From contig JBAZYG010000001.1 of the NCBI GenBank assembly GCA_041659445.1, forward strand, positions 381,624 to 445,623: a stretch of 64,000 nt of DNA, written 5' to 3'. The notes beneath the pieces were generated by a model. It worked only from the letters and a program-made list of their open reading frames with translations. It was not told the DNA's origin and made no database searches. The position numbers and the translations under genes are program-made. The DNA comes from Candidatus Pacearchaeota archaeon. Lineage in GTDB: Archaea; Nanobdellota; Nanobdellia; Pacearchaeales; GW2011-AR1. Below are positions 1 to 64,000 of this stretch, in pieces (positions within the stretch are counted from its first letter, which is position 1; the number at the start of each line of letters is the position of its first letter).

Positions 1-148
1 AATTTGGAGAAAATTAAATCTCTTTTTGGTTTTTAATAATTTCATTTTGTTTAGTTTTATTGAATTTTTTGATTTTTAGTGAATTGATGTGATTATTTAA
101 TCATAGTAACAAATAAAAAGATTTAGCATAGGTAATAAAAGGTTTGAA

Positions 149-1135
149 ATGCCAGAAAAGACTTTTGACATAAAATTTCTTAGAAAAGATTCTATTAATT
201 CTACAAATAAAAAAGAGATTATTGAAACTTCAAAGTATATAAAAGACTTCTCACAAATAAAAAATATAGTCGCCTCAGAAGATGATAAAAAGATAGACGA
301 TTTTTTTCAAAACAAGAAATGGGCTTCTGAATTTTTTAATACAATAAATTTGACACTCTGTTTTAATCCACTATCTGATAAAAATAACAAAGAAACATTT
401 GATTCATTCTTAGAATATTTGTATAGCCATTCAAATAGTATAGTAACAATTCCAAGTATAACTAACAAAATTATTTCCATAGATGATTACATAAAATTTA
501 TAGACTATTGTTATGATTTCCTTAAACAAAGAAATTCCAAATCACTATTTGTTCCAATATCAATGAGAATGTCTATGGATAGTATAAATAAATTAATAGA
601 ACATTATAGAAAAAAAGAATATTATTATATTTGGTTTGATTTTGAGGGAAAAGCAATAAATAAAAATACTTCTGCAAGAATAAATAGAATAAGAAGACTT
701 CTTGAACCAAAAGATTTTTTTAAAGAGTCAATATTTTATTTTACAAACATAAAAAGAGAAATCTTATCTAATATTAAAAGTCAAAATACATCTTCTTCAG
801 ATATACTCTCAAGTATTGGCGGTGCAAACATCATTGGAATTAATCGTGAGCCACAAAAATTCAATCCAAATGCAAAAACAGAACATATGGACCAACAAGA
901 AATATGGAAACACAAGGCAAGATTCTTTGATTCTGATTCTTATTATTATAAGAAATTTGACGAAGGAAAATTAGAACCAAAAAATATTAACATAACTAAT
1001 AATTCTAATAGGATTATGGATGAATTGAAAAAACAAACGGAAGTGTTTTTAGAAAAATTAAAAATAAAAGATTATATTATAAAAAAACCTATGATTTCAG
1101 AAAATCCATTTATATCAAAACTTCTCCTAAATTAA
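149..1135 (+). CDS. hypothetical protein (328 aa)
   Basis: Complete ORF in track; K/N-rich composition typical of this genome; no catalytic motif recognised; lies upstream of the AbrB-like/DUF262-HNH pair. Confidence 0.45.
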   Translation: MPEKTFDIKFLRKDSINSTNKKEIIETSKYIKDFSQIKNIVASEDDKKIDDFFQNKKWASEFFNTINLTLCFNPLSDKNNKETFDSFLEYLYSHSNSIVTIPSITNKIISIDDYIKFIDYCYDFLKQRNSKSLFVPISMRMSMDSINKLIEHYRKKEYYYIWFDFEGKAINKNTSARINRIRRLLEPKDFFKESIFYFTNIKREILSNIKSQNTSSSDILSSIGGANIIGINREPQKFNPNAKTEHMDQQEIWKHKARFFDSDSYYYKKFDEGKLEPKNINITNNSNRIMDELKKQTEVFLEKLKIKDYIIKKPMISENPFISKLLLN

Positions 1136-1136
1136 T

Positions 1137-1301
1137 TTAATTTTTCTCTTTAACTAAACAAATTTTATTTTTTTCTGCTTCAGCCTTAATTTGTTTTCCT
1201 TCTAACCTTGATTTTTCAACAGCTTCTTTAGGAAGTGTAACAATATACTTATAATAATCTTTTTCTTTCACCTTTTTTGAAAGAACTTTTATAATCTTCA
1301 T
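1137..1301 (-). CDS. small AbrB/MazE-like (SpoVT_AbrB swapped-hairpin) DNA-binding protein, 54 aa; below ORF-track size cutoff
   Basis: Hand translation of the minus strand gives MKIIKVLSKKVKEKDYYKYIVTLPKEAVEKSRLEGKQIKAEAEKNKICLVKEKN*; the pattern K.IKV...VTLPKE..E...L.eG..i........I.L.K matches the AbrB/MazE consensus; a palindrome lies 10-43 nt upstream of its start. Confidence 0.35.
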   Translation of the reverse strand: MKIIKVLSKKVKEKDYYKYIVTLPKEAVEKSRLEGKQIKAEAEKNKICLVKEKN

Positions 1302-1310
1302 AAATTAATG

Positions 1311-1344
1311 AGGTACCGATTATTTATAAATGTATGTGGTACCT
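1311..1344. promoter_or_regulatory. inverted repeat AGGTACC-N20-GGTACCT in the divergent intergenic region; candidate operator or hairpin
   Basis: Read directly: aggtaccgattatttataaatgtatgtggtacct; it sits between the minus-strand AbrB-like gene start (1301) and the plus-strand DUF262-HNH start (1382). Confidence 0.35.
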
Positions 1345-1381
1345 GAAGAAGATATAAATAATGTTCTGATTATGATTTAAT

Positions 1382-2578
1382 ATGGAAATACATCCTCATC
1401 CAAAGATATTATTAAAATTACATAGAAGAAGAGCTGATATAGAATTAAGTCCAGAAGAATATCAAAGAGGAAAGGTTTGGTCAAAAGATAAACAACAACT
1501 TCTTATGGATACAATTCTTAAAAAAATGCACATTCCTCCAATTTATTTTCGAGTTTTAGAAAATGGATATTATGAATGTGTTGATGGGCAACAAAGATGC
1601 ACGGCAGTATTTGATTTTTTTGATGATAAGTTTCCCCTCTCAAAAAAATATTCTCCTGAATTTGCGGGGAAATTTTTTAAAGAATTACCAACAGAAATAC
1701 AAGATAGATTTTATGATTACGAAATAATGGTTTTTGAAATAGTTAATGCTTCAGATGACGAAACAAAAGAGATGTTTAAAAGATTACAAAAAGGAATGCC
1801 CTTAACTGCTGGAGAAAAACTTAAAGCAGAAACAGGAAATATTAGAAGTTTTATTTTAGAACTAACAAAAACAAAGTTTTTCTCTGATGCAATTAATGTA
1901 AGAGACTATAGAGGTGCTTATTATCAAATGTGTTCTCAAATTTTGGCTCTTGAGATGTTAGGAATGAAAGATGTTAAATTCAAGATTTTAGAAGATATGC
2001 ACACAGAAAATAAAAATTTAGATTTAAATGGAAAAGCACCGACACAAGTAAAAAAAGTAATAAACTTTTTATCTCGTGCTTTTGAAACTAAAACTCCCGA
2101 ATTACATACGAGGGCGGGAATAGTTTCATTGTATCTTTTAATTTCTACTTTGATGAAAGAATATTCATTAAAAGATAAGGAAGATTTAATTAAAAATTTT
2201 GTTATTTATTTTCAGGACAAATTAAGAGAAACAGAAGAAAAAGAAAATAATCCAGAATTATTAAAATTTTTGAATGCAATAAGTCATTCATCTGATGGTG
2301 CAAATTCAATAAAAACCAGACACGAAATTTTAATGAATTATTTTTTATTATTTGCTAAAGATTTAGAACCATTAGATACAAATAGAGGTTTTACAGAAAT
2401 TGAGAGGATAGCAATTTATAGAAAAAACGAGGGTATTTGTCAGGAATGCAAACAAAAAGTAGAATATAATAATTTTCACGCAGACCACATAATTCCTCAT
2501 TCAAGAGGTGGAAAAACAACTCTTGAAAATGGGCAAGTTTTATGTAATAAATGTAATTTATCTAAAGGTGCTAATTAA
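1382..2578 (+). CDS. DUF262 (ParB/Srx-like, DGQQR motif) N-terminal domain fused to a C-terminal HNH endonuclease; GmrSD/BrxU-like candidate type IV restriction-type nuclease
   Basis: N-terminal YECVDGQQRCTAVFDFF (DGQQR signature of DUF262); C-terminal HADHIIPHSRGGKTTLENGQVLCNKCNLSKG (HNH His-Me finger with paired Cys/His). Confidence 0.7.
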   Translation: MEIHPHPKILLKLHRRRADIELSPEEYQRGKVWSKDKQQLLMDTILKKMHIPPIYFRVLENGYYECVDGQQRCTAVFDFFDDKFPLSKKYSPEFAGKFFKELPTEIQDRFYDYEIMVFEIVNASDDETKEMFKRLQKGMPLTAGEKLKAETGNIRSFILELTKTKFFSDAINVRDYRGAYYQMCSQILALEMLGMKDVKFKILEDMHTENKNLDLNGKAPTQVKKVINFLSRAFETKTPELHTRAGIVSLYLLISTLMKEYSLKDKEDLIKNFVIYFQDKLRETEEKENNPELLKFLNAISHSSDGANSIKTRHEILMNYFLLFAKDLEPLDTNRGFTEIERIAIYRKNEGICQECKQKVEYNNFHADHIIPHSRGGKTTLENGQVLCNKCNLSKGAN

Positions 2579-2843
2579 CTTTTTTAACATACATTACTTA
2601 TTTAACAAAGCCAAAATAGGGAAAACCTTTAAAAAGCTGTTTTCATTATATTTGATATTAGAAAGATATCACTATCACATTATAACATCATCATCACGCT
2701 CATTTTTTTAGCGAGTGATTACTTGTAAGAAATATAGGTATTTTTCTAAAGGGACTCTCAGTCCTTAACAAATTAAACACGGAGAAACAAAACATGGCTA
2801 AACTGAAATTAAAAATTTCGTTTAATCCATTTAGAAAATCAAA

Positions 2844-3998
2844 ATGGCAAAAGTAAGTCCAGTTTCAATAAAATATATGATACATGCGACTTTAGTTGCA
2901 GAAGGTGCTTTAGAAAAACCTGATGTAATCGGAGCTTTATTTGGACAAACAGAAGGATTGCTTGGAGCTGATTTAGAAATGAGAGACCTTCAAAAAGAAG
3001 GAAAAATCGGCAGAATTGAAGTAGAGTTAGAGAGAAAAGAAAAGCAAACTATTGGAAAAATAAAAATCCCAACTGCATTAGACCAATCTGAAACAACATT
3101 GATAGCTGCTGCTATTGAAACTATTGAAAGAGTTGGACCAAGCGATGCTCAAATTGAAATTGATCGAATTGAAGATGTAAGAGGTAGTAAAAGAGACTAC
3201 ATTATTGATAGAGCAAAAAAATTAATGTCTCAAATTGAAGGCTCTGCAAATTCAAGGGAAATTTCAAATGAAATCAAAGATTCTGCTAAAATTGCAGACA
3301 TCAAAGAATATGGGCTAAGCAAACTTGCTTCAGGTGATCTTTCAGGTGAAGACATAATTGTAGTTGAAGGAAGAGCAGACGTTGTAAATCTCTTAAAAGC
3401 AGGGATAAAAAACGTTGTTGGTATGAACGGAACAAAACTTCCTGAAGAAGTAAGAGAACTAAGCAAGGAAAAAGAAATAACTCTTTTTGTCGACGGAGAT
3501 AGAGGAGGCAAATTGATTATTCAAAATGCAATGGAAAACGCAAGAATTTCATATATTGTAATCGCACCAGATGGAAAAGAAGTTGAAGAACTAACTGGTA
3601 AAGAAATTTTAATGGCTTTAAGAAAAAAAATTCCTGCAAATGAATTTTTCTCAGATAACAAAAGAAACTTCAGAGATAATAAAAGAGAAAATTCTAGGCA
3701 GGAATTTAATTTTATTTTAGATTCTGATTCAAAACAAAAATTAAAAGAAATTTCAAAAGACAATGAAGGCTCTAAAAAAGTAATAATGCTAAATTCTGAA
3801 TTAAAAGAAATCAAATCAACAGGTTTGAAAATGCTTGAAAACACCTTGAGAAGAATGCATGAAAAACCAGCAATAATAATTCTTGATGGAAGTGCTACAA
3901 AAAATATAATTTATTCTTGTGAAGAAGAAGGAATTCAATTGATTGTTGCCAAAAACTTTTCAACAACAGATACGAAAATAAAATTGTTAAGTTTTTAA
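2844..3998 (+). CDS. dnaG: archaeal-type DNA primase DnaG (Toprim)
   Basis: N-terminus KYMIHATLVAEGALEKPDVIGALFGQTEGLLGADLEMRDLQKEGKIGRI is the conserved archaeal DnaG start; Toprim-like IVVEGRADVVNL and FVDGDRGG (DxD) motifs. Confidence 0.85.
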   Translation: MAKVSPVSIKYMIHATLVAEGALEKPDVIGALFGQTEGLLGADLEMRDLQKEGKIGRIEVELERKEKQTIGKIKIPTALDQSETTLIAAAIETIERVGPSDAQIEIDRIEDVRGSKRDYIIDRAKKLMSQIEGSANSREISNEIKDSAKIADIKEYGLSKLASGDLSGEDIIVVEGRADVVNLLKAGIKNVVGMNGTKLPEEVRELSKEKEITLFVDGDRGGKLIIQNAMENARISYIVIAPDGKEVEELTGKEILMALRKKIPANEFFSDNKRNFRDNKRENSRQEFNFILDSDSKQKLKEISKDNEGSKKVIMLNSELKEIKSTGLKMLENTLRRMHEKPAIIILDGSATKNIIYSCEEEGIQLIVAKNFSTTDTKIKLLSF

Positions 3999-4040
3999 AA
4001 CTTACATTAAATTTAAATAACAATTTTTCTTGTTTTTATT

Positions 4041-4964
4041 ATGATTGAGTATTTTAAGAAAATAAAAGACGAAGAAAGAATTAAAAAAATTGAAAGTTTT
4101 GAAGAAGGATGCTGGGTTAATGTTACAAACCCTTCTGACGAAGAAATTGAATTTTTAGTTAAAGAATTTAGTTTAAGTAAATCAAATTTAATTGATGGAT
4201 TAGATATTCATGAAAACCCTAGATTTGAAATAGATAACAAAAAAACATATATTTATTTGACAACTCCTACTGAAAATATATCTCAAGAATATGATTCTTC
4301 ATTTTTAATTATTTATGGAAAAAATCATTTCATTACTTTTTCAAAAACTTCTTTAGAAATATTTGAAAGAATTTTAAACGAAAAATCAAGATTCATGAGC
4401 TTCTTGATTTCAAAAAACCTTGTTAAGGTTTTGAATTTAGTTTCAAAACTATTTGAAGAATCTATACAAAAAATAAGAAAAGAAATAAGAAAAAATAGAA
4501 ACAAATTAAGTCAACTTAAAACAAAAGACATTGAAGACTTGATAAATTATGAAGATAAATTAAATGAATATATTTCTGTTTTTGAAGCAAACATAAGCAC
4601 ATATAAAAGAATTTTACGAGATAAGTCATTGCATTTCTTGAAAAAAGATGAACAAAATCTAGAAGATGCAATTATTGATTTAAATCAAACCCTTAATTTA
4701 TGTAAACAAACTCTTAAATCTATTTCAAACGCAAGAACATATTATTCTACAAAATTATCAAATGATTTGAACAAAACTGTTACTGCTTTGACAATTGTGA
4801 CTATTTTTATTTCAATACCGACGCTGATTGCAAGTATTTATGGTATGAATATATCTCTACCTTTTCAAGATGGAAAATATACTTTTGTTGGACTAATGTT
4901 ATTAATTCTTGCAATTGTTGGAACTTTGTTTTTGGTTTTGAAAAAAGCTAGATTAATAAAATAA
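4041..4964 (+). CDS. corA: CorA-family Mg2+/Co2+ transporter
   Basis: C-terminal two-TM region with the YGMN signature (IASIYGMNISLPF) and the basic tail after TM2 typical of CorA. Confidence 0.8.
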   Translation: MIEYFKKIKDEERIKKIESFEEGCWVNVTNPSDEEIEFLVKEFSLSKSNLIDGLDIHENPRFEIDNKKTYIYLTTPTENISQEYDSSFLIIYGKNHFITFSKTSLEIFERILNEKSRFMSFLISKNLVKVLNLVSKLFEESIQKIRKEIRKNRNKLSQLKTKDIEDLINYEDKLNEYISVFEANISTYKRILRDKSLHFLKKDEQNLEDAIIDLNQTLNLCKQTLKSISNARTYYSTKLSNDLNKTVTALTIVTIFISIPTLIASIYGMNISLPFQDGKYTFVGLMLLILAIVGTLFLVLKKARLIK

Positions 4965-5053
4965 AAATTAGGGTTTGCTTATTAACTATAAAGTAGTAAA
5001 CTAACGAAAAGTTTATAAAAGAATATGCTATTCTGATATCCAAGATAAATAAA

Positions 5054-5638
5054 ATGGCAAACAAAAAAACTTTAGAAAAGAAAATTTGGAGAGTGATTCC
5101 TGTAGAAGCACATAAACTTCCTTATATAAATAGGATGAGGATTCTTGCAAATAATGTTAGTTTTAAAGATGGAAATTCAAGATACAGAATGCCTCTTCCT
5201 GAGACTGACTTTGAAAAAGAAATATATGAACAATTTCAAGAACTCGTAGGTTCTCATGATATTGCAAGAATAGAATATGTTGTTCCTTTAATTAAAGAGT
5301 TTGTTATAGATAATAAACAAAATGAAGCAGCCATATTATTTAGATATCAAATGGACTTTGCTATCGGAAAAGGTTTTCAAATGAAAGAAATGGTTTTCTA
5401 TGGAAAGAAAGGAGAAAAACTAAAAGAAATTTATGAAGATCATGCTTGGACTGAACCAAGTTCTCTTGATTATCCTCTCTCACAAATGGCAAAAATCCAT
5501 ATGGATCCAATGTTGTATTTGTTAAGAGGAAATATATTAAGACCCATGTTTCCTGACTATCATGGACTAGAAATGGATGACAAAACAATTTCAATCACAC
5601 CAGAATATGGCGATAAAATAACTCTTGACAAAAGATAA
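5054..5638 (+). CDS. hypothetical protein (194 aa)
   Basis: Complete ORF; no motif recognised. Confidence 0.4.
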   Translation: MANKKTLEKKIWRVIPVEAHKLPYINRMRILANNVSFKDGNSRYRMPLPETDFEKEIYEQFQELVGSHDIARIEYVVPLIKEFVIDNKQNEAAILFRYQMDFAIGKGFQMKEMVFYGKKGEKLKEIYEDHAWTEPSSLDYPLSQMAKIHMDPMLYLLRGNILRPMFPDYHGLEMDDKTISITPEYGDKITLDKR

Positions 5639-5718
5639 ATTGAGTCTGAAAGTAAAAGTGTAAACCTAAATTCTTTCAACCCAAAACTTCTATAAAACTT
5701 TTTTTCCTTATCTTAATC

Positions 5719-6510
5719 ATGACAATCTACAAAATAAAATTTGGGCCAGCAGGATTGGGTTCTGTAAAAGATGCAGAAAAAACTTTGTTATTTTTAAAAG
5801 AAAATGGGCTTGAAGCATGTGAAATTGCATTTACTTATGGTGTTTATATAAATAAAGAAGAGGCTGAAAAAATTAGCAAGATTGCAAAAGATTTAGGAAT
5901 TTCATTATCAATTCATGCGCCTTATTGGATTAATTTAAATTCAGAAGAACCTGAAAAAATTGAAAAAAGCAAACAAAGAATTGTTAAATGTTTGGAAATT
6001 GGAACTTATTTGAATGCAAAATGTGTTGTTTTTCACGCAGGTTTTTATGGAAAAAAATCCAAAAAAGAAACTTATGAAAATATAAAAAATGAAATTTTGA
6101 AATTGCAAGAAATTAAAAAGAAAAATAAATACACGCCTGAACTTGCTCCTGAAACAATGGGAAAAATAAATGTTTTTGGAAGCATTGAAGAAATAGCATT
6201 GCTTGTTAAGGACACAAAATGCTTTGCATGTATTGATTTTGCACATATTCTGGCACGTTCCAATGGAGATTATAAATTTAAAGAAACATTAAGATTATTT
6301 GAAAATTTAAAAGAATTACATATTCATTTTTCTGGAATAGATTACGGAATTAAAGGAGAAAAAAATCATAAAAAAACTTCAGATGAAGAATTACATAAAT
6401 TAATTTCAAATCTTCCAAAAAACAAAAATACCGTCGTGATAAATGAATCTCCAGACATGATTAATGATTCTATAAATGCTTTAAAAATTTTTAAAAAATT
6501 AAATCAATGA
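5719..6510 (+). CDS. nfo: endonuclease IV-like AP endonuclease (xylose-isomerase-like TIM barrel, AP_endonuc_2 family)
   Basis: SIHAPYWINLNS resembles the Nfo HAPYLINL signature; VVFHAG and ETMGK metal-ligand-like segments; length 263 aa fits the family. Confidence 0.6.
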   Translation: MTIYKIKFGPAGLGSVKDAEKTLLFLKENGLEACEIAFTYGVYINKEEAEKISKIAKDLGISLSIHAPYWINLNSEEPEKIEKSKQRIVKCLEIGTYLNAKCVVFHAGFYGKKSKKETYENIKNEILKLQEIKKKNKYTPELAPETMGKINVFGSIEEIALLVKDTKCFACIDFAHILARSNGDYKFKETLRLFENLKELHIHFSGIDYGIKGEKNHKKTSDEELHKLISNLPKNKNTVVINESPDMINDSINALKIFKKLNQ

Positions 6511-6626
6511 AAATGTCCCTCTTTGTAAGGACACTTAGTTAAACTATGTTCACTTTAAAATGACAAACTTTATAAAGCATTCTTCCAATACTAAGATTAC
6601 AGAAAACAAAGTTTTCTGACAAATAA

Positions 6627-7853
6627 ATGAAAAACAAAAAGCAAATGAAAACTAGAAATGTAATGTTTTCTTTAGCTACTCTTGCTATTGCCTTATTTTT
6701 AGTAGCAACTGTTAGTGCTGGTGAAATCACAAACGATTACACTGTTGAAATTGAAAACATCAATGCTTATAACAACGTAGTTAGTGTTGTTGCTGGTGAA
6801 ACAATAAAAATTGAAGTTTACTTCAATTCACTAGTTGATGATTCTGACGTAACTGTTGAAGCAGAAATCGAAGGCGAAAAAGTTAAAGTTGATACAATGA
6901 CAAGTTCTTTCGATGTTGAAGCAGGTTTTGCATACAGAAAAGTTTTGACTTTAAAAGTTCCTTATGAACTTAAAGACCAACTTTCTGATATGGTTTACCT
7001 TAACATTGAAATAGATGGTAAAGACCACAAAACAGAACTTGAACAAGTTAAACTTTTAGTTCAAAGACCTTCATACAACGCAGTAGTGAAATCTCTTTCA
7101 GTTCCTAGTTCAATTGAAGCTGGTGACAAACTTTCAGTTGAATTCGTTCTTAAGAACATGGGATACAATGATTTAGATGATGTTTATGTGAAAGCTAGCA
7201 TTACAGAATTAGGATTAAGTCAAGGACCTGTTTGGGTTGGAGACTTAGTTACTATGGAAGAATGTAACGACGATGATTGTGATAAAGACACTGTTGCTGG
7301 AAAATTATATTTAGATGTTCCATTCAGTGCCAAAGAAGGTGTTTATGACCTTGAATTCACAGTTTACAACGACGACACAGAAACTACTGAAGTTAAGCAA
7401 ATAGTAATCAAGAATGACTTTTCAAACGAAGTTATTGCTACAAACACTGAAAAAACTGTTGCTGTAGGAGAAAAAGCTGATTTTACTTTATTATTAGTTA
7501 ACCCTAGTGATAATGTTAAGGTCTACACAATTTTAATTGAATCTGACGGAATAACAACTGAACTTGAAGAAAGTGTAGTTGCTGTCGGTGCTGGTTCAAG
7601 TAAGACTGTACAATTTTCTGCTTTAGCAAAAAGTGAAGGCTCAAATGACTTCACAGTAAGTGTTCTTTCAAACGGAAAGGTTGTTCAAGTTGTTGACTAC
7701 AATTTAACTGCAGAAGGTAAGAAAGTTAACTCTACAGTTATTTTATCAATAATCTTGGCAATAATCTTTGTAGTATTATTAGTTGTTCTTATTGTTCTAT
7801 TAGCTAAGAAACCAGAAAAAAACACAGAAGACTTTGGTGAAAGTTATTACTAA
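6627..7853 (+). CDS. secreted acidic cell-surface protein with a C-terminal TM anchor (S-layer/CARDB-like)
   Basis: N-terminal signal peptide MKTRNVMFSLATLAIALFLVATVSA; D/E/T/V-rich beta-type repeats; C-terminal hydrophobic helix VILSIILAIIFVVLLVVLIVLLAKK followed by a basic stretch (archaeal surface-protein anchor). Confidence 0.55.
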   Translation: MKNKKQMKTRNVMFSLATLAIALFLVATVSAGEITNDYTVEIENINAYNNVVSVVAGETIKIEVYFNSLVDDSDVTVEAEIEGEKVKVDTMTSSFDVEAGFAYRKVLTLKVPYELKDQLSDMVYLNIEIDGKDHKTELEQVKLLVQRPSYNAVVKSLSVPSSIEAGDKLSVEFVLKNMGYNDLDDVYVKASITELGLSQGPVWVGDLVTMEECNDDDCDKDTVAGKLYLDVPFSAKEGVYDLEFTVYNDDTETTEVKQIVIKNDFSNEVIATNTEKTVAVGEKADFTLLLVNPSDNVKVYTILIESDGITTELEESVVAVGAGSSKTVQFSALAKSEGSNDFTVSVLSNGKVVQVVDYNLTAEGKKVNSTVILSIILAIIFVVLLVVLIVLLAKKPEKNTEDFGESYY

Positions 7854-7900
7854 TTTTTCTTTTTTATTTTTTTATTTTTTTTATACTTTCACCCTTTCTT
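7854..7900 (+). terminator. T-tract (archaeal oligo-T terminator-like) after the surface-protein gene
   Basis: taatttttcttttttatttttttattttttttatac directly after the stop at 7853. Confidence 0.3.
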
Positions 7901-7974
7901 TTTTAAGATTTAATTCAACAAAATATATCATCAAGGATAATTATATTTAAAAACAAAAACAAACAAGAAATAAA

Positions 7975-8307
7975 ATGGAAATAATTAAGCAAGTGGAAAT
8001 TTGTGATTGGAAGGGATTAAACTATGAAATTGCACTTAGAGCTCAAGGCGGTGGAAGAAGTTTTGTTTTTGCAAACATACTTGATGGTTTCTTTTTATTA
8101 AATAAAAGATTTCATATGGGCCAAGTAGAAGCATTTGGAATAGCAAAAGACATTGAAGAAGCAGATAAAAGATTATATAACAAAGCAAAAGAAATTGCAC
8201 AAATCCATAGGAAAGAATATGAAACTGCAAAAAATGAAGAAAATTATATTATTGAAATTGTTGATTTAACAAAAAGAGGAAAATTAGAAAAAGAATTAGA
8301 AGAATAA
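7975..8307 (+). CDS. hypothetical small protein (110 aa), paralog of the next gene
   Basis: Complete ORF; C-terminal segment ...DKRLYNKAKEIAQIH...IVDLTKRGKLEKELEE parallels ...DKKAYENAKGEMFEKL...LIDLTERGKQSKLE in 8315..8677. Confidence 0.4.
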   Translation: MEIIKQVEICDWKGLNYEIALRAQGGGRSFVFANILDGFFLLNKRFHMGQVEAFGIAKDIEEADKRLYNKAKEIAQIHRKEYETAKNEENYIIEIVDLTKRGKLEKELEE

Positions 8308-8314
8308 AAATAAA

Positions 8315-8677
8315 ATGCCAAAAACAAAACCTTTAATTTACAAATGCAAATTATTCAAAGACCCTGAAAAAGAACTTCCTGTTTACATTTTGAATATTGA
8401 TTTTACAGAATTTTCTGATTATAATAAAGTTTCTATATTTTATGATACAAGACCTATTATAAGAAATTCGAATGAAACTTTTGTAGATGTTGGAGATAAT
8501 TTAGATGACATAGATAAAAAAGCATATGAAAATGCAAAAGGAGAAATGTTTGAAAAATTAAAAGAAAAATTTATGAAATCTAAGTATAATAAACCAAAAG
8601 GAAAAGTAAAACTTGTTTTAATTGATCTCACTGAAAGAGGAAAACAAAGTAAATTAGAAATTGGAGTTAAAGATTAA
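8315..8677 (+). CDS. hypothetical small protein (120 aa), paralog of the previous gene
   Basis: See previous; tandem duplicate. Confidence 0.4.
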   Translation: MPKTKPLIYKCKLFKDPEKELPVYILNIDFTEFSDYNKVSIFYDTRPIIRNSNETFVDVGDNLDDIDKKAYENAKGEMFEKLKEKFMKSKYNKPKGKVKLVLIDLTERGKQSKLEIGVKD

Positions 8678-9155
8678 AATGAAAAAATTATCAGATAGAA
8701 CAAAAAAAATAATAGGAAATGTTTCATTGGCTGTGCCTTTTGGATATTTAGGATATGCTTCTATATATAACGACCATTTATCAAAAAAAGAAAACAAAGA
8801 TTCTGGAAAAGTTTATTCATCAAAAATAATAGGAAATTTGATATATACTACGATTTTAAGTGTCTGGGTTCTTTGGGGAGTTATGACTAATGATTGGACA
8901 CCAAAACAAATTATAAATGGACATAAACAAAGAATTGAGAAAGAAAAAGAAAATTCAAGACAAAAGTTAATAAAAGAAATTAAAAAGAAATCCTTAATAG
9001 AAGAAATAGACAAAGATAAAAACGGATTAAGTTATGACGAACAATTTCAAATTTATAAATTAATGGGAATATCCGATAGTTCAAAAATTTATCAACCTAC
9101 ATTAGATGACTGGGAAAGAGCTTATGACAAATATATTTCAAATCAAATCGAATAA
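8661..9155 (+). CDS. hypothetical membrane protein (164 aa)
   Basis: Two predicted TM helices (VSLAVPFGYLGYASI; LIYTTILSVWVLWGVM) followed by a coiled-coil-like K/E-rich region. Confidence 0.4.
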   Translation: MELKIKMKKLSDRTKKIIGNVSLAVPFGYLGYASIYNDHLSKKENKDSGKVYSSKIIGNLIYTTILSVWVLWGVMTNDWTPKQIINGHKQRIEKEKENSRQKLIKEIKKKSLIEEIDKDKNGLSYDEQFQIYKLMGISDSSKIYQPTLDDWERAYDKYISNQIE

Positions 9156-9160
9156 TTAAA

Positions 9161-9418
9161 ATGCCTAAAAATTTAGAAGCAATAAAAGATTTTGGAAAAA
9201 TAGGATTAAAAACATTAAGAAATGGATTGGTTGTTTTTGGAGCAACTTATTTTATTAAAGAAGGATTTGACTATAACTCAAATTTGGATTCTTTAAAAGA
9301 AAGCATTAATTATGCACAAGACACAGGGATAGTAACTTCTATTTTAACAGTAAGTTATTATTTTGTAAAAGGCACTATAAAAGCAATTGATAATTTTTCA
9401 TCAATATCAGAACATTAA
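9161..9418 (+). CDS. hypothetical small protein (85 aa)
   Basis: Complete ORF, co-directional and tightly spaced with the previous gene. Confidence 0.35.
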   Translation: MPKNLEAIKDFGKIGLKTLRNGLVVFGATYFIKEGFDYNSNLDSLKESINYAQDTGIVTSILTVSYYFVKGTIKAIDNFSSISEH

Positions 9419-12276
9419 TCCAATTTCAAACTGATAATTTTACTGACTCCGTCGTGCATTGAAACTCCGAAGATGTTTGTTGCATTTGAAATAATTTCAT
9501 CGTTGTGACTTATAACAATGTATTGTCCTTTTTGCATGTATTTCTTAAGTAAATTTCCAAGTCTTTCTGAATTTCTTTTATCAAGAGCAGCATCAATTTC
9601 ATCCAAAATGTAAAAACAATATGGTTTTAATTCTTGAATTGCAAAAATTAAAGACAGAGCAACTAAAGTTTGTTCTCCTCCTGAAAGAGATTTGACATCG
9701 AAATATTTTCCGTGTCCTGTCTTGACTGTGATATTTACACCTCCTTCAAAAGGATCTTTTTTGTTTTCCAAATCCAACCAAACTTCACCTTTTGTACTTA
9801 ATTCTGCAAAATTCCTAGAGAAAATTGAATTTAATTCTTCTAAAGTTTTAAGAAATGTTTTTTTCTTCTTGACATCAATTTCATGAATTATCTTAAGAAT
9901 TTTTTCTTTTTCATTAACAATAATTTCTGATTTTTCATTTATTTTATCATATTCTTCTTTTACAGAATCATAAACTTCCAAAGACCTTAAATTTACAGAA
10001 CCAATTCTCATCAAAGTATCTTGAATATTTTTTAATTTTGATGAAAGATTCTCTTTATTTCCATGAACAATTTCAACTTCTTTAAATTCAGAAAGTTCTT
10101 CTTGGATGTTCTCTAATTCTGCTGTGACTTTTGCTCTTTCAATTTTGAAATTATTGCAATCCTGTTCTAATCCATAAATTTCATTTTTTTTATTAGAAAT
10201 TTCTGACTCAATTTCTCGAATCTTATTTTGAGATTCATCTCTTTGAGAAATTAATTTTTGGAATTTTTTTGTTAATTCTTCTTCTGAATCTCTTTTTTGC
10301 TTAAGAGTTTTTTCTTTTTCTGAAATTGATTTTTGAATTGATGATAATTCTTCATTTACTTCTTTTTCATCACGAACAACTTGTTTCAAAGAAACTTCAA
10401 TTCTCTCAATTTCCCTTTGCTTAAAAGATATCTCTGAATCTACATTTTCTTTATTTCTCAAGGATATTTCTTCTATTTCAATTCTTAAATTTTCATATTT
10501 TTGATCAACATTTGAATTTTGATCAAAATCATTTTCTAAATTCTTTCTTTTTTTAATCAAATTCTCAACTTCTTGCTTTAATGGATTTATTTTTTCCTCT
10601 AAGATTTTTATTTGATTTTTTTTATCCTCTATTGAAATTAATTTAGTCAAATCAGATTTTCTTTTACTTAATTCAGAATTAATTAATTCAATATCTTTTT
10701 TTAGTAAATCTATTTTCTTATAAATTTCAGAAATTTCTTTTTCTGAATTTTTTATTTCAGATTCTAGTTGAGATATTTTTGGATTTATGTCTGATTTTAT
10801 TGAAGAAACATGTTCATGTGTAATTTTACTTCTGCAAAGAGGACAAACTTCTAATTTAGAAACTTTTTCCAAAACTTTTTTTTGCTTGTCAATTTCATAT
10901 TCGTTTGTATGAATTATTAATTCTAATTCCTGTTCTCTTATTTTTAATGATTCAATTGCCTGACTTTTTTCTTGAAATGAAACTTGAAGAGATTCTAAAT
11001 TTTCTGGTTTTGATTTTTTATCAAATAATTCTAAAGAAAGTCCATTTATTTGTTTGAGCAAAAAGTTAGATTCATTTTCATAATTTAAAAGCATATTTTT
11101 TTTATCTTCAATACGTTCAGAAACTGATTTTAATTCAGATTTTAACATATAGAATTTTTTTCTTTTTTCTTCTAATTCTTCAAGCTCTTTCTTTTTTTGT
11201 TTTAATTCTTTTTCTTTTTTATCTAATGCAGGAGATTCTATTTTTAACTCTCCCACAAGTTCTTCTAATTCTGTCAAGGAATGTTCAAATTCTCTTTTTT
11301 GGTTTGATAGATTACTTATTTTTCTTTCAGAATTCTCTAATTTAACCCTTAAACCTGTTAGTTCTGCTCTTAAATTTGCTATTTCATTGTTTAATTTTTC
11401 TTGTTCTATTCCAGTAGATTCTTTTATTGTAATATTTATTTCATTGATTTTAGAATTTAAACTATCTACATTTGTCTTTAATGTCAAATTTAATTTTTTT
11501 ATTTTTTCAATTTCTTTGTTTTTCTTTTCTATTTCTGAATTTATTCTTTCTTTTTCTTTATTTTTTTCAATAAGATTTTCATTAAGAATGCTTGCTTTCA
11601 AGACTTCGACTTCTTTCTCGAGTTTTTTGAATTTGAGTGCTTCTTGCCTTTCTTTTTCCAGATTATTTAAATAAGCAGTTCTTTCTCTTAATATTGCAGA
11701 AATTTCTTTTAATTTCTCTTCTGTTTTTTCCAATTCTTTTATTGATTTTTCTTTTCGAGATTCATAAATAGAAATTCCAGCGACTTCTTCAATTATCTTT
11801 CTCCTTTCTTCTGATTGCATTCTCACAAAATTTTGAATTTCGCCCTGTAAAATAATATTAAATCCATATGGATCAATTCCTGCTTGAGCAAGCAAAGACA
11901 AAACTTCTTGTCGGGTTTTTGTTTTGTCATTTATTTTATAAATACTTTGTCCGTTTCTTCTTACAATTCTTTTTATTAAAATTTCCTGTTCTTCCATTCC
12001 AAAAGAATTATCTGAATTATCTATTATTACTTCGACTGAAGCTTCTTTAGATGGAGATGCAATTTTTGTTCCTAAAAAAATTAAATTTTTTGCTTTTGCT
12101 GCTCTCATGGATTTTATACTTAATCTTCCGAGGACAAAACATAAAGCATCAGAAATATTTGATTTTCCAGAACCATTTGGTCCGAGGATAACATTTATCC
12201 CTGGAGTAAAAGGGAGTTCTGTTTTTTTTGGGAAACTTTTAAACCCATACATCACCAATTTTTTTATGTAAGGCAT
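9415..12276 (-). CDS. SMC-superfamily chromosome-associated ATPase (SMC-type head domains, long coiled coil, CxxC hook-like motif at the midpoint instead of an obvious hinge)
   Basis: N-terminal FKSF...ILGPNGSGKSNISDALCFVLG (Walker A); QGEI...RRKIIEEVAGI; C-terminal LSGGEQTLVALSLIFAIQELKPYCFYILDEIDAALD (SMC signature plus Walker B) and ISHN (H-loop); about 650 aa of heptad-rich K/E/L sequence; CPLC at about residue 477 of 953. Confidence 0.8.
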   Translation of the reverse strand: MPYIKKLVMYGFKSFPKKTELPFTPGINVILGPNGSGKSNISDALCFVLGRLSIKSMRAAKAKNLIFLGTKIASPSKEASVEVIIDNSDNSFGMEEQEILIKRIVRRNGQSIYKINDKTKTRQEVLSLLAQAGIDPYGFNIILQGEIQNFVRMQSEERRKIIEEVAGISIYESRKEKSIKELEKTEEKLKEISAILRERTAYLNNLEKERQEALKFKKLEKEVEVLKASILNENLIEKNKEKERINSEIEKKNKEIEKIKKLNLTLKTNVDSLNSKINEINITIKESTGIEQEKLNNEIANLRAELTGLRVKLENSERKISNLSNQKREFEHSLTELEELVGELKIESPALDKKEKELKQKKKELEELEEKRKKFYMLKSELKSVSERIEDKKNMLLNYENESNFLLKQINGLSLELFDKKSKPENLESLQVSFQEKSQAIESLKIREQELELIIHTNEYEIDKQKKVLEKVSKLEVCPLCRSKITHEHVSSIKSDINPKISQLESEIKNSEKEISEIYKKIDLLKKDIELINSELSKRKSDLTKLISIEDKKNQIKILEEKINPLKQEVENLIKKRKNLENDFDQNSNVDQKYENLRIEIEEISLRNKENVDSEISFKQREIERIEVSLKQVVRDEKEVNEELSSIQKSISEKEKTLKQKRDSEEELTKKFQKLISQRDESQNKIREIESEISNKKNEIYGLEQDCNNFKIERAKVTAELENIQEELSEFKEVEIVHGNKENLSSKLKNIQDTLMRIGSVNLRSLEVYDSVKEEYDKINEKSEIIVNEKEKILKIIHEIDVKKKKTFLKTLEELNSIFSRNFAELSTKGEVWLDLENKKDPFEGGVNITVKTGHGKYFDVKSLSGGEQTLVALSLIFAIQELKPYCFYILDEIDAALDKRNSERLGNLLKKYMQKGQYIVISHNDEIISNATNIFGVSMHDGVSKIISLKLD

Positions 12277-12326
12277 ACATACAAAAGAATAGAAGGATTT
12301 TTAAAGATTGCCAGAATAAAAAAACT

Positions 12327-12740
12327 ATGAAAAAAAACACTAGAGCGATAAGATATAATTTAAAGAATAGTGCAAACTCTGATGATTTAAAAACAGAGTG
12401 GACATTTTTCATTGTCAACGACGCAGATTACATTCCTGAAATAATAAAAAACATTAAATATTATTTTGAAGAATCTGGAATCAATAAAATAGATGGAATG
12501 AATGACTTAATTAGAAACAAATTTAACGGAAATGGATTAGAATATTTATTATTAAAATTCAAAAGCGATAGAAATGCTCTTTTATCTAAACAAGAAAGAG
12601 ATAAAATATGGCTTAGTCCAGGAAGATTCAAAAAAGATTGTGAAATGAACATAGAAGGAATTTATGATTTAAAATCTTGGGCAGATGAATATTTAAACAA
12701 AATTTTTGCTGAATCTGATGACGAAGAAACTGTTAAATAA
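12327..12740 (+). CDS. hypothetical protein (137 aa)
   Basis: Complete ORF; no motif recognised. Confidence 0.4.
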   Translation: MKKNTRAIRYNLKNSANSDDLKTEWTFFIVNDADYIPEIIKNIKYYFEESGINKIDGMNDLIRNKFNGNGLEYLLLKFKSDRNALLSKQERDKIWLSPGRFKKDCEMNIEGIYDLKSWADEYLNKIFAESDDEETVK

Positions 12741-12747
12741 GGGTAAT

Positions 12748-13416
12748 TTAAAATAACTTTTCTTGGTTTGCGTTGTTTTCTGCATTTTTCCAAGTTTCCC
12801 AAGTCTTTCTAAATATTCCTTTATCTTTTAATTTTTTAACATTTTTTTCAAGAAACCTGCATGTAAGAGGATCTGCAGGATAACCTGTTCCTATTTCTTC
12901 TCCATAAATTTTTCTTAATTTTTCCATTTCTCTTTCTCTCTCGCACTTTGCCAAAATCGAAGCTGCTGAAACAACTGGATAATTTTTATCTGCTTTATGC
13001 TCACAAACAACTTCTAAGTTTGAAAGGTCTGAGATTTTGGTTTTCAAAAAATCTTTCCATTTTGAAATCGTTGTTGATGGACAATCGACGATTAATTTTA
13101 TTTTAGATGAACTATTTACATTTAATTTGTTTACAACTTTTGCCATATGAACTGCTTCTAATTCATTTAATTTTAATCCTCGAGCATTAGATTCATCAAT
13201 TTCTGACGGAGAGATTATAGAAATTTCAAAAGATATTACTTTTTCTTTTATTTTTTCTTCTAAAAATTCTCTTCGCTTTTGCGTTAATTCTTTACTATCT
13301 CGAACTCCCAATTCTTTTAGAAATTTTTCATCTTTATCGTCAATTAAACATCCTGCAATAATCATTGGACCAATTACAGGACCTCTTCCTGCGTCATCAA
13401 TACCTATTTTTAACAT
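12748..13416 (-). CDS. rnhB: ribonuclease HII
   Basis: N-terminal MLKIGIDDAGRGPVIGPMIIAGCLIDD matches the RNase HII catalytic core (DEAGRGP-type motif); length 222 aa. Confidence 0.85.
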   Translation of the reverse strand: MLKIGIDDAGRGPVIGPMIIAGCLIDDKDEKFLKELGVRDSKELTQKRREFLEEKIKEKVISFEISIISPSEIDESNARGLKLNELEAVHMAKVVNKLNVNSSSKIKLIVDCPSTTISKWKDFLKTKISDLSNLEVVCEHKADKNYPVVSAASILAKCEREREMEKLRKIYGEEIGTGYPADPLTCRFLEKNVKKLKDKGIFRKTWETWKNAENNANQEKLF

Positions 13417-13417
13417 C

Positions 13418-14227
13418 TTATAAAAAAAAGAACTTTGTTTTTAAGATTTTGTGAGAAAGAAAATTATGTTTATCTTTTGGGAAATTAAGATTGCATCTTT
13501 TTTGTTTAGTTGACAAAATATAAAGAAAGAAAGAAGAAAAAAAAAGGATAATACTAATTATCGAATTATTACCTATTTGTGAATTTCCTATAATATTACC
13601 TGTTAAAGTTGAAGATAAAAAAAAGATTCCTCCAAAAAAAGCAATTATCGATGATATCTTTAAAATTTTTTCCAATGTTTTAGGATTATTTTCTATTTCC
13701 AAATTGTTTGTATTATTACCATTTTTAATTGTCTTTTGGATAGAATTATAAAAAAAACTTTTTTCCTCTTTGCTTAAATCATCAGGATAACAAGGTTTCC
13801 CATATTTTTCCATAAACTCTTTTAATACTCCTTTATACTCTCTTCCTGTTGGAGTTCTTTCACTATTTTCTTCATCAACTTCTGCAACAATATACCTATA
13901 TCTTAAAGCCTTACCTGATGCTCTTTCCCTCTTAGGTATTTTTACAAGAATATCTTTTATTTTTTTTAATCTCAAATTTTTTCCTATCCAAATTCCTTCT
14001 TGTCCTAATTCTGTACTATCATTTCTATAATCTCTAAAAAAATTAGGATTAGAATAGTGTATTTCAAATAAAGTATTAATTTCTTCTCCTGACCTATTAG
14101 GAGCATGTATTCCTAAATATGCACCATTAGATTTTGGTGCAACATACAATGCGTCTTTTATAATAAAATAATCTTTTTCTAAGTCTTTTTTCTTCCAAAC
14201 CCCACCATGAAATACAATTTTACCCAT
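13418..14227 (-). CDS. hypothetical protein with a C-terminal membrane anchor (269 aa)
   Basis: Soluble N-terminal domain; two C-terminal hydrophobic helices (ISSIIAFFGGIFFLSSTLTG; SIISIILFFSSFFLYILS). Confidence 0.4.
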   Translation of the reverse strand: MGKIVFHGGVWKKKDLEKDYFIIKDALYVAPKSNGAYLGIHAPNRSGEEINTLFEIHYSNPNFFRDYRNDSTELGQEGIWIGKNLRLKKIKDILVKIPKRERASGKALRYRYIVAEVDEENSERTPTGREYKGVLKEFMEKYGKPCYPDDLSKEEKSFFYNSIQKTIKNGNNTNNLEIENNPKTLEKILKISSIIAFFGGIFFLSSTLTGNIIGNSQIGNNSIISIILFFSSFFLYILSTKQKRCNLNFPKDKHNFLSHKILKTKFFFL

Positions 14228-14265
14228 ACTTCAAACAAGAAAATACATATTTTTAAGATTTTGTA

Positions 14266-15261
14266 TTAAAATGGAACATCTTCTTTTGGTATTGGCTGAA
14301 ATTCTTCTTCTAAATCTTCAACAGGTTCGGTTCTTAAAATTAATTTATTATTTGAATTTAAAAAAGAATTTAAATGTATATTAAACTCTCTAGGAAAAAT
14401 ATATTCATTCTTAATTAATTCATTAAACTTTTCACTCCATTTTTCAGAATTAACATTTTTTATTATTAATATTGGAAATGGGGAAATTTCAAAATTATTT
14501 AATTTCATACCTTCTGGCAATTTAGATTTTATTATTTTTAATCCTTCTAATTCCACATTGAAATAATTTAATGTTTCTTCTGGATACGCTAAAAGAGCAT
14601 TAATTGGAGATGAATCAATTCGTGTATAAGAATCATGCTTTTCATTTCCCTTTTGCCTAGAACATTTTCCAGAAATATAAATGTCAAAAATAACTCTAAA
14701 GGGTAAAGAAATCATAAATTTTGTAGAATCTGCAAGTTTTTTAAAAAGAATTTCAATATCTTTTTCTATATAATCTGATTGAAGTTTTTTTATACCATGT
14801 CTAAATATCTCAAATTTAATCTCTTTTTTTAAATCTATTTTATATCTTTCTAATAAAAAATTTTTTGCCATTTGTTCATCTTTTAGTTGTAAACAACGTC
14901 CTGGACTAATAGATTTAGTTTCCCTAAAAAAATCCTTACAAGAAACATCTGGTTCTACTAATAAATAATTTTCAAGGGGACTTAATTTTATTCCATATTG
15001 TTCTTTTAATTCTCCCCCATAAATCCCTTTAGTAAGAATTTCATAAAAACGACTCAATTTTACTCTTAATCCATATTCTGATTGAAACAAATCTAATTGC
15101 TGATTTAAAGAATAAATAATATCTTTATTATAAATCTTAATTGAATCTGATTCAAAATAATCTTTTAATCCTTGAAAGGATTTTCCTCGAATAAACTTCA
15201 TTCTTTTTTGATAATTTTGAATTTTAAGTTCATTTTTTATAAAATAAGTTTGATGATTCAT
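14266..15261 (-). CDS. hypothetical protein; start trimmed to M44 of the track ORF
   Basis: Track ORF 14266..15390 runs 29 nt into tRNA-Ser(GGA); its first 43 codons are the reverse complement of the tRNA and the leader, so I place the start at MNHQTYFIK (15261); no motif recognised. Confidence 0.4.
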   Translation of the reverse strand: MNHQTYFIKNELKIQNYQKRMKFIRGKSFQGLKDYFESDSIKIYNKDIIYSLNQQLDLFQSEYGLRVKLSRFYEILTKGIYGGELKEQYGIKLSPLENYLLVEPDVSCKDFFRETKSISPGRCLQLKDEQMAKNFLLERYKIDLKKEIKFEIFRHGIKKLQSDYIEKDIEILFKKLADSTKFMISLPFRVIFDIYISGKCSRQKGNEKHDSYTRIDSSPINALLAYPEETLNYFNVELEGLKIIKSKLPEGMKLNNFEISPFPILIIKNVNSEKWSEKFNELIKNEYIFPREFNIHLNSFLNSNNKLILRTEPVEDLEEEFQPIPKEDVPF

Positions 15262-15361
15262 TTTTAAATTTTTGTTTGAAAGATCATTCAACAAATTTTT
15301 TTCTCCATTAATTATCTTTGAAAAAACCTTTAAAAAGATTATGTGTTCTGTAGAATATATT

Positions 15362-15442
15362 GCCCAGATGGCGGAGTGGTTAACGCACACGATTGGAAAT
15401 CGTGGTCCTCTGGACTCCTAGGTTCGAATCCTAGTCTGGGCG
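15362..15442 (+). tRNA. tRNA-Ser (anticodon GGA), type II with a long variable arm
   Basis: Manual fold: acceptor GCCCAGA/TCTGGGC, anticodon stem CACGA/TCGTG, loop TTGGAAA (U33, GGA, A37), variable arm GTCCTCTGGACTC, T-arm CTAGG-TTCGAAT-CCTAG, discriminator G. Confidence 0.8.
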
Positions 15443-15500
15443 TTTTAAATTTGAGAAAGATTAAAACAAAATTTATATACCTTATTTTCTAAGTAAAGTT

Positions 15501-15677
15501 ATGAATAAAAAAATAAAAAAGATTAAAGATGAAGAAATTGAATTAGCAGAACAACATATTGAACTTGCAGAACAATTAGTTTCTGAAAAAGATAAAAAAG
15601 CAAAAGAACAAAATAACAAACTTCTCAAAGATGCAGCATTTTGCCTTGAAGCAGATTTAGAAGAATATTCTGAATAA
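15501..15677 (+). CDS. small hypothetical coiled-coil protein (58 aa), below ORF-track cutoff
   Basis: Hand translation MNKKIKKIKDEEIELAEQHIELAEQLVSEKDKKAKEQNNKLLKDAAFCLEADLEEYSE*; it sits between two tRNA genes; weak support. Confidence 0.2.
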   Translation: MNKKIKKIKDEEIELAEQHIELAEQLVSEKDKKAKEQNNKLLKDAAFCLEADLEEYSE

Positions 15678-15740
15678 TTCTTTCAAAAACAAAAACTTCA
15701 ATAAAGAAACCTTTAAAAGTTAGATAATACATTCAATTTC

Positions 15741-15816
15741 AGCGAGGTGGAGCAGCCTGGAGTGCTCGTCGGGCCCATAACCCGGAGGTCGTGTGGTTCA
15801 AATCCCACCCTCGCTA
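15741..15816 (+). tRNA. tRNA-Met (anticodon CAT), initiator-like (A1:U72, three G:C pairs at the base of the anticodon stem); T-arm irregular
   Basis: Acceptor AGCGAGG/CCTCGCT, D-arm GAGC-AGCCTGGAGT-GCTC, anticodon stem TCGGG/CCCGG with loop CCCATAA; the T-arm folds only as a 4-bp GTGG/CCAC stem with an 8-nt loop TTCAAATC. Confidence 0.6.
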
Positions 15817-15906
15817 TAATTTTTTAAAAAATTTCAAAAACAAAAACAACGAATTCAAAAGGATTATAATCTAAAGGAGATTAATTAAATTTACAAAACA
15901 TTAATA

Positions 15907-17412
15907 ATGAAAGATAAAAGAGGCCTTTCAGACGTTATAACAACTATTTTGTTAATTTTATTAGTTGTTATAGCTTTGGGAATTGTTTCTGTTATTCTTT
16001 TTTCCTTTGCAAAAAATAATTCAGAAAAAGCAGAATTAAAAGTTTCTTTGCTAAGTGAAAATTTTAAAATAAAAAAAGTATTAATTGATTCACAGGACCC
16101 TTCAAAAATTAATATTACTTTTTGTTGTGCTACAGGTTCATATCAAATTAAAAAACAAACAGAAGAAAATAATACAGAATTAGATATTGGACTAGTCATA
16201 GATCGTTCTGGAAGTATGAGACAAAGTGGATGGACAATTAATTTAGACTCAAGTCTTATTTCTTCGTATAATTTTTATAATTTAAATGTCCCAAGAAATT
16301 CTTATAGTTCTTCACAAACTTTTAATGTAAATTCTAGCAACACACGAATTGCAATTTTGTTGATGTGGGATAAAAAACAAGGATATAATGGTTCTGAAGG
16401 TTCAGAATTTTCACTTAATTTAAGAAGACCTTCAGGAGAATGGATTTTTGGTTCAGGTCAACCAAACACTGGGGGAAAAGTTGATCCCCCAGATTCTCTG
16501 GGAAACAGCAACGAATATTTTAATGGAATTTCTTCAAAACCCCAAATAATTTATATTGAAAACCCACAAGTAGGAAATTGGGAAGTTAAAGTATGGGGTT
16601 GGAATTTAAGACCGTCGACAAATCCTCCAAATTCCCAAAATGTAAATATTTCAGTTTTCAAGGGAAATGCTCAACAAATTTCTAAAAACCCAACAATTAT
16701 TTCAATCGACGCTGCTAAAAATTCTTCAAAAAGTTTTGTTAATTCTAAAAAAGATGATGAACAAATAAATTATGTTGTTTTTGGAAATTATGGAGAATTA
16801 AAACAAACTTTAACATCAAATCTTACAAAATTAATAAATGCTATTGACAACACTGGAATGGAAGGAGGCACAGCAATACAAACAGGAATTGAAACTGCTG
16901 AAGAAGATTTACTAAATAATGGTAGAGAAAATTCTGAAAAAATAATGGTAATCTTAACAGATGGACAAAATGACGCAGGCTCTGAAATTGTTATTCAAAC
17001 AGCACAAGAAGTCAAAGACAATGGAATTATTATTTTTACAATTGGTTTAACAGGATTTGTAGACGAGAACATGCTTAAACAAGTTGCAACTAAACCAGAA
17101 TATTACAATTATGCACCTGATGCTTCGAATTTAAATTTTATATTTGAAGAAGTAAGAAGAGATATCACAAATTTATTTGAAAAAAATGAAAAATTATCAG
17201 ATTATTTTCTTTTAATTTTTTATAACAATACAAACAGCTATGAATACAAACTTGACGACCCTTCTTTAAAACCACTTCAAACAAAAGAATATTTTTTTGA
17301 TTTAACTGGAAAATTGACAAATGTCACAAGAATAGAAATTTATCCTGTTATTTTAGCAAAAAATGGAAAAGAAGTAATTGGACAACTTCTTCAAACATTT
17401 GAGATTGCATAA
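15907..17412 (+). CDS. pilin-like protein with an archaeal class III signal peptide and a von Willebrand factor A (vWA) domain
   Basis: MKDKRGLSDVITTILLILLVVIALGIVSVILF (KRG plus hydrophobic segment); MIDAS-like DIGLVIDRSGSM (DxSxS), later TDG and GIIIFTIGL segments typical of a vWA fold. Confidence 0.6.
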   Translation: MKDKRGLSDVITTILLILLVVIALGIVSVILFSFAKNNSEKAELKVSLLSENFKIKKVLIDSQDPSKINITFCCATGSYQIKKQTEENNTELDIGLVIDRSGSMRQSGWTINLDSSLISSYNFYNLNVPRNSYSSSQTFNVNSSNTRIAILLMWDKKQGYNGSEGSEFSLNLRRPSGEWIFGSGQPNTGGKVDPPDSLGNSNEYFNGISSKPQIIYIENPQVGNWEVKVWGWNLRPSTNPPNSQNVNISVFKGNAQQISKNPTIISIDAAKNSSKSFVNSKKDDEQINYVVFGNYGELKQTLTSNLTKLINAIDNTGMEGGTAIQTGIETAEEDLLNNGRENSEKIMVILTDGQNDAGSEIVIQTAQEVKDNGIIIFTIGLTGFVDENMLKQVATKPEYYNYAPDASNLNFIFEEVRRDITNLFEKNEKLSDYFLLIFYNNTNSYEYKLDDPSLKPLQTKEYFFDLTGKLTNVTRIEIYPVILAKNGKEVIGQLLQTFEIA

Positions 17413-17486
17413 TTTTAAAAACAAAATCTTTAAAATAGGTCAGATTATTCTATTTTAAGAAGAATTAAACAAAATTGCTTAATACT

Positions 17487-17567
17487 GCCCTCGTCGCATA
17501 GTGGTTATTGCACCGGTTTGCTAAACCGGGCCCTTTGGGCGCGCAGGTTCAATTCCTGCCGAGGGCG
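17487..17567 (+). tRNA. tRNA-Ser (anticodon GCT), type II
   Basis: Acceptor GCCCTCG/CGAGGGC, anticodon stem CCGGT/ACCGG with loop TTGCTAA, long variable arm GCCCTTTGGGCGC, T-arm GCAGG-TTCAATT-CCTGC. Confidence 0.8.
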
Positions 17568-17948
17568 TTTTCTTGTTTAGTTTACATTATAATAATACTT
17601 ATAAATAAAAAATTTGTTTTAAAATCATGGAACACAAAGTAAAATTAAACTTTTATAAAGGTATAGGAGATGTTAATCTTGTTCAACTAGAAAAAGATAT
17701 CCTAAAAAATCTCAGTGGAAATCATTTAAGAGGATTCCTGTTTTTGCGATACTCCAAATGAGAGTATATTTAGAAAGATCATAAACTATTTTGAGGATTA
17801 TTCTTCATTTAGAATATCTTTTTCACCTATGAAGGAAAAGAGAAATCAAATATTTTATAGGATTGAATTCTCGATAAATTTTTTCTGGTAAACTTAAATT
17901 AGAGTATTTTCGCTCCAATTATTCAAGACAAAGAAGTCTCGAGAGATT

Positions 17949-18749
17949 CTAAATCCCGCTTCCACTGCCAAAAATACTCCACATTAATAAAACAACACCT
18001 AAAACCAAAAATAAAATTCCTGCAGCTGATTTTAATTGTTTTTCAGATAATAAATTTGCAAAAACAGAAGAATATCTAGAACCGATAATTCCTCCAATGC
18101 ATCCTACTCCCAACAAAATTAATGAAAAAGGTTTATAATAAAAATGTGAGAGCCCGCCGAAAAATGCAATAAATATCATCATCAAAAGTGAAGTTCCAAT
18201 TGCTTTATGAATTGTATAATCTAAAATAAAAACTAAAACAACAAACATCATCAATCCTCCCCCTGCTCCAAATGCTCCAGAAATAAATCCAATAAAAATT
18301 CCAAGAAAAATTAAAAAAGAAATTTTCCTTTTTTTGGTTTTGTTGAACCATGCAATGATTTTTGGAGGTGTTCTTTTTTTCTTGTCTTTTCTAAGTAAAA
18401 TTGAAATTCCTACAATAATAATTCCAATTCCAAGTAACAAAGAAAAATTATAAGATGGGATATAAAAAGAAATATAACTACCAATTGCCACTCCAAAAAA
18501 AGAAGCAAGCAAAATTGGAAGAGCAGACATTAAAGCAATATTTTTATTTTTGTAATAAACTTTAACAGCGACTAAAGAAATTGCAACATCTACTAATAAA
18601 GTTAAACCAACGACAATATAAGGATCCATTTTTAAAAAAATCATTAAAATAGGAACCATAACCATAACTGCACTTGCTCCAGCTAAACCTGCGACCACCC
18701 CTGCAATTATTGAGGACGTAAGCACGATAATGATTGAAAACCAATCCAT
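17949..18749 (-). CDS. TauE/SafE (DUF81) family membrane transporter
   Basis: About 8 TM helices in two repeats with glycine-rich AGGGLMMF and FFGGLSHF motifs typical of sulfite-exporter TauE/SafE proteins. Confidence 0.55.
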   Translation of the reverse strand: MDWFSIIIVLTSSIIAGVVAGLAGASAVMVMVPILMIFLKMDPYIVVGLTLLVDVAISLVAVKVYYKNKNIALMSALPILLASFFGVAIGSYISFYIPSYNFSLLLGIGIIIVGISILLRKDKKKRTPPKIIAWFNKTKKRKISFLIFLGIFIGFISGAFGAGGGLMMFVVLVFILDYTIHKAIGTSLLMMIFIAFFGGLSHFYYKPFSLILLGVGCIGGIIGSRYSSVFANLLSEKQLKSAAGILFLVLGVVLLMWSIFGSGSGI

Positions 18750-18800
18750 TAACTTTTTAAAACAAAAAGACTTTAAGAATTTATCTAAAAGAGGATAAAA

Positions 18801-19202
18801 ATGAATAAAATTCCTAAAGAATTAAAAACAATTTATCAAGTTGGATATGTTTTTTCAATTATTGGTGTGATTATTTTTGTTATAAATTTTATAATTTCTT
18901 CTTTTTTGTATTTACTGTCTTATAGAGAAGCAAATAAATTCACCATTATAATTTATCTTTTAGTTTTATTATTAATTCCAATATTAATGTTTTTAATTTC
19001 ACTAGGATTGCATAAAGGAAAAAAATGGGGAAGAAAAATGGGAATTTTCTCTGGGGTTTTAAGTATTATCTCTATTATTCTTGTTTTAATATTTGATTGG
19101 AAAACAATAATTTTTTTAATAATTCCTTTTTCATTCTTTATTATAATTGGAATATTCTTGCAATATAACAAAAATATTAAAAAATACTTTTCAAAAAAAT
19201 AA
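18801..19202 (+). CDS. hypothetical polytopic membrane protein (133 aa)
   Basis: Four hydrophobic helices; no motif recognised. Confidence 0.4.
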   Translation: MNKIPKELKTIYQVGYVFSIIGVIIFVINFIISSFLYLLSYREANKFTIIIYLLVLLLIPILMFLISLGLHKGKKWGRKMGIFSGVLSIISIILVLIFDWKTIIFLIIPFSFFIIIGIFLQYNKNIKKYFSKK

Positions 19203-19260
19203 TCTTAAAACATAAATTTATAAATTTAAATTATTAAATAGATAATGAAAGGAGGTAAAA

Positions 19261-19719
19261 ATGACTGGAGAATTTTTAACAAATTTGAATAATACCGCAA
19301 GTACTGCTCCTATTTGGGGTTTTATAAGCGGATTAGTTTTGGGACTTTTAATCGTGATGATATTAGTATTCATTGGAATATATATTTATCATGCAATAGC
19401 TTGGTCAAGAATAGGTAGAAATCAAAAATACAAACGTCATTGGCTTGCATGGATTCCATTTGCAAATCTTTCAATGATTTTAGAAATGGGAGGATTTCAT
19501 TGGGCATGGGTATTCTTGGTTTTAATCCCAATTGCAGGTTGGATTGCAATTCTTGTTTTATTGACAATATCTATGTGGAGGGTTTTTGAAAAAGCTAAAT
19601 ATCCTGGATGGTTGTCTTTAAGTTATGTCTTGGTTTTAATCCCAATAATTTCTATACTTTTCTGGATTGCATACTTAATAATAATAGGATTTGTAGCCTG
19701 GAAAAAAAAGAAGAGATAA
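19261..19719 (+). CDS. hypothetical polytopic membrane protein (152 aa)
   Basis: Multiple TM helices; W-rich. Confidence 0.4.
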   Translation: MTGEFLTNLNNTASTAPIWGFISGLVLGLLIVMILVFIGIYIYHAIAWSRIGRNQKYKRHWLAWIPFANLSMILEMGGFHWAWVFLVLIPIAGWIAILVLLTISMWRVFEKAKYPGWLSLSYVLVLIPIISILFWIAYLIIIGFVAWKKKKR

Positions 19720-19760
19720 ATTTATTTTTTATTTTTTTATTTAATGTTTTTTATATACTT
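19720..19760 (+). terminator. T-tract terminator-like sequence between convergent genes
   Basis: taaatttattttttatttttttatttaatgttttttat after the stop at 19719. Confidence 0.25.
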
Positions 19761-19771
19761 TATTATTTAAT

Positions 19772-20098
19772 TTATCTAACATCTTTTAATTCTTTTTTAT
19801 CCCACCAAGAATAATCTGGATAATAATAATGGCATAAAACTTGAAACCCAATGAAATCAAAAGTAGGATTATCAAATTTTTCATTATAATAATCTTCCCA
19901 AATATTATTAATAACCCTATCTAAAAGATTATTGAAAATTAATTTATCTGATAAAGTTGGTTTAAAAGGAGTTGGTTTAAAAGATGTAACTTTTTTAATT
20001 TCTTGAATACCCTTCATACTCCTAAAATTCTCAGCACTTCTACACATTCCATCAAAAACTTTTTTTCGAAATTCTTGCTTTGTTAATTCTTTACTCAT
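19772..20098 (-). CDS. hypothetical protein (108 aa)
   Basis: Complete ORF; W/Y-rich; no motif recognised. Confidence 0.35.
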   Translation of the reverse strand: MSKELTKQEFRKKVFDGMCRSAENFRSMKGIQEIKKVTSFKPTPFKPTLSDKLIFNNLLDRVINNIWEDYYNEKFDNPTFDFIGFQVLCHYYYPDYSWWDKKELKDVR

Positions 20099-20138
20099 AA
20101 AAAAGTCATAAATAAAATGTTTTTAAAGATTTATATTA

Positions 20139-21806
20139 TTAATTTTCGTCACAATTTGTTTCATACATTATTCCATCTGAAAAAGCCATCCAACAATTTC
20201 CAACTGAATAATTTCCTGTCAAACCAATATTATTTTGAGAAATTAAATTTCCTGAGAAAGAAATATCTCCGTTAACATCTAATTCACTTTGAGGAGTTGT
20301 TGTTCCAATTCCAACTTTTCCACCCATAATTGCCATTGTGTTTGCTTGACTTACAATAGTTCCTGATTGATCATTTAACCCTATTCCTACTGAATTACTT
20401 CCTGAAACTTCTATTCCTTTACCCATTGCGACAGAGTAAGGTCCTGATGCAATTGTATTTCTTCCAAAAGATGTTGAAGCTTCTCCAGATGAAACAGTCA
20501 CCAAACCCATTGCTGTTGAACCATAACCTGAAGAAATAGTTCCAGAGCCCATTGCTGTTGAAGCAGTTTCAGATGCAGTTGTAGAATATCCCATTGCTGT
20601 TGAATAATCTCCTAAAGCTTTTGTGTAACCCCCAGTTGACATTGAACTATAACCTGAAGATTCAGTGTATTCTCCCATTGCTGTTGAATAATATTGCGAA
20701 GATTCTGAACCATAACCTGTTGCTGTTGAATAATATCCTGATGAAATTGTTGCACCACCCATTGCAATTGCACCAATTTCAGAGGCTAATGTGCTTGGTC
20801 CTATTGCTGTTGAATATAAATTTGAAGCATTTGCATAATAACCCATAGACATTGAATGCTTATTTGGATTAATTAAAAGAGTATTTTCACCAACATAAAA
20901 ATTTCCTGTAAATTTCCCATCACCGATGACAGTCAATGCATTTTGGGGATTGTTTGTTTTTATTCCAACATTTCCATTATTATTTACAACAAATGCCTTT
21001 GAAGAATTTGCTCCTGGACTAAAATACAAACTTTCATCTCCTGCAGATGTAAAATCTATTTTAAAGATTTCTTTATTTCCAGAACGAATATTAAAACTAT
21101 CTGCTAAAATAAATGCAAGATATCCACCATTGTAATCACCCAAAATAAAATCATTTGTAGAATGAATACTTCCATTAACATCTAAATTATATTGTGGGTT
21201 GCTTGTTCCAATACCAACATTTCCCCCCATAATTGCCATTGTATTTGCTTGAGAAACATTCAAATTATTTTGATCATTCAATGCGATAGCAAAACTATAA
21301 TCTCCTCCTGCAATAATTTCTCTACCCATTGCTGTTGACAAAAACCCAGAAGCTGTTGTTGCAAAACCAGTCGCTGTTGAAGAAGCTCCTGAAGATTTTG
21401 TTAAATCACCTAATGCTATTGAAGAATCTCCTGAAGCATTTGCATAATGTCCTAATGCTATTGAAGAATCTCCTGAAGAGAATGCATGATTCCCAACAGC
21501 TACTGAAGAAGGCCCTAAAGCTGTTGATGAATATCCTAAAGCAACAGAATATAATCCCGAAGCTGTTGAGGTTCCTGATGAAATTGAATAGGTATTTGTA
21601 TTAACAAAAAAATCAGTTCCTCCAACACTGAAATTGTAATCTCCTAAAACAACATTATGATTTGAGCCAACGTAAGGAACATAACTTGAATTATAATTTG
21701 ATGAAATTAATTTATTATTTGTCTTTGCTAAAGAAAAAGAAGATAAACATAAAATCAAGATTAAAACAAAAACCATTCCAAAAAAATATTTATTTTTACA
21801 TTTCAT
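20139..21806 (-). CDS. secreted adhesin-like protein with Hep_Hag/YadA-head-type repeats and tail-fibre-like NVGIGT motifs
   Basis: Signal peptide MKCKNKYFFGMVFVLILILCLSSFSLA; repeated SSIALGHYANASGDSSIALG / SVALGYSSTALGPSSVAVG units (N/S-S-[IV]-A-[LV]-G periodicity); twice-repeated MAIMGG[NK]VGIGT..PQ..LDVNG motif. Confidence 0.6.
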   Translation of the reverse strand: MKCKNKYFFGMVFVLILILCLSSFSLAKTNNKLISSNYNSSYVPYVGSNHNVVLGDYNFSVGGTDFFVNTNTYSISSGTSTASGLYSVALGYSSTALGPSSVAVGNHAFSSGDSSIALGHYANASGDSSIALGDLTKSSGASSTATGFATTASGFLSTAMGREIIAGGDYSFAIALNDQNNLNVSQANTMAIMGGNVGIGTSNPQYNLDVNGSIHSTNDFILGDYNGGYLAFILADSFNIRSGNKEIFKIDFTSAGDESLYFSPGANSSKAFVVNNNGNVGIKTNNPQNALTVIGDGKFTGNFYVGENTLLINPNKHSMSMGYYANASNLYSTAIGPSTLASEIGAIAMGGATISSGYYSTATGYGSESSQYYSTAMGEYTESSGYSSMSTGGYTKALGDYSTAMGYSTTASETASTAMGSGTISSGYGSTAMGLVTVSSGEASTSFGRNTIASGPYSVAMGKGIEVSGSNSVGIGLNDQSGTIVSQANTMAIMGGKVGIGTTTPQSELDVNGDISFSGNLISQNNIGLTGNYSVGNCWMAFSDGIMYETNCDEN

Positions 21807-21861
21807 CTTGTTTAACTTTATGAAAGCCCTTATTTAAACATTTTTATACTGTAATATATTT

Positions 21862-22674
21862 TCAGTTTATCTCGCTTGCTCTTTTCCACTGAATATAATT
21901 TTTATTCAAAATTTCAACTACTTTGTCTCTTTGTTCAGAATTACCCAAACCTTTCCAATCTAAAATCACAAAATCAATTTCTTCTAAAGTTTTTTCAATT
22001 GCTTCTTCTATAAATTCCTCGGTGATTGGAGAAACATACCCTGGAATTATGTGAGAAATCGCGACATTTGAATTTGATTGAATTTTATTAAATGAGGGAC
22101 AATAATGCGGACCTCCAATTGCAACAGCAATTTCTCGATATTTATTTTCTTCAAAAGTATCAATTGCTTTTTTTAAGGCATTTGCAATCACAAAACCTGC
22201 TCGTTTATCTTTCCAATCTATTTCAGTGCTTCCAATTTCCAAAAATAAACAAGGCTTATTTATTAACGGGCCGTGATGAGTTACTTCAAGAGTTAGTTTA
22301 TATCCTCGTAAATCTAAATCTTGAATTTGTTGTTCTAAATTTTCAAATAAATGCTTATTAAATAAAGCAGAAGAAATTCCAAGTTTACCTTGTTTCCCTC
22401 CACCCCAAACTTCTCGGAAATTTCCAGGAGCATGAATTGAAATTGTTTTTTGCTTTTCAGTCGAAGATGTGGAATGCTTTGAAGCAAAAACTACAAAATC
22501 AAAATTATTTATTTTTTCTAAATCAAGATTTCCTTCATCTAAAATTGAACCATCGACAGTTTCAAATTTTACATTCTTATTCTGAAATTCATCAATATAC
22601 TGAAAAAACTGCGTTAAGATATTCATCCCAGCTAAATCTTGTTTACTCGCAATAATTAAATATTTTTTAAACAT
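21862..22674 (-). CDS. dtdA: D-aminoacyl-tRNA deacylase, archaeal type
   Basis: Shares multiple blocks with archaeal DtdA as I recall it: ASKQDLAGMNI, FASKHSTSS, THHGP, FLEIGSTEIDW, KRAGFVIA, AIGGPHYCP, ISHIIPGY, LDWKG. Confidence 0.8.
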   Translation of the reverse strand: MFKKYLIIASKQDLAGMNILTQFFQYIDEFQNKNVKFETVDGSILDEGNLDLEKINNFDFVVFASKHSTSSTEKQKTISIHAPGNFREVWGGGKQGKLGISSALFNKHLFENLEQQIQDLDLRGYKLTLEVTHHGPLINKPCLFLEIGSTEIDWKDKRAGFVIANALKKAIDTFEENKYREIAVAIGGPHYCPSFNKIQSNSNVAISHIIPGYVSPITEEFIEEAIEKTLEEIDFVILDWKGLGNSEQRDKVVEILNKNYIQWKRASEIN

Positions 22675-22756
22675 ATTTTTTTGAAGATACTTACAGTTTT
22701 AAAATTTGTTGTGGTGAAAAACCAAGTTATAAAAACCCCATTTGTATTAATTTGTT

Positions 22757-23071
22757 ATGGAAGAATGGCTTGAATTAGTGATTGGAATTGTTGTATTAAT
22801 ATTAGGAATTCCAATTGGACATTTTTTGGCAAAAGCTACAAAAGAAGAATTGAACTCAAGAAAAAATCTTTTCAAAATAATTATAATTTTTAGTTTAATT
22901 TTATCAATTATTTGTTTGATATTTCAACAAGATTTTTTGCTTTTTGGTTTTCTCTTTGTTGCAATTGTTACAAGTCAAAATTTGAACTATGCTTTGAAAA
23001 AAGAAAATATTAAAAATACAAAAACTTTTATAAAAAAGAAGAAAAATGAAAAACTTAAAAGAAAAAATTAA
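22757..23071 (+). CDS. hypothetical small membrane protein (104 aa)
   Basis: Two TM helices then a lysine-rich tail; overlaps the mscL start by 26 nt. Confidence 0.3.
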   Translation: MEEWLELVIGIVVLILGIPIGHFLAKATKEELNSRKNLFKIIIIFSLILSIICLIFQQDFLLFGFLFVAIVTSQNLNYALKKENIKNTKTFIKKKKNEKLKRKN

Positions 23072-23387
23072 AGTTCCAAAAGTAAAATTAGCTCACGAAT
23101 TTAAAGAATTCTTAAAAGAATATAAAGTAATGAGTTTGGCTATTGCATTTATAATGGCTTTAGCAGCAAACACTCTTGTTAAGGCACTTGTTGACGATAT
23201 TGTAATGCCTATAATTACTCCTTTTATTCCGAGTGGGGGATGGGAAACAGCCACATTCACTGTTTGGAAATTTATTATTGCTTGGGGTCCTTTCTTATCT
23301 GCATTAATTTATTTTATAATAATTGCATTAGTAATTTTCTTTGTTGCTAAATTTTTAATGCGAGAAGAAAAGGTAACTAAAAAATAA
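23046..23387 (+). CDS. mscL: large-conductance mechanosensitive channel MscL
   Basis: HEFKEFLKEYKVMSLAIAFIMALAANTLVKALVDDIVMPII parallels E. coli MscL [39 protein letters not shown]; second TM and charged C-terminus. Confidence 0.7.
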   Translation: MKNLKEKIKVPKVKLAHEFKEFLKEYKVMSLAIAFIMALAANTLVKALVDDIVMPIITPFIPSGGWETATFTVWKFIIAWGPFLSALIYFIIIALVIFFVAKFLMREEKVTKK

Positions 23388-23450
23388 GAAGTTAAAAAGT
23401 TACATTAAAGGAATATCAACATTTTTAAATCAGTTATATCTTTTACTTTT

Positions 23451-24170
23451 ATGTTATATCTAATGGGTCTGGGACTAAATGAAAGAAGTTTGACAAGAGA
23501 GTCATTTGAAATTTTATCTAGATGTAAAAGAATTTATCTTGAAAATTACACTGTTGATTTTCCTTATACTACTTATCAACTTGAAGAAATTGTTGGGAAA
23601 AAAATAATTGAAGCTAATCGAGAAAAGGTTGAAAGTTTGGAAATTGTCGACGAAGCAAAAAAAATGGATGTTGCTTTATTGATTTACGGAAGTCCATTAA
23701 TGGCTACAACGCATATTTCTTTAATACAAGAAGCAAAATACCTTGGAATAAAATGTAAAGTTCTTTACAATGCTTCGATTTTTGATGCAATCGGAGAAAC
23801 AGGATTGCAATTATATAAATTTGGAAAAGTTACTTCAATGCCTGCTTGGAAAAAAAGTTTTCGTCCGACTAGTTTTATGGAAATAATTAAAGAAAACTTT
23901 TCAATTAATGCACACAGTTTAATTTTAGCAGACATTGGATTGGAATTTTCAGATGCATTAAAACAATTAAAAGAAGCTTCTGAAGAACACAATTTCAAAA
24001 TTAAAAAATTAATTGTCTGTCAAACACTTGGAACAAAAAATTCAAAAATATTTTATAGAAGCATAAAAGAATTTGAGGAATTTACTGGAGTTAGAAAACC
24101 TTATTGCATAATAATCCCTTCTGAAAAACTTCACGAAGTTGAAAGGGAATTCTTGAAATTGTTTGAATGA
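23451..24170 (+). CDS. dph5: diphthine synthase (Dph5), tetrapyrrole-methylase fold
   Basis: MLYLMGLGLNERSLTRESFEILSRCKRIYLENYT is the conserved Dph5 N-terminus; LLIYGSPLMATTH; length 239 aa. Confidence 0.8.
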   Translation: MLYLMGLGLNERSLTRESFEILSRCKRIYLENYTVDFPYTTYQLEEIVGKKIIEANREKVESLEIVDEAKKMDVALLIYGSPLMATTHISLIQEAKYLGIKCKVLYNASIFDAIGETGLQLYKFGKVTSMPAWKKSFRPTSFMEIIKENFSINAHSLILADIGLEFSDALKQLKEASEEHNFKIKKLIVCQTLGTKNSKIFYRSIKEFEEFTGVRKPYCIIIPSEKLHEVEREFLKLFE

Positions 24171-24234
24171 AAATTTCAGATAATTTTATAAATCTACTGA
24201 ATTAATTAAAACGTAAAAAAATAATTTAAATAAA

Positions 24235-24900
24235 ATGCTCGAAAAAAAGTTTTTGAATTTTGCAAAAAAGATTTTCTTATTTGGAATTATAAATTATTTT
24301 AATTTGAGTTGTCAAACACAAATTTTCCATGAAGAAAATAATTCAAAAGAAAATGAAAAAGAAACCTTTCAAATAAATAGTCCTTGGTACTCAAATGAAA
24401 GAATCTTTGAAAGAGTTTACTTTTTTGATGATTTTTTTGATAAAAAAGAAAAAGATTATGGGATTCCAAAAGGATTGTTAAAAGGACTTGCAATGCAAGA
24501 AAGTCTTGGAAATCCTTTAAGTGTAAGCTATGATGGAGGGGTTGGAGAATTTATGCTCCAGCCAGGAACTGCAAGAAAATACGGATTAAAAGTTTACGGA
24601 AATTCAAATAAAACTGGGGCAGATACAACTCATGCAAAAGAAATGAAAAAATTATTAAAAAAATACAATTATGATTATTCAAAATTAATAAAAATCGACG
24701 AGAGATTTGATATTAAAAAAAGTTCAGATGTTGCTGCAAGATGTTTAATTGATTTGCATAAAGGCAAAGGTCATAATTCTTGGAATAAAGCTTTATCTGC
24801 ATATAATCAAGGAACACCTGCATTTTATGCTTCAAGAACAAAACATGTAAAAAAAATAAGAGAATATCAAGAGTATTATAATGAAAGAGATGGAGATTAA
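24235..24900 (+). CDS. secreted protein with an SLT (soluble lytic transglycosylase, lysozyme-like) domain
   Basis: Hydrophobic N-terminus; LAMQESLGNPLSVSYDGGVGEFMLQPGTARKYG matches the SLT catalytic region (E-S catalytic Glu, then A/G-x-G-L-M-Q-x-x-P-x-T-A). Confidence 0.55.
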   Translation: MLEKKFLNFAKKIFLFGIINYFNLSCQTQIFHEENNSKENEKETFQINSPWYSNERIFERVYFFDDFFDKKEKDYGIPKGLLKGLAMQESLGNPLSVSYDGGVGEFMLQPGTARKYGLKVYGNSNKTGADTTHAKEMKKLLKKYNYDYSKLIKIDERFDIKKSSDVAARCLIDLHKGKGHNSWNKALSAYNQGTPAFYASRTKHVKKIREYQEYYNERDGD

Positions 24901-24981
24901 TATTTCATTAGTCCAAGATGTATTAACTTTATAAAAGTAACAAGTAGTAAAGTTTATAAATAGTTAATATTTAAAAAAACA

Positions 24982-25467
24982 ATGGAATACAAACCTCAAG
25001 AAGAACCAATTGATTCATTGCCTTCAAAATATATTCGAGAATCTTTTATTCCTAAAACTATATATTTTGATTTCAAAAAAAAAGGCTTAAGTGAAACATT
25101 TTCTTTTGATAGCCCAATATGTTTGCAAGAGAGTATTATGTTTGATGTTACTAATAATTTAGGATATACTAAAATAAAGAAATCTGGAAGACCAATAACA
25201 ACAATTGACGGACTTCAAAAGCATCTTGAAAAAATGAATAAAAAAGTTTTTGAAAATATAGATGGTCTAAAAAGACAAAAAGAATATCTCTTATTAGATT
25301 CATTAAATGAGGCATACAAGGGGTTAGTGGAAGTAATGAAACATCTGGAAAAACAAAATAGGCATTTTGATAGATTAATTAATGAAATAGAGATACATTC
25401 ACAAGGCACTCCAAAAAAAGAACAAAAGAGTTTAGTTAATAGAATAATTGATTGGTTAATAGAATAA
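24982..25467 (+). CDS. hypothetical protein (161 aa)
   Basis: Complete ORF; no motif recognised. Confidence 0.4.
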   Translation: MEYKPQEEPIDSLPSKYIRESFIPKTIYFDFKKKGLSETFSFDSPICLQESIMFDVTNNLGYTKIKKSGRPITTIDGLQKHLEKMNKKVFENIDGLKRQKEYLLLDSLNEAYKGLVEVMKHLEKQNRHFDRLINEIEIHSQGTPKKEQKSLVNRIIDWLIE

Positions 25468-25543
25468 TTGATGGGTTAACATTTGATTAATTCTATCTTT
25501 GATTATATAAATCTTTAAAAATGAATTAAAAGATTATTAGAAT

Positions 25544-25918
25544 ATGAAAAAAATTACTTTAGGATTATTTGGGTTACTTGCAATAGTTTTTTCTTTAGAG
25601 ATAAAGGATGAAATAAAATTTGGTAAAAAACAAAATAAAGCAGATTTAATAATTGAATATTCTGAAAACAATGGAAAAAAATGTACTGTAGCAGGATTTT
25701 ATAGTCGTGATAGCTTGGATAGTGTTATGGTTAAAGAACATACAAAATATCTTGACCCTTATTTCGAAATTAACAAAAATAAAATTTTGTATCCTGAAAA
25801 TAAATCATTTGATTTTTACAAAGAAAAATTATCTAAAAATTTAGCTGGAACAATGAGCTCAGAAGAAATAAAAAAAACTAAGAATAATTTAGAATTAACA
25901 CCTTTTCAAGAAAATTAA
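25544..25918 (+). CDS. hypothetical secreted protein (124 aa)
   Basis: N-terminal signal-like MKKITLGLFGLLAIVFS. Confidence 0.4.
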   Translation: MKKITLGLFGLLAIVFSLEIKDEIKFGKKQNKADLIIEYSENNGKKCTVAGFYSRDSLDSVMVKEHTKYLDPYFEINKNKILYPENKSFDFYKEKLSKNLAGTMSSEEIKKTKNNLELTPFQEN

Positions 25919-25919
25919 A

Positions 25920-26225
25920 ATGCATGAAGAAAAGTTATCTGATTTAGAAATTAAATTAATTAATACGACTCTAAAATTTTTAAAAAACACAAATCATTCT
26001 ATGGAGTTTTATAAGGACAATAAAACTAATTCTTCTTCTATTACATTAAGAGCAGACGATGGACAAAGTATGGATTATGCTTGTATTACTTATTCAGGAA
26101 ATGCTGAAAAAGACGAAATAAAATTTGAGGGACCCAAACATTATTCTAAAGAAATAAAAAAGAAATACAAAATCTTCTTAATTAAAGAAATTCCAGAAAT
26201 AAAAAATAGAATTAAAGAAGTTTAG
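25920..26225 (+). CDS. hypothetical protein (101 aa)
   Basis: Complete ORF immediately after the previous gene. Confidence 0.35.
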   Translation: MHEEKLSDLEIKLINTTLKFLKNTNHSMEFYKDNKTNSSSITLRADDGQSMDYACITYSGNAEKDEIKFEGPKHYSKEIKKKYKIFLIKEIPEIKNRIKEV

Positions 26226-26269
26226 TTTCTTTTCAAAAATCTTAAAAACACACATTATCTAATTCTATC

Positions 26270-29095
26270 ATGTATGATTTTAAAGAAATTCAAAATAAAG
26301 CAAGAGAAATCTGGAAAATTCACGATAAAGAAATAAAAAAAGCTCTTCAAGATGATTCAAAAAAACCTTTGTTTAGTTTTTTAGAAGGCCCTCCGACAGC
26401 AAATGCTGCTCCAGGATTGCATCATTTAGAAGTCAGAACTTTTAAAGATGTTATTTGCAAATTCAAATTTATGAACGGTTTTTCTGTTCCAAGAAAAGGA
26501 GGGTGGGATTGCCATGGATTACCTGTTGAAGTTCAAGTTGAAAAAAAATTAGGATTAAATTCAAAAAAAGATATTTTAAATTATGGTGAAACTAAATTTA
26601 TACAAAATTGCAAAACAGATGTTTTCTCAAATATTAAAGAATGGAATAAATCAACAGAAGAATTAGGATATTGGATTGATTTAGAAAATCCGTACAAAAC
26701 TTTAGATAATAATTATATTGAAAGTGTTTGGTGGGCTTTGAGTGAATTGTATAAAAAAAATTTATTGTATGAAGGTTTTAAAGTCGTGCACTTTTGCCCG
26801 AGATGCCAAACTCCTTTGTCAAGTCATGAAGTTGCTCAAGGATATAAAGATGTTAAAGAAGAATCTGTTTATATTGCGTTCAAATTAAAAAATGAAAAAA
26901 ATTCCTATATTCTTGCATGGACAACAACACCTTGGACACTTCCAGGAAATGTTGCTTTAGCAATAGGTAATAAAATAGATTATGTAAAAGTTAAACTTTC
27001 AGACGGAGATGAACTGATTTTAGGAAAAGAGAAAGTAGATTTAATTAAAGGAAATTATAAAATTATTAAAGAATTCAAAAGAAAAGATTTAATTGGATTA
27101 GAATATGAACCTTTGTTTGATATTCCAGAATTGAAAAATAATAATTCTTATAAAATTATCAGTGCAGATTTTGTAACAACAGAAGATGGAACAGGAGTTG
27201 TTCATACTGCAGGAATGTATGGTGAAGATGATTACAATGTTTGCAAAGAAAATGATTTGCCTTTAATTCACACAGTTAATGAAGACGGGACGTTTAATGA
27301 ACTTGTTCCAAAATGGAAAGGTAAATTTGTAAAATCTGTTGAAAAAGAAATTATTGAAGATTTGAAAAAAAGACATTTACTTTTCAAAACTGAAAAATTC
27401 GAACACTCTTATCCTTTTTGCTGGAGATGTGACTCGCCTTTGTTATATTATGCTATTAAATCTTGGTTTATTGCAGTAACAAATGTTAAAGATAAATTAG
27501 TTCAATTAAATTCAAAAATAAATTGGTATCCAAACCATATTCAAGACGGGAGATTTGGAGTTTGGCTTGAAAATATTAAAGATTGGAACTTATCTAGATT
27601 TAAATTTTGGGGAACTCCCTTACCTGTTTGGCGATGCACTAATGAAGAATGTAATGAAGAAAAAATAATTGGAAGTGTTGAAGAACTAAAAAAATATTCA
27701 ACAAAACATTTTAATGAATATGATTTACATAGGCCTTGGATTGATGAAATAAAAATAAAATGCAAATGCGGAAAAGAAATGATTAGAGTTCCGGATGTTA
27801 TTGATTGCTGGTTTGATTCTGGAAGTGCTACTTTTGCACAATTCCATTACCCTTTCGAGAATAAAAAAGAATTTGAAAAAAGATTTCCATATGATTTTAT
27901 TTCAGAGGCTATTGATCAAACAAGAGGGTGGTTTTATACAATGCATGCAATTTCAACAATGTTATTTCAAGACATTTCTTATAAAAATGTAATTTGTGCT
28001 GGGCACATTGTCGATGAAAACGGAGAAAAAATGTCAAAATCAAAAGGAAATATTATAAAACCTGAAGAAATTTTTAATCAGGCAGGAATCGATGCTGTTA
28101 GGTTGCAATTTTGCACTACAGACCCAGGTAATTTCAAAAGATTTTCTTTGAACATGGTTAAAGAAAGTGTTCTTCCGTTTTTAACAATTTTAACAAATTC
28201 TCAAAAGTATTACTTGCAATTAGAAGATAAAAAGAACAACCTAAAAATTGAGGATAAATGGATTTTGAGCAAACTTAATTCTTTAATAAAAAGTACAACA
28301 GAAAATTTAGAAAATTATTCTTTAGACAAAGCTCTTCTTGAAATTATAGATTTTGTAACAAATGATTTATCTAGAGGATATATTCGATTAACTAGAGAAA
28401 GAAATGATACTAAGGAAATTATTAAAGAAATACTAGAAAAAGTTTCACTTCTTTTAGCACCTTATGCTCCTTATGTCAGCGAATATATTTATTCTGAATT
28501 TGAAAACAAACAATCTGTTCACTTATCAAACTGGCCAAAAATTGAAATAAAAGAAATTGACAAAGAACTTGAAAAAGAATTTGAAAATATTTTAAAAATA
28601 ATTGAAATGGGATTATCTGAAAGAGATAAATCCGGAATTGGATTGAAATGGCCATTAAATTTAGTTACAATTTATTGCAATAAAAAAGTTCCAGAAAAAT
28701 ATAATGAAATAATTCAAAATCAATTAAACGTAAAAAATATTGAATATGTTTTTAATAAAGAAGAAAACATCCAAGTAAAATTAGACACTCAAATAACTCC
28801 TGAACTTGAAGAAGAAGGTTATTGTCGTGAAATGTCTAGAAAAGTTCAAGCATTCAGAAAAGAAATTGGACTTGAAAAAACAGAGAAAATTGATTTAATT
28901 ATTTATTGCAGTAAAAAATTGAAGAAAATATTTGAAAAACAAAAGAATTTTATTTTGGATAGAACAAATTCAAAAAAAATTGAAATTACCGAAGGGGAAT
29001 CAAAAGAAAAAACAAATTTAATAACAGAATTTAAAATAAAACAAGAAATTGGAAACATCCAAATTGTTAGAGTAACTAGGAGTAACAAAGAATAG
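26270..29095 (+). CDS. ileS: isoleucyl-tRNA synthetase (class I)
   Basis: PPTANAAPGLHHLEVRT (HIGH-type motif), GGWDCHGLPVEVQVEKKLG (IleRS-type WDCHGLP block), KMSKSKGN (KMSKS), CP1 editing-region WTTTPWTLPGN, zinc-knuckle CPRC/CWRC pairs. Confidence 0.75.
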   Translation: MYDFKEIQNKAREIWKIHDKEIKKALQDDSKKPLFSFLEGPPTANAAPGLHHLEVRTFKDVICKFKFMNGFSVPRKGGWDCHGLPVEVQVEKKLGLNSKKDILNYGETKFIQNCKTDVFSNIKEWNKSTEELGYWIDLENPYKTLDNNYIESVWWALSELYKKNLLYEGFKVVHFCPRCQTPLSSHEVAQGYKDVKEESVYIAFKLKNEKNSYILAWTTTPWTLPGNVALAIGNKIDYVKVKLSDGDELILGKEKVDLIKGNYKIIKEFKRKDLIGLEYEPLFDIPELKNNNSYKIISADFVTTEDGTGVVHTAGMYGEDDYNVCKENDLPLIHTVNEDGTFNELVPKWKGKFVKSVEKEIIEDLKKRHLLFKTEKFEHSYPFCWRCDSPLLYYAIKSWFIAVTNVKDKLVQLNSKINWYPNHIQDGRFGVWLENIKDWNLSRFKFWGTPLPVWRCTNEECNEEKIIGSVEELKKYSTKHFNEYDLHRPWIDEIKIKCKCGKEMIRVPDVIDCWFDSGSATFAQFHYPFENKKEFEKRFPYDFISEAIDQTRGWFYTMHAISTMLFQDISYKNVICAGHIVDENGEKMSKSKGNIIKPEEIFNQAGIDAVRLQFCTTDPGNFKRFSLNMVKESVLPFLTILTNSQKYYLQLEDKKNNLKIEDKWILSKLNSLIKSTTENLENYSLDKALLEIIDFVTNDLSRGYIRLTRERNDTKEIIKEILEKVSLLLAPYAPYVSEYIYSEFENKQSVHLSNWPKIEIKEIDKELEKEFENILKIIEMGLSERDKSGIGLKWPLNLVTIYCNKKVPEKYNEIIQNQLNVKNIEYVFNKEENIQVKLDTQITPELEEEGYCREMSRKVQAFRKEIGLEKTEKIDLIIYCSKKLKKIFEKQKNFILDRTNSKKIEITEGESKEKTNLITEFKIKQEIGNIQIVRVTRSNKE

Positions 29096-29147
29096 TTACT
29101 TTTAGACAATAGCAATCTTTAAAAAGGAAAAAGAACATTATAATAAC

Positions 29148-29954
29148 ATGATTGTGAAAGAAGAATTTTTAAGCAGACTGAGAAAAATCTTTGATTTAAA
29201 TTTATACGAAGTAAAAGTTTGGGCAGCTTTGCTTTCAAGAGGAACTTCTACAGCTGGAGAACTAAGTAATATTTCTGATGTTCCAAGATCAAGAACTTAT
29301 GATATTTTAGAGAGTTTAGAAAAAAAAGGATTTATTGTAATGAAAGTTGGAAAACCAATTAAGTTTGTTGCATTAAAACCAGCAGAAGTTGTTGAAAGAG
29401 TTAAAAAAAATTTATTGGTTCAAGCTAAAGAAAGAACTCAAAGACTTGAAAAATTGAAGAACGATGAAGTTTTAGAAGAATTAAATTCTTTATTCACAAA
29501 AGGAGTTAAATTTGTTGAGCCTTCTGATTTATCTGGAAGTTTGAAAGGAAGACAAAATTTATACAATCATATGGATATGATGGTAAGAGATGCTGAAAAA
29601 ACAATTACACTTATTACAACTGCAGAAGGTTTGAATAGAAAACTTGAAGCTTTAATGCCAAGTTTAGATAAAGCTAAAAAAAGAGGAGTTAGAATAAGAA
29701 TTGCTGCTCCTATTGATAATAATAATTTAAAAGTTGCAAAAGAATTAAAAAAAGTTGCAGAAGTTAGAAATATGCAAAATATCAAAGCAAGATTTATGAT
29801 TATTGATAGTAATCAAGTTATGTTTATGCTTCTTGATGATGAAAAATTCCATCCAAATTATGATGTTGGAGTTTGGATTAATACTGATTTCTTTGCTCAA
29901 GCTTTAGAAAAAATGTTTGAACTTGCTTGGAAAGACATGAAACAAGTTAAGTAA
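29148..29954 (+). CDS. TrmB-family transcriptional regulator
   Basis: N-terminal winged HTH LYEVKVWAALLSRGTSTAGELSNISDVPRSRTYDILESLEKKGFI typical of archaeal TrmB; C-terminal effector-like domain. Confidence 0.7.
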   Translation: MIVKEEFLSRLRKIFDLNLYEVKVWAALLSRGTSTAGELSNISDVPRSRTYDILESLEKKGFIVMKVGKPIKFVALKPAEVVERVKKNLLVQAKERTQRLEKLKNDEVLEELNSLFTKGVKFVEPSDLSGSLKGRQNLYNHMDMMVRDAEKTITLITTAEGLNRKLEALMPSLDKAKKRGVRIRIAAPIDNNNLKVAKELKKVAEVRNMQNIKARFMIIDSNQVMFMLLDDEKFHPNYDVGVWINTDFFAQALEKMFELAWKDMKQVK

Positions 29955-29981
29955 TTTTAAATATTAATAAAAGGAGGTAAG

Positions 29982-30383
29982 ATGAAAAATAAATATATTC
30001 CAGTAGGTGTTAAAGTAATTTCTATTTTGTACTATATTGGAGTTGTGGGATTGGTTGCATTAGCAATTCTCTCATTTATTGGAACTAAAGCAATAGGATT
30101 AATTATGCCAGTACCAGAGCTTTTAACTTCAAGCATATTAATTGTAATGGGCATCATTTTCCTTGCATTTGCTGTTTTGAGTTTTTTTATAGGATATGGG
30201 TTATGGAAATCTCAAAAATGGGCTAGAATAGTTGCAATAATTTTTGCAATAATCGGAGTGATAATGTATATTATCTCACTTGTTGGACAATTTACTGTAT
30301 CACCTTTAATCATGCTAATAATTGATTCTGCAATTGCAGGATACCTTTTATTTGCTAAAGAAGTAAAAAAAGCATTTGCTTAA
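29982..30383 (+). CDS. hypothetical membrane protein (133 aa)
   Basis: Four TM helices. Confidence 0.4.
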   Translation: MKNKYIPVGVKVISILYYIGVVGLVALAILSFIGTKAIGLIMPVPELLTSSILIVMGIIFLAFAVLSFFIGYGLWKSQKWARIVAIIFAIIGVIMYIISLVGQFTVSPLIMLIIDSAIAGYLLFAKEVKKAFA

Positions 30384-30453
30384 ACTTCTTTTTAATTTTT
30401 TCTTATTTTTTCATTATAATAATTTTTATAAACTAACTAAATTATGAAAAGTT

Positions 30454-30777
30454 ATGAAAGACAAAAATTTTAAAGAAAATAATTTAATAGAAAAACTACC
30501 TATAAGAAATTTTATACTTCTTTTAGCTTCAATATCTTTTTATGGGTTGGCAATATTTTCTCAAAAAAAAGAATGCAAAGAAAATGAATTACAACAAATT
30601 AGTTCTAATCTTAATCATGTAAATTATGAAATGGATAGTTTAAAAAATTTAAAATTAAATTATCAAACAAATATAAACTCAGCAAATGTTTTTGGTGAAG
30701 AAATTGAAGCATGGAATTTAGAATTAAAAAAACTTCAAAATAAAAAAGATTCTTTAGAAAATTTAACTAGAAATTAA
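30454..30777 (+). CDS. hypothetical protein with an N-terminal TM and coiled coil (107 aa)
   Basis: Complete ORF; no motif recognised. Confidence 0.35.
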   Translation: MKDKNFKENNLIEKLPIRNFILLLASISFYGLAIFSQKKECKENELQQISSNLNHVNYEMDSLKNLKLNYQTNINSANVFGEEIEAWNLELKKLQNKKDSLENLTRN

Positions 30778-30825
30778 TTCTCTTAAATATAAATTCTTAT
30801 AAACTATAATTACTAAAATTATTTA

Positions 30826-31107
30826 ATGAAGGAAATAAGTCTTAAAGAAGCTCAAGAAAAAGAATTTAAATTATTGTGCACAGATTCTTTTAACGCGGAT
30901 TATTTGGAAGAAAATGGGGAAGAAAAAGCTTTAACTTTAGAACATCCGAATGCAACACATTACACTTTTTCAGGACAGGAGATTTTTGAAGATAAAAAAA
31001 TCATAGGAAGAAGAATGGAAAAAATAGGTAGAACTACTGTATTTGTTCCAAAATGGGAATACGAATTAAAAGAAAGAAATTATTATTTAATTTGGTCTGA
31101 ACATTAA
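30826..31107 (+). CDS. hypothetical protein (93 aa)
   Basis: Complete ORF; no motif recognised. Confidence 0.35.
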   Translation: MKEISLKEAQEKEFKLLCTDSFNADYLEENGEEKALTLEHPNATHYTFSGQEIFEDKKIIGRRMEKIGRTTVFVPKWEYELKERNYYLIWSEH

Positions 31108-31168
31108 TTCTTTTATCTAGTTGATTTATGTGATTAAAATATAGGTAATTAATCATCTTGAAAAATAA

Positions 31169-31753
31169 CTAAAGAATTTGCCCATTAAAATTAGAATTAA
31201 AATCTTTAACAATTTGATTATCTTCATCAAAAAAATCAACTATAATAATTGCTTTTTCATAAGCACGATAATACCTTTTATCAGTAACTTTCACATAATT
31301 TACTTTGGATGCAACAAACCTCACTTGCCGATCATTATCGTCTTCAAAAAGTCCGCCTTCTTTTAGGGAATCAATTATGTTCTTTGTATAGTTATCTACA
31401 TCCCTATCTTTGTGGGTATTAACTAAAAGATATTTTATTAAAATTTGTATTGGTTTGTTTTTTATTTCTTCGCAGATTGATTTTGTATTTTTTGATTTTT
31501 TTAATTTATCAACAATTATTTTTCTCATTCTCTTTCCTGCTTTTGTTTGAAAACTTGCAGGATATGCATCTGGCATTAACCACCAAAGGTGTTTCCCCTT
31601 TGGACAAGAATCAAAAGAATCTTTATGTATTATTGAAATTCCTCTTGAAGAAACTCCTTTTTTGAGGATATTCATCTTAACTTTTTCACTTCTTCTTTTT
31701 GGAATTTTTACATTGGGAAAATTACTCATAACTAATTCTCTCATAGTTACCAT
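31169..31753 (-). CDS. RusA-like Holliday-junction resolvase (phage-type endodeoxyribonuclease)
   Basis: THKDRDVDNYTKNIIDSLKEGGLFEDDNDRQV parallels the RusA core [31 protein letters not shown] (D-x-D-N...K...D...DD.QV); start is 1 nt after the upstream HNH gene stop. Confidence 0.55.
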   Translation of the reverse strand: MVTMRELVMSNFPNVKIPKRRSEKVKMNILKKGVSSRGISIIHKDSFDSCPKGKHLWWLMPDAYPASFQTKAGKRMRKIIVDKLKKSKNTKSICEEIKNKPIQILIKYLLVNTHKDRDVDNYTKNIIDSLKEGGLFEDDNDRQVRFVASKVNYVKVTDKRYYRAYEKAIIIVDFFDEDNQIVKDFNSNFNGQIL

Positions 31754-31754
31754 T

Positions 31755-32441
31755 TTATCTAATTTTCATGTGTGTTTTTTTGTGACAAACCCCACAGAGA
31801 ACGACTAAATTATTCACTTGATTATTTGAAGAATCTTCATCTTTATGATGAATGTGAAGACCTTCTGTTTTCCCACAAACAGCACATTCATTATTAAATT
31901 TGCCAAAGACCATTTCCTTTTCATCATTTGTTAAAAATTTTCTTTTAGCCTTAACTTTCCCATAAATCTTTTTCTCAGCTTCTTCTCTTATTTTTCTTTT
32001 TTCTTGTCTTTCCAAAATTTTATTTGATTCTATTTTTATAAGTTCATCACTTACAAGTTCATTTATTGCTTTTTCAATATTATAATCTTTATTTATTACC
32101 TTCTTTATCACATTTTCTTTATTAAAATAGGAAATTCTTTGCTTAGATCTTTTTAGCTTCAAATATTCTTTTGCCTTAACAACTAATTGTTCTGGAGCAA
32201 ATTTATCTTCTTGATGCCAATCTAAATGAGGCTCTTTTGATTCATTAGAAAGTTTGATGTAATTAATTATCTCTTTAATTGCTTTCATTTCTTTTTTACT
32301 TCTTTGGTTTCTTTCTTTTATTTCTATTTCTTTTAAATAACAAGATTTGCATTTACCAGAAAACATATAACTATACTCTTCAAACTTTGTATAACATACT
32401 GAACAATTATAAAACCCCATTAAATAAAAAAGAAAGAACAA
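31755..32441 (-). CDS. zinc-ribbon plus HNH endonuclease protein
   Basis: N-terminal CSVCYTKF...CKSCY (Cys4 ribbon); C-terminal CAVCGKTEGLHIHHKDEDSSNNQVNNLVVLCGVCHKKTH (HNH with a Cys4 zinc site); K/E-rich middle. Confidence 0.6.
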   Translation of the reverse strand: MFFLFYLMGFYNCSVCYTKFEEYSYMFSGKCKSCYLKEIEIKERNQRSKKEMKAIKEIINYIKLSNESKEPHLDWHQEDKFAPEQLVVKAKEYLKLKRSKQRISYFNKENVIKKVINKDYNIEKAINELVSDELIKIESNKILERQEKRKIREEAEKKIYGKVKAKRKFLTNDEKEMVFGKFNNECAVCGKTEGLHIHHKDEDSSNNQVNNLVVLCGVCHKKTHMKIR

Positions 32442-32483
32442 TATTTAATATTTTCTAATTTGTAAAAAATCCAATAATTAGAA

Positions 32484-34196
32484 TCACATTTCTTCTAAAA
32501 CATCAATTCCAATTAAATAAAGTCCAGATTTTATTACATCCCTAAAAGTTTTAACAATATTCAATCTGAAAAACTCTTTATCTGAACCAATAACAGGACA
32601 AGCATGATAAAATTCATTAAACAATTGAGATAATTCATAAACATAATTTGAGATTAAACTTGGATTTAAATCATTTGCAGATTTTGAGATTATCAACGGA
32701 AATTCAGACATTTTTTTTATGACAAGAAATTCATTTGGTTCAATTTTATCAATTTCTTTTTTTGCATTTTGTTCGATTTTTGCTTTTTTCAAAATTGAAC
32801 TTGCACGAGCATAAGAATACTGAATGTATGGTCCTGTATCTCCTTCAAAATTTATTGAATTTTTTGGGTCAAAAACCATATTTTTTCGAATATCTGTTTT
32901 AAGCAGAATATATTTTATTGCTGCTAAAGAAATTATTAAACTTCTTTTTTCAAGTTGAACATTTGAAAGTTTTGCCCTTTCAATTAATTCTTTTTTAACA
33001 AGATTCTGAACTTTTTCAATTAAATCATCTGCGTCAACAACTGTTCCTTCACGAGATTTCATTTTTCCTTCTGGCAAAAAAACCATTCCATAAGAAAGGT
33101 GATTTAATTTATCTTTTGATGTAATTCCTAATTTTTCAAGTAATTCAAAAAGAACATTAAAATGATAATCTTGTTCGTTTCCAACAACATAAATTAATTC
33201 GTCTAGTTTATATTTTTCAAAACGAGATTTTGCTAAATACAAATCCTGAGTAATATAAATTGAAGTTCCGTCTGCTCTTAACAAAACTTTTTCTCCTAAA
33301 TTCTTTTTTCGCAAATCATAAATAATTGCTCCTGATTTGTCTTTTTTAAATATTCCTTTGTTCAACCCATCAAAAACAATTTCTTTACCTTTTTTGTAAA
33401 TTTTACTTTCATAATCTTCAACTTGATGTTTAATTCCAAATTTAGAATAAGTTTTTTCAAAACCTTTTAATGCCCAGTTATTCATTTTTTTCCAAAGAGC
33501 CAATGTTTTTTTATCTCCTTCTTCATATTTTTGTAAAAGTCGATGAGATAAAATTTCTAAATCATTATCTGTTTTTGATTTTTCATTGAACTTAACATAA
33601 AACTCTCCAACAAAATGATCTCCTTTTATTTTTCCTGGGACCTTATTTTTTCCAAACTTAGAATATGCAGCCATTGATTTACAAATGTGAATTCCTCTAT
33701 CATTGTTTAAATTTGCCCTTATTACTTTATATCCTGAAAATTCTAAAATTCTTGAAACACTTTCTCCAATTGCCATATTTCTTAAATGTCCCAAATGTAA
33801 CGGCTTGTTTGTATTTGGAGAAGGAAATTCAACCATTATTGTTTTTTTGTCTTTTTCAGTATTCAAAATCTTTCCAAATTTTTCTTTTTTTTGTAAAATT
33901 CCTTGAAGAAAATTGAAAGAAAAATTTAATTTATTCACGAAAAAATTAATATATGGTCCAACTGCTTGGATATCTTCAAAAATATTTTTATCAAATTCAA
34001 TTTTTTGTCTTACATTAACTGCAATTTCATGAGGAGCAGTTTTCAGAATTTTTGCAAGAAAAAAACAAGGAAATGCATAATCACCTAATTCATAATTTTT
34101 TGGAATTTCAATAATTTCTTCAATTTCAGAATCTTTTAATTTTAAATCTAATTCCTTAAATGCATTTTGAAGAATTTTTACAACCTCTGATTTCAT
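32484..34196 (-). CDS. argS: arginyl-tRNA synthetase
   Basis: EFPSPNTNKPLHLGHLRNMAIGESVSRILEFSGYKV (ArgRS HIGH region), N-terminal Add-1-type domain, C-terminal anticodon-binding DALR-like region; 570 aa. Confidence 0.85.
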   Translation of the reverse strand: MKSEVVKILQNAFKELDLKLKDSEIEEIIEIPKNYELGDYAFPCFFLAKILKTAPHEIAVNVRQKIEFDKNIFEDIQAVGPYINFFVNKLNFSFNFLQGILQKKEKFGKILNTEKDKKTIMVEFPSPNTNKPLHLGHLRNMAIGESVSRILEFSGYKVIRANLNNDRGIHICKSMAAYSKFGKNKVPGKIKGDHFVGEFYVKFNEKSKTDNDLEILSHRLLQKYEEGDKKTLALWKKMNNWALKGFEKTYSKFGIKHQVEDYESKIYKKGKEIVFDGLNKGIFKKDKSGAIIYDLRKKNLGEKVLLRADGTSIYITQDLYLAKSRFEKYKLDELIYVVGNEQDYHFNVLFELLEKLGITSKDKLNHLSYGMVFLPEGKMKSREGTVVDADDLIEKVQNLVKKELIERAKLSNVQLEKRSLIISLAAIKYILLKTDIRKNMVFDPKNSINFEGDTGPYIQYSYARASSILKKAKIEQNAKKEIDKIEPNEFLVIKKMSEFPLIISKSANDLNPSLISNYVYELSQLFNEFYHACPVIGSDKEFFRLNIVKTFRDVIKSGLYLIGIDVLEEM

Positions 34197-34292
34197 GTCT
34201 TTATTAAGAAAATTGCATTAATAAAATTTGGGGTTTGAATATATCCTTTGAAGTGCACTTAATTTTAAAAAGAATTAAATTTTAAAAAAAAG

Positions 34293-34589
34293 ATGACATA
34301 TAGCTATAAAACATTAGCAGAAAGATTATTGCAAGGAAAAATAATAACATTAAGCTACGAGAAATACAATGATGGAACAAAAGAAAATCCAGATATTTTA
34401 ATTAACAGACTTTGTGCAAGTATAGAAGAAACCAAAGATAAAAAAAATAAAGATTTGGTTGTTTTTTTAAATAAAGAAGATGAAGAAGAGATAAATGAAA
34501 CTTATGAAATTTACCGAATGCCTTTCATAAAAGACTTAGAAAAATTAGTTTATATTTTAAAAGAAACCAGAAAACAATCACATCTTTAA
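34293..34589 (+). CDS. hypothetical protein (98 aa)
   Basis: Complete ORF; no motif recognised. Confidence 0.35.
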   Translation: MTYSYKTLAERLLQGKIITLSYEKYNDGTKENPDILINRLCASIEETKDKKNKDLVVFLNKEDEEEINETYEIYRMPFIKDLEKLVYILKETRKQSHL

Positions 34590-34600
34590 TAATTAATTAA

Positions 34601-35338
34601 TTAATTTTTTGCTTTTACATATGAAATTCTATGTTGAGAGTTGTTAGCGGGATTTTTATGATAAATTCCTTTAACTAAAAAATGAATTCCTGTTTCACTT
34701 AATTCAACATTTAATGAATCTCTTGACAATGGAAAGTAACTAAATAATTGTTCTTTAACTTCATCAACAGTCAAAGAGGCTCTCAAAGAATTATAAAGAT
34801 CTTCTTTTAAATTATAACTTGCATTTCCAACAAGTTCATGAATAATTTTTTTTGCTTTTTCTTCTGTTTCTGGCCTTATCCAATCCATATGATAAAGAAC
34901 TGTTCCATCTTTTGCAGAGTTTTGAATGAATCTCCAAAGTTTAGTTGGATCTTTTAAATCATGAATAAACTCTTTTGAAATTACTGCATCGAATTTTTCT
35001 CCATCAAAAGGAAAATCTTGCATTTTAGACTCATAAAAAGAAAGTTTTTTTGAAAGATCTATTCCTTCTCCTCTATAAAAATCAATCATCTTTCGTTTTG
35101 CAAGATTTATCATTTCTGGTGAGCTATCTAAAGCCTGAATAACAAAATTAGGATTTTTAGAGATTAAATTAATATCAGTTTCTCCTGAACCACAACCGAT
35201 GTCTAATAAATTTTTAACTTTTGAAAATTCTTTGACAAACCCAGATTCAAAAATATTATTAAAAGATAATTTATAAGAATTGTATTCTTCAATTATCTCT
35301 GGTTTTTTTATTAATTCTTTTCCAAATATTCTTTGCAT
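34601..35338 (-). CDS. SAM-dependent methyltransferase (class I Rossmann fold)
   Basis: Motif I LLDIGCGSGETD, acidic motif II ALDSS, motif IV-like FDAVISKEFIHD. Confidence 0.65.
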   Translation of the reverse strand: MQRIFGKELIKKPEIIEEYNSYKLSFNNIFESGFVKEFSKVKNLLDIGCGSGETDINLISKNPNFVIQALDSSPEMINLAKRKMIDFYRGEGIDLSKKLSFYESKMQDFPFDGEKFDAVISKEFIHDLKDPTKLWRFIQNSAKDGTVLYHMDWIRPETEEKAKKIIHELVGNASYNLKEDLYNSLRASLTVDEVKEQLFSYFPLSRDSLNVELSETGIHFLVKGIYHKNPANNSQHRISYVKAKN

Positions 35339-35454
35339 TTTTTAACAAGAAATAAAGGGTTTATAAAAATTATTGTGATGAAATTACTGCAATAAAACTT
35401 CTTTATTTTTCAATTCTAAAGAACATTTATAAAAAACAAGTTCCTCTATAAAAT

Positions 35455-36369
35455 ATGACAAAAAAATACGATGTAATAATTGTTGGAGCAGGACCTGGAG
35501 GAATTACTGCTGCAGTTTATTGTTTTAGATATAATCTCAAAACACTTGTTATCGGAGAATTACCTGGAGGATATGTTGGATTAACTCACAAAATTTGCAA
35601 TGTTCCAGGAGACCAAGGAGTTTCAGGGCCAGAATTAGCTAAGAAAATGATAAATCATCTTCAAAATATCGACGTTGATTTCAAACAAGAAACTGTTCAA
35701 AGCATTTCTGGAAAAAATGGAAATTTCAAAGTAAAAACAAACAAAACAGAATATCTTGGAAAAAAAATAATTATTGCAACAGGAACAGAACATAGAAAAC
35801 TGGGTTTAAAAGAAGAAGAAAAATTCTTTGGAAAAGGAATAAGTTATTGTGCAACTTGCGACGCTGGATTTTATAAAGACAAAATTGCAGGTGTTGTTGG
35901 TGGAGGAAATTCTGCTTTAACTGCAGCAATATTGTTAAGTAAATATGCTAAAGAAATATTTTTGATTTATCGAGGAAATTCATTTTCAAAAGGAGAACCA
36001 AGATGGGTTAAAGAAGTTGAAGAAAATCCCAAAATAAAAATATTATTCAATAGCGAAGTAAAAGAAATAAAAGGAAAAGAAAAATTTGAAGGAGTTGAAA
36101 TAATCACTAAAGGAAAGAAAAAAGAATTAAAATTAGACGGAGTATTCATTGAAATTGGTTCTGTACCAAATATAAAACTTGCTGAAGAATTAAATTTAAA
36201 ATTAGAAAATTTGAGCATAAAAGTTGACAAAGAAAAAAGAACAAATGTCAAGGGAGTTTATGCTATTGGAGATGTAACTGACACTCCATTCAAACAAATT
36301 TTAACTGCTCAAGCTGATGGTGCTATTGCTGCAAATTCTGCATACATAGATTTAGGGATGGAAAAATAA
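35455..36369 (+). CDS. trxB: thioredoxin reductase (FAD/NAD(P)-binding)
   Basis: YDVIIVGAGPGGITAA (FAD GxGxxG), redox-active CATCDA, second Rossmann VVGGGNSALTAA, C-terminal GDVTD flavin motif. Confidence 0.8.
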   Translation: MTKKYDVIIVGAGPGGITAAVYCFRYNLKTLVIGELPGGYVGLTHKICNVPGDQGVSGPELAKKMINHLQNIDVDFKQETVQSISGKNGNFKVKTNKTEYLGKKIIIATGTEHRKLGLKEEEKFFGKGISYCATCDAGFYKDKIAGVVGGGNSALTAAILLSKYAKEIFLIYRGNSFSKGEPRWVKEVEENPKIKILFNSEVKEIKGKEKFEGVEIITKGKKKELKLDGVFIEIGSVPNIKLAEELNLKLENLSIKVDKEKRTNVKGVYAIGDVTDTPFKQILTAQADGAIAANSAYIDLGMEK

Positions 36370-36422
36370 ATTATATTTTCAAGAATATATATCTTTAAAA
36401 ATTCATTAAATTCTTTAAATGG

Positions 36423-36731
36423 ATGAACAACATTGATGAATTTTTGGAAGATGGTTTTAAAATAAGAGAATATGAAAACAATTTATCAAAAATTATATCT
36501 GAAATAAAAAGAGAATGTGAAGTTCAAAAAGAAGAAGATTTTGATTACAAAGAGCATATAGAAATATCTGTTAACGTCTTAAAAACATTTCTAGAAGGAT
36601 ATAAAAAATTAATAGAAAAATATCCTGATTCAAAATTTATTAAAAATAGAAAAAAATATTTATATTTTTTTGCAAAGAAAAACTTACCTAAAGAAGTATA
36701 TAAAGAGGTTTATGAAAATGAACAACATTGA
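36423..36731 (+). CDS. small protein, copy 1 of a tandemly triplicated family (starts MNNIDE, ends YENEQH)
   Basis: 102 aa; paralogous to the next two genes along its length. Confidence 0.5.
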   Translation: MNNIDEFLEDGFKIREYENNLSKIISEIKRECEVQKEEDFDYKEHIEISVNVLKTFLEGYKKLIEKYPDSKFIKNRKKYLYFFAKKNLPKEVYKEVYENEQH

Positions 36732-37014
36732 TGAAATCTTAGAGGATGGTAGAAAAATTTATTTATTGATGGAAAATTCATTATATTTTGCTGAATTAAT
36801 AATGAATGAAAGGAAATATATTGAAATTCTTCCTAAGGAAAAAGAAGGTTATAGAATGACCTTAAAAAATAACTGGAAAAGATTTCAGGAATTTTCAGAA
36901 AAATACCCTAATTCTGAATTTGTTAAGGAAACAGTTGAAAGAATTCTTAATTCAGCGAAAGAAGATTTACCAGAAGAAGTATACAAGGAGATTTATGAAA
37001 ATGAACAACATTGA
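36718..37014 (+). CDS. small protein, copy 2 of the triplicated family; start trimmed to MNNIDE
   Basis: Track ORF 36670..37014 begins in the upstream copy; the nucleotide string tatgaaaatgaacaacattgatgaa encodes both YENEQH* of copy 1 and (MK)MNNIDE of copy 2 in shifted frames. Confidence 0.5.
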   Translation: MNNIDEILEDGRKIYLLMENSLYFAELIMNERKYIEILPKEKEGYRMTLKNNWKRFQEFSEKYPNSEFVKETVERILNSAKEDLPEEVYKEIYENEQH

Positions 37015-37291
37015 TGAAATCTTGAAAGATGGAATTAGTGCTCATTATATTGGAAGGGATTCTTTAGAAGATATTTCAAAAATAAGAGAATACTCAAAAT
37101 TTCCAGATAAATTATGGAAAATCGGAGATTACAAAAAAAGATTAGTTAGTTATTGGAAAGGTTTGCAAGATTTAGCTAAAAAATACCCAGATTCTGAAGT
37201 TATTAAAGAACAAACTGAAATAATTCTTAACTCGGCAAAAGAATATCTACCCGAAAATATATATAAAGAAATTTATGAATCAGAAAAATAA
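37001..37291 (+). CDS. small protein, copy 3 of the triplicated family; start trimmed to MNNIDE
   Basis: Same overlap architecture with copy 2; C-terminus diverged (YESEK). Confidence 0.5.
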   Translation: MNNIDEILKDGISAHYIGRDSLEDISKIREYSKFPDKLWKIGDYKKRLVSYWKGLQDLAKKYPDSEVIKEQTEIILNSAKEYLPENIYKEIYESEK

Positions 37292-37330
37292 ATTCAAAAC
37301 ATTTATTAATAGACATTTTCTAAAAACATC

Positions 37331-37555
37331 ATGGCAAAAATAAACGACGATAAGTTAGAGAATGCGTTGAATAAAGAAAAAACAGAACAACCAAGAATGT
37401 CAAAAGAAATGGAAATTGGCTTTCATCAAGGAGCTGTAACAACTCTTGTAAATGAAAGAAATGAATTTATAAAAATAGTTGGAAATGTAGACGCTATTAT
37501 TTCAGCACATTTGAAAAGACTTGAAGAACTTGGTGTTAAAATTAACAAGCAATAA
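37331..37555 (+). CDS. hypothetical small protein (74 aa)
   Basis: Complete ORF; no motif recognised. Confidence 0.35.
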   Translation: MAKINDDKLENALNKEKTEQPRMSKEMEIGFHQGAVTTLVNERNEFIKIVGNVDAIISAHLKRLEELGVKINKQ

Positions 37556-37599
37556 TTCACCACAATAATTTTTATAAATAGAATTTTTCTTATTTTTAA

Positions 37600-37920
37600 A
37601 TGAGTTTAGAAAACATTCAAAAAGATGTAGACGAATGGTGTTCTCAATTTGACCCGCCTTATTTCAATGCCTTGAAACAATTAGACAAACTAAGAGAAGA
37701 AACAGAAGAAGTTGGTGAAATTTTAGAAAAAGTATGTGGAACAAATAAAGAAGAATATGAAAATTATAAAAAAGATTTAGGTGGAGAACTAGCAGATGTC
37801 CTTTTTGTTGTAGCTTGTATTGCGAACAGAGAAAAGATAAATCTTCAAAAAGAATGGAAGATAATGATGAAAGAAAGAAGATATGGAAGAGATAATAATC
37901 GGTTTAAAAGAAAACAATAA
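37600..37920 (+). CDS. MazG-like nucleoside triphosphate pyrophosphohydrolase (all-alpha NTP-PPase)
   Basis: LREETEEVGEILEK ... LGGELADVLFVVACIA matches the MazG/HisE-type EExxE...ELxDxL pattern; 106 aa. Confidence 0.55.
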   Translation: MSLENIQKDVDEWCSQFDPPYFNALKQLDKLREETEEVGEILEKVCGTNKEEYENYKKDLGGELADVLFVVACIANREKINLQKEWKIMMKERRYGRDNNRFKRKQ

Positions 37921-37960
37921 TTCTTATAATTTTTATTTTAGATAAGTTTTTAAGTTCATA

Positions 37961-37980
37961 TTTATTTGAAAATTTATAAT
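37961..37980 (+). promoter_or_regulatory. putative archaeal TATA/BRE-like element upstream of tRNA-Leu
   Basis: tttatttgaaaatttataat lies about 12-30 nt upstream of the tRNA 5' end; weak because AT-rich sequence is everywhere. Confidence 0.25.
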
Positions 37981-37991
37981 TTGCAATTTAT

Positions 37992-38075
37992 GCGGGGGTG
38001 CCGGAGTGGTCAAACGGGCTGGACTTAAGATCCAGTAGCTTAGTGCTTGCGCAGGTCCGAATCCTGTCCCTCGCA
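37992..38075 (+). tRNA. tRNA-Leu (anticodon TAA), type II
   Basis: Acceptor GCGGGGG/CCCTCGC, anticodon stem CTGGA/TCCAG with loop CTTAAGA, long variable arm TAGCTTAGTGCTTGC, T-arm GCAGG-TCCGAAT-CCTGT, discriminator A. Confidence 0.8.
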
Positions 38076-38123
38076 TTTTGATAGGATGAGAACCAAGCCT
38101 AAAAAAATATTTAGATTTTTGCC

Positions 38124-38150
38124 CGCAGGTCCGAATCCTGTCCCTCGCAT
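38124..38150 (+). repeat. 27-nt perfect direct repeat of the tRNA-Leu 3' end (T-arm plus acceptor 3' strand)
   Basis: cgcaggtccgaatcctgtccctcgcat occurs at 38050..38076 (inside the tRNA) and again at 38124..38150, 47 bp downstream. Confidence 0.75.
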
Positions 38151-38151
38151 A

Positions 38152-38223
38152 GCCATTACGCATAGGCTTCGCGAGACACTGAATGAAAAAGCCATTACCC
38201 ATAGGCTTCGCGAGACACTGAAT
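38152..38223 (+). repeat. tandem repeat, 2 x 33 nt separated by gaaaaa (one mismatch)
   Basis: gccattacGcataggcttcgcgagacactgaat / gccattacCcataggcttcgcgagacactgaat; contains the palindromic core tcgcga; followed by two copies of aattgcctctg at about 38237 and 38295. Confidence 0.7.
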
Positions 38224-38362
38224 AACGATTTCTTTAAATTGCCTCTGATTGAAATCGCAAATAATACTTAAACTCTTAAACAAAGTTGTTCAATTGCCTC
38301 TGGCAACAACAAAAAAAATTAATCACATAAATATTTTTAAATCCAAATGCAACTAAATTTTT

Positions 38363-38680
38363 ATGGAAAATATAAATGATTTAATTTTTTATAAAATAAA
38401 AAGTAAAATAATTCCAAACAGAAATCCAAAAAAACATTTTTTTATTTTAGAAAATCCCGAAGCTAAAACAGAATTAGAAGATTTTGTGCTTTCTGGACAA
38501 TTCTGCTCTCAATTTGATTTTGAAACAGATAGCTCAAACAATTTATACGGAGTTTATCTTCCAAAAGGCTCAGAATCAGGATTAATTTATTTAAAAGAAT
38601 TTAAATCAGAAATAGGTGATTTTGTTTTTATTCAGACTCCTTTAAATTATTTAGATAACTCTCTTGATTTGAAAAATTAA
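38363..38680 (+). CDS. hypothetical protein (105 aa)
   Basis: Complete ORF; no motif recognised. Confidence 0.35.
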   Translation: MENINDLIFYKIKSKIIPNRNPKKHFFILENPEAKTELEDFVLSGQFCSQFDFETDSSNNLYGVYLPKGSESGLIYLKEFKSEIGDFVFIQTPLNYLDNSLDLKN

Positions 38681-38725
38681 ATCCAAAATATTTTTATTTA
38701 CTAGATTCTTGAATAATTAATAAAA

Positions 38726-39484
38726 ATGAAAAAAATTTATTTATACGGGATTTTAATTCTTGTTTTAGTTGTAATTGCTTTGAATTATGGAAAGTTAGAT
38801 AATTTTGTAATTAAACAACTTTCTGAAAATGAAAATTATGAAACAGGAGTTGTTGAAAGAATTGTTGATGGAGACACAATAAAAATAAACAATGAAAGTG
38901 TTCGATTACTTGGAATAAATTGTCCTGAAAAAGGTGAGAAATATTATTCAGAGGCAAAAGAGTTTTTAGGAAAAGAAATCTTAAACGAATCCGTTGAAAT
39001 TCATTTTGGAGAAGATAAATATGATTTATACGGCAGAAAATTAGGTTATATATTTTACAAAAACCAAAACATAAATTCTTTAGTTGTCAAAAACGGGTTT
39101 GCAAATCCTTATTTTCCTTCAGGAAAAAATTCTTATTATCCTGAATTTTTTTCTTCTTGGAATGAATGTTTAGAGAATGAATTGAACTTGTGTGAAAAAT
39201 CACAAGACAAATGTTCAGAATGTATTATTTTAAAAGAATGGGGTACAAAAAACCAATTGGTGATTTTAAAAAATACTTGTGATTTTTCGTGTGACTTAAC
39301 AGGTTGGACAATAAAAGATGAAGGAAGGAAGAAATTCGTTTTTGAAAAAACAATTTTGGAAAAAAACTCAATTATTGAAATTTCTGCACAAGATTTTAAT
39401 GAAACTTATGTTTGGACTAGTTCTGGTGATACTATTTATATAAGAGACAACCAAGGCAAGCTTGTTTTATGGGAAAACTACTAA
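38726..39484 (+). CDS. secreted staphylococcal-nuclease (SNase/thermonuclease)-like protein with a C-terminal lamin-tail (LTD) domain
   Basis: N-terminal TM/signal; GVVERIVDGDTIKINNESVRLLGINCPEKGE...DKYDLYGRKLGYIF...NSLVVKNGFA follows the SNase pattern (DGDT, R-L-x-G-I-D-x-P-E, Y-G-R); C-terminal DLTGWTIKDEGRKKFVFEKTILEKNSIIEIS is LTD-like. Confidence 0.65.
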   Translation: MKKIYLYGILILVLVVIALNYGKLDNFVIKQLSENENYETGVVERIVDGDTIKINNESVRLLGINCPEKGEKYYSEAKEFLGKEILNESVEIHFGEDKYDLYGRKLGYIFYKNQNINSLVVKNGFANPYFPSGKNSYYPEFFSSWNECLENELNLCEKSQDKCSECIILKEWGTKNQLVILKNTCDFSCDLTGWTIKDEGRKKFVFEKTILEKNSIIEISAQDFNETYVWTSSGDTIYIRDNQGKLVLWENY

Positions 39485-39546
39485 AATGTTTTTATTCTTG
39501 CAGAGACAAAGATTTATAAAGAAAATCTCCTATAAAAAAGTATAAA

Positions 39547-41310
39547 ATGGAAGCAAAAAAATACCTTTTTCCAGTAATGATTTTATTAAGTTTATTTTTG
39601 ATTTGCTTTGTTAGTTCTGCCACAGAATTAACAATGTTTCATGTAAATTCTGTAGAAGATAATTCTAGTTTTATAGATGACTCTTATGCAATGGATATGC
39701 AAAATGATTTCTTATATATTGGGGGCAATGTTCAAGGCTTTCAAATTGTTGATGTTTCTGATTCTGCAAATCCAGTTGTAACAGGATACTTGAATACTTT
39801 AAACGGAATAATTGATTTAAAAGTCCAAGGAAATTATGTTTATGCTGTTTCTCTTACTAGTCCTAGTGACTTGAATATAATTGACATTTCTGATTCTGCA
39901 AATCCTGTAATTACAAACACAGTTACTTTAAACGGACAAGCTTCTGGAATAGATGTTGATTCTTTAGAAAGTTATGCTTATGTAGTTTATTCTGATAATT
40001 CAAATTTGGAAATAGTAAATCTTAGTGATAATTCAATAATAACTCCTTCATATGATTTAACAACAACTGCAAATGATATTTTAGTTGATGGAAATTATGC
40101 TTATGTTGTTTCAAGTGCTTCTGAATTAAAAATTTTAGATATTACTGATTTATCAAGCATTACTCAAGTTTCAATTTTAACAGATGACGGCACAACAGCA
40201 TTGAATGGGGCTTGGTCAATTTTCAAAGAAGGAAATTACTTATATATTTTATCTTCAGAGGGTTTTGAAATAATTAACGTCTCTGACCCTTTAACTCCAA
40301 CTTTAATGAAAGCAGTTTACAAAACAGATGCAATTTTAAACAACCACGATGTTAACGGAATTTTTGTAAAAAATAATATGGTCTATCTTTCATTAACCTC
40401 TCCAACACAAGGAATTGTAGAAGAAATTTCTCTTTTAGGAATCCTTACTGTTGTTCCCCCATCACAAATTTTTTTAATAATTGATTCAAGCACATCAAAT
40501 AACATTTTATTAGATACTCCTCGTGAAATAATTGTAAATGGAAATTACGCTTTTGTAACATCCTCAGATTTAATATTAACAAAAACTGGATTGGAAGTTA
40601 TAGGTATTGATGATTATACTCCTGTAATTGAAATTATTGCTCCAACTAATGCTACAACAATTTACCATAATGTTACAGCAGGTGCATTGAGTTTTGAATT
40701 TAAAGCAAAAATAACAGATGATTTTTCTGGAATAAAAAATGTAATATTTTCATTAAAAACACCAAATGGAGTGATTACAAATTATCCTTTAACTTCTCTT
40801 GGAAATGATGAATATTCTGCAATTGTTTCATTGACTGCTTATGGAACTTATGAAGCAAGTTTTGAAGCAAATGATTTTGCAACAAGAGGAAAAACAGAAT
40901 ATACTACATTTACTATATCTGAACCTGTTGTATCTTCAGGTGGTGGTGGCGGTGGTGGAGGTTCTTGTTCATATAATATAAATTATGATTGGAAATGTTC
41001 TAGTTGGGGTGAATGTGTTGATGGAACTCAAACAAGAACTTGTAATAATTTAAATAATTGTGGAAGCACTTATGGAAGACCAGACACAGAACAAACATGT
41101 ATTATTGAAATAATTCCTGAAACTGTGAACAACGCAACTGAAACAAATACTGCCGAGGGTGGAAGAGGATTAACAGGTGCAGTTATTGGTGGAACTTCAA
41201 GAGTATTTAGTTCTCCTTGGTTATACATACCGTTATTAGTTTTTGCAATTCTAATCGCTGGGTGGTTGTTGTTAGGATTATTCAGAAAGAAAGACAAAAA
41301 GAAAAAATAA
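39547..41310 (+). CDS. secreted cell-surface protein with LVIVD-like beta-propeller repeats, a Gly8 linker and a C-terminal TM anchor
   Basis: Signal peptide; recurring GNY[AVL]Y[VI][VL]S and I[IV]D[IV]SD..NP repeat units; GGGGGGGGS linker; C-terminal PWLYIPLLVFAILIAGWLLLGLF plus RKKDKKKK. Confidence 0.5.
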   Translation: MEAKKYLFPVMILLSLFLICFVSSATELTMFHVNSVEDNSSFIDDSYAMDMQNDFLYIGGNVQGFQIVDVSDSANPVVTGYLNTLNGIIDLKVQGNYVYAVSLTSPSDLNIIDISDSANPVITNTVTLNGQASGIDVDSLESYAYVVYSDNSNLEIVNLSDNSIITPSYDLTTTANDILVDGNYAYVVSSASELKILDITDLSSITQVSILTDDGTTALNGAWSIFKEGNYLYILSSEGFEIINVSDPLTPTLMKAVYKTDAILNNHDVNGIFVKNNMVYLSLTSPTQGIVEEISLLGILTVVPPSQIFLIIDSSTSNNILLDTPREIIVNGNYAFVTSSDLILTKTGLEVIGIDDYTPVIEIIAPTNATTIYHNVTAGALSFEFKAKITDDFSGIKNVIFSLKTPNGVITNYPLTSLGNDEYSAIVSLTAYGTYEASFEANDFATRGKTEYTTFTISEPVVSSGGGGGGGGSCSYNINYDWKCSSWGECVDGTQTRTCNNLNNCGSTYGRPDTEQTCIIEIIPETVNNATETNTAEGGRGLTGAVIGGTSRVFSSPWLYIPLLVFAILIAGWLLLGLFRKKDKKKK

Positions 41311-41369
41311 AAATAAATTTTCTTGATGATTATTATACTAGAACATATATATTGGAGTATATAGATTAA

Positions 41370-42131
41370 TTATTTATTTTTCAGAATTTCTTGAATCTTG
41401 TTTTTAAAATCTTCAATATTCATTTTTTTAATGTCGCTCTCCCATAACCTAATAACTTTAAATCCTTTTTCTTGTAATTCATTTGTCCTCACATTATCTA
41501 TTTCTCTACCTAAAGGATATTTGTGCCAATAATTTCCATCAACTTCTATTATTAAATTTAAATTTGAAATTAAAATATCACATTGATAACCATGCTCAAT
41601 TTCTTTTATATATTTATGAGTAATAAATTCTATATTTAATTGCTTTAAAAAATTTTGAATTTTAATTTCTGGTTTAGAATCTTTTAAAGGAAAAATTTGT
41701 TTAATCCTTTGATTTTTAATTTTTAAGATTGTCTCTTTTGAATGATGTTTTCCAAACATAGGATGTTTTTCTCCAGAAATTTCAGGAATTTTCTTTCCTT
41801 TATTCCATACATTTTCTCCTTCAAATCTTTTCTTTTGAGAAATACTCATTTTTTTTCTTACTTCTGAACTTAATAAAGTTTTCATTAAAGATATTTTTTG
41901 TTTTTCTATTGTTTCCTTAGAAGGATGCTTTCCAGTCATCCAAGAAGGTTTACCTGTTTTTTTACCTTTATTGCTGGGAACACTACCTTTCTTAAAAATA
42001 CCTTTAAATCCACTCGGAAAATATTTTTTATATTCTTCCCCTTTTAATCCTTTATTCCAAGGTATACTGCCTTTTTTGAATTCTGTTTTTGAAGAAGAAC
42101 GTTCTCCTTTCTTGAATTTAGTATCTATCAT
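41370..42131 (-). CDS. homing-endonuclease-like protein with N-terminal NUMOD3-type DNA-binding repeats and a C-terminal Vsr/DUF559-like PD-(D/E)xK nuclease domain
   Basis: Repeats FKKGSIPWNKGLKG, FKKGSVPSNKGKK, GKHPSKETIEKQKIS, GKHHSKETILKIKNQ (the G-K-H-x-S-x-E-T-x-x-K-I motif of NUMOD3); C-terminal YQCDILISNLNLIIEVDGNYWHKYP...VIRLWESDI resembles the DUF559/Vsr endonuclease core. Confidence 0.6.
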   Translation of the reverse strand: MIDTKFKKGERSSSKTEFKKGSIPWNKGLKGEEYKKYFPSGFKGIFKKGSVPSNKGKKTGKPSWMTGKHPSKETIEKQKISLMKTLLSSEVRKKMSISQKKRFEGENVWNKGKKIPEISGEKHPMFGKHHSKETILKIKNQRIKQIFPLKDSKPEIKIQNFLKQLNIEFITHKYIKEIEHGYQCDILISNLNLIIEVDGNYWHKYPLGREIDNVRTNELQEKGFKVIRLWESDIKKMNIEDFKNKIQEILKNK

Positions 42132-42241
42132 AAAGAATCAAAGAACCTTGAATTTATAATTTTTCTTAAATTTAAAATAAAACTAAACTACATCCCAACA
42201 ATCTTAATAAATAAGAAAATCTAATTTTAAATAGAATAAAA

Positions 42242-42655
42242 ATGGAACCTCAAAAAACTGAAATTTCAGGAGATAGATTGGGAGATATTGAAACTTTTGT
42301 AAGAATAAAAAGTATTCTTATTGATTTTCTGAGAGGGTATCCTGCATGGAAATATTATGGAATTTTTGAATCTTATTTTAACCCCGAAATAGCAAAGGAA
42401 ATTATTGAACAATTAAAGCAGGATGAAATCATAAAACTTTGGGAATTAGATGTAAAGGGCAAAAAAGTTATTGGTTATTCACTTACTGGTAAAGGTGCTC
42501 AACTTGCTTCTTCTTTGAGAACACATTTTGGGATAGTTAAATTAAATAAGGTCATAATTAGATTAACAAAAATATTGGGTATCCTTGCAGGAATGACAAT
42601 CCTCGTTGGTTTAGCTCAATATATTTTATTTTATACACAATTTCCTTTGTTTTAA
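42242..42655 (+). CDS. hypothetical protein with a C-terminal TM helix (137 aa)
   Basis: Complete ORF; C-terminal ILGILAGMTILVGLAQYILF. Confidence 0.4.
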   Translation: MEPQKTEISGDRLGDIETFVRIKSILIDFLRGYPAWKYYGIFESYFNPEIAKEIIEQLKQDEIIKLWELDVKGKKVIGYSLTGKGAQLASSLRTHFGIVKLNKVIIRLTKILGILAGMTILVGLAQYILFYTQFPLF

Positions 42656-42710
42656 CTTCCCCTTCTCCCAACATCGCAAAACTTAAATACTCAAAACATA
42701 TTGGTTTTTT

Positions 42711-42974
42711 GTAGACTAGATCGGCAGGTTAGCCCCCTGCTCATGTGCAAACGGGCTTTATGGCAGACTACGAGTGGAGTGTGATTGAGAAGTCAGGAAG
42801 TCTTTAATCTAACGTTGACGTTTTGTCCGCTTTGATCTTGTAGATGCAAAACGGGTCAGGCCTTGATCGGAGCAGCCCTAAACATGTATTAAGGTGCTTA
42901 GCGGGTCACAAAATCGAGAAGGATTAAGGGTAAGCTTTTTGGTTTTTCTTGAGCTGTCCACTTTGTCTACACTT
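42711..42974 (+). ncRNA. candidate signal recognition particle (7S/SRP) RNA
   Basis: About 260-nt island visibly GC-enriched relative to the AT-rich flanks and free of ORFs; contains GGGU-CAGG-CC-(uugauc)-GG-AGCA-GCCC, which reproduces the SRP helix-8 architecture (symmetric CAGG/AGCA loop, the SRP54 M-domain site, flanked by paired GGGU/GCCC and CC/GG); 5' GUAGAC and 3' GUCUAC ends are complementary. Confidence 0.55.
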
Positions 42975-42990
42975 ATTTTTTATAAGAAAA

Positions 42991-43206
42991 TTAATAGTTA
43001 TAAAAATTATTACATTGATATGGTGGAGAATAAACTCTTTTTTCTATTGGTTTAATGGGATATTGTTTGATTAATTTCATTGATTCCTCTAATTTTTTAA
43101 GTTCTTTTTCTGCTTTTTTCCATCTTTCACAATTTCCTAATTGTTTATCAAGATTTGTCATTTTATTTTCCAAAATAATCTCTTGCACAAACAAGACCAT
43201 AAACAA
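42991..43206 (-). CDS. hypothetical small ORF; possibly the 3' part of a frameshifted gene
   Basis: Overlaps the upstream ORF 43163..43372 by 44 nt in another frame. Confidence 0.2.
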   Translation of the reverse strand: MFMVLFVQEIILENKMTNLDKQLGNCERWKKAEKELKKLEESMKLIKQYPIKPIEKRVYSPPYQCNNFYNY

Positions 43207-43372
43207 TTTTGTTTTTCCAGGTTTCTGGTTTTAAATTGAACTCTAATTTTTCTCTAAAAGTCATATTTGAAGTATCTAAAGCAACTTCCAAAGAAGTTTT
43301 GTCCAAAGCTGAATTAATTGTTTTTTCGTCTTTTAATCTTCCAAGATAAAGGTATTGGTTTTTGTCTGTCAT
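43163..43372 (-). CDS. hypothetical small ORF; possibly the 5' part of a frameshifted gene
   Basis: See previous. Confidence 0.2.
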   Translation of the reverse strand: MTDKNQYLYLGRLKDEKTINSALDKTSLEVALDTSNMTFREKLEFNLKPETWKNKIVYGLVCARDYFGK

Positions 43373-43373
43373 T

Positions 43374-43838
43374 TTAACTTATTTTAATTTTTTCCAAAAA
43401 AATATTATAAAAAGAAACCAATGCATTTGATTCTTCTGTGAAAGGAAAAATTACACAAGTTCCTGCATCACACCGTCTATTTTCCCAAGTTCCTTCATAA
43501 AATTTAGTATCTTCCACTCCAAACTTCCAAATTAGATTGTAATTTAAGATAACTTCAGAGCCACCATTTTTTATTGCTTGCTTATTATATTTTTTTCTAA
43601 AATTAAAGCTTTTTTTATCATTTAATGCTCCAAAAAATTCTGCTTCTCCAAATTTATCGATTAATGTTCCTTTTAATTTTTTTCCATTTTGCTCTATAAT
43701 TTTCCCAAAGAAAATGCTACTATCTCTTCCAAGTTCATAATTCCAAAATCCATAAAAGTCGGGTTTTTCATTATTCATATTTTGAAAAACAAAATACAAT
43801 TTAAAAATATAATTATACTTCAAAATATACTTCTTCAC
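43374..43838 (-). CDS. hypothetical protein (154 aa)
   Basis: Complete ORF; no motif recognised. Confidence 0.35.
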   Translation of the reverse strand: MKKYILKYNYIFKLYFVFQNMNNEKPDFYGFWNYELGRDSSIFFGKIIEQNGKKLKGTLIDKFGEAEFFGALNDKKSFNFRKKYNKQAIKNGGSEVILNYNLIWKFGVEDTKFYEGTWENRRCDAGTCVIFPFTEESNALVSFYNIFLEKIKIS

Positions 43839-43871
43839 AATATTAATAAACTTATTTTTTGTATTTATTAT

Positions 43872-44408
43872 ATGAAAAAAAGAGGAAAGGGCGGTCAGTT
43901 TTATCTTGTTGCTGCAATGATTGTTATTGCAGTTATTATTGGAATTTCTTCAATTTCAAATTACTCAAACAAATCAAAAGCAGACAAAGAAATGAAAAAT
44001 TTTGAACAAGAATTAAACACTGAAGTTGAAAAAAATTTAGAATACATAAGTTTGAATTCTTTATCAGACAGTTCAACAAAAAATCTTTGGATAAATCTTA
44101 CAGATAACTATATTACAAAATTAGGAAAAAACAAAGAATCAATTTTTATTTTTGGAACAAAATCACAAATAACTGTCAAAGGATACAAACTGAATAATTC
44201 AAATGATTTGCAAATTAACGTCGGAAGTGGTGTTGAAAGTTTAGCAAGTTCAGAAGGAGAATTTGAAAGGGATTTTAATCCGAGTGTTGAAAACGTGACA
44301 ATTATAAAAGAAAATATTGAATATGTTTTTGATTTAAAGCAAGGACAAAATTTTTATTATCTGATTTCCAAAGAATATAATTCAGAGAGAATAATTATAA
44401 GAAACTAA
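43872..44408 (+). CDS. pilin-like protein with an archaeal class III signal peptide (start trimmed to MKKRGKGGQ)
   Basis: The track ORF starts upstream, but MKKRGKGGQFYLVAAMIVIAVIIGISS is a textbook prepilin-type N-terminus (basic residues, G, then a hydrophobic helix). Confidence 0.55.
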   Translation: MKKRGKGGQFYLVAAMIVIAVIIGISSISNYSNKSKADKEMKNFEQELNTEVEKNLEYISLNSLSDSSTKNLWINLTDNYITKLGKNKESIFIFGTKSQITVKGYKLNNSNDLQINVGSGVESLASSEGEFERDFNPSVENVTIIKENIEYVFDLKQGQNFYYLISKEYNSERIIIRN

Positions 44409-44409
44409 C

Positions 44410-44928
44410 ATGAAAAATAAAAAAGGTGTGAGCGTGATGATTGGTTATGTTTTGCTAGTTGCATTAGTAGTAGTCATGGCTGGAATAGTTTATGTTTATT
44501 TGAGAACTTATATTCCAAAAGACTTGCCTGCATGCCCTGAAGAAACTTCATTATTCATAAAAGAAAAATCTTGCTCAAACGGAATTTTAAATATAACTAT
44601 AAAAAATAATGGCAAATTCAGCGTCGGAGGTTATTATATTTATGCTTCAAATGTTTCAAGTGCAGAAATTGCAACAATAGATTTGTCAAAGCAATTAAAT
44701 TCTGGAATTGATAATCAATATACTTATTTCAATTCTGTAATTTTTAATATAAGCACTAACAATACTCTTGATCCTGGAAATGAAATTATAAATAGTTTTG
44801 ATTTAAATCAATCAATAAATTTCATTGAAATAATTCCTGCGAGGTTTGAATCACAAGGAAAAAATGTCAAATTAGTTAGTTGTGGAAATTCAAGAATAAA
44901 AGAAATTGTAACTTGCTTGATTGTATAA
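44410..44928 (+). CDS. pilin-like protein (class III signal peptide)
   Basis: MKNKKGVSVMIGYVLLVALVVVMAGIVYVYL. Confidence 0.55.
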   Translation: MKNKKGVSVMIGYVLLVALVVVMAGIVYVYLRTYIPKDLPACPEETSLFIKEKSCSNGILNITIKNNGKFSVGGYYIYASNVSSAEIATIDLSKQLNSGIDNQYTYFNSVIFNISTNNTLDPGNEIINSFDLNQSINFIEIIPARFESQGKNVKLVSCGNSRIKEIVTCLIV

Positions 44929-44959
44929 TATTTAAAAATATAGAAGATTTAGAATAAAA

Positions 44960-45418
44960 ATGAACAAAAGAGGTTTGTCATCAGTTATTGCAACAATGCT
45001 TTTAATTACAATAACAATTGTCATTGCATTAATTGTATTTTTATGGTTTAGAGGAATTCAAGAAGAAGCAATTACAAAATTCGACGGAGTTAATGTAAAA
45101 GTAATCTGCGATGAAGTTCAATTTGATGCAGATTATTCTAATGGAGCAATGTATATTGTTAATACAGGAGATGTTCCAATTTATAAAATGGAAATAAAAG
45201 AAGTTGGTGAAGGATATTATGAAACACAAACTCTTGAAAATAATTGGCCAGAATTAGGATTGACACAAGGTGGAGCTTTTCAAGGAAATTATGCTCCTTT
45301 AGGTGAATCTTATTCTATAGAAAGAATTGTTTTAATTCCTGTTTTAATTGGCCACACTGAACAAGGAGATACAATCTATACATGCGATGAAAAAAATGGT
45401 TATGAAATAATTTTATAA
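44960..45418 (+). CDS. pilin-like protein (class III signal peptide)
   Basis: MNKRGLSSVIATMLLITITIVIALIVFLWF. Confidence 0.6.
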   Translation: MNKRGLSSVIATMLLITITIVIALIVFLWFRGIQEEAITKFDGVNVKVICDEVQFDADYSNGAMYIVNTGDVPIYKMEIKEVGEGYYETQTLENNWPELGLTQGGAFQGNYAPLGESYSIERIVLIPVLIGHTEQGDTIYTCDEKNGYEIIL

Positions 45419-45419
45419 A

Positions 45420-45914
45420 ATGAAAAATAAAAAGGCATTATCTCAAGTTGTTTCAATAATGATCATTCTTCTTTTAGTTTTTGCTGTTGGTGGAATTGTT
45501 TTTGTTTTTGTAAAAAATTTTGCAAATAAAAACCTCAATAAAACAAGTTCTTGTTACAACATTTACGAAAAAATTACATTAAATAATGATTTTACTTGTT
45601 ATAATTCAACTGGGCAATATGTTCAATTTTCAATTTCTAGAAAAGAAATAGAATTAGACTCTTTAATAATTTCAATCACATTCGAGGAAAATTCAAAAAC
45701 TTATTCTTTGACAAATCTTTCACAAAATGTTAGTGGATTAAGTTCTTCTCTAAATGGTGAATTTGCTGTCAATCTTCCTGGAGAAAATAGTGGAAAACCA
45801 TATTATGCAACAAACATTACTGAGCAACCTTTAACAATTGAAATTGCTCCAATAATTAACAATCATAATTGCAACAAGATTGACGAAATTTTAGATATTC
45901 CTATTTGTTTTTGA
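45420..45914 (+). CDS. pilin-like protein (class III signal peptide)
   Basis: MKNKKALSQVVSIMIILLLVFAVGGIVFVFV. Confidence 0.55.
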   Translation: MKNKKALSQVVSIMIILLLVFAVGGIVFVFVKNFANKNLNKTSSCYNIYEKITLNNDFTCYNSTGQYVQFSISRKEIELDSLIISITFEENSKTYSLTNLSQNVSGLSSSLNGEFAVNLPGENSGKPYYATNITEQPLTIEIAPIINNHNCNKIDEILDIPICF

Positions 45915-45961
45915 ATATTAAACATTAACTATTTAAATAAAAAATAATTCTTTATTAGGAG

Positions 45962-46486
45962 ATGGTGATAACAAAAAAAGCACAAGTTTGGATTGAAACA
46001 GTAACTTATATTTTAATTGCATTTGCATTAATTGGTTTAATTTTAGCATTTGCAAGACCAAAAATTCAGGAATACCAAGACAAATCAATTCTAGAGCAGT
46101 CATCAAAAATGATGAAAGTCTTAGACGAAACAATAAGAGAAGTTGGTAATGAAGCTGTTGGAAATAAAAGAAATATTGATTTAAGAGTTCGAAAAGGAAC
46201 TTTGGAAATTAATCCGCAAAATAATACTCTGACTTTTATTATGGATAGTAAATATATTTATAGCGAATTGGGAAAAACAATATCTGAAGAAAATTTATTT
46301 GTTACAACAACTGCTAAAGGAAAGTTTAATGAAGTTAAAATGTATTTAAATTACACTGGAGAATATGACTTACTTCAAAATAATTTAACAGAAACAAAAA
46401 TACTTACAACATCGTCAACAGATTATGATTTATATATTTCAAACAAAGGAGGTTCACCAATACAAATAGATATTGAAATAGATTAA
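45962..46486 (+). CDS. pilus/archaellum accessory protein with an N-terminal TM anchor (FlaF/FlaG-like position)
   Basis: VWIETVTYILIAFALIGLILAFA then a soluble beta-rich domain; sits immediately upstream of the ATPase. Confidence 0.4.
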   Translation: MVITKKAQVWIETVTYILIAFALIGLILAFARPKIQEYQDKSILEQSSKMMKVLDETIREVGNEAVGNKRNIDLRVRKGTLEINPQNNTLTFIMDSKYIYSELGKTISEENLFVTTTAKGKFNEVKMYLNYTGEYDLLQNNLTETKILTTSSTDYDLYISNKGGSPIQIDIEID

Positions 46487-46487
46487 A

Positions 46488-48047
46488 ATGCCAACAAAAA
46501 GAATAGGAATTCAAGATTATCCTCAAGTTGCTATTGATTTTTCACCAAGAATTCCAAAATTAAAAAAACAACGAGACAAATCTAAAATAAATGTAAGATA
46601 TTGTTTAATTTCTCCTTTCACATATGTCCATATTTATTGGAATCCAGAAGATTATGAAGTTGCATATGATATAGAAGAACCAATTTTAGATAAAAATGAA
46701 ACAAGATACCTTGAGCAAATTATTTCTGCAATGAAAGATATGATTGATTTTAATGAAATTATTCGAAAAAGCAAAGATTCATTGTTTGAATATATTGATA
46801 AAAGATTTAAAATATTGGCAATTGAATTAGGTTTAGATATTTCTTATGAAAGTTATAAAAAATTATTTTATTATTTATGCAGAGATTTTGTTGGATTTAA
46901 TGAAGTAGAACCTTTATTGAGAGATTATTTTGTCGAGGATATAGAATGTAATGGAGCAAACACTCCTATTTATATTGTTCACAGAGTTTTTAGAAATTTA
47001 AGAACAAACATTAAATTTGAAAGTAATTCAAGATTGGAAAGTTTTGTAGAAAAACTTGCACAAAGATGTGGAAAGTATATTTCATATGCAAAACCAATTT
47101 TAGATGCAAGTTTGCCAGATGGTTCAAGAGTTAATGCAACTTATACAAAAGATATTACAAGTAAAGGACCAACTTTTACAATTAGAAAATTCACTAAAAA
47201 ACCATGGACACCTCCTCAATTAGTTGCATTTAATACTTTAAGTCCTGAAATGCTTGCTTATTTATGGTTACTTGTCGAATATAAAATGAACGTTCTTATT
47301 ATTGGGGGAACGGCCTCAGGTAAAACCACTTTGTTAAATGCTATTGCGTTTTTTATTCCACCAGAAGCAAGAGTTGTAAGTATTGAAGATACTCGTGAAT
47401 TAAATTTACCTAGGGAAAACTGGTTGCCAAGTGTTTCGCGTTCTGCTATTGGAATTGGAAACATGGGTGAAATTGATTTGTATGATTTACTTAAAAGTTC
47501 ATTCAGACAAAATCCAGATTATGTAATTGTTGGTGAAGTTAGAGGTAAAGAAGCAAGTGTTTTATTTCAGGGAATGGCTTCAGGACACTCATCTATTAGT
47601 ACAATCCACGCTGATTCTGTTGAAACAGTTATAAAAAGATTAGAAACTCCTCCTATTGAACTTTCTCCAACTCTGTTAAATGTTCTAGACAGTGTTTGTA
47701 TTATGACTCATGCAATTGTAAATAAACAAGAAACAAGAAAATTAAGGGAAATTGTTGAAATTGTAAATGTAACTCCAGACGGAATAGCGTTAACAAATAC
47801 CCCGTTTAAATGGAATTCAAGAGAAGATGTATTTTATTTTAAAAAAGAAAGTAAATTATTTGAAAAAATTTCCAAAAGGTATGGTATAACAACAGAAGAA
47901 TTAGTTAAAGAATTTCAATTAAGAACAATTTTATTATATAAAATGTATGAAAATAAAATATTTGATTTTGACGATGTTCAAACAATCATAAATGAATATT
48001 ATAAAAGACCTGACGAAGTTTTAAAAAAATTTCAAGTAATTAAATAA
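46488..48047 (+). CDS. type IV pilus/archaellum-family secretion ATPase (FlaI/PilB/TadA/VirB11 superfamily)
   Basis: Walker A VLIIGGTASGKTTLLNAIAFFIP, SIEDTRELNL (Asp box), Walker B DYVIVGEVRGKEA, His box SSISTIHADS. Confidence 0.8.
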   Translation: MPTKRIGIQDYPQVAIDFSPRIPKLKKQRDKSKINVRYCLISPFTYVHIYWNPEDYEVAYDIEEPILDKNETRYLEQIISAMKDMIDFNEIIRKSKDSLFEYIDKRFKILAIELGLDISYESYKKLFYYLCRDFVGFNEVEPLLRDYFVEDIECNGANTPIYIVHRVFRNLRTNIKFESNSRLESFVEKLAQRCGKYISYAKPILDASLPDGSRVNATYTKDITSKGPTFTIRKFTKKPWTPPQLVAFNTLSPEMLAYLWLLVEYKMNVLIIGGTASGKTTLLNAIAFFIPPEARVVSIEDTRELNLPRENWLPSVSRSAIGIGNMGEIDLYDLLKSSFRQNPDYVIVGEVRGKEASVLFQGMASGHSSISTIHADSVETVIKRLETPPIELSPTLLNVLDSVCIMTHAIVNKQETRKLREIVEIVNVTPDGIALTNTPFKWNSREDVFYFKKESKLFEKISKRYGITTEELVKEFQLRTILLYKMYENKIFDFDDVQTIINEYYKRPDEVLKKFQVIK

Positions 48048-48103
48048 AATGAAAAAACTAAAAATAAATTTGGGTAAACTTCATTTTTCAAAAAACCAAT
48101 AAA

Positions 48104-48268
48104 ATGAGAAAAGAGGAAATACTTTACTTAGGACAATTATTTGAAATTCTTGAGGATAAAATAAAAAGATTAAAAGAATCATACGAAAATAAAGAAGTTC
48201 TAAAATTTAATTCTTTAAAAAAGGAAATAATTCAAATCCATGAAAAAATATCTGAAACAATAAAATGA
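48104..48268 (+). CDS. small coiled-coil protein (54 aa), below ORF-track cutoff
   Basis: Hand translation MRKEEILYLGQLFEILEDKIKRLKESYENKEVLKFNSLKKEIIQIHEKISETIK*; its stop overlaps the ATG of the next gene (atgA). Confidence 0.25.
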   Translation: MRKEEILYLGQLFEILEDKIKRLKESYENKEVLKFNSLKKEIIQIHEKISETIK

Positions 48269-49623
48269 TTAAAAAAAAAGAATATCCCTTTGAAAAAATA
48301 CAGAATTTGATTGAAAAACAAAATAAATTATTAGAAGAACTAAAAAAATTTTCTTTTGAAATGTATCGAAACAAATATGGTGAATCTGAAAAAACAATGA
48401 TTTCTCAAAGGATGGACAAAATAAAAGATACAATAAAACTTCAGAACAATCAATTAATAGAAGAAATAAAAGGAATAAACCTTGCAAAAGAACTTGGCCT
48501 ACCTGAAGAAGTAATAAAAACCACTCCTAAGAACTTTTTAAACTCAAAGCCTAAAGAAAGTGCATACGAGGATAGAGAAGATGAATCTTTGAAATTTAAA
48601 GGAGGAAAAATTTACAATACTAAAGAATTGTCTGTGAAAGGCCTTGAAAAAGAAACAATAGTAAGATTGAGAGAAGCAAAGAAAAAAGTTGAAAAAATTA
48701 AACACGAAAAAATAAAAACAAAATCAAAATATTCAGAACTCTCAAGTAAATTATTCTCAAAGGTTTCAAAAAAACTTTTAGGAAATGAATCTTTTAAAAA
48801 ATTACAGGAAAATTTGATTAAAGCAAATTTAGATTATTCTCCTACAGGATATATTTCTTTTATTTTATTTACTACTTTGATTTCAGTTTTTGTATCTATT
48901 TTTGTTATGCTTTTTTTCTTGTTTTTTAATATCGAGGCAATTTCACCATTTATAACAAGAACTAGCGAAGAAGTTTTAATTCGTCTTGGAAAAGTAATTT
49001 GGATTGTTATAGTTGCTCCAGTCGGAACTTTTTTCACATTATATTTTTATCCTAGTCTTGAAAAAAAATCAGCAGAATATAAGATAGACACAGAATTACC
49101 TTTTGCAACAATTCATATGGCTGCTATCGCAGGTTCGATGATAAACCCTGTAAAAATATTTGAAATTTTAATAACAACCAAAGAATATAAAGCTCTTGAA
49201 AAAGAATTTACAAAATTATTAAATGAAATAAATATTTATGGTTCAGATTTGGTTAATGCTTTAAAAAATACTGCAAAAAATACTTCTAGTAAAAGACTTT
49301 CAGAATTATTAAACGGATTATCTACAAATATAAGTTCTGGTGGAGACTTGCCGAGTTTTTTTGAAAAGAGATCTGAAACTTTATTATTTGAATACAGAAT
49401 TCAGAGGGAAAAAGCAACAAGAGGTGCAGAAAGTTTTATGAATATTTATATAAGCATGGCAATCGCATCTCCAATGATTTTAATGCTCTTATTAATGATG
49501 TTGAAGTTAAGTGGTCTTGGATTAAGTACTCCTGCATCAACACTAACTTTAATTATGGTACTTGGAGTTGTTGTGCTTAATGCTGTTTTAATAACTTTTT
49601 TGCACTTAAAAAAACAAAAATAA
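48265..49623 (+). CDS. pilus assembly platform membrane protein, FlaJ/TadC/PilC-like (first half)
   Basis: Cytoplasmic coiled-coil N-terminal domain, then a TM block with a T2SS-F-like organisation; adjacent to the ATPase as in archaeal pilus/archaellum operons. Confidence 0.5.
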   Translation: MIKKKEYPFEKIQNLIEKQNKLLEELKKFSFEMYRNKYGESEKTMISQRMDKIKDTIKLQNNQLIEEIKGINLAKELGLPEEVIKTTPKNFLNSKPKESAYEDREDESLKFKGGKIYNTKELSVKGLEKETIVRLREAKKKVEKIKHEKIKTKSKYSELSSKLFSKVSKKLLGNESFKKLQENLIKANLDYSPTGYISFILFTTLISVFVSIFVMLFFLFFNIEAISPFITRTSEEVLIRLGKVIWIVIVAPVGTFFTLYFYPSLEKKSAEYKIDTELPFATIHMAAIAGSMINPVKIFEILITTKEYKALEKEFTKLLNEINIYGSDLVNALKNTAKNTSSKRLSELLNGLSTNISSGGDLPSFFEKRSETLLFEYRIQREKATRGAESFMNIYISMAIASPMILMLLLMMLKLSGLGLSTPASTLTLIMVLGVVVLNAVLITFLHLKKQK

Positions 49624-49624
49624 A

Positions 49625-50482
49625 ATGGAACTAAAAAAAATACATTTAATCTCTGCATTAGTAGCGTTTGCATTAATTGCAATTGGATATTTTTTAGCAA
49701 GTAAAAAACTTTTTCCTTTAATTGCTGGAATTGGTGCATTAATTGGATTTGCTCCGTTTTTAATTACATTAATGAAAGAAATTAAAACTGCTTCTGAAAA
49801 AGAAGAAATGTTTTTGGAATTTGCTAGAAATCTCGTCGAGAGTGTTAAAACAGGAACTCCAATAAGTAAAAGTATTGTAAACATGAGCAATAAAAATTAT
49901 GGTGCCTTAACAGAGCATATTCAAAAACTAGCAAATCAAATTTCGTTAGGTATTCCCTTAAATAAAGCCTTGGATGTTTTTTCAAAAGATGTAAAAAATA
50001 AATCTATTTCACGTTCATTAACTTTAATTGGACAAGCAGAAAGAGCTGGAGGAGAAATTGGAGAAATACTTGAATCTGTTGCAGGAGCTGTTAGCATTTC
50101 AGATAAATTAAAAAAAGAAAGAAAAGCTTCAATCTCTACATTAGTTTCTCAAGGATATATTATTTTCTTGGTTTTTATTGTAATAATTTTAGTTATGCAA
50201 TATCAAATAATTCCAATGGTTTCTGGAATAGCAAATGTCCAAGATTTGGGGTTAGCGGGTTTTGGAGTTTCAAAAGTTAGTAATTATCAACAAGTTGAGC
50301 AAAGACAAATTTCAAATTCATTTTTGTATTTAATTTTAACACAAGGCTTTTGCGCAGGACTTGTTATTGGTAAAATTTCAGAAGGAAGCATTAAAGCAGG
50401 AATTAAACATTCTTTTTCCTTAATGTTTTTGTCTTTCTTAATATCTGCAATAGCAAATGCTTTGTTATCTAAAGGAGGATAA
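49625..50482 (+). CDS. pilus assembly platform membrane protein, FlaJ/TadC-like (second half)
   Basis: N-terminal TM pair, cytoplasmic helical domain (LANQISLGIPLNKALD... resembles the T2SS-F domain), C-terminal TM block; 1 nt after the previous stop. Confidence 0.5.
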   Translation: MELKKIHLISALVAFALIAIGYFLASKKLFPLIAGIGALIGFAPFLITLMKEIKTASEKEEMFLEFARNLVESVKTGTPISKSIVNMSNKNYGALTEHIQKLANQISLGIPLNKALDVFSKDVKNKSISRSLTLIGQAERAGGEIGEILESVAGAVSISDKLKKERKASISTLVSQGYIIFLVFIVIILVMQYQIIPMVSGIANVQDLGLAGFGVSKVSNYQQVEQRQISNSFLYLILTQGFCAGLVIGKISEGSIKAGIKHSFSLMFLSFLISAIANALLSKGG

Positions 50483-50506
50483 TTTATTTTTAAATAAAAA
50501 AATAAA

Positions 50507-51205
50507 ATGAAAAATAAAAGGGCCAGTCATGTAGATGTTACGATTTCATTTATTATTTTTGTTTTGTTTTTGACATTTTTATTTATATTTACAAAATTCC
50601 CAGAAAAATCAGAATCTGATCAAGATTTATCTCTAGGATTAGTAAAAAATAGTATGGTGAATTATTTATCTTCAGATGTTACAATTTATTATATTAAAAA
50701 TTCTTCTATAAAAACTTCTGAAAATTGCATAATGATTAATGAATTAAGTCTAGATCCAAATTTAAAAAATATTGTTAAAGATATAAATGAAAACAATATA
50801 TACTCAAAAAGAGAATCTGGAAATTTATATATTAGTTGGATTTCTGGACAAAGTTTATTTAAAAGCTATTATTCTGAAGAAAACTTTAGCAATTTCAATT
50901 TAACTGGTTCTTTGAATTGTCAAACCGGAGAAATAAATTCTATTCAAGAACAAAACAAAATCATGGAAACAAAAATATTAAAAATGATTCAAGAATATTC
51001 TTCAAATTATTCTTATCTAAAATCAAACATTGGAATACCTCAAAACGAAGATTTTAACGTGCAATTCGAATATGCTAATAAAACAATAATCGGGCAAAAC
51101 ATGACTGAAATTAAGGCTAGTGTTTTTGTAAAGAATTTTCAAATAGATTATTTAGACGTTAATGGTAATGAAAAAATAGGAAATTTAATAATATATTTAT
51201 GGTAA
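50507..51205 (+). CDS. pilin-like/pilus-associated protein with an N-terminal class III-like signal
   Basis: MKNKRASHVDVTISFIIFVLFLTFLFIF. Confidence 0.45.
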   Translation: MKNKRASHVDVTISFIIFVLFLTFLFIFTKFPEKSESDQDLSLGLVKNSMVNYLSSDVTIYYIKNSSIKTSENCIMINELSLDPNLKNIVKDINENNIYSKRESGNLYISWISGQSLFKSYYSEENFSNFNLTGSLNCQTGEINSIQEQNKIMETKILKMIQEYSSNYSYLKSNIGIPQNEDFNVQFEYANKTIIGQNMTEIKASVFVKNFQIDYLDVNGNEKIGNLIIYLW

Positions 51206-51657
51206 AAGAAAAAAAAATTATAAATAAGAAGAAAAAAGCTTGGATAAAAATATTTGAAGCTTTTATTTCGTTAGTGTTTATAGTTAGTATTATGTTTACT
51301 GTATCTTATACTGAAAAAGTAAATAAATATGATTTACCAAACAGAGTTCAAGAAAAACAAATAGAAATATTACATTTAATTCAAGTAAATGATTCATTAA
51401 GAAAAGAAATCTTGAATGTTACACAAATCCCTATAGAATCTAACGAAACAGGATTTCCAGAAGATTTAATTAATTTAGCAAACGATTCCATTCCTGAAAG
51501 TTTAGAATGTATTTTAAAAATTTGCCATCCTGAAAGCAATTGCGAATTAAATTATTATCCTGAAGAAAGAGAAATATATACACAAAATGTTATAATTAGT
51601 TCATCAATAAATCAATTCAATCCAAGAAAATTATCTATTTTTTGCTGGGAAAAATGA
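51199..51657 (+). CDS. pilus-associated protein with an N-terminal TM anchor
   Basis: KKKAWIKIFEAFISLVFIVSIMFTV then a soluble domain with CxxxC...C. Confidence 0.4.
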   Translation: MVKEKKIINKKKKAWIKIFEAFISLVFIVSIMFTVSYTEKVNKYDLPNRVQEKQIEILHLIQVNDSLRKEILNVTQIPIESNETGFPEDLINLANDSIPESLECILKICHPESNCELNYYPEEREIYTQNVIISSSINQFNPRKLSIFCWEK

Positions 51658-51705
51658 TTTTCTCTAAACTTAAAAATATAAAAAGTCATTTAGACAAATT
51701 AAATT

Positions 51706-52119
51706 ATGAAAACATTTGAATTTCTTGAGCATACTGCAGACATAAAAATAAAAGCTTATGGTAAAGATATAAATGAGGTTTTTAAAAATTCAGCATATGC
51801 TTTTTTAAATTTCTTAACAAATAAAAAAATTTCTGAAAAAAAATTAAAAAAAATAAAAGTTCAAGGAAAAGATTTTGAAAGTCTGCTTTACAATTTTATA
51901 GAAGAATTGATTTTTCTCCTTGATTCAGAGAACTTATTAATATCCAAAATTAAAAAATTAAAAATTGATAAAAATAAATTTAAATTGGAATCAGAAATTT
52001 ATTTTGACAAGTGTGAAAAATATTTAATAAGAAAATCAATAAAAGCAATAACTTACAATGAAATGTATATTAAAAAACAAAAAGACAAATGGATTGCACA
52101 ATTTGTTTTAGATATTTAA
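51706..52119 (+). CDS. archease (RtcB activator)
   Basis: MKTFEFLEHTADIKIKAYGKDINEVFKNSAYAF is the conserved archease N-terminus (F-x-x-L-x-H-T-A-D). Confidence 0.8.
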   Translation: MKTFEFLEHTADIKIKAYGKDINEVFKNSAYAFLNFLTNKKISEKKLKKIKVQGKDFESLLYNFIEELIFLLDSENLLISKIKKLKIDKNKFKLESEIYFDKCEKYLIRKSIKAITYNEMYIKKQKDKWIAQFVLDI

Positions 52120-52120
52120 A

Positions 52121-52954
52121 ATGAAAAAGAAATACACTAGAAGAGAAGCAATAAAATATGGTGCTAAGATTAGTGCAGGAGCATTAATATATGGGGCAAT
52201 TGGAAATGTTCTTGGAAGAGGATATAGATTTTTTAGAGATATTTATAGAGATGCCGATGAAAAAGTTGAAAACTTAAAAGAAGATGTTGCAAGAAAAAAA
52301 AGAGACATGGACGAATTTTATGAAGAAAATGTAAAACCTGAAAAAGATAATTTAAAAGAGAAATTTAAAAAAACTAAAATTGGTAAAAAATTGTATAACA
52401 CTAAAGAAGAACTTGAAGAAACTCCATTTGGAGAAAAAATTCATTCGAAAAAAGACAAACTTAAAGAAAACTATAAAAATTGGGATGAAAAAATTTTAGA
52501 CGAAAATGAAGAACCGGATAAAATATCAAGAAGAACATTTTTAGGAAGACTATTTCATGCATATAATGAACATCCTGTAGGAGTTGCAACAAGTGCAGGT
52601 ATTGTTTATGGTGGCTCAAAACATGCAATAAAAAACTTAAATAAATATAGAAGAAATAGAAGAGAAGCAATTCAAAGGGAAAAAATAAAAAATCTTGAAG
52701 AAGAATTAGAAAATTTTAAAGAAGATTATAAAAACAGTTCAAAAGATCTTGAAAACAGCGTCGATTCAGAATATTCAAATATTCTAATAATAGTTGGATT
52801 GGCTGGTTTTTTAATTTCTTTAATAATTGGTTCTTTGAAACTCACAGGAAATGTAATTTCAAATTCAAGCTTTCATTTTGATTCTTATCTTTCAATATTT
52901 CTATTAGTACTTTCATTAATTCTCATAATGATTGGATTAAAGAAAAAAAGGTAG
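52121..52954 (+). CDS. hypothetical protein with two RR-motif plus hydrophobic segments, a coiled-coil middle and C-terminal TM helices
   Basis: TRREAIKYGAKISAGALIYGA at the N-terminus and an internal ISRRTFLGRLF...VGVATSAGIVYGG (Tat-signal-like RRxFLG); sandwiched between archease and rtcB. Confidence 0.4.
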   Translation: MKKKYTRREAIKYGAKISAGALIYGAIGNVLGRGYRFFRDIYRDADEKVENLKEDVARKKRDMDEFYEENVKPEKDNLKEKFKKTKIGKKLYNTKEELEETPFGEKIHSKKDKLKENYKNWDEKILDENEEPDKISRRTFLGRLFHAYNEHPVGVATSAGIVYGGSKHAIKNLNKYRRNRREAIQREKIKNLEEELENFKEDYKNSSKDLENSVDSEYSNILIIVGLAGFLISLIIGSLKLTGNVISNSSFHFDSYLSIFLLVLSLILIMIGLKKKR

Positions 52955-52984
52955 TTTTTTATATTTTCAAAATAGCATAATTGC

Positions 52985-54361
52985 ATGCAAATAAAAAAAA
53001 TTTCAAAAAACAAATATGAAATTCCTAAATCTGAAGATATGAATGTTCCAGGATTAATTTATGCCTCGGAAAAATTGATTAAAGATATTGAAAAAGATAA
53101 AACACTGAATCAAGTAAAAAATGTTGCGCAATTGCCTGGAATTGTAAAATATTCTCTTGCTCTACCAGACGCACATCAAGGTTATGGTTTTTGCATTGGT
53201 GGCGTAGCTGCTTTTGATTTAGAAAAAGGAATAATTTCTCCAGGCGGTGTTGGATATGATATTAATTGTGGGGTAAGATTGCTCAAAACAAATTTAACAA
53301 AAAAAGATATTTCAGGAAAAGAAAAAATTCTTGCTGAATTTTTGTTCAAAAAAATTCCCTCTGGGGTTGGAAGAGGAAGTAAATTTCAATTAACTTACAA
53401 ACAATTAGATGAAGTTTTGGAAAAAGGTGTAGAATATTTAATTGAAAAAAATTATGCTTCAAAAGATGATTTAAAAAATATCGAAGAAAATGGAAGAATA
53501 AAAAATGCAGATTCATCTAAAGTTTCTGAAAGAGCAAAAAAAAGAGGAATTGGTCAACTTGGGACACTTGGTGCTGGAAATCACTTTTTGGAAATCCAAA
53601 TTGTAGATAATATCTTTGATGATAAAATTGCAAAGAAATTTGGATTGTTCAAGAATCAAATTGTTATAATGTTGCATTGTGGTTCTCGAGGATTAGGACA
53701 TCAAGTTGCCTCAGATTATATTAAATTAATGGAAGAAAAATATGATTTTGAAAATTTACCAGATAGAGAATTGATAAATGCTCCAATAAAAAGTAAACTT
53801 GGACAAGATTATCTTCAAGCAATGAATTGCGCTGCGAATTTTGCTTTTGCAAATAGACAAATAATTTCTCATTGGACAAAAGAAGTTTTTTCAGAAATTT
53901 TTCCAAATTCAAAAGTTGAAACTCTTTATGATGTTTGCCATAATATTGCAAAAATTGAAGAGTATAATTTAAACGGAAAAAAACAAAAGTTATGTGTTCA
54001 TAGAAAAGGAGCTACTCGAAGTTTTGAAAATCAGCCTGTTTTAATTCCAGGAACAATGGGAACTTCAAGTTATGTTCTGATTGGAAATAAAAAATCCCAA
54101 GATTTAACTTTTTCAAGTGTTGCACATGGTGCAGGAAGATTAAAAAGTAGAATTAGTGCAATGAAAATGGTAAAAGGAAAATTATTAAAAGAAAAATTAC
54201 AAAATAAAAAAATAATTATTCAAACAGATAACATTTCATCTCTTGCAGAAGAAGCTCCTGAAGCTTACAAAAATGTCGACGATGTTGTAGAAATAATTTC
54301 TGAAGAAGGCCTAGCAAAAAAAGTTGCACAATTAAGACCTTTAATCGTAATTAAAGGCTAG
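52985..54361 (+). CDS. rtcB: RNA-splicing ligase RtcB (3'-phosphate/5'-hydroxyl tRNA ligase)
   Basis: LPDAHQGYGFCIGGVAAFD, GGVGYDINCGVRLL, GAGNHFLEIQ, HCGSRGLGHQVA, PGTMGT, HGAGR: the conserved metal-binding and GTP-site blocks of RtcB. Confidence 0.85.
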   Translation: MQIKKISKNKYEIPKSEDMNVPGLIYASEKLIKDIEKDKTLNQVKNVAQLPGIVKYSLALPDAHQGYGFCIGGVAAFDLEKGIISPGGVGYDINCGVRLLKTNLTKKDISGKEKILAEFLFKKIPSGVGRGSKFQLTYKQLDEVLEKGVEYLIEKNYASKDDLKNIEENGRIKNADSSKVSERAKKRGIGQLGTLGAGNHFLEIQIVDNIFDDKIAKKFGLFKNQIVIMLHCGSRGLGHQVASDYIKLMEEKYDFENLPDRELINAPIKSKLGQDYLQAMNCAANFAFANRQIISHWTKEVFSEIFPNSKVETLYDVCHNIAKIEEYNLNGKKQKLCVHRKGATRSFENQPVLIPGTMGTSSYVLIGNKKSQDLTFSSVAHGAGRLKSRISAMKMVKGKLLKEKLQNKKIIIQTDNISSLAEEAPEAYKNVDDVVEIISEEGLAKKVAQLRPLIVIKG

Positions 54362-54659
54362 ATTTACATCTTAAATAATTTATAAAATCTGTAACTACAA
54401 TTAATTTACGAAAAAATTTATTTGGAATAAACTCTTTTAGACTTGAATAATTATCTAGAATAGAATTTGTATCTTTTTGAGAAAGTTCTTGATTAATCAA
54501 TTCAAATGAAATTGCATTTAAAAAATTAAATTCTTGATTTTTTAAAATTGCTTTTACTGCTTCGGAATCAATGTAATAATCTTCTGAATTTTTCTTAATC
54601 ATATCTATTAAAGAATAATGAATTTCATATTTTTTAAAAATACTTTGACTTTTAGTCAT
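54351..54659 (-). CDS. hypothetical protein (102 aa)
   Basis: Complete ORF convergent with rtcB (11-nt overlap). Confidence 0.35.
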   Translation of the reverse strand: MTKSQSIFKKYEIHYSLIDMIKKNSEDYYIDSEAVKAILKNQEFNFLNAISFELINQELSQKDTNSILDNYSSLKEFIPNKFFRKLIVVTDFINYLRCKSSL

Positions 54660-54712
54660 AACAAAATAAAAAGATTCTAATTTAAAAGAATTATTGTGAT
54701 AAAATAATCAAT

Positions 54713-57244
54713 TTAATTGTTAATTGAATTCACTTTAGATATTTTTTGCTCAAATAATTTTTTCTCAGAAGATGAAACTTCTAATATATACATTCCATTT
54801 GCTAAATTAGACAAATCAAATTCAACATCTTTATTTCCAGGATAAATTTCTTCTTTAAAATAATCTACTAATCTCCCAGACATTTCATAAACTTCTGCAT
54901 AAATTTTTTCTGGTTTTGAAACTTCATAATTAAATTTTATTTTTCCTGAAGCAGATGGATTTGGATAAACTTTAAATTTGTCCTCGAGAGTTTTTGGTTT
55001 TTCAGGAACTCCAATTGAAATATCTTCAGTAATATATTGAGAAGTATCTGGTGCAGGAGTTCCACAAATATCATATGAAGACCAATGTCTTTCCCATAAC
55101 CTATAAACATTTGGAATTTCTTCAATTAATTCATCTGTATAATTAACTTCTGGAACAACATTTGAGATAGTATCGTCTGCAACTGCCCAACCTAAATCCT
55201 CTGGAGCCATACTTTCTCCTGTTTTTATTGTTGTGTCTGCTGGAACAAATGCCCAATAAGGAGGTTCTGTTTCAACGACGCTGACATGTTGATTTTGCTG
55301 AATTGAATTATAACAAATTGTATCATTTGCATTATGAGCCCAATCAAATTCATAATTATAATGTTGACAATCAGTTGAATCTGGATTTTGGGTTGAATTT
55401 ATTTTAGATGGATCTTCTTCGACAATTACTTCAATTCCAGTTGGATTAAATGCAGTAGGTAATCCACCTGTTTGTGAAGTAGTTATATTCGGAGAATAAT
55501 TTATTTGTGCATTTGCTGGAAAAGATGCCCATTGATGAATATCTAAATAAACGTCTCTAGAATAAGTTGTATCTGTAAAATTACCAGTTGGGTCTTGAGC
55601 ATGATCTGTAAATTGTTGAGTGAAATTATAATAATTGCATGAGTCAGGACTTAAACCTTGCGTTGAAGTTTCAGAAATTCTTGTTACAATTTCGTGTCCT
55701 GAATTATCGTCGGCATCTGCTAAAGGAACAGGTATTGCTTGGGTAAATGGAACTGGACCTGAAACATAAATATTAGTTATTTCTGGATTTTCTGTATCTC
55801 TTACTGAAATTAATTGTGCAGGCTTATTTGGGAAATGCACATTATCTATTGTTCCATAAGTTGTATCAATTAAAACATTTTCAAGAGATTTTCCAAACCA
55901 GTCTCGATAAATGTCAAAATTGTAATAAGTTGAATCCCAAACTGTTCCTGATTGATTTGAACTATCTGAATAAATTGTATATGACCAAGGAGCATTTCCT
56001 GTAACTTCTCCTGTATTTTCTGGAGCTGTTAAATTTGAATTTTGAGAATATTCAATGTCGATGTTTGAAGGCATTTGCCCTCCGACATGAACGTGATTGC
56101 ATTCTTCTGGTTTATTAACAATTAAATCAGGATGTTGCCAAATTAATGTTGCATTTCCATTTTGCAAATCAAATTTAGCAATTGTATTTAAAGTATACAC
56201 GTATTGGCCCAAATTTGAATTATAATAATAAGCATATTTTTTTATATGGGCATAACTATCAGGATGCATGCTTGGACTTCCTAGTGTAACTATTTGATCA
56301 TTTTGAGGTTCAACAAAAACCCAATCATTAAAATTTGTCGAACTATTTCCTTTTAAAAATGCATTAATTGAATGTAAAATATTTGGAGAAGTATACATTG
56401 TGCTAACAATATAAAATGGTTCATTAAATCTTGCATTTTGAGTTGTATCATAAATTGAAAAATCTATACCAGAATTTTCAATATTTTCAATTCCAGATTT
56501 ATTTATTTGAGTTTGCATAGAATATTGATTACAATCCCAATTTGGTCCTGGAGCATGAAGATTTGTTAAATCAATTGCTTGAGTTTTTTGGTCCCAAAAT
56601 TCTTTTTCAGAAGATGTTAAAAAATTCCAATGACTAGGCAAATAAGGAATTTCATCTGTTAAGTAATTGTAAATTAATTGAGAATCTAATGTATTTGTAA
56701 CTTGATCTCCATTTATATCTGTTCTATCGTTGGAAGTTCCAGAGATTATTAAATTATAATCTTGCCAATTTAAAACATTATCGTCATTTGCATCACCAGA
56801 ACCATAATAACTTAAATCAAAATTTCCAGCATTTAATAAATTTGGTTGAATAAATGGATTCAAATATTGATCCCCATAAAAAGAATTTACATTGTCTGTT
56901 GAATTTGAATTTTCATATTCTTTGTTGATGATTTCAGAAGCTCTTTCAGAATAATAAACTCCTTCACTAGGAGAATAAGCTAAATTTTTATCAATTGCTT
57001 CAGATAGAGTTATATAATCAATAATTTTTTTTTCAAGATTTAAATTTACCTCTTTTAAATTATCAAAATTAATTTCAGGAACATTAACTGAATTAATTAC
57101 TGGAACTTTAAATTCTTCTGAAACTAAGGATTTTTCTTTATAAGGAATATTTTCATTTTGAGAATATGTAAAACTAGGAAGTACAGAAATTCCTGTTGCA
57201 ACTAATCCAATACCAATATTTTTTAATTTATTTGCTTTTTTCAT
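54713..57244 (-). CDS. large secreted protein with dockerin-like calcium-binding repeats and a C-terminal T9SS-type (Por_Secre_tail-like) sorting domain
   Basis: Signal peptide MKKANKLKNIGIGLVATGISVLPSFTYSQ; GDANDDNVLNWQDYNLII and DINGDQVTNTLDSQLIYNYL (dockerin-type D-x-N-x-D pairs); C-terminal about 85 aa KVYPNPSASGKIKFNYEVSKPEKIYAEVYEMSGRLVDYFKEEIYPGNKDVEFDLSNLANGMYILEVSSSEKKLFEQKISKV matches the T9SS CTD pattern. Confidence 0.55.
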   Translation of the reverse strand: MKKANKLKNIGIGLVATGISVLPSFTYSQNENIPYKEKSLVSEEFKVPVINSVNVPEINFDNLKEVNLNLEKKIIDYITLSEAIDKNLAYSPSEGVYYSERASEIINKEYENSNSTDNVNSFYGDQYLNPFIQPNLLNAGNFDLSYYGSGDANDDNVLNWQDYNLIISGTSNDRTDINGDQVTNTLDSQLIYNYLTDEIPYLPSHWNFLTSSEKEFWDQKTQAIDLTNLHAPGPNWDCNQYSMQTQINKSGIENIENSGIDFSIYDTTQNARFNEPFYIVSTMYTSPNILHSINAFLKGNSSTNFNDWVFVEPQNDQIVTLGSPSMHPDSYAHIKKYAYYYNSNLGQYVYTLNTIAKFDLQNGNATLIWQHPDLIVNKPEECNHVHVGGQMPSNIDIEYSQNSNLTAPENTGEVTGNAPWSYTIYSDSSNQSGTVWDSTYYNFDIYRDWFGKSLENVLIDTTYGTIDNVHFPNKPAQLISVRDTENPEITNIYVSGPVPFTQAIPVPLADADDNSGHEIVTRISETSTQGLSPDSCNYYNFTQQFTDHAQDPTGNFTDTTYSRDVYLDIHQWASFPANAQINYSPNITTSQTGGLPTAFNPTGIEVIVEEDPSKINSTQNPDSTDCQHYNYEFDWAHNANDTICYNSIQQNQHVSVVETEPPYWAFVPADTTIKTGESMAPEDLGWAVADDTISNVVPEVNYTDELIEEIPNVYRLWERHWSSYDICGTPAPDTSQYITEDISIGVPEKPKTLEDKFKVYPNPSASGKIKFNYEVSKPEKIYAEVYEMSGRLVDYFKEEIYPGNKDVEFDLSNLANGMYILEVSSSEKKLFEQKISKVNSINN

Positions 57245-57390
57245 TAATTATTCTTAGATTCCTTGATTTATAAACTTTATTATTTGTCACCATTTAGGGA
57301 TGACTAAATTAAGAAATTTCTAAAAAATATAAGAAAATTAACTCTTTAAAAACAAAAGTTTATAAAAACGATTTAATTAATTATTTTGAC

Positions 57391-59808
57391 ATGATGAAAA
57401 CAAAAAGAGGATGGATATTTGGAATAGGTTTAAGTTTAATTATTATCTCAGCAATAATTATTTCTGCATTTTATCTTGATAATGCAACAGGTTATTGGGC
57501 AAGAGGACAAACAAATATTACTGGAACAACTTTAGTATTAGACGAAACAGAATTAGGAGGATTTCCAGGAATTTTATGGAATGTCAGTAATTGTGGTGAA
57601 GATTATTGCTCTAACGGAGAACCAATAGCAGGAGGAATTCCAGATAGTTATATTAATATGATTGTTAACGGAATTTCAGGACACTCTACTGGAGATAAAA
57701 TTTATTTTGAAGTTTATGAAAAAGATACTCAAGAAGGAGGAGTGGATGATTCAATTCGAGTTGGTGCTTATAAAATAGAAGGAACATATAATGCAAATGC
57801 TCAAGGAATAGGAACATTTGTAATTTCATTAGGAGATATTTTATCTGCTAGTCAAGATGGAGCAGAAACAGATGGAATTTATGAATTTTATTTTAAAGTA
57901 ATCGTCACTGAAAGTAGGGGTGGAGAATCTAAAACTTTTTCAAATGTAATATTATATGTTCAAATAAGTGGTTGGGATGGAAATTTGAATAATGTTGTTG
58001 GTTCTTGGGTTGATAAAAATAAAATATTAGAAATAAATCAAATAACAGTAAATGCTTTGGATCTTTTAGGATCAAATCAAAATTCAGAAGGACTTGGTGG
58101 AAATTCTAATGCATTAGTTCATGCAAAAGTTTCAGGAATTGGTGCGAATACAGGAACACCAACTGTTTTTGAAATTATTGATCAGCACACAAATGTTCCA
58201 ATAAGAACAGGTGCATCTTCTATTTATTCAAATGTTACTTCAAATGTTTCTTATGGTCCGTGGTATATTAATTTAAATGATATTTCTTTGTCAAGACCAA
58301 ATCAAAATGGCGAATATGAATATTATTTTAGAATGCACATTGGACAAACAGGTGTTAGTTTTGCAAATATTTTAAAAGTTATAATTAATTGGACAGATTT
58401 AAATTCTTCAATAATTCCAACTTGGTTAGATTATACAACATTGGAAACAATTGATAATAAAATAATTAATTCTGCAGATTTGGGAAAAACTCCTCAATCA
58501 AGTGTTTATATTAAAGCAGAAGGATTTCCAGAAGAAGCAATAGGTAAAAAAATTTATTTTGAAATTTATGAAAAAGATGACAACGGAATTGATGATCCAA
58601 TAAGAGTAGGAAAAGAAAATTTATCTGGAACTATTGGTGCAGATAGCCTTCCAATTATAAAAATTCCTTGGACAATAACACAAGCAGACATCTTAAAAAG
58701 TGAAGAAGAAGCAAGTTATGATTATTATTTAGTAATGGGTGTTGAAGAATTATCATTTACAAAATCATTCAGAGATTCATCAATATTAAGAGTTACTATT
58801 AACGGAGACATTCAACCAAATCTTAATTTTGCAAATGCGCAAGCAAGTTGGAGAAATGGGGATTTAATTGAACCAATCACAGAATATTTTTGGTCAGAGG
58901 GAATACCAAATATTGTTTCATCATATATTGAAAATATAACTGGAACTGCTGGAACACCAATTTGGATTGAAATTTGGGAACATGATGTTTCAGGAGATAA
59001 TGATAAAATCAGAAGTGTTGAAAATGGAACTGCATTATTAGGTTATTTAACTGCTGATGGAAAAGTTTATGCTCTTTGGACAATTACAGAAGAAGATTTA
59101 ATAGTAGCAGGATATCCTAATGAAACATCTATTACTTTTTATCCAAAAATAATTTCAGGAACATTAGAAAAAGATTTTAGTGAAAATTTATTAACAATAC
59201 TTTTTGAATCCTACTCTTGCATAAACATAAATTATTGTTCAGATTATTTAAATGAAAATTATTGTGTTCAAGATTATTGTCAAAAAGCAGAAAACGACGG
59301 AATTGCACACGAAGTAAATTGTAATTTAGAAGGAACAAACTGCGGATGTTCTTGGGATAATTTATCAGAAACTTGTGAATTTATTTACAGCAATGTTGGA
59401 CCAAATGGTGAAGTTGGAAGTTGTAATTACGACGATAATGCACAAGGAGACACATGCGACGATGGATTTTTAAGTTATATTTGGAATGCAACTTGGAATT
59501 GGGCAAATGGAAATTCTTACAATACTGAAGAAGAATGTGAAGCAGTTTATGGTAATAATACTTGTATTTATAGCACAACTGATTTTTTCTGGCATTATGA
59601 TCCTGAATCAGCTTATTCAAATTGTATTCAAGGTGAAAACACAATTATTTGTCCTTCAAAAGTTCAATTATCTTTTTTAGATTGGAGAAATATTATTTCG
59701 ATTATTGCAGGATTGATTTTAATTTACTTAATAATTTATTTAATAAGAAAAAGAAATTTATCTAAAAAGAAAAATAAAATTTCAAAAAAAACTTCTAAGA
59801 AAAAATAA
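57391..59808 (+). CDS. large secreted cell-surface protein with a C-terminal TM anchor and basic tail (805 aa)
   Basis: N-terminal TM/signal GWIFGIGLSLIIISAIIISAFY; internal repeats built around KIYFE[VI]YEKD...DD.IRVG; Cys-rich segment near the C-terminus; IISIIAGLILIYLIIYLI plus RKRNLSKKKNK. Confidence 0.5.
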   Translation: MMKTKRGWIFGIGLSLIIISAIIISAFYLDNATGYWARGQTNITGTTLVLDETELGGFPGILWNVSNCGEDYCSNGEPIAGGIPDSYINMIVNGISGHSTGDKIYFEVYEKDTQEGGVDDSIRVGAYKIEGTYNANAQGIGTFVISLGDILSASQDGAETDGIYEFYFKVIVTESRGGESKTFSNVILYVQISGWDGNLNNVVGSWVDKNKILEINQITVNALDLLGSNQNSEGLGGNSNALVHAKVSGIGANTGTPTVFEIIDQHTNVPIRTGASSIYSNVTSNVSYGPWYINLNDISLSRPNQNGEYEYYFRMHIGQTGVSFANILKVIINWTDLNSSIIPTWLDYTTLETIDNKIINSADLGKTPQSSVYIKAEGFPEEAIGKKIYFEIYEKDDNGIDDPIRVGKENLSGTIGADSLPIIKIPWTITQADILKSEEEASYDYYLVMGVEELSFTKSFRDSSILRVTINGDIQPNLNFANAQASWRNGDLIEPITEYFWSEGIPNIVSSYIENITGTAGTPIWIEIWEHDVSGDNDKIRSVENGTALLGYLTADGKVYALWTITEEDLIVAGYPNETSITFYPKIISGTLEKDFSENLLTILFESYSCININYCSDYLNENYCVQDYCQKAENDGIAHEVNCNLEGTNCGCSWDNLSETCEFIYSNVGPNGEVGSCNYDDNAQGDTCDDGFLSYIWNATWNWANGNSYNTEEECEAVYGNNTCIYSTTDFFWHYDPESAYSNCIQGENTIICPSKVQLSFLDWRNIISIIAGLILIYLIIYLIRKRNLSKKKNKISKKTSKKK

Positions 59809-59887
59809 AGCTATAAATTTATTTTTTATTTAATATAGTTATTCTTAATAATATTTATAAATGAGGTTTTCTTAATAAATTAATAAA

Positions 59888-62800
59888 ATGAGGAAGAAAT
59901 TTTTAATTGGATTTGTATTTGGATTACTTTTAATTGGATTAGTTTCTGCTAGTTTTAATTTAGGAGATGAAGATTATTATGTTCAAAAAGAATATCCTGC
60001 TGGTTCTTATTTAATTTCTTGGTTAAATATTAGTTTTAATAATCATCCATTAAATTCAAATTTTACAGATTCTGTTTCTCCGATGAATAAAATTCCTTTA
60101 ATTGAAGTTTTTGAAATGTATGGAAATTCAAATTATAATTATTCATGCACTACAGGAAATTGTGGAAATAATTATGGAATTACAAGTCCTTCAGAAATTA
60201 AAACATCTACTCTAAAAAAAAGCCAATACAAACTTTATGCTTTTAATATAACTGATTCAAATATCCAAGAAATTAATTCATTATCTTTAGAGGTAAATAG
60301 CAACGCAGATTCATCTTGCACAAGTCAATTTAAAATTGATATTGGAAATGATGGAAGTTATGAAATTGCAAATACTCTTGTTGACGACGATGTTTGCTCT
60401 GGAATTTATCGACCAACTTGTTATTATAATTTTGGAAATTGGAATTCTGCTACAACAACTTTAACAAATACAACTAAAGGAACTCCAGGAAATGTATTTA
60501 GTTTTGTATTAGGATTGTTTAAGCACACTGGAAAATCAATTACAGGGGATGCAATTTATGGAGGATTACAAAATGTTAGTCAAATTCAAATAACAACAAC
60601 ACCTTTATGTTCTGAAGTAAATCTTCCAGAAGCTCCAGGTTATAAAATTGGTGCATGGATTAATCACACTAATACTGCAAGTTCTACAATAAAAATGGGA
60701 ATTTATTCTCTAGAAGGAAATAAAGAAAGCGAATGCACATTAAATTTAAGTTCAATTCAAAATGCTGGAAATGGAGAAATTTATTGTAATGCTCCTGGAT
60801 TTTCTTTAATTGAAAATTCAAAATATTATATTTGCATTTGGCAAACTTCTGATCAAACTGCAGGAAAATATAACGTGAAAGGAAAAGAATCTTTGACAAA
60901 TGGTTGTGGATTTAAAGGAGAACCTGAAACATTACCAACAAGAGACGCTGTTTATGATTTATCTGTTAAAAAATTAAAATATGGAAAATTAAGTGGACAA
61001 ACTCTTCCAATTTCAAATGATTTACCTAATTCTGAAAAAAATTTAAGTGATGTAATTGAAAAATATATTCTAGATAATTATGGAGAATTAAGTGATTGCT
61101 CTTCGGGTTGTATTGTTCCATTTAAATTAATTTCTTATGTTGACAAAGGAGTTTCTGTAAGTTCAAGTGGAGGAACAAGCGGAAGTACAACTACTGGAAC
61201 TGGAACTGGAAATGTTATTGCTGGGATGGTTACAATGGAAGTAACTGTTTGTTATGAAGATGATGGTGGAGATAAACCTTATGAACCCGGAACTGTAACT
61301 TGTGTAATAGGTACTGAACCTTATCAATTTACAGAATATCATGATGATGTTTGTAATAATAATGTTTTAACAGAATATTACTTAACAGGTACAGACACAT
61401 ATTATTATAAGACATATACTTGCGCAGGAGGATGTTCCGAATATCCTGGAAAATGTAAATCTTATTGTACAGATAGTGACGGATTAAATAATAAATTCGA
61501 AAAAGGAACTGTAACTGTTGTTAATGGAAGTGGAACAACTAGTAAAACAGACTATTGCATGACTACTCCTGGTTGGGTTTGGGAATATCAATGCTTAGGA
61601 AATAATTCAATAACTGGAAATTATTTAACTTGCCCAACAGGATATAATTGTTCTGATGGTGCTTGTGTAAGTGAAAGTAATGAAAACAGTTGTTCTGATA
61701 GTGATGAAGGACAAAACTTTTATGTGAAGGGAAATGTAATAGGATTCTATAATGGAGTATCTTATAACTATTCAGATTATTGTTCATCTGGAAAAATTGA
61801 AGAATATTATTGTAGAACAATAGCAGGACAAGAAACATATGATTGGAATTTGACAAATTGCCCAACAGGATACACTTGTTCAAGTGGTAGATGCATTTCT
61901 ACAGGAACAACTTATGGAGTCCCAGAAATAACTAGTGCAAATGCTGTAAACGTTCAATCAACAAGTGCAATTTTAAATGCACAAACAAATATTGTTGCTA
62001 CATGTAAGTATTCTAAAGTTTATCCAATATTACCTTATTCAAATATGGAAGGAACATTTTCAACTACTAATTCCAAATCACATACAACAACTCTTTTAGG
62101 ATTAACTTCAAATACAGATTACAAATATTATATAAAATGTATAAATGATTCAACTTCAAGTAATGCAAAAGAAGTTACATTCAAAACAACATCCTCGGGA
62201 GGTTCATCTTCATCTTGCTATGATGCTGACGCAAATTTAGGAGTGCAATCTGTTTATACTGCAAGTTATGCAATTTATAATACAAAACAATACGATGATG
62301 TTTGCCAAGGTGGAAAATTAATTGAACAATATTGTACAAATGATATTCTTAAAAATGCTAGTTTATCTTGTCCATATGGATGTTCAAATGGTGCTTGTAT
62401 TAAAAAAACAGCGAATACAACAATCCCAGACCACACAATAACATTAAAAAATGTTCAATTAAAATATAATGTTTTAAGTGGTGAAAATGTTGTATTAAAA
62501 ACAGAAAAAAGAATTTATAATTTTGAATATTTAAATTACTTGATTAATTCAAATTATCAAAAATTGACTTTAGATGGATTGTTTAAATTACCAAATACTC
62601 CGCAAGTATTTAATTATAATTTGAAATTAAATGGAACAACAGTTTATACAGAACAATTAAAAATTTCAAATATATCAATGACTGTTACACCTTCAATTGT
62701 TGAAAAAGGAACTTCAACAACATTTATAACAACTATTTCTCCTGAACAAGAAGTTAAATATTTAATTTGGAATTTTGGAGATGGAAGCAACATAACAAAT

Positions 62801-64000
62801 CAAACAATAGACGATTCAATAGGAACATCTTCTTTAGATAAAACTTACTCTCAAAATGGAAATTATGTTTTAACTTTAACAGCAAGAATTGGTTCAAAAG
62901 ATTATACTGGTGCATATCCTATTAGCGTTGTTGATGAAATTCCTTTTGGAGAAGGAGATGCAACTTGCTCTGAACTTACTGATTCACTTAATGCAGGATT
63001 AAATGATTTAAGAGATAAAATTTCTGAATTTAACCAAGAGTTTGATAGAGAAAGTTTAACTAATGTATTAAAAATAGACGGAATTGAAAATATCATCGAC
63101 GAGTTTTCAATAGAATGCTTAGAATTAGAACAAAATGGGGCAACATCTGACGAAATTTTTGAATTATTAATTACTTATTGGGATGAAAATGAAGATTTAT
63201 TCCATAACTTGGAAATCAATGAAATAATTCAAACAATAAGCGAACCAGAAACATTTAATGTAAAAAGAACACATATTGATTTGGATAAATTATCTGCAAT
63301 TACTGGAGAAGAATTTGACGAAGAATTTGTTTCTTTATATGAAGATGCAATTATCTCTTGGAACCAAGAAGATTTAATTTCAAATGTAATTACAAGAACT
63401 TATGAATTTGAGTTTGACGACGGAACAACAGAATACGGGCTAAATACATTTGAATTTGATTTTGATAAAAAAACTTCAGTTAAGAATTATTATATAAGTA
63501 ACCAAATTACAGATTTAGCTTTCAAAGAAATAAGCTTTTTTGATGATAATTTAAATTACACATATTCAGAAATATCTTCAAATCAGAATAGTTTAACATT
63601 ATCTACAACAGATGATATTGAAAGTTATAACTTACCTGCATTTATTTCTCCATCAATAAACAAACTTTATGTCTTAAGCGGAGGAGACGACGTTAATAAT
63701 GATGAAGAAAATAATATAATTCCAAGTATTAAAGACAATAAACAATTATTTATAATACTTCTAATTGTAGGAATATTAGTTGTTCTAGGAATAATTGCTT
63801 TAGTAATCTTTTTAAAAAAGAAAAAAGGAAAAGAAATAAGGTTGTTTAAGAATAAAACAAATTTGTATAATATCATGCAATATATTAACAATTCAAAAAG
63901 AAAAGGCATGACAAACGAGCAAATTTCAGAAAGTTTAACAAGAGCTGGCTGGAGTAGTGAACAAACAAAATATGCTCTTAAAAAATTTTCACAAAAAAGT
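59888..64000 (+). CDS. very large secreted cell-surface protein, 3' end beyond the window (>1371 aa)
   Basis: Starts MRKKFLIGFVFGLLLIGLVSASFNL (signal peptide); frame checked by hand at both ends; many Cys pairs and N-glycosylation-like N-x-S/T sites; TM helix LFIILLIVGILVVLGIIALVIFL plus KKKKGK near the window end; absent from the ORF track because it runs off the end. Confidence 0.5.
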   Translation, partial: MRKKFLIGFVFGLLLIGLVSASFNLGDEDYYVQKEYPAGSYLISWLNISFNNHPLNSNFTDSVSPMNKIPLIEVFEMYGNSNYNYSCTTGNCGNNYGITSPSEIKTSTLKKSQYKLYAFNITDSNIQEINSLSLEVNSNADSSCTSQFKIDIGNDGSYEIANTLVDDDVCSGIYRPTCYYNFGNWNSATTTLTNTTKGTPGNVFSFVLGLFKHTGKSITGDAIYGGLQNVSQIQITTTPLCSEVNLPEAPGYKIGAWINHTNTASSTIKMGIYSLEGNKESECTLNLSSIQNAGNGEIYCNAPGFSLIENSKYYICIWQTSDQTAGKYNVKGKESLTNGCGFKGEPETLPTRDAVYDLSVKKLKYGKLSGQTLPISNDLPNSEKNLSDVIEKYILDNYGELSDCSSGCIVPFKLISYVDKGVSVSSSGGTSGSTTTGTGTGNVIAGMVTMEVTVCYEDDGGDKPYEPGTVTCVIGTEPYQFTEYHDDVCNNNVLTEYYLTGTDTYYYKTYTCAGGCSEYPGKCKSYCTDSDGLNNKFEKGTVTVVNGSGTTSKTDYCMTTPGWVWEYQCLGNNSITGNYLTCPTGYNCSDGACVSESNENSCSDSDEGQNFYVKGNVIGFYNGVSYNYSDYCSSGKIEEYYCRTIAGQETYDWNLTNCPTGYTCSSGRCISTGTTYGVPEITSANAVNVQSTSAILNAQTNIVATCKYSKVYPILPYSNMEGTFSTTNSKSHTTTLLGLTSNTDYKYYIKCINDSTSSNAKEVTFKTTSSGGSSSSCYDADANLGVQSVYTASYAIYNTKQYDDVCQGGKLIEQYCTNDILKNASLSCPYGCSNGACIKKTANTTIPDHTITLKNVQLKYNVLSGENVVLKTEKRIYNFEYLNYLINSNYQKLTLDGLFKLPNTPQVFNYNLKLNGTTVYTEQLKISNISMTVTPSIVEKGTSTTFITTISPEQEVKYLIWNFGDGSNITNQTIDDSIGTSSLDKTYSQNGNYVLTLTARIGSKDYTGAYPISVVDEIPFGEGDATCSELTDSLNAGLNDLRDKISEFNQEFDRESLTNVLKIDGIENIIDEFSIECLELEQNGATSDEIFELLITYWDENEDLFHNLEINEIIQTISEPETFNVKRTHIDLDKLSAITGEEFDEEFVSLYEDAIISWNQEDLISNVITRTYEFEFDDGTTEYGLNTFEFDFDKKTSVKNYYISNQITDLAFKEISFFDDNLNYTYSEISSNQNSLTLSTTDDIESYNLPAFISPSINKLYVLSGGDDVNNDEENNIIPSIKDNKQLFIILLIVGILVVLGIIALVIFLKKKKGKEIRLFKNKTNLYNIMQYINNSKRKGMTNEQISESLTRAGWSSEQTKYALKKFSQKS

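Follow-up and report, generated by a model that had tools for sequence, protein, structure and literature searches.

A Pacearchaeota SMC ATPase with a putative Rad50-type zinc hook instead of a hinge domain

Organization of the gene for hook-type SMC

The gene under study is located at 9415..12276 on the minus strand of a 64,000-nucleotide stretch of Candidatus Pacearchaeota DNA (hereafter the window), and encodes a protein of 953 residues plus stop with matches to PF02463, TIGR02169 and the Pyrococcus Smc structure 5XEI. The reading frame of 953 residues at 9415-12276 and the SMC motifs listed for it in the initial annotation were found as described, all on the minus strand, to which the coordinates below also refer. 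The N-terminal half of the head (residues 1-168; 11773..12276) aligned residue by residue to the head of Pyrococcus Smc, took a beta/alpha head fold in the AlphaFold2 (AF2) model, and includes Walker A (GPNGSGKS, residues 32-39; nt 12160-12183) and the Q-loop (LQGEI, residues 143-147; within 11773..12276). The C-terminal half (residues 769-953 plus stop; 9415..9972), which aligned with the C-terminal head of Pyrococcus Smc from query residue 769, includes the signature LSGGE (residues 864-868; nt 9673-9687), the Walker B/D-loop segment ILDEIDAALD (residues 890-899; nt 9580-9609) and the H-loop ISHN (residues 922-925; within 9415..9972). The protein thus has the split ABC ATPase head of SMC proteins, with Walker A, Q-loop, signature, Walker B/D-loop and H-loop all in place.

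Between the head halves, an ascending arm (residues 169-474; 10855..11772), modeled by AF2 as helix, and a descending arm (residues 487-768; 9973..10818), modeled as a set of helices, are collinear with the N-arm and the C-arm, respectively, of hinge-bearing SMC proteins. The two arms are connected by an apex loop of the sequence LEVCPLCRSKIT (residues 475-486; 10819..10854), herein proposed to be a zinc hook, within which C478 and C481 form the pair of the motif CPLC (residues 478-481; nt 10834-10845). The protein, referred to below as hook-type SMC, contains five cysteines in total, two of which make up this CxxC. The motif had been placed at the exact midpoint of the chain, in agreement with the positions of C478 and C481 relative to 953/2 = 476.5, and this midpoint is also the apex of the coiled coil in the AF2 model. 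As to RNA genes, the Rfam search of the window gave four tRNAs and no rRNA.

The heads are of SMC type

The match of the protein to PF02463 (SMC_N) in Pfam extended over residues 3-945 with E=1.3e-45. Against NCBIfam, it scored 551.5 bits with TIGR02169 (cutoff 729) and 528 bits with TIGR02168 (cutoff 567), in both cases falling below the cutoff because the hinge domain is absent. The best match in PDB was Pyrococcus Smc 5XEI (E=6.2e-106), whereas the Rad50 heads in PDB reached only about E=1e-12 against the same heads, and the best of the Rad50 NCBIfam models gave 108.6 bits (cutoff 700), the cutoffs of the Rad50 models ranging from 700 to 1087. All three collections, Pfam, NCBIfam and PDB, thus bear out the initial reading of the head blocks as SMC-like rather than Rad50-like. 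Rad50 identity was rejected based on these head scores and on the phylogeny described below.

Membership in the family of ASRP proteins was likewise rejected on score and coverage. The match to the ASRP model NF045487 amounted to 149.5 bits, half of its cutoff of 300, and covered residues 637-923 only, and with the arcadin-4 model, whose cutoff is 860, the score was 56.5 bits (NCBIfam; ASRP models NF045487 and NF053563).

Absence of the hinge and predicted structure of the apex

No match to SMC_hinge (PF06470) was obtained for hook-type SMC by Pfam scan, although the same search gave 114.7 bits for the hinge of a hinge-bearing relative (P0148) used as positive control. A hinge HMM was also constructed from 44 canonical SMC proteins; it matched none of the hook-type proteins, and scored mostly about 120-330 bits, with a few divergent cases at 38-76 bits, on hinge-bearing SMC relatives.

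In the AF2 model, a long helix at residues 169-474, interrupted at 345-354 and at 417-423, leads into a 12-residue loop (475-486), from which the chain returns through a helix starting at residue 487 and continuing as segments 487-585, 590-605 and 611-730. The chain reverses at the loop, and helices 169-474 and 487-730 thereby make up the long antiparallel intramolecular coiled-coil arm of the superfamily. The pLDDT was 86-93 for the apex helix-loop-helix, and a model of the apex alone (pLDDT 95, pTM 0.77) contained no globular fold at the apex. The lack of a hinge proposed from the first inspection is in accord with the negative Pfam and HMM searches and the predicted helix-loop-helix, and no folded hinge was predicted within residues 430-560, the region in which it had been suggested to look for one. 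Since the breaks at 606-610 (about 127 residues past the hook) and 345-354 (about 128 residues before it) are nearly equidistant from the hook, the model suggests that they form a paired discontinuity of the coiled coil.

Similarity of the apex to Rad50 zinc hooks

The top Pfam match of the apex alone was PF04423 (Rad50_zn_hook) with E=8e-5 and 22.8 bits, which is below the cutoff of 24.3; two orthologues exceeded this cutoff (25.4 and 26.6 bits). Among 41 diverse apex segments, 31 matched PF04423, and any other family was matched by at most three. Searches of PDB with the single apex sequence and with a narrow profile were not significant (1L8D at E=0.11 with the narrow profile). Significance was reached only with the broader profile of 41 apex sequences, which identified the Pyrococcus Rad50 hook 1L8D with E=5.5e-7, 6ZFF with E=2.6e-6 and human RAD50 5GOX with E=0.0075; this significant similarity to solved Rad50 hooks spans about 90 residues. 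The apex and the Pyrococcus furiosus Rad50 hook, CPVCGRELTDEH, have in common the register CPxCxxx[IL]TxEH, and in a Foldseek search among 350,542 chains, chains A and B of 1L8D ranked first and second. The alignment with Rad50 hooks that had been recommended as a check gave a significant match with the 41-sequence profile. Based on sequence and model, the apex is proposed to be a Rad50-type zinc hook with a putative zinc site.

Conservation and distribution of the hook

C478, P479 and C481 were invariant in all of 120 close homologues, which are 944-957 residues long except for one of 984. The motif CPxC was also invariant in about 18 distant representatives of clusters at 50% identity and at the loci of about 50 GTDB species (Pacearchaeota/Nanoarchaeota), and it is kept over about 40% sequence divergence within an otherwise variable coiled coil. 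The conservation of CxxC in orthologues, on which the initial proposal depended, accordingly holds for the close, the distant and the GTDB sets. Over the 41 diverse apex segments of the wider clade, the only invariant residues are C, P and C, and H489 is replaced by Y, R or A; the number of fixed ligands contributed by one chain would thus be just two, which is also the case in the Rad50 hook formed between chains.

Hook-type SMC proteins formed about 20 clusters when grouped at 50% identity, and they were present in about 50 GTDB species. The GTDB scan was pattern-limited and kept a total of 80 loci. A second hook-type copy in one MAG (loci L019 and L020) was 100% identical to the first and was discarded as assembly redundancy. 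Short SMC_N proteins (about 780-804 residues) with neither hinge nor hook are also present in Pacearchaeota, and the lineage therefore has more than one SMC architecture. An SMC of Iainarchaeum carries a similar hook, yet falls outside the hook clade, which hints that the swap of hinge to hook is recurrent. In the databases, hook-type proteins are labeled "chromosome segregation protein SMC", with scores below the TIGRFAM equivalog cutoffs and with the missing hinge unremarked.

Relationship to hinge-bearing SMC proteins

In a neighbor-joining tree of the head columns only, the hook clade, itself supported by bootstrap values of 96.5% and 93.5%, was placed among hinge-bearing archaeal SMC proteins. 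The nearest hinge-bearing SMC is P0148, and its gene has the same neighborhood as that of hook-type SMC, with RNase HII upstream and a protein of about 405 residues downstream. By MAFFT alignment, about 200-230 residues of the hinge are exchanged for about 45 residues of the hook, and both arms remain collinear with their counterparts in canonical SMC. In the match to TIGR02169, the N-arm corresponds to model positions 1-479. The nesting in the head tree, the synteny with P0148 and the collinear arms altogether indicate that the gene, as far as judged by sequence, is the SMC orthologue of this lineage after a swap of hinge to hook, and is neither Rad50 nor ASRP. The architecture of a hinge-less, hook-containing SMC-like protein, as initially described, thus stands, with one refinement: rather than to a separate SMC-like family of the ClsN/Sph (ASRP) type, it belongs to the SMC orthologue with an exchanged dimerization module. 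The accompanying suggestion of substitution for canonical SMC fits the orthology, with the absence of a second SMC checked within 10 kb and among the pattern-limited GTDB matches.

Search for genes of partner proteins

By Pfam scans of most open reading frames of at least 110 residues, none of ScpA, ScpB, Mre11 and Rad50 was found in the window, and a six-frame screen of the whole window with ScpA HMMs gave no ScpA, as expected from the first inspection, in which no adjacent Mre11, ScpA or ScpB had been noticed. The HMMs were built from archaeal ScpA of a canonical smc-scpA pair. In 1.5 Mb of loci screened with them, the positive controls worked, matches were found only beside hinge-type smc genes, and no ScpA was detected in the 10-kb surroundings of the roughly 55 hook-type genes covered. 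Two ScpA searches of large databases gave, among the matches listed, mostly Hydrothermarchaeota and Micrarchaeota and no Pacearchaeota ScpA.

The rad50 and mre11 genes of archaea are usually adjacent. The Metallophos/Mre11 family was absent from the scanned reading frames of the window and from the genes called on three related contigs, and a crude motif screen, run without positive control, gave no Mre11 in the flanks of about 55 loci. A second SMC head was not found within 10 kb of the hook-type gene.

Discussion

The observations described above are best accounted for if hook-type SMC is the condensin-type SMC ATPase of a Pacearchaeota-like DPANN archaeon, had its hinge swapped for a Rad50-type hook in the ancestor of the clade, and acts as a dimer joined by zinc at the apex; we regard this explanation as quite probable. 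In that ancestor, a hinge block of about 200-230 residues, consisting of the hinge domain and flanking coiled coil, would have been replaced by a Rad50-type zinc-hook cassette of about 45 residues, with the SMC heads and near-full-length arms (about 300 residues each) retained. Each protomer would then double back on itself as an antiparallel coiled coil whose tip exposes CPxC, and two protomers would be joined by four cysteines arranged tetrahedrally around one Zn2+, leading to a constitutive apex dimer. Through ATP-driven engagement and disengagement, the heads would act on the DNA of the chromosome in the manner of other SMC complexes. The chromosome-organizing role is one that we infer, as would be any partnership with a kleisin.

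With canonical SMC (Smc-ScpA(B); Pyrococcus Smc 5XEI/4I99; TIGR02169), hook-type SMC shares the heads, ATPase motifs, collinear arms and tree position, and its gene has the neighborhood of the nearest hinge-bearing relative, but it differs in lacking the PF06470 hinge and in that no kleisin gene was found nearby. With Rad50/SbcC (P. furiosus hook 1L8D/6ZFF; PF04423), it shares an antiparallel coiled coil tipped by CPxC as well as the common register around this motif, but its heads are SMC heads, its arms are derived from SMC, and no adjacent Mre11 was found. A chimera of identical architecture, Smc(Zh), was constructed in Bacillus subtilis by replacing the hinge between the SMC arms with the zinc hook of P. 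furiosus Rad50; it supports normal growth (Buermann et al. 2017, PMC5344682), showing that the SMC-plus-hook design works; the reverse swap is functional in yeast Rad50 (PMC6969161). Smc(Zh) is, however, a laboratory construct in a ScpAB-bearing bacterium, whereas hook-type SMC is a natural, ancient and widespread form of DPANN archaea. The hinge-less SMC proteins of oceanic Actinobacteria (Sussfeld et al. 2025, PMC12153180) are similar in having SMC heads and arms without hinge, but are bacterial and explicitly stated to be without CXXC, and identity with them was rejected on these grounds. The hinge-less SMC proteins of Spirochaetota and Omnitrophota encountered in this study are likewise without CXXC.

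The protein might instead be an extra SMC-like paralogue with a specialized role in repair or defense, next to a canonical hinge-bearing SMC encoded elsewhere in the genome. The searches covered loci rather than whole genomes, and the SMC_N proteins of about 780-804 residues represent a further architecture in Pacearchaeota, both of which leave room for such a paralogue. The synteny is, however, the same as that of the hinge-bearing SMC of the closest relatives; no assembly with a hook-type gene also gave a hinge-type match among the 80 GTDB loci, even though hinge-type genes of other taxa were kept by the scan at comparable scores; and within 10 kb no second head was detected, the L019/L020 duplicate being redundant. 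We therefore consider a paralogue quite unlikely. It is also improbable, and markedly so, that CPxC binds a metal within a single chain, acts as a disulfide or redox switch, or is just a conserved turn, with dimerization by other means or not at all, given that the motif stays invariant over such divergence, lies exactly at the coiled-coil tip and belongs to a segment of about 90 residues with significant profile similarity to solved Rad50 hooks; moreover, the presence of just two invariant ligands per chain argues against a self-contained metal site.

The apex zinc hook, the lack of a hinge and the failure to find a kleisin nearby would all suit a functional Rad50, that is, a double-strand-break repair ATPase working with Mre11 whose heads merely look like those of SMC. 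This reading is very improbable in view of heads that match SMC about 90 orders of magnitude better than Rad50 and nest within SMC, of scores far below the Rad50 model cutoffs, and of the failure to find an Mre11-like reading frame among those scanned in the window and, by the crude screen, in the flanks of about 55 loci. The ASRPs (ClsN, Sph1/2, arcadin-4) are archaeal proteins of the SMC superfamily whose coiled-coil apex bears a zinc hook (PMC9389158), and to which hook-type SMC is similar in its mid-coiled-coil CPLC motif and in the partial match to NF045487. They constitute, however, a separate and shorter family: the 953 residues of hook-type SMC compare with about 593 ASRP model positions, both halves of the protein are matched by the SMC models, at 528-551 bits, and its arms run collinear with SMC arms, in a gene neighborhood shared with hinge-bearing SMC, so that ASRP membership is extremely improbable.

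No published description of hook-type SMC was found; a mention in the ABC-ATPase classification by Krishnan et al. (2020) is possible. An SMC orthologue with a swapped-in hook is the natural counterpart of a hinge/hook exchange formerly made only in the laboratory, and its distribution indicates that the same swap was made by evolution and kept across an archaeal clade, possibly again in Iainarchaeota.

In many models of how SMC complexes are loaded and extrude loops, specific roles are assigned to the hinge, such as DNA binding, an entry gate, and contacts with the heads or kleisin. Hook-type SMC offers a natural test case for identifying which of the hinge functions are essential, makes compact hook-SMC proteins available for structural and single-molecule work, and raises the question of the kleisin requirement in these lineages. 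On a stronger reading, which we consider unlikely, hook-type SMC is the sole long-armed ATPase of the SMC superfamily in these reduced genomes, and carries out chromosome folding and Rad50-like DNA bridging without ScpA/ScpB kleisin-kite. If this is the case, the hinge with its DNA-binding and gate functions, and possibly also the kleisin, would be dispensable for a natural cellular SMC, and the Iainarchaeum protein would show that the exchange of hinge for hook took place more than once.

SMC-type heads and arms of the window protein

The hook-type SMC gene (9415..12276, minus strand) encodes a protein of 953 aa, in which every motif quoted in the initial annotation was found; inspection placed Walker A at residues 32-39, the Q-loop at 143-147, the signature LSGGE at 864-868, Walker B/D-loop at 890-899 and the H-loop at 922-925. 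Only five cysteines are present, and two of them make up the mid-chain CPLC, which lies at the chain centre as annotated, within the apex segment LEVCPLCRSKIT (residues 475-486; nt 10819-10854, minus strand, by translation). The G+C content of the window is about 27%, and it belongs, by the source labels on close homologues, with the Pacearchaeota/Nanoarchaeota (DPANN archaea).

Pfam SMC_N was matched across residues 3-945 (E=1.3e-45). Among the NCBIfam models, SMC_prok_A (551.5 bits) and SMC_prok_B (528.3 bits) each stayed under their own cutoff and matched in two stretches that skip the hinge, and the model for archaea-specific SMC-related proteins (ASRPs; 149.5 bits) and the top Rad50 model (108.6 bits) were far under theirs. 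In a PDB search 5XEI, a Pyrococcus Smc head together with its coiled coil, was matched at E=6e-106, whereas Rad50 heads reached about 1e-12. The heads and arms are, as judged from sequence, those of SMC, in agreement with the initial view of SMC-like rather than Rad50-like heads.

A missing hinge and a Rad50-type apex

The hinge is absent from the window protein, as had been proposed. Pfam SMC_hinge gave no match; P0148, the nearest hinge-bearing SMC, has a clear hinge at residues 503-619 (114.7 bits). By an HMM of the hinge region made from 44 canonical-length SMC representatives, hinge-bearing SMCs mostly scored about 120-330 bits, with 38-76 for a few divergent members, and no match was obtained among the hook-type proteins. 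In the AlphaFold2 model from the 120-sequence alignment (mean pLDDT 76), a long helix (169-474) leads into a 12-residue CPLC loop and a return helix from 487, with pLDDT 86-93 around the apex; the apex modelled alone reached pLDDT 95 and pTM 0.77. The model also shows two breaks of low confidence, one at 345-354 (about 128 residues before the hook) and one at 606-610 (about 127 after it), which suggests a paired discontinuity of the predicted arms.

The top Pfam match of the isolated 120-aa middle segment was PF04423 (Rad50_zn_hook; E=8e-5), at 22.8 bits under the gathering score of 24.3, which two orthologues exceeded (25.4 and 26.6 bits). Apex segments were also drawn from the full range of diversity; 31 of these 41 matched PF04423 at E<=0.01 (best 1.3e-7), and every other Pfam family was matched by at most three. 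A profile built from the same 41 segments detected the Pyrococcus furiosus Rad50 zinc hook in the PDB over about 90 residues (1L8D, E=5.5e-7; 6ZFF, 2.6e-6), followed by human RAD50 hook entries (5GOX, 0.0075), and CPxCxxx[IL]TxEH aligns in one register with CPVCGRELTDEH of P. furiosus Rad50. By Foldseek, 1L8D chains ranked first and second among 350,542 PDB chains, with probability 0.98-1.0 and TM 0.76 for chain B, at weak E-values of about 0.05. The apex is assigned on these grounds as a Rad50-type hook, as the initial annotation had it, and would bind zinc.

Conservation of the hook

C478, P479, C481 and H489 are invariant and T486 nearly so among 120 homologues of 63-73% identity, with CPxC at the identical place in all 120. 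When 1.84 billion cluster representatives were searched exhaustively, about 20 clusters were obtained (946-1023 aa, 40-65% identity, end-to-end alignment), all with CPxC near the arm midpoint. In a scan of GTDB, with one genome per species, the gene was recovered at about 55 archaeal loci, none with a hinge; the midpoint CPxC was found in about 50, and the remainder are truncated or carry intein-sized insertions. The hook-bearing SMC is widespread within one DPANN clade.

The Rad50 hook (1L8D) is a four-cysteine site split between two chains. In the wider set the histidine varies to Y, R or A and invariance is limited to C, P and C, which leaves two fixed ligands per chain; this fits a four-cysteine site formed between two chains and argues against a self-contained finger.

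Orthology with hinge-bearing SMCs

In a neighbour-joining tree of head columns only (414 columns, 115 sequences), all hook-type proteins together with four short derivatives formed one clade with 96.5% bootstrap (93.5% after adding taxa), located amid hinge-bearing archaeal SMCs. Its exact sister is weakly supported (10%), and the hinge-bearing sequences most similar to the hook-type proteins carry Woesearchaeota labels. The neighbourhood of P0148 matches that of the hook-type genes in the window and in the related contigs L001 and L002, with RNase HII upstream and a protein of about 405 aa downstream on the opposite strand; beyond the latter, the hook-type contigs also have in common AP endonuclease 2 and a DnaG-type Toprim protein. 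In the multiple alignment, about 200-230 residues of the hinge-bearing proteins (hinge-proximal coil, hinge fold and the GG-rich motif of the hinge) correspond to about 45 residues around CPxC, and the arms are collinear on both sides. The window protein, initially read as a possible hinge-less, hook-containing SMC-like protein, is better assigned as the SMC orthologue itself and not as a side family.

The short derivatives in this clade (P0141, P0144, P0145 and P0147; 779-804 aa, Pacearchaeota labels) are SMC_N proteins lacking about 170 apex-proximal residues of both arms, CPxC included, and have neither hinge nor hook.

Search for partner genes

ScpA, ScpB, Mre11, Rad50 and a second SMC were not detected among the window ORFs scanned, in line with the initial statement that Mre11, ScpA and ScpB are not adjacent, and a six-frame HMM screen of the whole window gave no ScpA. 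With HMMs built first from 108 and later from 218 ScpA sequences, 1.5 Mb of loci were screened; matches were obtained only beside hinge-type smc (L008, a genuine archaeal ScpA beside canonical smc, 274 bits; L089, 188 bits) and never within 10 kb of hook-type genes. Nearby Woesearchaeota hinge-type loci likewise have no adjacent scpA, so that the hook forms are not alone in having lost the linkage. Among the matches listed in two large-database searches for ScpA (best 120 of 1390) were Hydrothermarchaeota, Micrarchaeota and others, and none from Pacearchaeota. In the flanks of hook-type genes, neither an Mre11-like ORF (by a crude motif screen) nor a second SMC-type head (by phmmer) was found. 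Archaeal Smc complexes have been suggested to be binary Smc-ScpA, without ScpB (PMC7055376).

Inteins and other SMC architectures

The Candidatus Iainarchaeum protein L087:10001-12835 (JAGVWE010000005.1) combines SMC-type heads, a Walker A intein and a midpoint CPVCENELTGER. The heads fall outside the Pacearchaeota hook clade (0% bootstrap for grouping with it) and have hinge-bearing proteins as nearest neighbours; this one sequence hints at an independent hinge-to-hook swap or a cassette transfer. An intein of about 520-550 aa occupies the Walker A loop (GKS|C...HN|SN) of several hook-type SMC genes (P0123, P0130, L037:2395-5139, L045:10001-12751, L056:5294-8080 and L087); that of P0123 has a splicing domain and a LAGLIDADG homing endonuclease by Pfam. 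The window gene is intein-free.

Loci L068-L088, except L076, L081 and L087, encode bacterial SMC_N proteins of about 920-1060 aa from Spirochaetota (L073, Omnitrophota), with 26-28% end-to-end identity to the window protein (e.g. L072:10001-12778, L085:10001-12769). PF06470 was absent in all three scanned by Pfam (L072, L085, L073) and CxxC in all four inspected; these proteins would seem to form a further hinge-reduced class of SMC, separate from the hook-type. Natural short-armed SMCs of about 800-960 aa that retain a normal hinge were also found (P0155, P0157, P0218, P0219, P0221, P0223, P0225, P0240, P0246, P0247, P0264, P0269 and locus L089:10001-12469, with the ScpA gene directly downstream); these resemble engineered "mini-Smc" proteins.

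Other features of the window

On the plus strand, ORF 1382..2578 joins a GmrSD_N (DUF262-type) domain to an HNH nuclease and resembles a gene for defence or modification-dependent restriction. Further ORFs of HNH and RusA-like type occupy 31169..32441, and one resembling a NUMOD3/DUF559 endonuclease is at 41370..42131 (both minus). Two pairs of small plus-strand ORFs, with common C-terminal tails ...DLT(K/E)RGK... (7975..8307, 8315..8677) and ...YKEIYE(N/S)E... (36670..37014, 36920..37291), look like tandem paralogues; none of the four has a Pfam match. A cluster with archaeal type IV pilin-like small proteins (43689..51657, plus) includes, by eye, a FlaI/PilB-type ATPase-like ORF (46488..48047, plus) and a FlaJ/TadC-like membrane protein ORF (48265..50482, plus), and archease (by Pfam) lies with a probable RtcB (by eye only) at 51706..54361. 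Very large secreted/surface proteins are encoded at 20139..21806 and 54713..57244 (minus) and at 57391..59808 and 59879..64000 (plus), the last of at least 1374 aa, occupying the final 4 kb and running past the window end; one of the large proteins has YadA-head repeats, unusual for an archaeon. Four tRNA genes lie on the plus strand (15362-15442, 15741-15816, 17487-17567, 37992-38075), three of them 81-84 nt long, a length that suggests long variable arms or introns; ORF 37933..38283 (minus) overlaps a tRNA gene and is probably spurious for this reason.

Discussion

The hook-type SMC is real and represents a new natural variant, of SMC ancestry, with the hinge lost and a hook-like apex of Rad50 type; the overall reading in the initial annotation was essentially right. 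Each chain would form a rod, roughly 45 nm long as estimated from about 300 residues per arm, that carries CPxC at the end opposite the SMC head, and one Zn2+ held by four cysteines of two chains would make a permanent apex dimer. By binding and hydrolysing ATP, the SMC heads of this dimer would power transactions on DNA in the manner of other SMC complexes. Along with zinc binding and dimerisation, partner proteins and a cellular role are what we infer for the hook-type SMC.

ASRPs are archaeal SMC relatives with a hook (PMC9389158), and the hinge-less SMCs described from ocean metagenomes belong to Actinobacteria and are expressly stated to have no CXXC (PMC12153180), unlike the window protein with its CPxC. 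In the searchable literature, which did not cover the ABC-ATPase survey of Krishnan et al. 2020, no natural hook-bearing SMC was found described. The precedent from the laboratory, where the hook-type SMC here is natural, is an engineered B. subtilis Smc with the Pyrococcus Rad50 hook replacing the hinge, which supports normal growth and still depends on arm length for function (PMC5344682); the MukB hinge is tolerated by yeast Rad50 in the hook position (PMC6969161). This engineered precedent makes a natural hook-SMC plausible rather than shocking, and its existence is of direct relevance to the question of which functions require the hinge.

Follow-up and report, generated by a model that had tools for sequence, protein, structure and literature searches.

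DPANN archaea, the Pacearchaeota among them, have very small genomes and presumably spend their lives attached to other cells; to our knowledge, the proteins that make these contacts are almost unknown. The YadA-type head, in turn, is textbook material for bacterial pathogens. It is a hallmark of the trimeric autotransporter adhesins (TAAs, type Vc; YadA, BpaC, BoaA, EibD, UspA1, CbpF), in which a 14-residue repeat builds a left-handed β-roll. In the solved YadA-type heads (1P9H, 3S6L, 7O23) each monomer forms its own β-roll and three of these are packed together. A second group, the 'tail fiber domain-containing' family of Bacteroidota, CPR, Omnitrophota and others, combines YadA_head repeats and NVGIGT connectors with a C-terminal Peptidase_S74 intramolecular chaperone. 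The NVGIGT block and the head fold are found as well in phage and giant-virus fibres (PHROG families 3269, 9942, 372 and 18345; Klosneuvirus, Pithovirus; 'LbR_YadA-like' Caudovirales). Here we analyze a protein with the same 14-residue repeat, which we consider rather likely to be exported via Sec by a Pacearchaeota (DPANN) archaeon and to form a trimeric fibre or adhesin on its surface.

The protein is encoded on the minus strand, as are its upstream element and all its parts described below, by a complete open reading frame for 555 aa (20139-21806; ATG start, TAA stop at 20139-20141) within the window, i.e., the 64-kb stretch of DNA that was analyzed. It is 100% identical to NCBI WC812_02815, a MAG hypothetical protein of a Candidatus Pacearchaeota archaeon encoded on a 486,529-bp contig. 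The flanking genes encode DtdA, TauE and membrane proteins, and among the neighbors are an archaeal-type D-aminoacyl-tRNA deacylase (PF04414), proteins with an archaeal pilin N-terminus and a type IV pilus locus. Together, the identity and the archaeal-type neighbors confirm the archaeal context assumed in a first-pass annotation of the DNA. GC3 and codon preference of the gene are typical of the host genome. Upstream of the ATG, TTTAAATA (21831-21838, centered ~28 nt before the start codon) is a possible archaeal TATA box that would give a leaderless or near-leaderless mRNA, although such TATA-like strings are common by chance in a genome of ~27% GC and constitute weak evidence. A downstream 108-aa ORF (19772-20098) was considered as a fibre chaperone and rejected, as it has no Pfam match, is unlike the gene downstream of the best homologue, and synteny was conserved in none of the loci compared.

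The N-terminal signal segment (aa 1-27; 21726-21806) consists of MKCKNK, a 19-residue hydrophobic core and SLA|KT, and aa 6-25 are modelled as a helix. The stretch aa 8-26 is the sole hydrophobic segment of the protein, with a Kyte-Doolittle value of 2.59 compared to at most 1.01 elsewhere, and the SLA|KT following the core fits the -3/-1 rule when read from the sequence. The signal peptide proposed in the first-pass annotation was thus recovered as a single N-terminal hydrophobic segment, its cleavage site being placed by the -3/-1 rule, and the fibre protein would accordingly be exported and cleaved. Such a segment is also present in 38 of the 44 full-length proteins carrying the C-terminal module described below. 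Two other readings of the N-terminus were discarded: the residues before Cys20 are L-I-L and not the L-[AS]-[GA] of a lipobox, and the hydrophobic core lacks the preceding [KR]-[GA] cleavage motif of a class III (pilin) signal. The mature N-terminal region (aa 28-71; 21594-21725; pLDDT 39-64) has no recognizable relatives, as no BLASTP match below E=0.02 was obtained among the 120 homologues and the 77 GTDB loci.

Neither a membrane anchor nor an autotransporter barrel nor an autoproteolytic chaperone domain was detected in the fibre protein. Other surface proteins encoded within the window end in a C-terminal transmembrane helix followed by a basic tail, both of which the fibre protein lacks. 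The missing anchor speaks against a surface fibre; given that barrel and chaperone are missing too, the fibre must either be held by an uncleaved signal segment or bind non-covalently to the cell envelope. N-glycosylation sequons are not enriched, with 8 observed versus 12.2 ± 2.9 expected.

Two head modules make up much of the mature chain. Module 1 (aa 72-175; 21282-21593) comprises ~7.5 turns of 14 residues and module 2 (aa 317-476; 20379-20858) ~11.5 turns. Units of the [SY]S[TIV]A[LMIV]G type start at aa 86, 93, 100, 114, 128 and 142 in the first block and at aa 331, 345, 359, 373, 387, 401, 415, 429, 443 and 457 in the second. The repeat spacing of about 14 residues noticed earlier, including the quoted string SSIALGHYANASGDSSIALG at aa 114-133, turned out to be exactly 14, and block 1 shows a 7-residue half-period as well. 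At lag 14, the autocorrelation of residues was 0.46 for block 1 (z = 10.6) and 0.41 for block 2 (z = 11.2) when compared to shuffles of the same composition, so that the periodicity is not a mere effect of low complexity, the explanation that had been named as a way to refute the repeat assignment. The Pfam model YadA_head/Hep_Hag PF05658 matches ten stretches at E=9e-33 (112.4 bits versus a cut-off of 25). Searches of PDB sequences retrieved BpaC 7o23 (1.7e-13) and 3s6l (1.5e-7), as well as CbpF, YadA 1p9h and EibD; 3s6l, i.e., BoaA, was itself deposited as 'Hep_Hag family'. The earlier assignment to Hep_Hag/YadA heads is therefore corroborated by the Pfam match and by both sequence and fold matches to solved heads.

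In the AF2 monomer model, pLDDT exceeds 90 over aa 80-210 and 320-515, while the model is poor for aa 213-316 and at the extreme termini. Head module 1 (pLDDT >90) displays regular short strands, and head module 2 is modelled at pLDDT 94-99, with BpaC 7o23 aligning over query aa 332-493. Foldseek searches against the PDB placed TAA heads at all of ranks 1-9, and BoaA 3s6l superimposes with an rmsd of 1.9 Å over 118 columns (TMt 0.69). According to the model, the heads are left-handed parallel β-rolls of the YadA type; the β-prism that the first-pass annotation had named next to the β-roll is not seen. The middle region (aa 213-276; 20979-21170) has pLDDT values mostly below 50 and no Pfam match, and relatives match it in patches only. 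A homologue search with aa 205-320 as the query is uninformative, since it failed to retrieve even the window protein.

The matched TAA heads are homotrimers, and the fibre protein is probably trimeric as well, since it is homologous to solved trimers and its homologues end in trimer-forming Peptidase_S74, C1q or Peptidase_G2 domains. A monomeric secreted β-helix, whose likeness to trimeric adhesins would reflect the repeat only, seems very unlikely to us. The monomer model is indeed confident without partners, yet this would be expected whether or not the chains trimerize, since YadA-type monomers each form their own β-roll. Single-chain left-handed β-helix enzymes (GlmU, LpxD, carbonic anhydrases) do appear further down the fold list, but with E >0.006 and TM ≤0.2, and these enzymes are themselves trimers. 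Finally, no coiled coil or other recognized trimerization domain was found in the chain, whereas its relatives bear trimer-specific C-terminal domains.

The composition of the protein (16% Ser, 14% Gly), its regular flat repeats and the lack of a recognizable ligand-binding domain would also suit a non-adhesive structural or interface protein, be it an envelope or sheath component or an ice- or mineral-binding β-roll with flat Ser/Thr/Ala-rich faces. Some homologues match the grass antifreeze model LbR_Ice_bind at sub- or near-threshold scores, and a Lolium ice-binding protein stands low in the fold list (E=1.6). The window protein, however, has no LbR_Ice_bind match, and adhesin heads account for all of its best matches in sequence and in fold. 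Moreover, the passengers found with the C-terminal module in other proteins include lectin-like, carbohydrate-binding and LVIVD propeller ones, which point to binding, and we regard a non-adhesive role as improbable to a high degree.

Compared to TAAs, the window protein shares the repeat and the head fold, and both are probably trimeric and adhesive. The YadA_anchor β-barrel PF03895, to which each chain contributes four strands, gave no Pfam match at E≤1 in the window protein. NCBIfam TAA models match the repeat region only, at 17-51 bits versus cut-offs of 600-3000. No neck or coiled-coil stalk family was matched, and the model is helical in the signal segment only. Lacking anchor, stalk and neck, the protein is not an autotransporter. 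Its export would rely on a plain N-terminal signal, the cell having no bacterial outer membrane, and its polarity is probably opposite to that of the C-terminally anchored TAAs, with the C-terminal end free.

In place of a neck, every head closes with a conserved block of ~45 aa (..AIALNDQ.GT.VSQ.NTMAIMGGNVGIGT..P...L.V), which in its ~37-residue form reads NDQ..VSQANTMAIMGGNVGIGT..P..LDVNG. Two full copies of this AIALNDQ..NTMAIMGGNVGIGT..P..L.V connector of the Peptidase_S74 fibre family are present: connector 1 (aa 176-212, NDQNNLNVSQANTMAIMGGNVGIGTSNPQYNLDVNG; 21171-21281) and connector 2 (aa 477-513, NDQSGTIVSQANTMAIMGGKVGIGTTTPQSELDVNG; 20268-20378), both in a block conserved across the family. 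Pfam searches at E≤10 assigned no family to the connectors, the middle region or the C-terminal module. The motif MAIMGG[NK]VGIGT..PQ.[NE]LDVNG occurs at aa 190-212 and 491-513; the two copies listed in the first-pass annotation are hence both there, although the first has PQYNLDVNG where ELDVNG had been given. A degenerate NVGI[K]T motif, the third of its kind and found by a regular expression (aa 277-299, NGNVGIKTNNPQNALTVIGDGKF; 20910-20978; phrog_3269 E=0.003), had gone unmentioned; the degenerate copy itself (NGNVGIKTNNPQNALTVIGDG) spans aa 277-297. Tested for block 2, the 82-aa head-plus-connector block shares 52-60% identity with family members, and blocks 1 and 2 within the window protein are 59% identical to each other. 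NVGIGT-type instances numbered 205, spread over 81 of the 120 homologues.

The same connector leads to viruses. Connector 1 matches PHROG tail families 3269 and 9942 at E=2.3e-5 each, and aa 486-555, which include connector 2, match phrog_3269 at E=1e-6 along with three further tail or tail-fibre families. Used alone, the NVGIGT block matches PHROG tail/tail-fibre families 3269, 9942, 372 and 18345 at E-values of 1e-6 to 3e-3, and the whole protein matches phrog_3269 'tail protein' at 8.6e-8. All function-assigned PHROG families matching the connector are tail families, the matches being short and at motif level. In addition, the complete head-plus-connector block was found on six viral contigs of IMG/VR and the NVGIGT part on 11 more (17 loci), and YadA-like heads are common among BFVD viral models. 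The tail-fibre character attributed earlier to the NVGIGT block is thus upheld by four PHROG tail families and by viral contigs. Its expected similarity to individual phage proteins was recovered in part, as the tblastn matches are weak and lie mostly in tail or tail-fibre genes. With the whole protein, tblastn against 50,697 phage records yielded no match at 1e-5; the repeats had probably been masked as low-complexity sequence.

These matches raise the option that the gene encodes a viral tail fibre, left behind by a degraded provirus or captured from a tailed DPANN virus and still acting as a virus-type receptor-binding fibre. We judge this unlikely. A signal segment is not needed by virion fibres, which are assembled in the cytoplasm; six of the 44 module carriers do lack an N-terminal hydrophobic segment, as expected of virion proteins, but the window protein has one. 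Unlike phage and giant-virus fibre genes, the window gene is chromosomal and has no viral neighbors; its flanking genes, its housekeeping neighbors and its native codon usage likewise speak against a viral tail fibre.

Its closest relatives belong to the 'tail fiber domain-containing' family and are mostly bacterial (more than 4000 matches; 29-61% identity in local alignments covering 22-89% of the protein). With this family the window protein shares the head-terminating connector and the N-terminal signal. Where the family homologues end in Peptidase_S74, C1q or Peptidase_G2, the window protein ends in a 42-aa two-cysteine module. Peptidase_S74 PF13884 gave no Pfam match in the window protein, and a truncated S74-type gene was rejected, since tblastn with eight S74-bearing C-termini revealed no S74 remnant in the window and hit only the connectors inside the gene. 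Connector relatives were found in 145 GTDB stretches and are archaeal in 24 of the 77 best GTDB loci. Literature searches for YadA/Hep_Hag in archaea or DPANN, Pacearchaeota adhesins, NVGIGT, and Peptidase_S74 together with YadA returned nothing relevant in the collection of papers searched.

The first-pass annotation had considered the gene probably horizontally acquired. The head-closing block is found in bacteria, many archaea and viral contigs, with the domains interleaved (P=0.36). A nearest-neighbor permutation test was used here in place of a phylogeny, as repeats and an 82-aa block of ~55% identity hold too little signal. The interleaving and the bacteria among the best full-length relatives are in line with the earlier proposal, whereas the native GC3 and codon usage and the frequency of the family in archaea are not; given the native codon usage, a recent transfer is not supported. 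Taking together the interleaved blocks, the native codons, the archaeal spread and the range of the module, the gene is therefore an old mosaic and not a recent import.

The last 42 residues (aa 514-555, DISFSGNLISQNNIGLTGNYSVGNCWMAFSDGIMYETNCDEN; 20142-20267), with Cys538 and Cys552, form a conserved module that had been overlooked in the first reading, as had the absence of anchoring and chaperone domains. A phmmer search against 1.84 billion representatives yielded 53 matches, of which 49 were judged true, as they lie at the very C-terminal end and show 44-70% identity. The module occurs in 50 metagenome loci and about 50 protein clusters on varied passengers, in none of the 120 listed relatives and in none of the 77 GTDB loci; a homologue search with the module alignment, limited by its word index, retrieved two 72-aa fragments only. 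The Cys-Cys spacing is 14 (Cys-x13-Cys) in 50/50 sequences, and in 46/50 the chain ends exactly three residues past the second Cys, as it does here (555 versus Cys552). In alignment A3, G, N, C, G, N and C are invariant and T, G, W and T near-invariant, to which the window protein conforms, and the full-length alignment A4 confirms G528, C538, G545 and C552. Mean column identity is 59% for the module versus 8% for whole proteins, and no other part of its carriers is as well conserved. A terminal NC[ST] sequon, present in 46/50 relatives, is absent from the window protein, which ends in TNCDEN, while the N-Y-S sequon (aa 532-534) is retained. The module is modelled as a three-stranded β-meander (pLDDT 72); a Foldseek search of the PDB with the 42-aa model had no match below E=4, and no Pfam or NCBIfam model covers it.

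From this conservation pattern alone, we read the module as a folding or trimerization nucleus or as a conserved attachment module, and not as a variable receptor-binding tip, with Cys538 and Cys552 probably joined by a disulfide. A functional analogy may be drawn to the foldon of T4 fibritin, a very short β-structured C-terminal module that is likewise better conserved than the shaft; there is no sequence or detectable fold similarity between them, and the two-cysteine module has Cys-x13-Cys and two conserved N-x-S/T sequons. More speculatively, the strictly fixed C-x-x-x end might mark a C-terminal processing or attachment signal.

So far, the module has been found in archaeal contexts, on low-GC contigs only, two of them demonstrably archaeal, and next to viral-type genes. 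At eight metagenome loci it lies directly upstream of a tyrosine integrase, in one case with tail genes as well: on this IMG/VR contig of 38 kb, a tail tube gene (PF18906, 8e-25) and a further fibre-family ORF come after the integrase, together with weaker matches that resemble a head-tail adaptor (E=8e-4) and a tape measure (E=3e-4). Such contexts would suit the viral tail fibre considered above, but the adjacency may equally reflect provirus integration at the 3' end of module-bearing cellular genes, and the 64-kb window holds no homologue of the integrase, the tail tube or the other ORFs of the module-linked viral contigs. We tentatively propose, with considerable doubt, that the module is an undescribed terminal domain of DPANN-type surface proteins which is shared with their temperate tailed viruses.

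Returning to the surface fibre that we favor, the protein would be exported via Sec by the Pacearchaeota cell, and three exported chains would most likely assemble side by side. Each chain would contribute two left-handed parallel β-roll heads of 14 residues per turn, each closed by a connector of ~37 residues replacing the neck and coiled-coil stalk of bacterial adhesins, and would end in the 42-residue β-meander with its conserved cysteine pair. Adhesion to other cells or surfaces is the likely role of such a fibre, in line with the cell-cell attachment suggested in the first-pass annotation, and both the polarity on the cell and the adhesive function are deduced from the comparisons above.

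The YadA-type head is thus not tied to the bacterial autotransporter pathway, as it is free-standing here and would be exported by a plain signal peptide, and as a module it is widespread in archaea, candidate-phyla bacteria and viruses. The connector and the C-terminal module fall outside Pfam and NCBIfam models, and profile models built from both could catalogue such fibres. Should the wider proposals fail, the identification of the protein still stands, as a rather ordinary member of a large repeat-rich surface-protein family. The module lies beside an integrase repeatedly, in one contig together with tail genes, and this provides a concrete, testable connection between these archaea and uncultured tailed viruses. 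If viruses carry the module on their own fibres, cellular adhesins and viral fibres would share one module pool, and a virus-type fibre would connect the archaeon to its partner. Alternatively, those viruses would integrate into the chromosome at the conserved DNA that encodes the module. Either of the two, if true, would yield a sequence marker by which uncultured viruses could be assigned to DPANN hosts and the attachment proteins of the symbionts could be found.

The ORF listing of the window gives a single reading frame at 20139..21806 (-), encoding a protein of 555 aa that is 100% identical to the deposited 'MAG: hypothetical protein WC812_02815 [Candidatus Pacearchaeota archaeon]', encoded on a 486,529-bp contig. 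The protein comprises a signal-like segment, two heads, two connectors (the conserved blocks closing each head) and a C-terminal module; it is devoid of an anchor, barrel, stalk or chaperone domain and lies in a native chromosomal context. Its one hydrophobic segment, found by hydropathy at aa 8-26, is preceded by MKCKNK and followed by SLA/KT, in line with the signal peptide proposed in the first-pass annotation, and a hydropathy scan of the whole chain revealed no second segment able to span a membrane. Two blocks, aa 72-175 and 317-476, contain [SY]S[TIV]A[LMIV]G units at an exact spacing of 14 residues; the same annotation had described such units about 14 aa apart. Lag-14 identity in these blocks amounts to 0.46 and 0.41, respectively, which is 10.6 and 11.2 SD over composition-preserving shuffles. 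The periodicity is thus genuine, and low complexity, the counter-explanation raised at the time, does not account for it. Two MAIMGG[NK]VGIGT...LDVNG strings are present at aa 190-212 and aa 491-513, together with a degenerate third MAIMGG/NVGIGT-type copy at aa 277-297, and the two head-plus-connector units share 44% identity over 169 aligned positions.

The earlier assignment of these repeats to Hep_Hag is borne out by the HMM search, in which the Pfam model YadA_head (PF05658, formerly Hep_Hag) matched with E=9e-33 and 112 bits against a cut-off of 25. Sequence matches in the PDB comprised the heads of BpaC (7o23, 1.7e-13) and BoaA (3s6l, deposited as 'Hep_Hag family', 1.5e-7), followed by CbpF, YadA (1p9h) and EibD. 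An AlphaFold2 monomer model, calculated from 63 aligned relatives, showed short regular beta-roll strands with pLDDT >90 at aa 80-210 and 320-515 and was poor (pLDDT <50) at aa 25-42, 224-235 and 253-313. When this model was compared to the PDB by Foldseek, trimeric-autotransporter heads occupied the top nine ranks (BoaA 3s6l: rmsd 1.9 A, 118 columns, target-relative TM 0.69), and single-chain left-handed beta-helix enzymes ranked next with far weaker scores. As Pfam, PDB sequence and Foldseek matches agree, the YadA-type head assignment is secure. Solved YadA-type heads are trimers and relatives of the window protein terminate in the trimer-forming modules Peptidase_S74, C1q or Peptidase_G2, and by this analogy the window protein would be a trimer as well.

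Although the heads are those of trimeric autotransporter adhesins, the YadA_anchor barrel, stalk and neck are all absent from the window protein according to Pfam, NCBIfam and the model. The NCBIfam models for Ata, EmaA, YadA and BimA cover the repeats only, reaching 17-51 bits against cut-offs of 600-3000, and the signal segment is the sole helix in the AlphaFold2 model. We thus rejected a trimeric autotransporter, in keeping with an organism that lacks a bacterial outer membrane. More than 4000 proteins make up the set of closest relatives, the best with 40% identity over 73% of the length, on a contig that also bears the bacterial gene CsrA; those with names are mostly 'tail fiber domain-containing protein', chiefly from Bacteroidota. 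Most relatives listed end in the intramolecular chaperone Peptidase_S74, whereas Pfam found no such domain in the window protein and tblastn with eight S74-bearing C-termini found no remnant downstream of the gene, ruling out a truncated member of the S74 family. We are highly confident that the protein is exported, has YadA-type heads and belongs neither to the autotransporters nor to the S74 fibres.

Other endings occur in the head family. PF26696, taken from precomputed Pfam annotation, is present in many relatives (P0010, P0027, P0029, P0043, P0047 and others) and absent from the window protein; the Pfam search used here did not report it in any case. Other archaeal and CPR members (L009, L013, L005, L064 and P0057) have a different short end, G.IYYD.....L..C.G..W..(V/L), which resembles a fibritin-foldon-like hairpin and suggests that miniature C-terminal ends may be exchanged as a set. 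A compact version of 307-361 aa is conserved in four Thermoplasmatales genomes (L036, L043, L062, L077), with a signal, one NVGIGT, one short head, the connector and a conserved ...FY(L/V)KTSEGWKRA.LETWES end.

Alignment of its instances defines the block closing each head as ..STAMG[RK]GIE..G.YSVAIALNDQ.GT.VSQ.NTMAIMGGNVGIGT..P...L.V, with 21 invariant columns in 15 aligned sequences and 52-60% identity to the window protein across 82 residues; no Pfam-A model covers the connector block. NVGIGT-type motifs are frequent, with 205 instances in 81 of the 120 listed homologues. The motif had been called tail-fibre-type, and this call proved right given the PHROG, phage tblastn, IMG/VR and viral-model matches. 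Connector-bearing fragments alone matched the PHROG tail/tail-fibre families 3269, 9942, 372 and 18345 with E-values from 1e-6 to 3e-3, besides one PHROG family of unknown function. The proposed comparison of the block with phage proteins yielded weak tblastn matches (E 1e-3 to 0.5), mostly to genes annotated as tail or tail fibre, e.g., the distal tail fibre of Thermus phage phiFa and several cyanophage fibres. In an IMG/VR scan, relatives of the block were located on 17 viral contigs, on six of which they span heads and connector, and Foldseek against viral models gave 40 matches at E<=1e-3, including 'LbR_YadA-like' proteins of Caudovirales as well as proteins of giant viruses. The connector is hence common to viral tail/tail-fibre proteins and the window protein.

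The C-terminal module (aa 514-555, with Cys538 and Cys552) has a different distribution. The last 44 residues had no match in the 120 listed homologues or the 77 best GTDB loci, and the module was absent from all fetched GTDB loci and from the other window ORFs. When 1.84 billion cluster representatives were searched exhaustively with phmmer, 53 matches at E<=1e-3 were obtained, three of which were repeat proteins and judged false positives. The remaining 49 non-self matches, at 44-70% identity, all lie at the very end of the protein. The consensus reads xxNxTGxxxxNxxxGLTGNYSVGNCWxAYSGGIMYxTNCTxx, with invariant G, N, C, G, N, C; the cysteines are 14 positions apart in 50/50 sequences and the chain stops exactly three residues past the second one in 46/50. 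An N-[YF]-[ST] sequon is kept in 49/50 and an N-C-[ST] sequon in 46/50, the latter missing from the window protein, which ends NCDEN. The module is not covered by any Pfam or NCBIfam model; modelled on its own, it forms a three-stranded beta-meander (pLDDT 72, core ~80) with no significant fold match.

Its carriers are otherwise unrelated, with a mean column identity of 8% for the whole chain versus 59% for the module. A hydrophobic N-terminal start is seen in 38 of 44 full-length carriers, an NVGIGT motif directly precedes the module in many, and most carry no Pfam domain; passengers, where identified, are LVIVD propellers (4), Laminin_G_3 (2), CBM_4_9 (2) and YadA heads (2, including the window protein). 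The window also encodes an LVIVD-repeat beta-propeller surface protein at 39547..41310 (+) (PF08309, 1.7e-22) with a C-terminal TM helix and a KKDKKKK tail, and four LVIVD proteins elsewhere end in the module; one passenger thus occurs with two different C-terminal endings. Nearly all of the 50 module loci from a metagenome scan have 27-37% G+C. Archaeal markers, SBDS and proteasome alpha, lie beside the module gene in L116, and in L126 the neighbours are PheRS alpha and beta subunits, read as archaeal-type by size and domain content. Since conservation in these diverse proteins is highest in the module, which has a fixed place at the end of the chain, we read this pattern as pointing to a nucleus for folding or trimerisation, or else to a conserved element for attachment; a receptor-binding tip, which would be expected to vary, is disfavoured.

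At eight distinct metagenome loci (L125, identical to L079, and L088, L091, L096, L097, L098, L099 and L100), the stop of the module gene coincides with, overlaps or lies within a few tens of bases of the start of a tyrosine integrase. These integrases are 55-61% identical among themselves, and the L125 copy matches PF00589 at 1e-31. The integrase of L125 (contig Ga0315273_10000605 / IMGVR_UViG_3300032516_000074, 38,419 bp, also in IMG/VR; examined from 1 to 8201) precedes an HNH endonuclease, a tail tube protein (PF18906 8e-25; phrog_290 5e-29) and a further fibre-family ORF, besides weak matches of head-tail-adaptor type (E=8e-4) and tape-measure type (E=3e-4). Most integrase-adjacent contigs break 50-70 codons ahead of the module-gene stop, and L096 has a disrupted reading frame for the upstream fibre. 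Temperate tailed viruses integrating at the conserved 3' end of cellular module genes would explain why an integrase sits at the junction and why the assemblies break. Viruses carrying module-bearing fibres of their own fit as well, and six module carriers indeed have no signal segment. The locus is either an integration hotspot in module DNA or a viral fibre gene with the same module. Within the 64-kb window there is no integrase or tail-tube homologue, nor a match to any other ORF of these contigs.

A GTDB scan with the 82-aa block (head end plus connector) and one genome per species returned 145 relatives. Archaea account for 24 of the 77 best loci: 6 Woesearchaeota, 2 other Pacearchaeota, 1 Altiarchaeota, 1 euryarchaeal single-cell genome, 4 Methanosarcinales and 10 Thermoplasmata/Thermoplasmatales, the last including closed chromosomes. 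The others belong to Bacteroidota, Omnitrophota, candidate-phyla bacteria, Proteobacteria, Elusimicrobia and further groups. Such head-plus-connector proteins are not rare in archaea, yet no discussion of them was found in the literature searched; many archaeal relatives have a signal-like hydrophobic start and varied C-termini. By sequence, archaeal blocks do not group together: 10/26 have an archaeal nearest neighbour versus 8.4 +/- 3.2 expected (label permutation, P=0.36). The window protein's two blocks share 59% identity with each other versus up to 66% with bacterial blocks, and no gene neighbourhood is conserved across the fetched head-family loci. With archaeal blocks unclustered and bacteria, archaea and viral contigs all carriers, the head/connector module is promiscuous across domains and viruses.

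The gene itself bears no compositional mark of recent import. Its G+C of 0.332 exceeds the ~27% found all along the window because of its Gly/Ala/Ser-rich composition; GC3 (0.126 vs 0.153 +/- 0.028 for 43 other ORFs) and synonymous-codon score (-0.777 vs -0.746 +/- 0.072) are within the host range. Its surroundings fit a DPANN-type archaeon: the next gene upstream, likewise on (-), encodes an archaeal-type D-aminoacyl-tRNA deacylase (PF04414, 1.6e-52), a pilus assembly locus and N-terminal domains of archaeal type IV pilins are found at 43.7-50.5 kb, and SMC, IleRS, ArgRS and RtcB elsewhere in the window. The downstream neighbour is an unrelated 108-aa ORF. A TTTAAATA string ~28 nt ahead of the ATG is a possible TATA box for leaderless transcription, weakly indicated because the genome is so AT-rich. 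The 2.2-kb stretch 15361..17568 (+), ~3 kb from the fibre gene, contains three tRNA genes (Ser-GGA, Met-CAT, Ser-GCT), with no integrase nearby. Of the horizontal acquisition suggested by the first-pass annotation, transfer of modules over long time spans is plausible in view of the unclustered blocks, but native codon usage and the frequency of the family in archaea lend no support to a recent import of the gene as such.

On balance we favour a trimeric exported surface fibre with an adhesive role, albeit with considerable reservation. The protein would be exported via the Sec pathway, and three chains would assemble into a rod in which the connectors stand in for the neck of bacterial adhesins, the C-terminal module nucleating or capping assembly through a disulfide-stabilised hairpin. 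The rod would be held on the cell surface by the uncleaved signal segment or by non-covalent binding and mediate adhesion. By analogy to S74-type and phage fibres, the rod would point its C-terminus away from the cell, a polarity opposite to that of autotransporter adhesins.

Further surface machinery in the same 64 kb is provided by a protein with an archaeal pilin N-terminus and a VWA domain at 15907..17412 (+) and by a type IV pilus locus at 43689..50482 (+) with pilin-like ORFs, a T2SSE ATPase and two T2SSF membrane proteins. The 843-aa product of 54713..57244 (-) has a signal-like N-terminus and, at aa 759-835, Por_Secre_tail (PF18962, E=2.4e-11), a Bacteroidota-type T9SS C-terminal sorting domain in a Pacearchaeota genome, as well as a dockerin-like DINGDQVTNTLD string. 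At 57391..59808 (+), an 805-aa protein without Pfam hit combines an N-terminal signal/anchor, internal repeats of ~270 aa and a Cys-rich region with a C-terminal TM helix and basic tail; its tblastn match to the fibre C-terminus (25 aa, E=1) is not significant. A 221-aa protein encoded by this archaeon at 24235..24900 (+) bears an SLT domain of lytic transglycosylases (PF01464, 5.4e-15) and may act on the peptidoglycan of a bacterial partner.

The head and connector belong to a large family already annotated in databases, and the window protein had been deposited as hypothetical. What is new is the pairing of two heads with a signal peptide in a protein that lacks an anchor and a chaperone domain, the unannotated C-terminal module, and the repeated adjacency of this module to integrases, in one contig together with tail genes.

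What the first reader, a model, noticed from the sequence alone, without database searches (positions are those of the whole stretch)
30454..32441. Phage-like module: zinc-ribbon/HNH endonuclease followed 1 nt later by a RusA-type Holliday-junction resolvase, plus two small unknown genes
Seen in sequence. The minus-strand pair 31755..32441 (Cys4 ribbon plus HNH, CAVCGKTEGLHIHHKDED...NNLVVLCGVCHKKTH) and 31169..31753 (DRDVDNYTKNIIDSLKEGGLFEDDNDRQV, matching the RusA catalytic D-x-D-N...K...D...DD core) are operonic. Two small co-directional unknown genes (30454..30777, 30826..31107) sit next to them. Established: RusA and HNH are hallmark genes of tailed-phage and provirus replication/packaging modules and are rare as cellular housekeeping genes in archaea. 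Inference: a remnant or cargo of an integrated virus or plasmid, inserted between a trmB-like regulator and argS. No integrase is visible in the window.
Basis: partly seen in the sequence, partly recalled or inferred. Interest (0 to 1): 0.55.

Follow-up and report, generated by a model that had tools for sequence, protein, structure and literature searches.

The report
Mobile HNH–RusA nuclease gene pair
A small archaeon (Pacearchaeota) carries a two-gene nuclease unit, a DNA-cutting HNH enzyme followed by a RusA-type DNA-junction cutter, in a highly variable chromosome slot. Related copies of the RusA gene usually sit next to or inside restriction systems, so this looks like mobile defence-type cargo and not a leftover virus.

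Summary

The two small + strand genes converge on the pair and have no homologues in billions of proteins.

Nineteen related genomes keep argS…trmB-ileS. The gap between argS and trmB ranges from 268 bp to 9 kb, and none holds RusA or HNH.

The HNH→RusA unit, with the same TAA-N-ATG junction, recurs in four other lineages in unrelated contexts. Other members of this DPANN-specific RusA clade lie between hsdS and hsdM, between type III mod and res, after Fic/DUF2283, or directly after a tRNA-Leu-adjacent integrase.

No viral hallmark gene, integrase, att repeat or compositional anomaly was found in the window. Neither protein has a relative in 50,697 phage genomes, and IMG/VR gave only four weak HNH-core matches.

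Verdict: a mobile accessory nuclease cassette from a restriction/defence-island gene pool. The "cargo of a mobile element" reading is supported; the "phage module" reading is not. Its function is inferred, not shown.

The parts
31755..32420 (-). HNH (His-Me finger) endonuclease gene, 221 aa from the ATG at 32420. The mechanical ORF runs on to a TTG at 32441 (228 aa).
32340..32405 (-). N-terminal CxxC-x14-CxxC motif, a putative zinc ribbon (residues 13-34 in 228-aa numbering).
   Evidence: Sequence pattern. The same motif is present in L010, L099 and L112 and in many family members. The model is poorly confident here.
31770..31886 (-). HNH catalytic core: CAVCG…GLHIHHKD…NN…NL..LCGVCHKKTH. It carries the second Cys4 zinc site and the His/Asn/His residues.
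   Evidence: Invariant C186, C189, H198, H199, N206, N207, N211 and C216 in 24 homologues; C219 and H220 are nearly invariant. Pfam matches residues 186-224.
31754..31754 (-). Single-nucleotide spacer between the HNH stop (TAA) and the RusA ATG.
   Evidence: The same TAA-N-ATG junction is conserved at DNA level in five lineages.
31169..31753 (-). RusA-family junction endonuclease gene, 194 aa. It has a basic N-terminal extension of about 55 aa that E. coli RusA lacks.
31325..31405 (-). RusA catalytic core, RDVDNYTKNIIDSL…FEDDNDRQV. D118, D120, N121, K124 and D138/D139 correspond to E. coli D70, D72, N73, K76 and D90/D91.
   Evidence: Invariant columns in 20 homologues. HMM alignment to 1q8r.
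32421..32483 (-). 63-bp AT-rich spacer between the argS stop and the HNH ATG. It may hold the cassette's own archaeal promoter (inferred only).
   Evidence: Sequence read. No archaeal promoter tool was available.
31108..31168 (.). Convergent intergenic region between RusA and orf93, with T-runs on both strands. A likely termination zone (inferred).
30826..31107 (+). orf93, an acidic soluble ORFan converging on RusA.
   Evidence: Only itself in 5.8 billion proteins. No Pfam hit and no significant PHROG, PADLOC or NCBIfam hit. Absent from all RusA and HNH loci of relatives.
30454..30777 (+). orf107, an ORFan with an N-terminal hydrophobic helix and a coiled-coil-like tail. Its GC is 19%.
   Evidence: Only itself plus one coiled-coil noise hit in 1.84 billion representatives. 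The Rz-like spanin hit is weak and not significant (E 0.027). GC.
29982..30383 (+). DUF2127 small membrane protein. It also lies inside the variable argS–trmB gap; in relatives its paralogues sit on the other side of argS.
29148..29954 (+). TrmB-family regulator, the conserved left anchor of the variable slot.
   Evidence: Pfam TrmB 3e-19. It is 77-88% identical in 19 relatives and always followed by ileS.
32484..34196 (-). Arginyl-tRNA synthetase, the conserved right anchor of the variable slot.

Best explanation
The block is an accessory, horizontally mobile two-gene nuclease operon, HNH endonuclease followed by a RusA-family four-way-junction endonuclease. It belongs to the mobilome and defence-island gene pool of DPANN archaea. 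Here it sits, with two lineage-specific orphan genes, in a hypervariable slot between argS and trmB-ileS of a Pacearchaeota chromosome.

Shown:
- Both proteins keep complete catalytic residue sets and the expected folds.
- The stop-1 nt-start junction is homologous in five lineages, so the two genes travel and are probably translated as a unit.
- The RusA clade is rare (21 clusters in 5.8 billion proteins).
- In at least 9 of 14 lineages it is adjacent to, or inside, operons for restriction-type nucleases: HNH, type I hsdS/hsdM, or type III mod/res. In one more lineage it follows a Fic/DUF2283 pair.

Inferred mechanism: the HNH enzyme nicks or breaks DNA at its ββα-metal site, with its variable N-terminal part setting target choice. 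The RusA dimer then cuts the four-way junctions that arise when such breaks are processed by recombination. This would either finish destruction of branched or recombining invader DNA, or resolve repair intermediates when the host's own polyploid chromosome is hit. RusA would thus act as a restriction-linked accessory gene, not as a virus replication gene.
For: Families and folds.

Variable slot: the gap is 268-8953 bp in 19 relatives and never holds these genes. The relatives' gap genes are absent from the window.

HNH→RusA with a 1-nt gap in unrelated contexts:
- L010/L011 next to surface-protein genes
- L099 after a Doc-like pair
- L106
- L112
The junction is conserved at DNA level, and these RusAs form one clade.

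Restriction-modification and related links:
- L102: type III Mod→RusA→Res, with 2-nt and 0-nt gaps
- L110 and L103: hsdS→RusA with a 4-nt overlap
- L007: hsdR-hsdS-KilA-N×2-RusA-118aa-hsdM
- L110 ends in an hsdM start
- L002: tRNA-Leu | integrase | RusA … type I R-M
- L107: Fic-DUF2283→RusA

Control: 1.09 Mb of ArgRS-anchored loci plus the window gives no hit to these R-M components or this HNH family apart from the window's own gene.

HNH family mobility: an identical protein sits in two different contexts beside IS200-type and IS240-type transposase genes. Another member overlaps a MazE-like antitoxin gene.
Against: - No defence phenotype or biochemistry exists for any member.
- The RusA protein matches no PADLOC model.
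- The window itself has no R-M, methylase or antitoxin gene next to the pair.
- Two lineages carry RusA among ordinary genes: L003-6, conserved in more than 20 contigs, and L109. This fits a plain cellular resolvase role.
- The sample is small, at 14 lineages, many on short contigs.
- The control is anchored on a housekeeping gene, so it under-represents islands.
- The HNH and RusA trees are not congruent, though they are NJ trees on short sequences.
Confidence: 0.55

Rival explanations
1. Selfish homing-endonuclease reading. The HNH gene is a free-standing homing endonuclease that lodged immediately upstream of RusA and spreads by cutting HNH-less alleles. RusA is merely the neighbouring gene, or it helps resolve the gene-conversion intermediate.
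For: - The HNH family is larger than the RusA clade (68 vs 21 clusters), and most members are not RusA-linked.
- An identical HNH sits in two contexts.
- L106 has two HNH genes, of which only the RusA-adjacent one belongs to this family; that one is truncated to 115 aa.
- An unlinked HNH nests inside the RusA-linked ones.
- L002, nested in the HNH-linked RusA clade, lacks HNH but keeps about 14 nt resembling the HNH 3' end before the RusA ATG.
- PADLOC also gives a weak 'homing endonuclease' hit.
Against: - The junction is homologous in all five pairs, which points to one origin and co-inheritance, not repeated homing.
- The pair moves together into unrelated loci, not into RusA alleles at a fixed site.
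- This reading does not explain why HNH-less RusA relatives sit inside type I and type III R-M operons.
Confidence: 0.2
2. Remnant of an integrated virus or plasmid. HNH and RusA would be what is left of a replication/packaging module after the rest decayed.
For: - RusA and HNH are common phage genes.
- BFVD structural neighbours are all phage RusA-like proteins.
- Relatives sit beside an integrase at a tRNA, and beside KilA-N and Fic/Doc genes, which are typical mobile-element genes.
- The two ORFans fit fast-evolving viral cargo.
Against: - No virion or terminase gene was found in the window or in any of the 14 RusA contexts.
- The window has no integrase or att repeats.
- Phage genomes and IMG/VR give no sequence relative, apart from four weak HNH-core matches in IMG/VR.
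- GC equals the host's.
- Identity to phage RusA is only 11-19%.
- DPANN viruses are poorly sampled, so absence is weak evidence.
Confidence: 0.12
3. Ordinary cellular DNA-repair genes. RusA serves as the cell's Holliday-junction resolvase, beside or in place of Hjc, with HNH as a structure-specific partner nuclease.
For: - Lone RusA sits among housekeeping genes and is conserved in more than 20 contigs (L003-6).
- L109 is near a DNA ligase gene and L106 near an ERCC4 nuclease gene.
- Composition is host-like.
Against: - Distribution is very patchy: 21 clusters, and the genes are absent from the syntenic slot of 19 relatives.
- Genomic context changes in almost every lineage.
- Linkage to R-M, TA and integrase genes is tight.
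Confidence: 0.13

Closest known systems
E. coli RusA (DLP12 prophage; PDB 1q8r) and phage RusA-like resolvases (Pfam PF05866, phrog_34)
   Different: - A basic, partly helical N-terminal extension of about 55 aa (conserved 'IPKRRSEKVKMNILK').
- Only about 20% identity.
- No tblastn match in any sequenced phage.
- Found in DPANN archaeal chromosomes, operonic with HNH or R-M genes instead of phage nin/replication modules.
McrA-like / Cap5 / GVE2-type HNH nucleases (His-Me finger with a Cys4 zinc site)
   Different: - No sequence-level PDB match.
- No recognisable modification-reading domain.
- The N-terminal half is a zinc ribbon plus a small α/β domain that varies between homologues.
- A long conserved basic helix precedes the HNH core.
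Restriction-linked ORFs inside type I R-M loci (e.g. PrrC and the Campylobacter 'rlo' genes). This comparison is from my own knowledge and was not tested here.
   Same: An accessory gene is inserted between hsd genes with overlapping or abutting reading frames (L007, L103, L110). A second restriction type (type III, L102) carries the same guest.
   Different: The guest here is a junction resolvase, which I could not find described in this role. In the window its partner is a lone HNH nuclease, not a full R-M system.
Phage early/late junction in cos-type siphoviruses (RusA … HNH – terS – terL). This comparison is from my own knowledge.
   Same: It has the same two protein families in proximity.
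   Different: The order is reversed (HNH→RusA). There are no terminase or structural genes, and the two genes are fused into one translational unit.

Membership tests
RusA family (PF05866) | Profile match at or above the curated threshold | tested here: inconclusive
   The window protein scores 22.3 bits against a threshold of 22.8. All 20 clade members hit PF05866, best E 1.5e-8. The clade profile's only PDB hits are RusA.
RusA family (PF05866) | RusA α/β fold | tested here: met
RusA family (PF05866) | Catalytic Asp triad and Lys (E. coli D70, D72, D91, K76) | tested here: met
   D120, K124, D138 and D139 are invariant and D118 is near-invariant in 20 sequences. They align to the E. coli residues.
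RusA family (PF05866) | Homodimer that cleaves Holliday junctions in a metal-dependent way | not testable with these tools
   This needs biochemistry or ruv-suppression genetics.
HNH / His-Me finger endonucleases (PF01844) | Profile match at or above the curated threshold | tested here: met
   PF01844 scores 22.2 bits against 21.4. HNH_3 is below its threshold (20.8 vs 24.8). Twenty-eight PHROG families match, most of them named HNH endonuclease.
HNH / His-Me finger endonucleases (PF01844) | ββα-metal fold with conserved His/Asn/His and zinc cysteines | tested here: met
Type IV (McrA-like) modification-dependent restriction enzyme | A domain that reads modified bases, joined to the HNH domain | tested here: inconclusive
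Integrated provirus / prophage remnant | Virion or packaging hallmark genes nearby | tested here: not met
   Neighbours are IleRS, TrmB, DUF2127, ArgRS, a methyltransferase and TrxR. The other large window ORFs scanned look like ordinary cellular or cell-surface genes. None of the 14 RusA contexts has virion genes.
Integrated provirus / prophage remnant | Integrase and flanking att direct repeats | tested here: not met
   Only short AT-rich chance repeats were found. The window has no integrase-like or transposase-like sequence. A relative, L002, does have tRNA-Leu plus an integrase.
Integrated provirus / prophage remnant | Relatives in virus genome collections | tested here: not met
   IMG/VR holds no RusA relative and four weak HNH-core matches. 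INPHARED phages give no tblastn hit.
Defence-island / restriction-linked accessory gene | Non-random adjacency to known defence genes across lineages | tested here: met
   Five lineages have HNH→RusA and five have R-M within or next to the operon. One more follows a Fic/DUF2283 pair, and a Doc-like pair precedes one of the HNH pairs. That is out of 14 lineages. The 1.09-Mb control has no such genes. The sample is small.
Defence-island / restriction-linked accessory gene | Protection against viruses or plasmids | not testable with these tools
   No experimental system is available. RusA is absent from PADLOC models.
Free-standing HNH homing endonuclease | Presence/absence polymorphism at a fixed site, with a cleavable empty allele | tested here: inconclusive
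   An identical HNH sits in two contexts. A possible 14-nt HNH 3' remnant lies before RusA in L002. The junction is of single origin.

The most novel reading that the evidence does not exclude
A DPANN-specific clade of RusA-type Holliday-junction resolvases, with a basic N-terminal extension, is a previously unrecognised accessory subunit of restriction systems. It is built into type I (hsdS-RusA-hsdM) and type III (mod-RusA-res) operons and, as here, fused translationally to a lone HNH nuclease. It would couple DNA breakage to cleavage of the branched recombination or replication intermediates that follow. That would make HNH→RusA a minimal two-nuclease immunity or addiction module.
Probability: 0.3. 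Interest if true: 0.65.

Novelty: new variant of a known kind. Interest (0 to 1): 0.42.

Why it matters
Each gene alone is an ordinary member of a known nuclease family. The new element is the company they keep. A junction resolvase is repeatedly wired into restriction operons and into a conserved HNH→RusA unit in ultra-small archaea, whose defence and repair repertoires are poorly known.

If the link is functional, it would add a structure-specific nuclease to the parts list of restriction systems. It would also give a testable idea of how cells with reduced genomes either survive self-restriction or attack the branched DNA of invaders.

If the link is only co-hitchhiking in islands, the locus is still a clean example of a hypervariable integration slot between two housekeeping anchors in Pacearchaeota and Woesearchaeota.

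Tried and rejected
- Flanking direct or inverted repeats around 29955..32483: only AT-rich chance matches.
- attR search in L002: none within the 12 kb held.
- GC and skew anomaly: none. Block genes are 26-29% GC against 27% for the window; only orf107 is low, at 19%.
- tRNA or Rfam elements at the block: none; the nearest tRNA is more than 5 kb away.
- Viral origin: three IMG/VR scans and two tblastn searches of phage genomes gave nothing useful. Plasmids gave none.
- Homologues of orf93 and orf107: none. A conserved small partner gene downstream of RusA across loci: none.
- Spanin or holin reading of orf107 and DUF2127: the PHROG hits are not significant (E 0.013-0.027), so I rejected it.
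- Csn2 hit of orf107 in PADLOC (E 0.0013): coiled-coil noise, rejected.
- IscB hit of HNH in NCBIfam (30.7 bits against a cut-off of 175): HNH core only, rejected.
- The metagenome scan for more RusA loci returned only 7, so the census stays small.
- Literature searches for RusA with DPANN, R-M, hsdS or defence islands found nothing on this association.
- The bacterial promoter/terminator scanner was not used, because the organism is an archaeon.
Full report
**What is in the sequence**

The window is about 27% GC throughout. It carries archaeal housekeeping genes, including SMC, RNase HII, IleRS and ArgRS. A protein identical to one of its ORFs is deposited as a hypothetical protein of a Candidatus Pacearchaeota MAG, on a 486,529-bp contig.

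On the minus strand, argS (32484..34196) is followed by the HNH gene and then the RusA-like gene (31169..31753).

The junction reads AGA TAA A ATG, so exactly one nucleotide separates the two genes.

The HNH ORF's TTG start at 32441 is probably not used. Gene callers and all full-length homologues begin at the ATG at 32420, giving MGFYNC… and 221 aa. This leaves a 63-bp AT-rich spacer after argS.

The two small genes, orf107 (30454..30777) and orf93 (30826..31107), are on the plus strand and converge on RusA.

**Are the family assignments right?**

HNH:
- Pfam PF01844 scores 22.2 bits against a gathering score of 21.4.
- Twenty-eight PHROG families match, most of them named HNH endonuclease, the best at 1.8e-10.
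- In 24 homologues the residues C186, C189, H198, H199, N206, N207, N211 and C216 are invariant.
- An AlphaFold model (pLDDT 81) shows the ββα core.
- It has no sequence-level match in the PDB.

RusA:
- The window protein alone is just below Pfam's threshold, at 22.3 against 22.8 bits.
- All 20 clade members hit PF05866, with a best E-value of 1.5e-8.
- A profile of the clade finds only E. coli RusA in the PDB. It aligns RDxDNxxK…DD onto D70, D72, N73, K76 and D90-D91.
- These residues are invariant or nearly so in the clade.
- The protein adds a conserved, basic N-terminal extension of about 55 residues that E. coli RusA lacks.

So both the observation and the domain calls stand.

**The small genes**

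orf93 finds only itself among 5.8 billion proteins. orf107 finds only itself, plus one coiled-coil noise hit, among 1.84 billion representatives. No library gives a significant family for either.

They are not found beside RusA or HNH in any relative. They are lineage-specific orphans of the same variable slot, and nothing ties them functionally to the nuclease pair.

**Is the block an insertion?**

I used ArgRS to fetch 80 loci from species-representative genomes. Nineteen Woesearchaeota, Pacearchaeota or Nanoarchaeota genomes keep the arrangement argS → … ← trmB ← ileS. Their ArgRS is 56-65% identical and their TrmB 77-88% identical.

- The distance between argS and trmB ranges from 268 bp to 8953 bp; in the window it is 2529 bp.
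- In relatives the gap holds a 70-aa membrane protein, a Dus-like TIM-barrel protein, small Cys-rich membrane proteins or giant surface proteins.
- It never holds RusA, HNH, orf93 or orf107.
- Those gap genes are absent from the window.

The slot is therefore a hotspot of gene turnover between two conserved anchors, and its content in the window is unique.

The relatives are distant, so no clean empty site can be shown. No flanking repeats, integrase, transposase or compositional signal marks an insertion event.

**Where else do the genes occur?**

The RusA clade is rare, at 21 clusters, all from DPANN-type metagenomic sequences. I could inspect fourteen lineages.

HNH→RusA, always with a 1-nt gap:

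| Locus | Context |
|---|---|
| Window / L001 | argS upstream |
| L010 / L011 | beside surface-protein genes |
| L099 | after a Doc-like toxin pair |
| L106 | RusA-adjacent HNH truncated to 115 aa |
| L112 | 1622-bp contig |

The DNA around the junction aligns in all five (TTAGATAA-N-ATG). Their RusAs form one clade. The unit therefore arose once and has since moved between unrelated genomic neighbourhoods.

The other lineages:

| Locus | Arrangement |
|---|---|
| L102 | RusA between type III mod and res, gaps of 2 and 0 nt (PADLOC MTase_III and REase_III) |
| L110, L103 | RusA overlaps the end of hsdS by 4 nt |
| L007 | hsdR-hsdS-KilA-N-KilA-N-RusA-118aa-hsdM; L110 likewise ends with an hsdM start |
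| L002 | tRNA-Leu(UAA), tyrosine integrase, RusA, a PD-(D/E)XK/NucS-like gene, then a type I system orthologous to L007's |
| L107 | RusA overlaps a DUF2283 gene that follows Fic |
| L003-6 | lone RusA among housekeeping genes |
| L109 | RusA between FtsX and ABC-transporter genes |
| L105 | RusA after an unidentified 85-aa ORF on a 1.9-kb contig |

As a crude control I searched 1.09 Mb of ArgRS-anchored loci plus the window. It has no match to these Hsd, Mod or Res proteins or to this HNH family, apart from the window's own gene.

The HNH family (68 clusters) is itself mobile:
- One identical protein sits in two different contexts beside IS200-type and IS240-type transposase genes.
- Another member overlaps a MazE-like antitoxin gene.

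**Is it viral?**

I found nothing that says so.
- None of the 14 contexts shows virion or terminase genes.
- IMG/VR holds no RusA relative and only four weak HNH-core matches.
- Neither protein has a tblastn match in 50,697 phage genomes or, for RusA, 72,556 plasmids.
- Structural neighbours among viral proteins are phage RusA-like proteins at only 11-19% identity.

DPANN viruses are poorly sampled, so a viral reservoir cannot be excluded. L002 shows that the gene can ride in a tRNA-integrated island.

**Interpretation**

The best-supported reading is a mobile accessory nuclease operon from the DPANN restriction/defence-island gene pool, parked in a hypervariable slot.

Shown:
- intact catalytic sites and folds;
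- a co-inherited, translationally coupled HNH→RusA unit;
- repeated tight linkage of the RusA clade to restriction-type nucleases.

Inferred: HNH makes the breaks, with its variable N-terminal region choosing targets. RusA then cuts the four-way junctions that arise when those breaks are processed. This would either complete the destruction of recombining invader DNA or resolve repair intermediates on the host's own chromosome.

Rivals, with my estimates:
- a selfish HNH homing endonuclease sitting next to a passenger RusA (about 0.2);
- a decayed provirus or plasmid (about 0.12);
- plain cellular repair genes (about 0.13).

The homing idea is helped by HNH mobility and by a possible 14-nt HNH remnant before the RusA of L002. 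It is weakened by the single-origin junction and by the R-M-embedded RusAs that lack HNH.

**Novelty**

Each protein is a new, divergent member of a known family. I found no description of a conserved HNH→RusA cassette, or of a RusA-type resolvase embedded in type I and type III restriction operons, in the searchable literature. That search does not cover subscription journals.

I rate it a new variant of a known kind, of moderate interest. The case rests on 14 lineages and no experiments.

Noticed in passing
L102:3863-9417: A type III restriction-modification operon has a RusA-like gene (5920-6504) wedged between mod (684 aa) and res (970 aa), with gaps of 2 and 0 nt.
   Followed up: partly
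L007:4599-12367; L110:1836-4533; L103:11-1128: These type I R-M loci carry RusA between hsdS and hsdM. L007 also has two KilA-N genes inside the operon. In L110 and L103 the RusA start overlaps the hsdS stop by 4 nt.
   Followed up: partly
L002:8552-20585: tRNA-Leu(UAA) is followed by a tyrosine integrase, RusA, a PD-(D/E)XK/NucS-like gene and a type I R-M system. It looks like a tRNA-integrated defence island. The far end (attR) lies outside the 20 kb held.
   Followed up: partly
window 26270..29095 (ileS) compared with L015-L076: IleRS at the same syntenic position falls into two classes: 60-67% identity in six relatives and 38-45% in the others. The adjacent TrmB stays at 77-88%. This suggests in-place replacement of ileS by a different IleRS type.
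   Followed up: no
window 32484..34196 (argS) compared with L052-L086: The archaeal ArgRS is 51-54% identical to ArgRS of Fibrobacterota and Chitinispirillia bacteria. That is as close as, or closer than, some Woesearchaeota (47-50%). It may reflect inter-domain transfer of argS.
   Followed up: no
argS–trmB gap in L017, L021, L025, L026: The same slot in relatives grows to 5-9 kb and holds giant secreted or surface proteins (484-1352 aa) plus a conserved Dus-like TIM-barrel gene and small Cys-rich membrane proteins.
   Followed up: partly
L012:8001-8591 vs L013:8001-8591: An identical 196-aa HNH protein (P0037) occurs in two unrelated contexts. One is beside a Cas4-like PD-(D/E)XK gene, an SNase gene and an IS200-type transposase gene. 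The other is near an IS240-type DDE transposase gene.
   Followed up: partly
L113:5808-6750 / L114:5868-6750: A MazE/AbrB-like antitoxin gene overlaps the start of an HNH homologue (P0081). This hints that some family members are the toxin half of a toxin-antitoxin pair.
   Followed up: no
window 20139..21806, 54713..57244, 39547..41310: Three archaeal ORFs carry domains better known from bacteria. These are YadA head repeats (555 aa), a Por/T9SS C-terminal sorting domain (843 aa) and LVIVD repeats (587 aa).
   Followed up: no
window 30454..30777: orf107 has only 19% GC against 27% for the window, and it has no relatives anywhere.
   Followed up: partly
L106:174-767 and 1809-2156: Two unrelated HNH genes lie within 2 kb of one RusA gene, with a LigT-like 2',5' RNA ligase gene between them. 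The one adjacent to RusA is a 115-aa truncated form.
   Followed up: no
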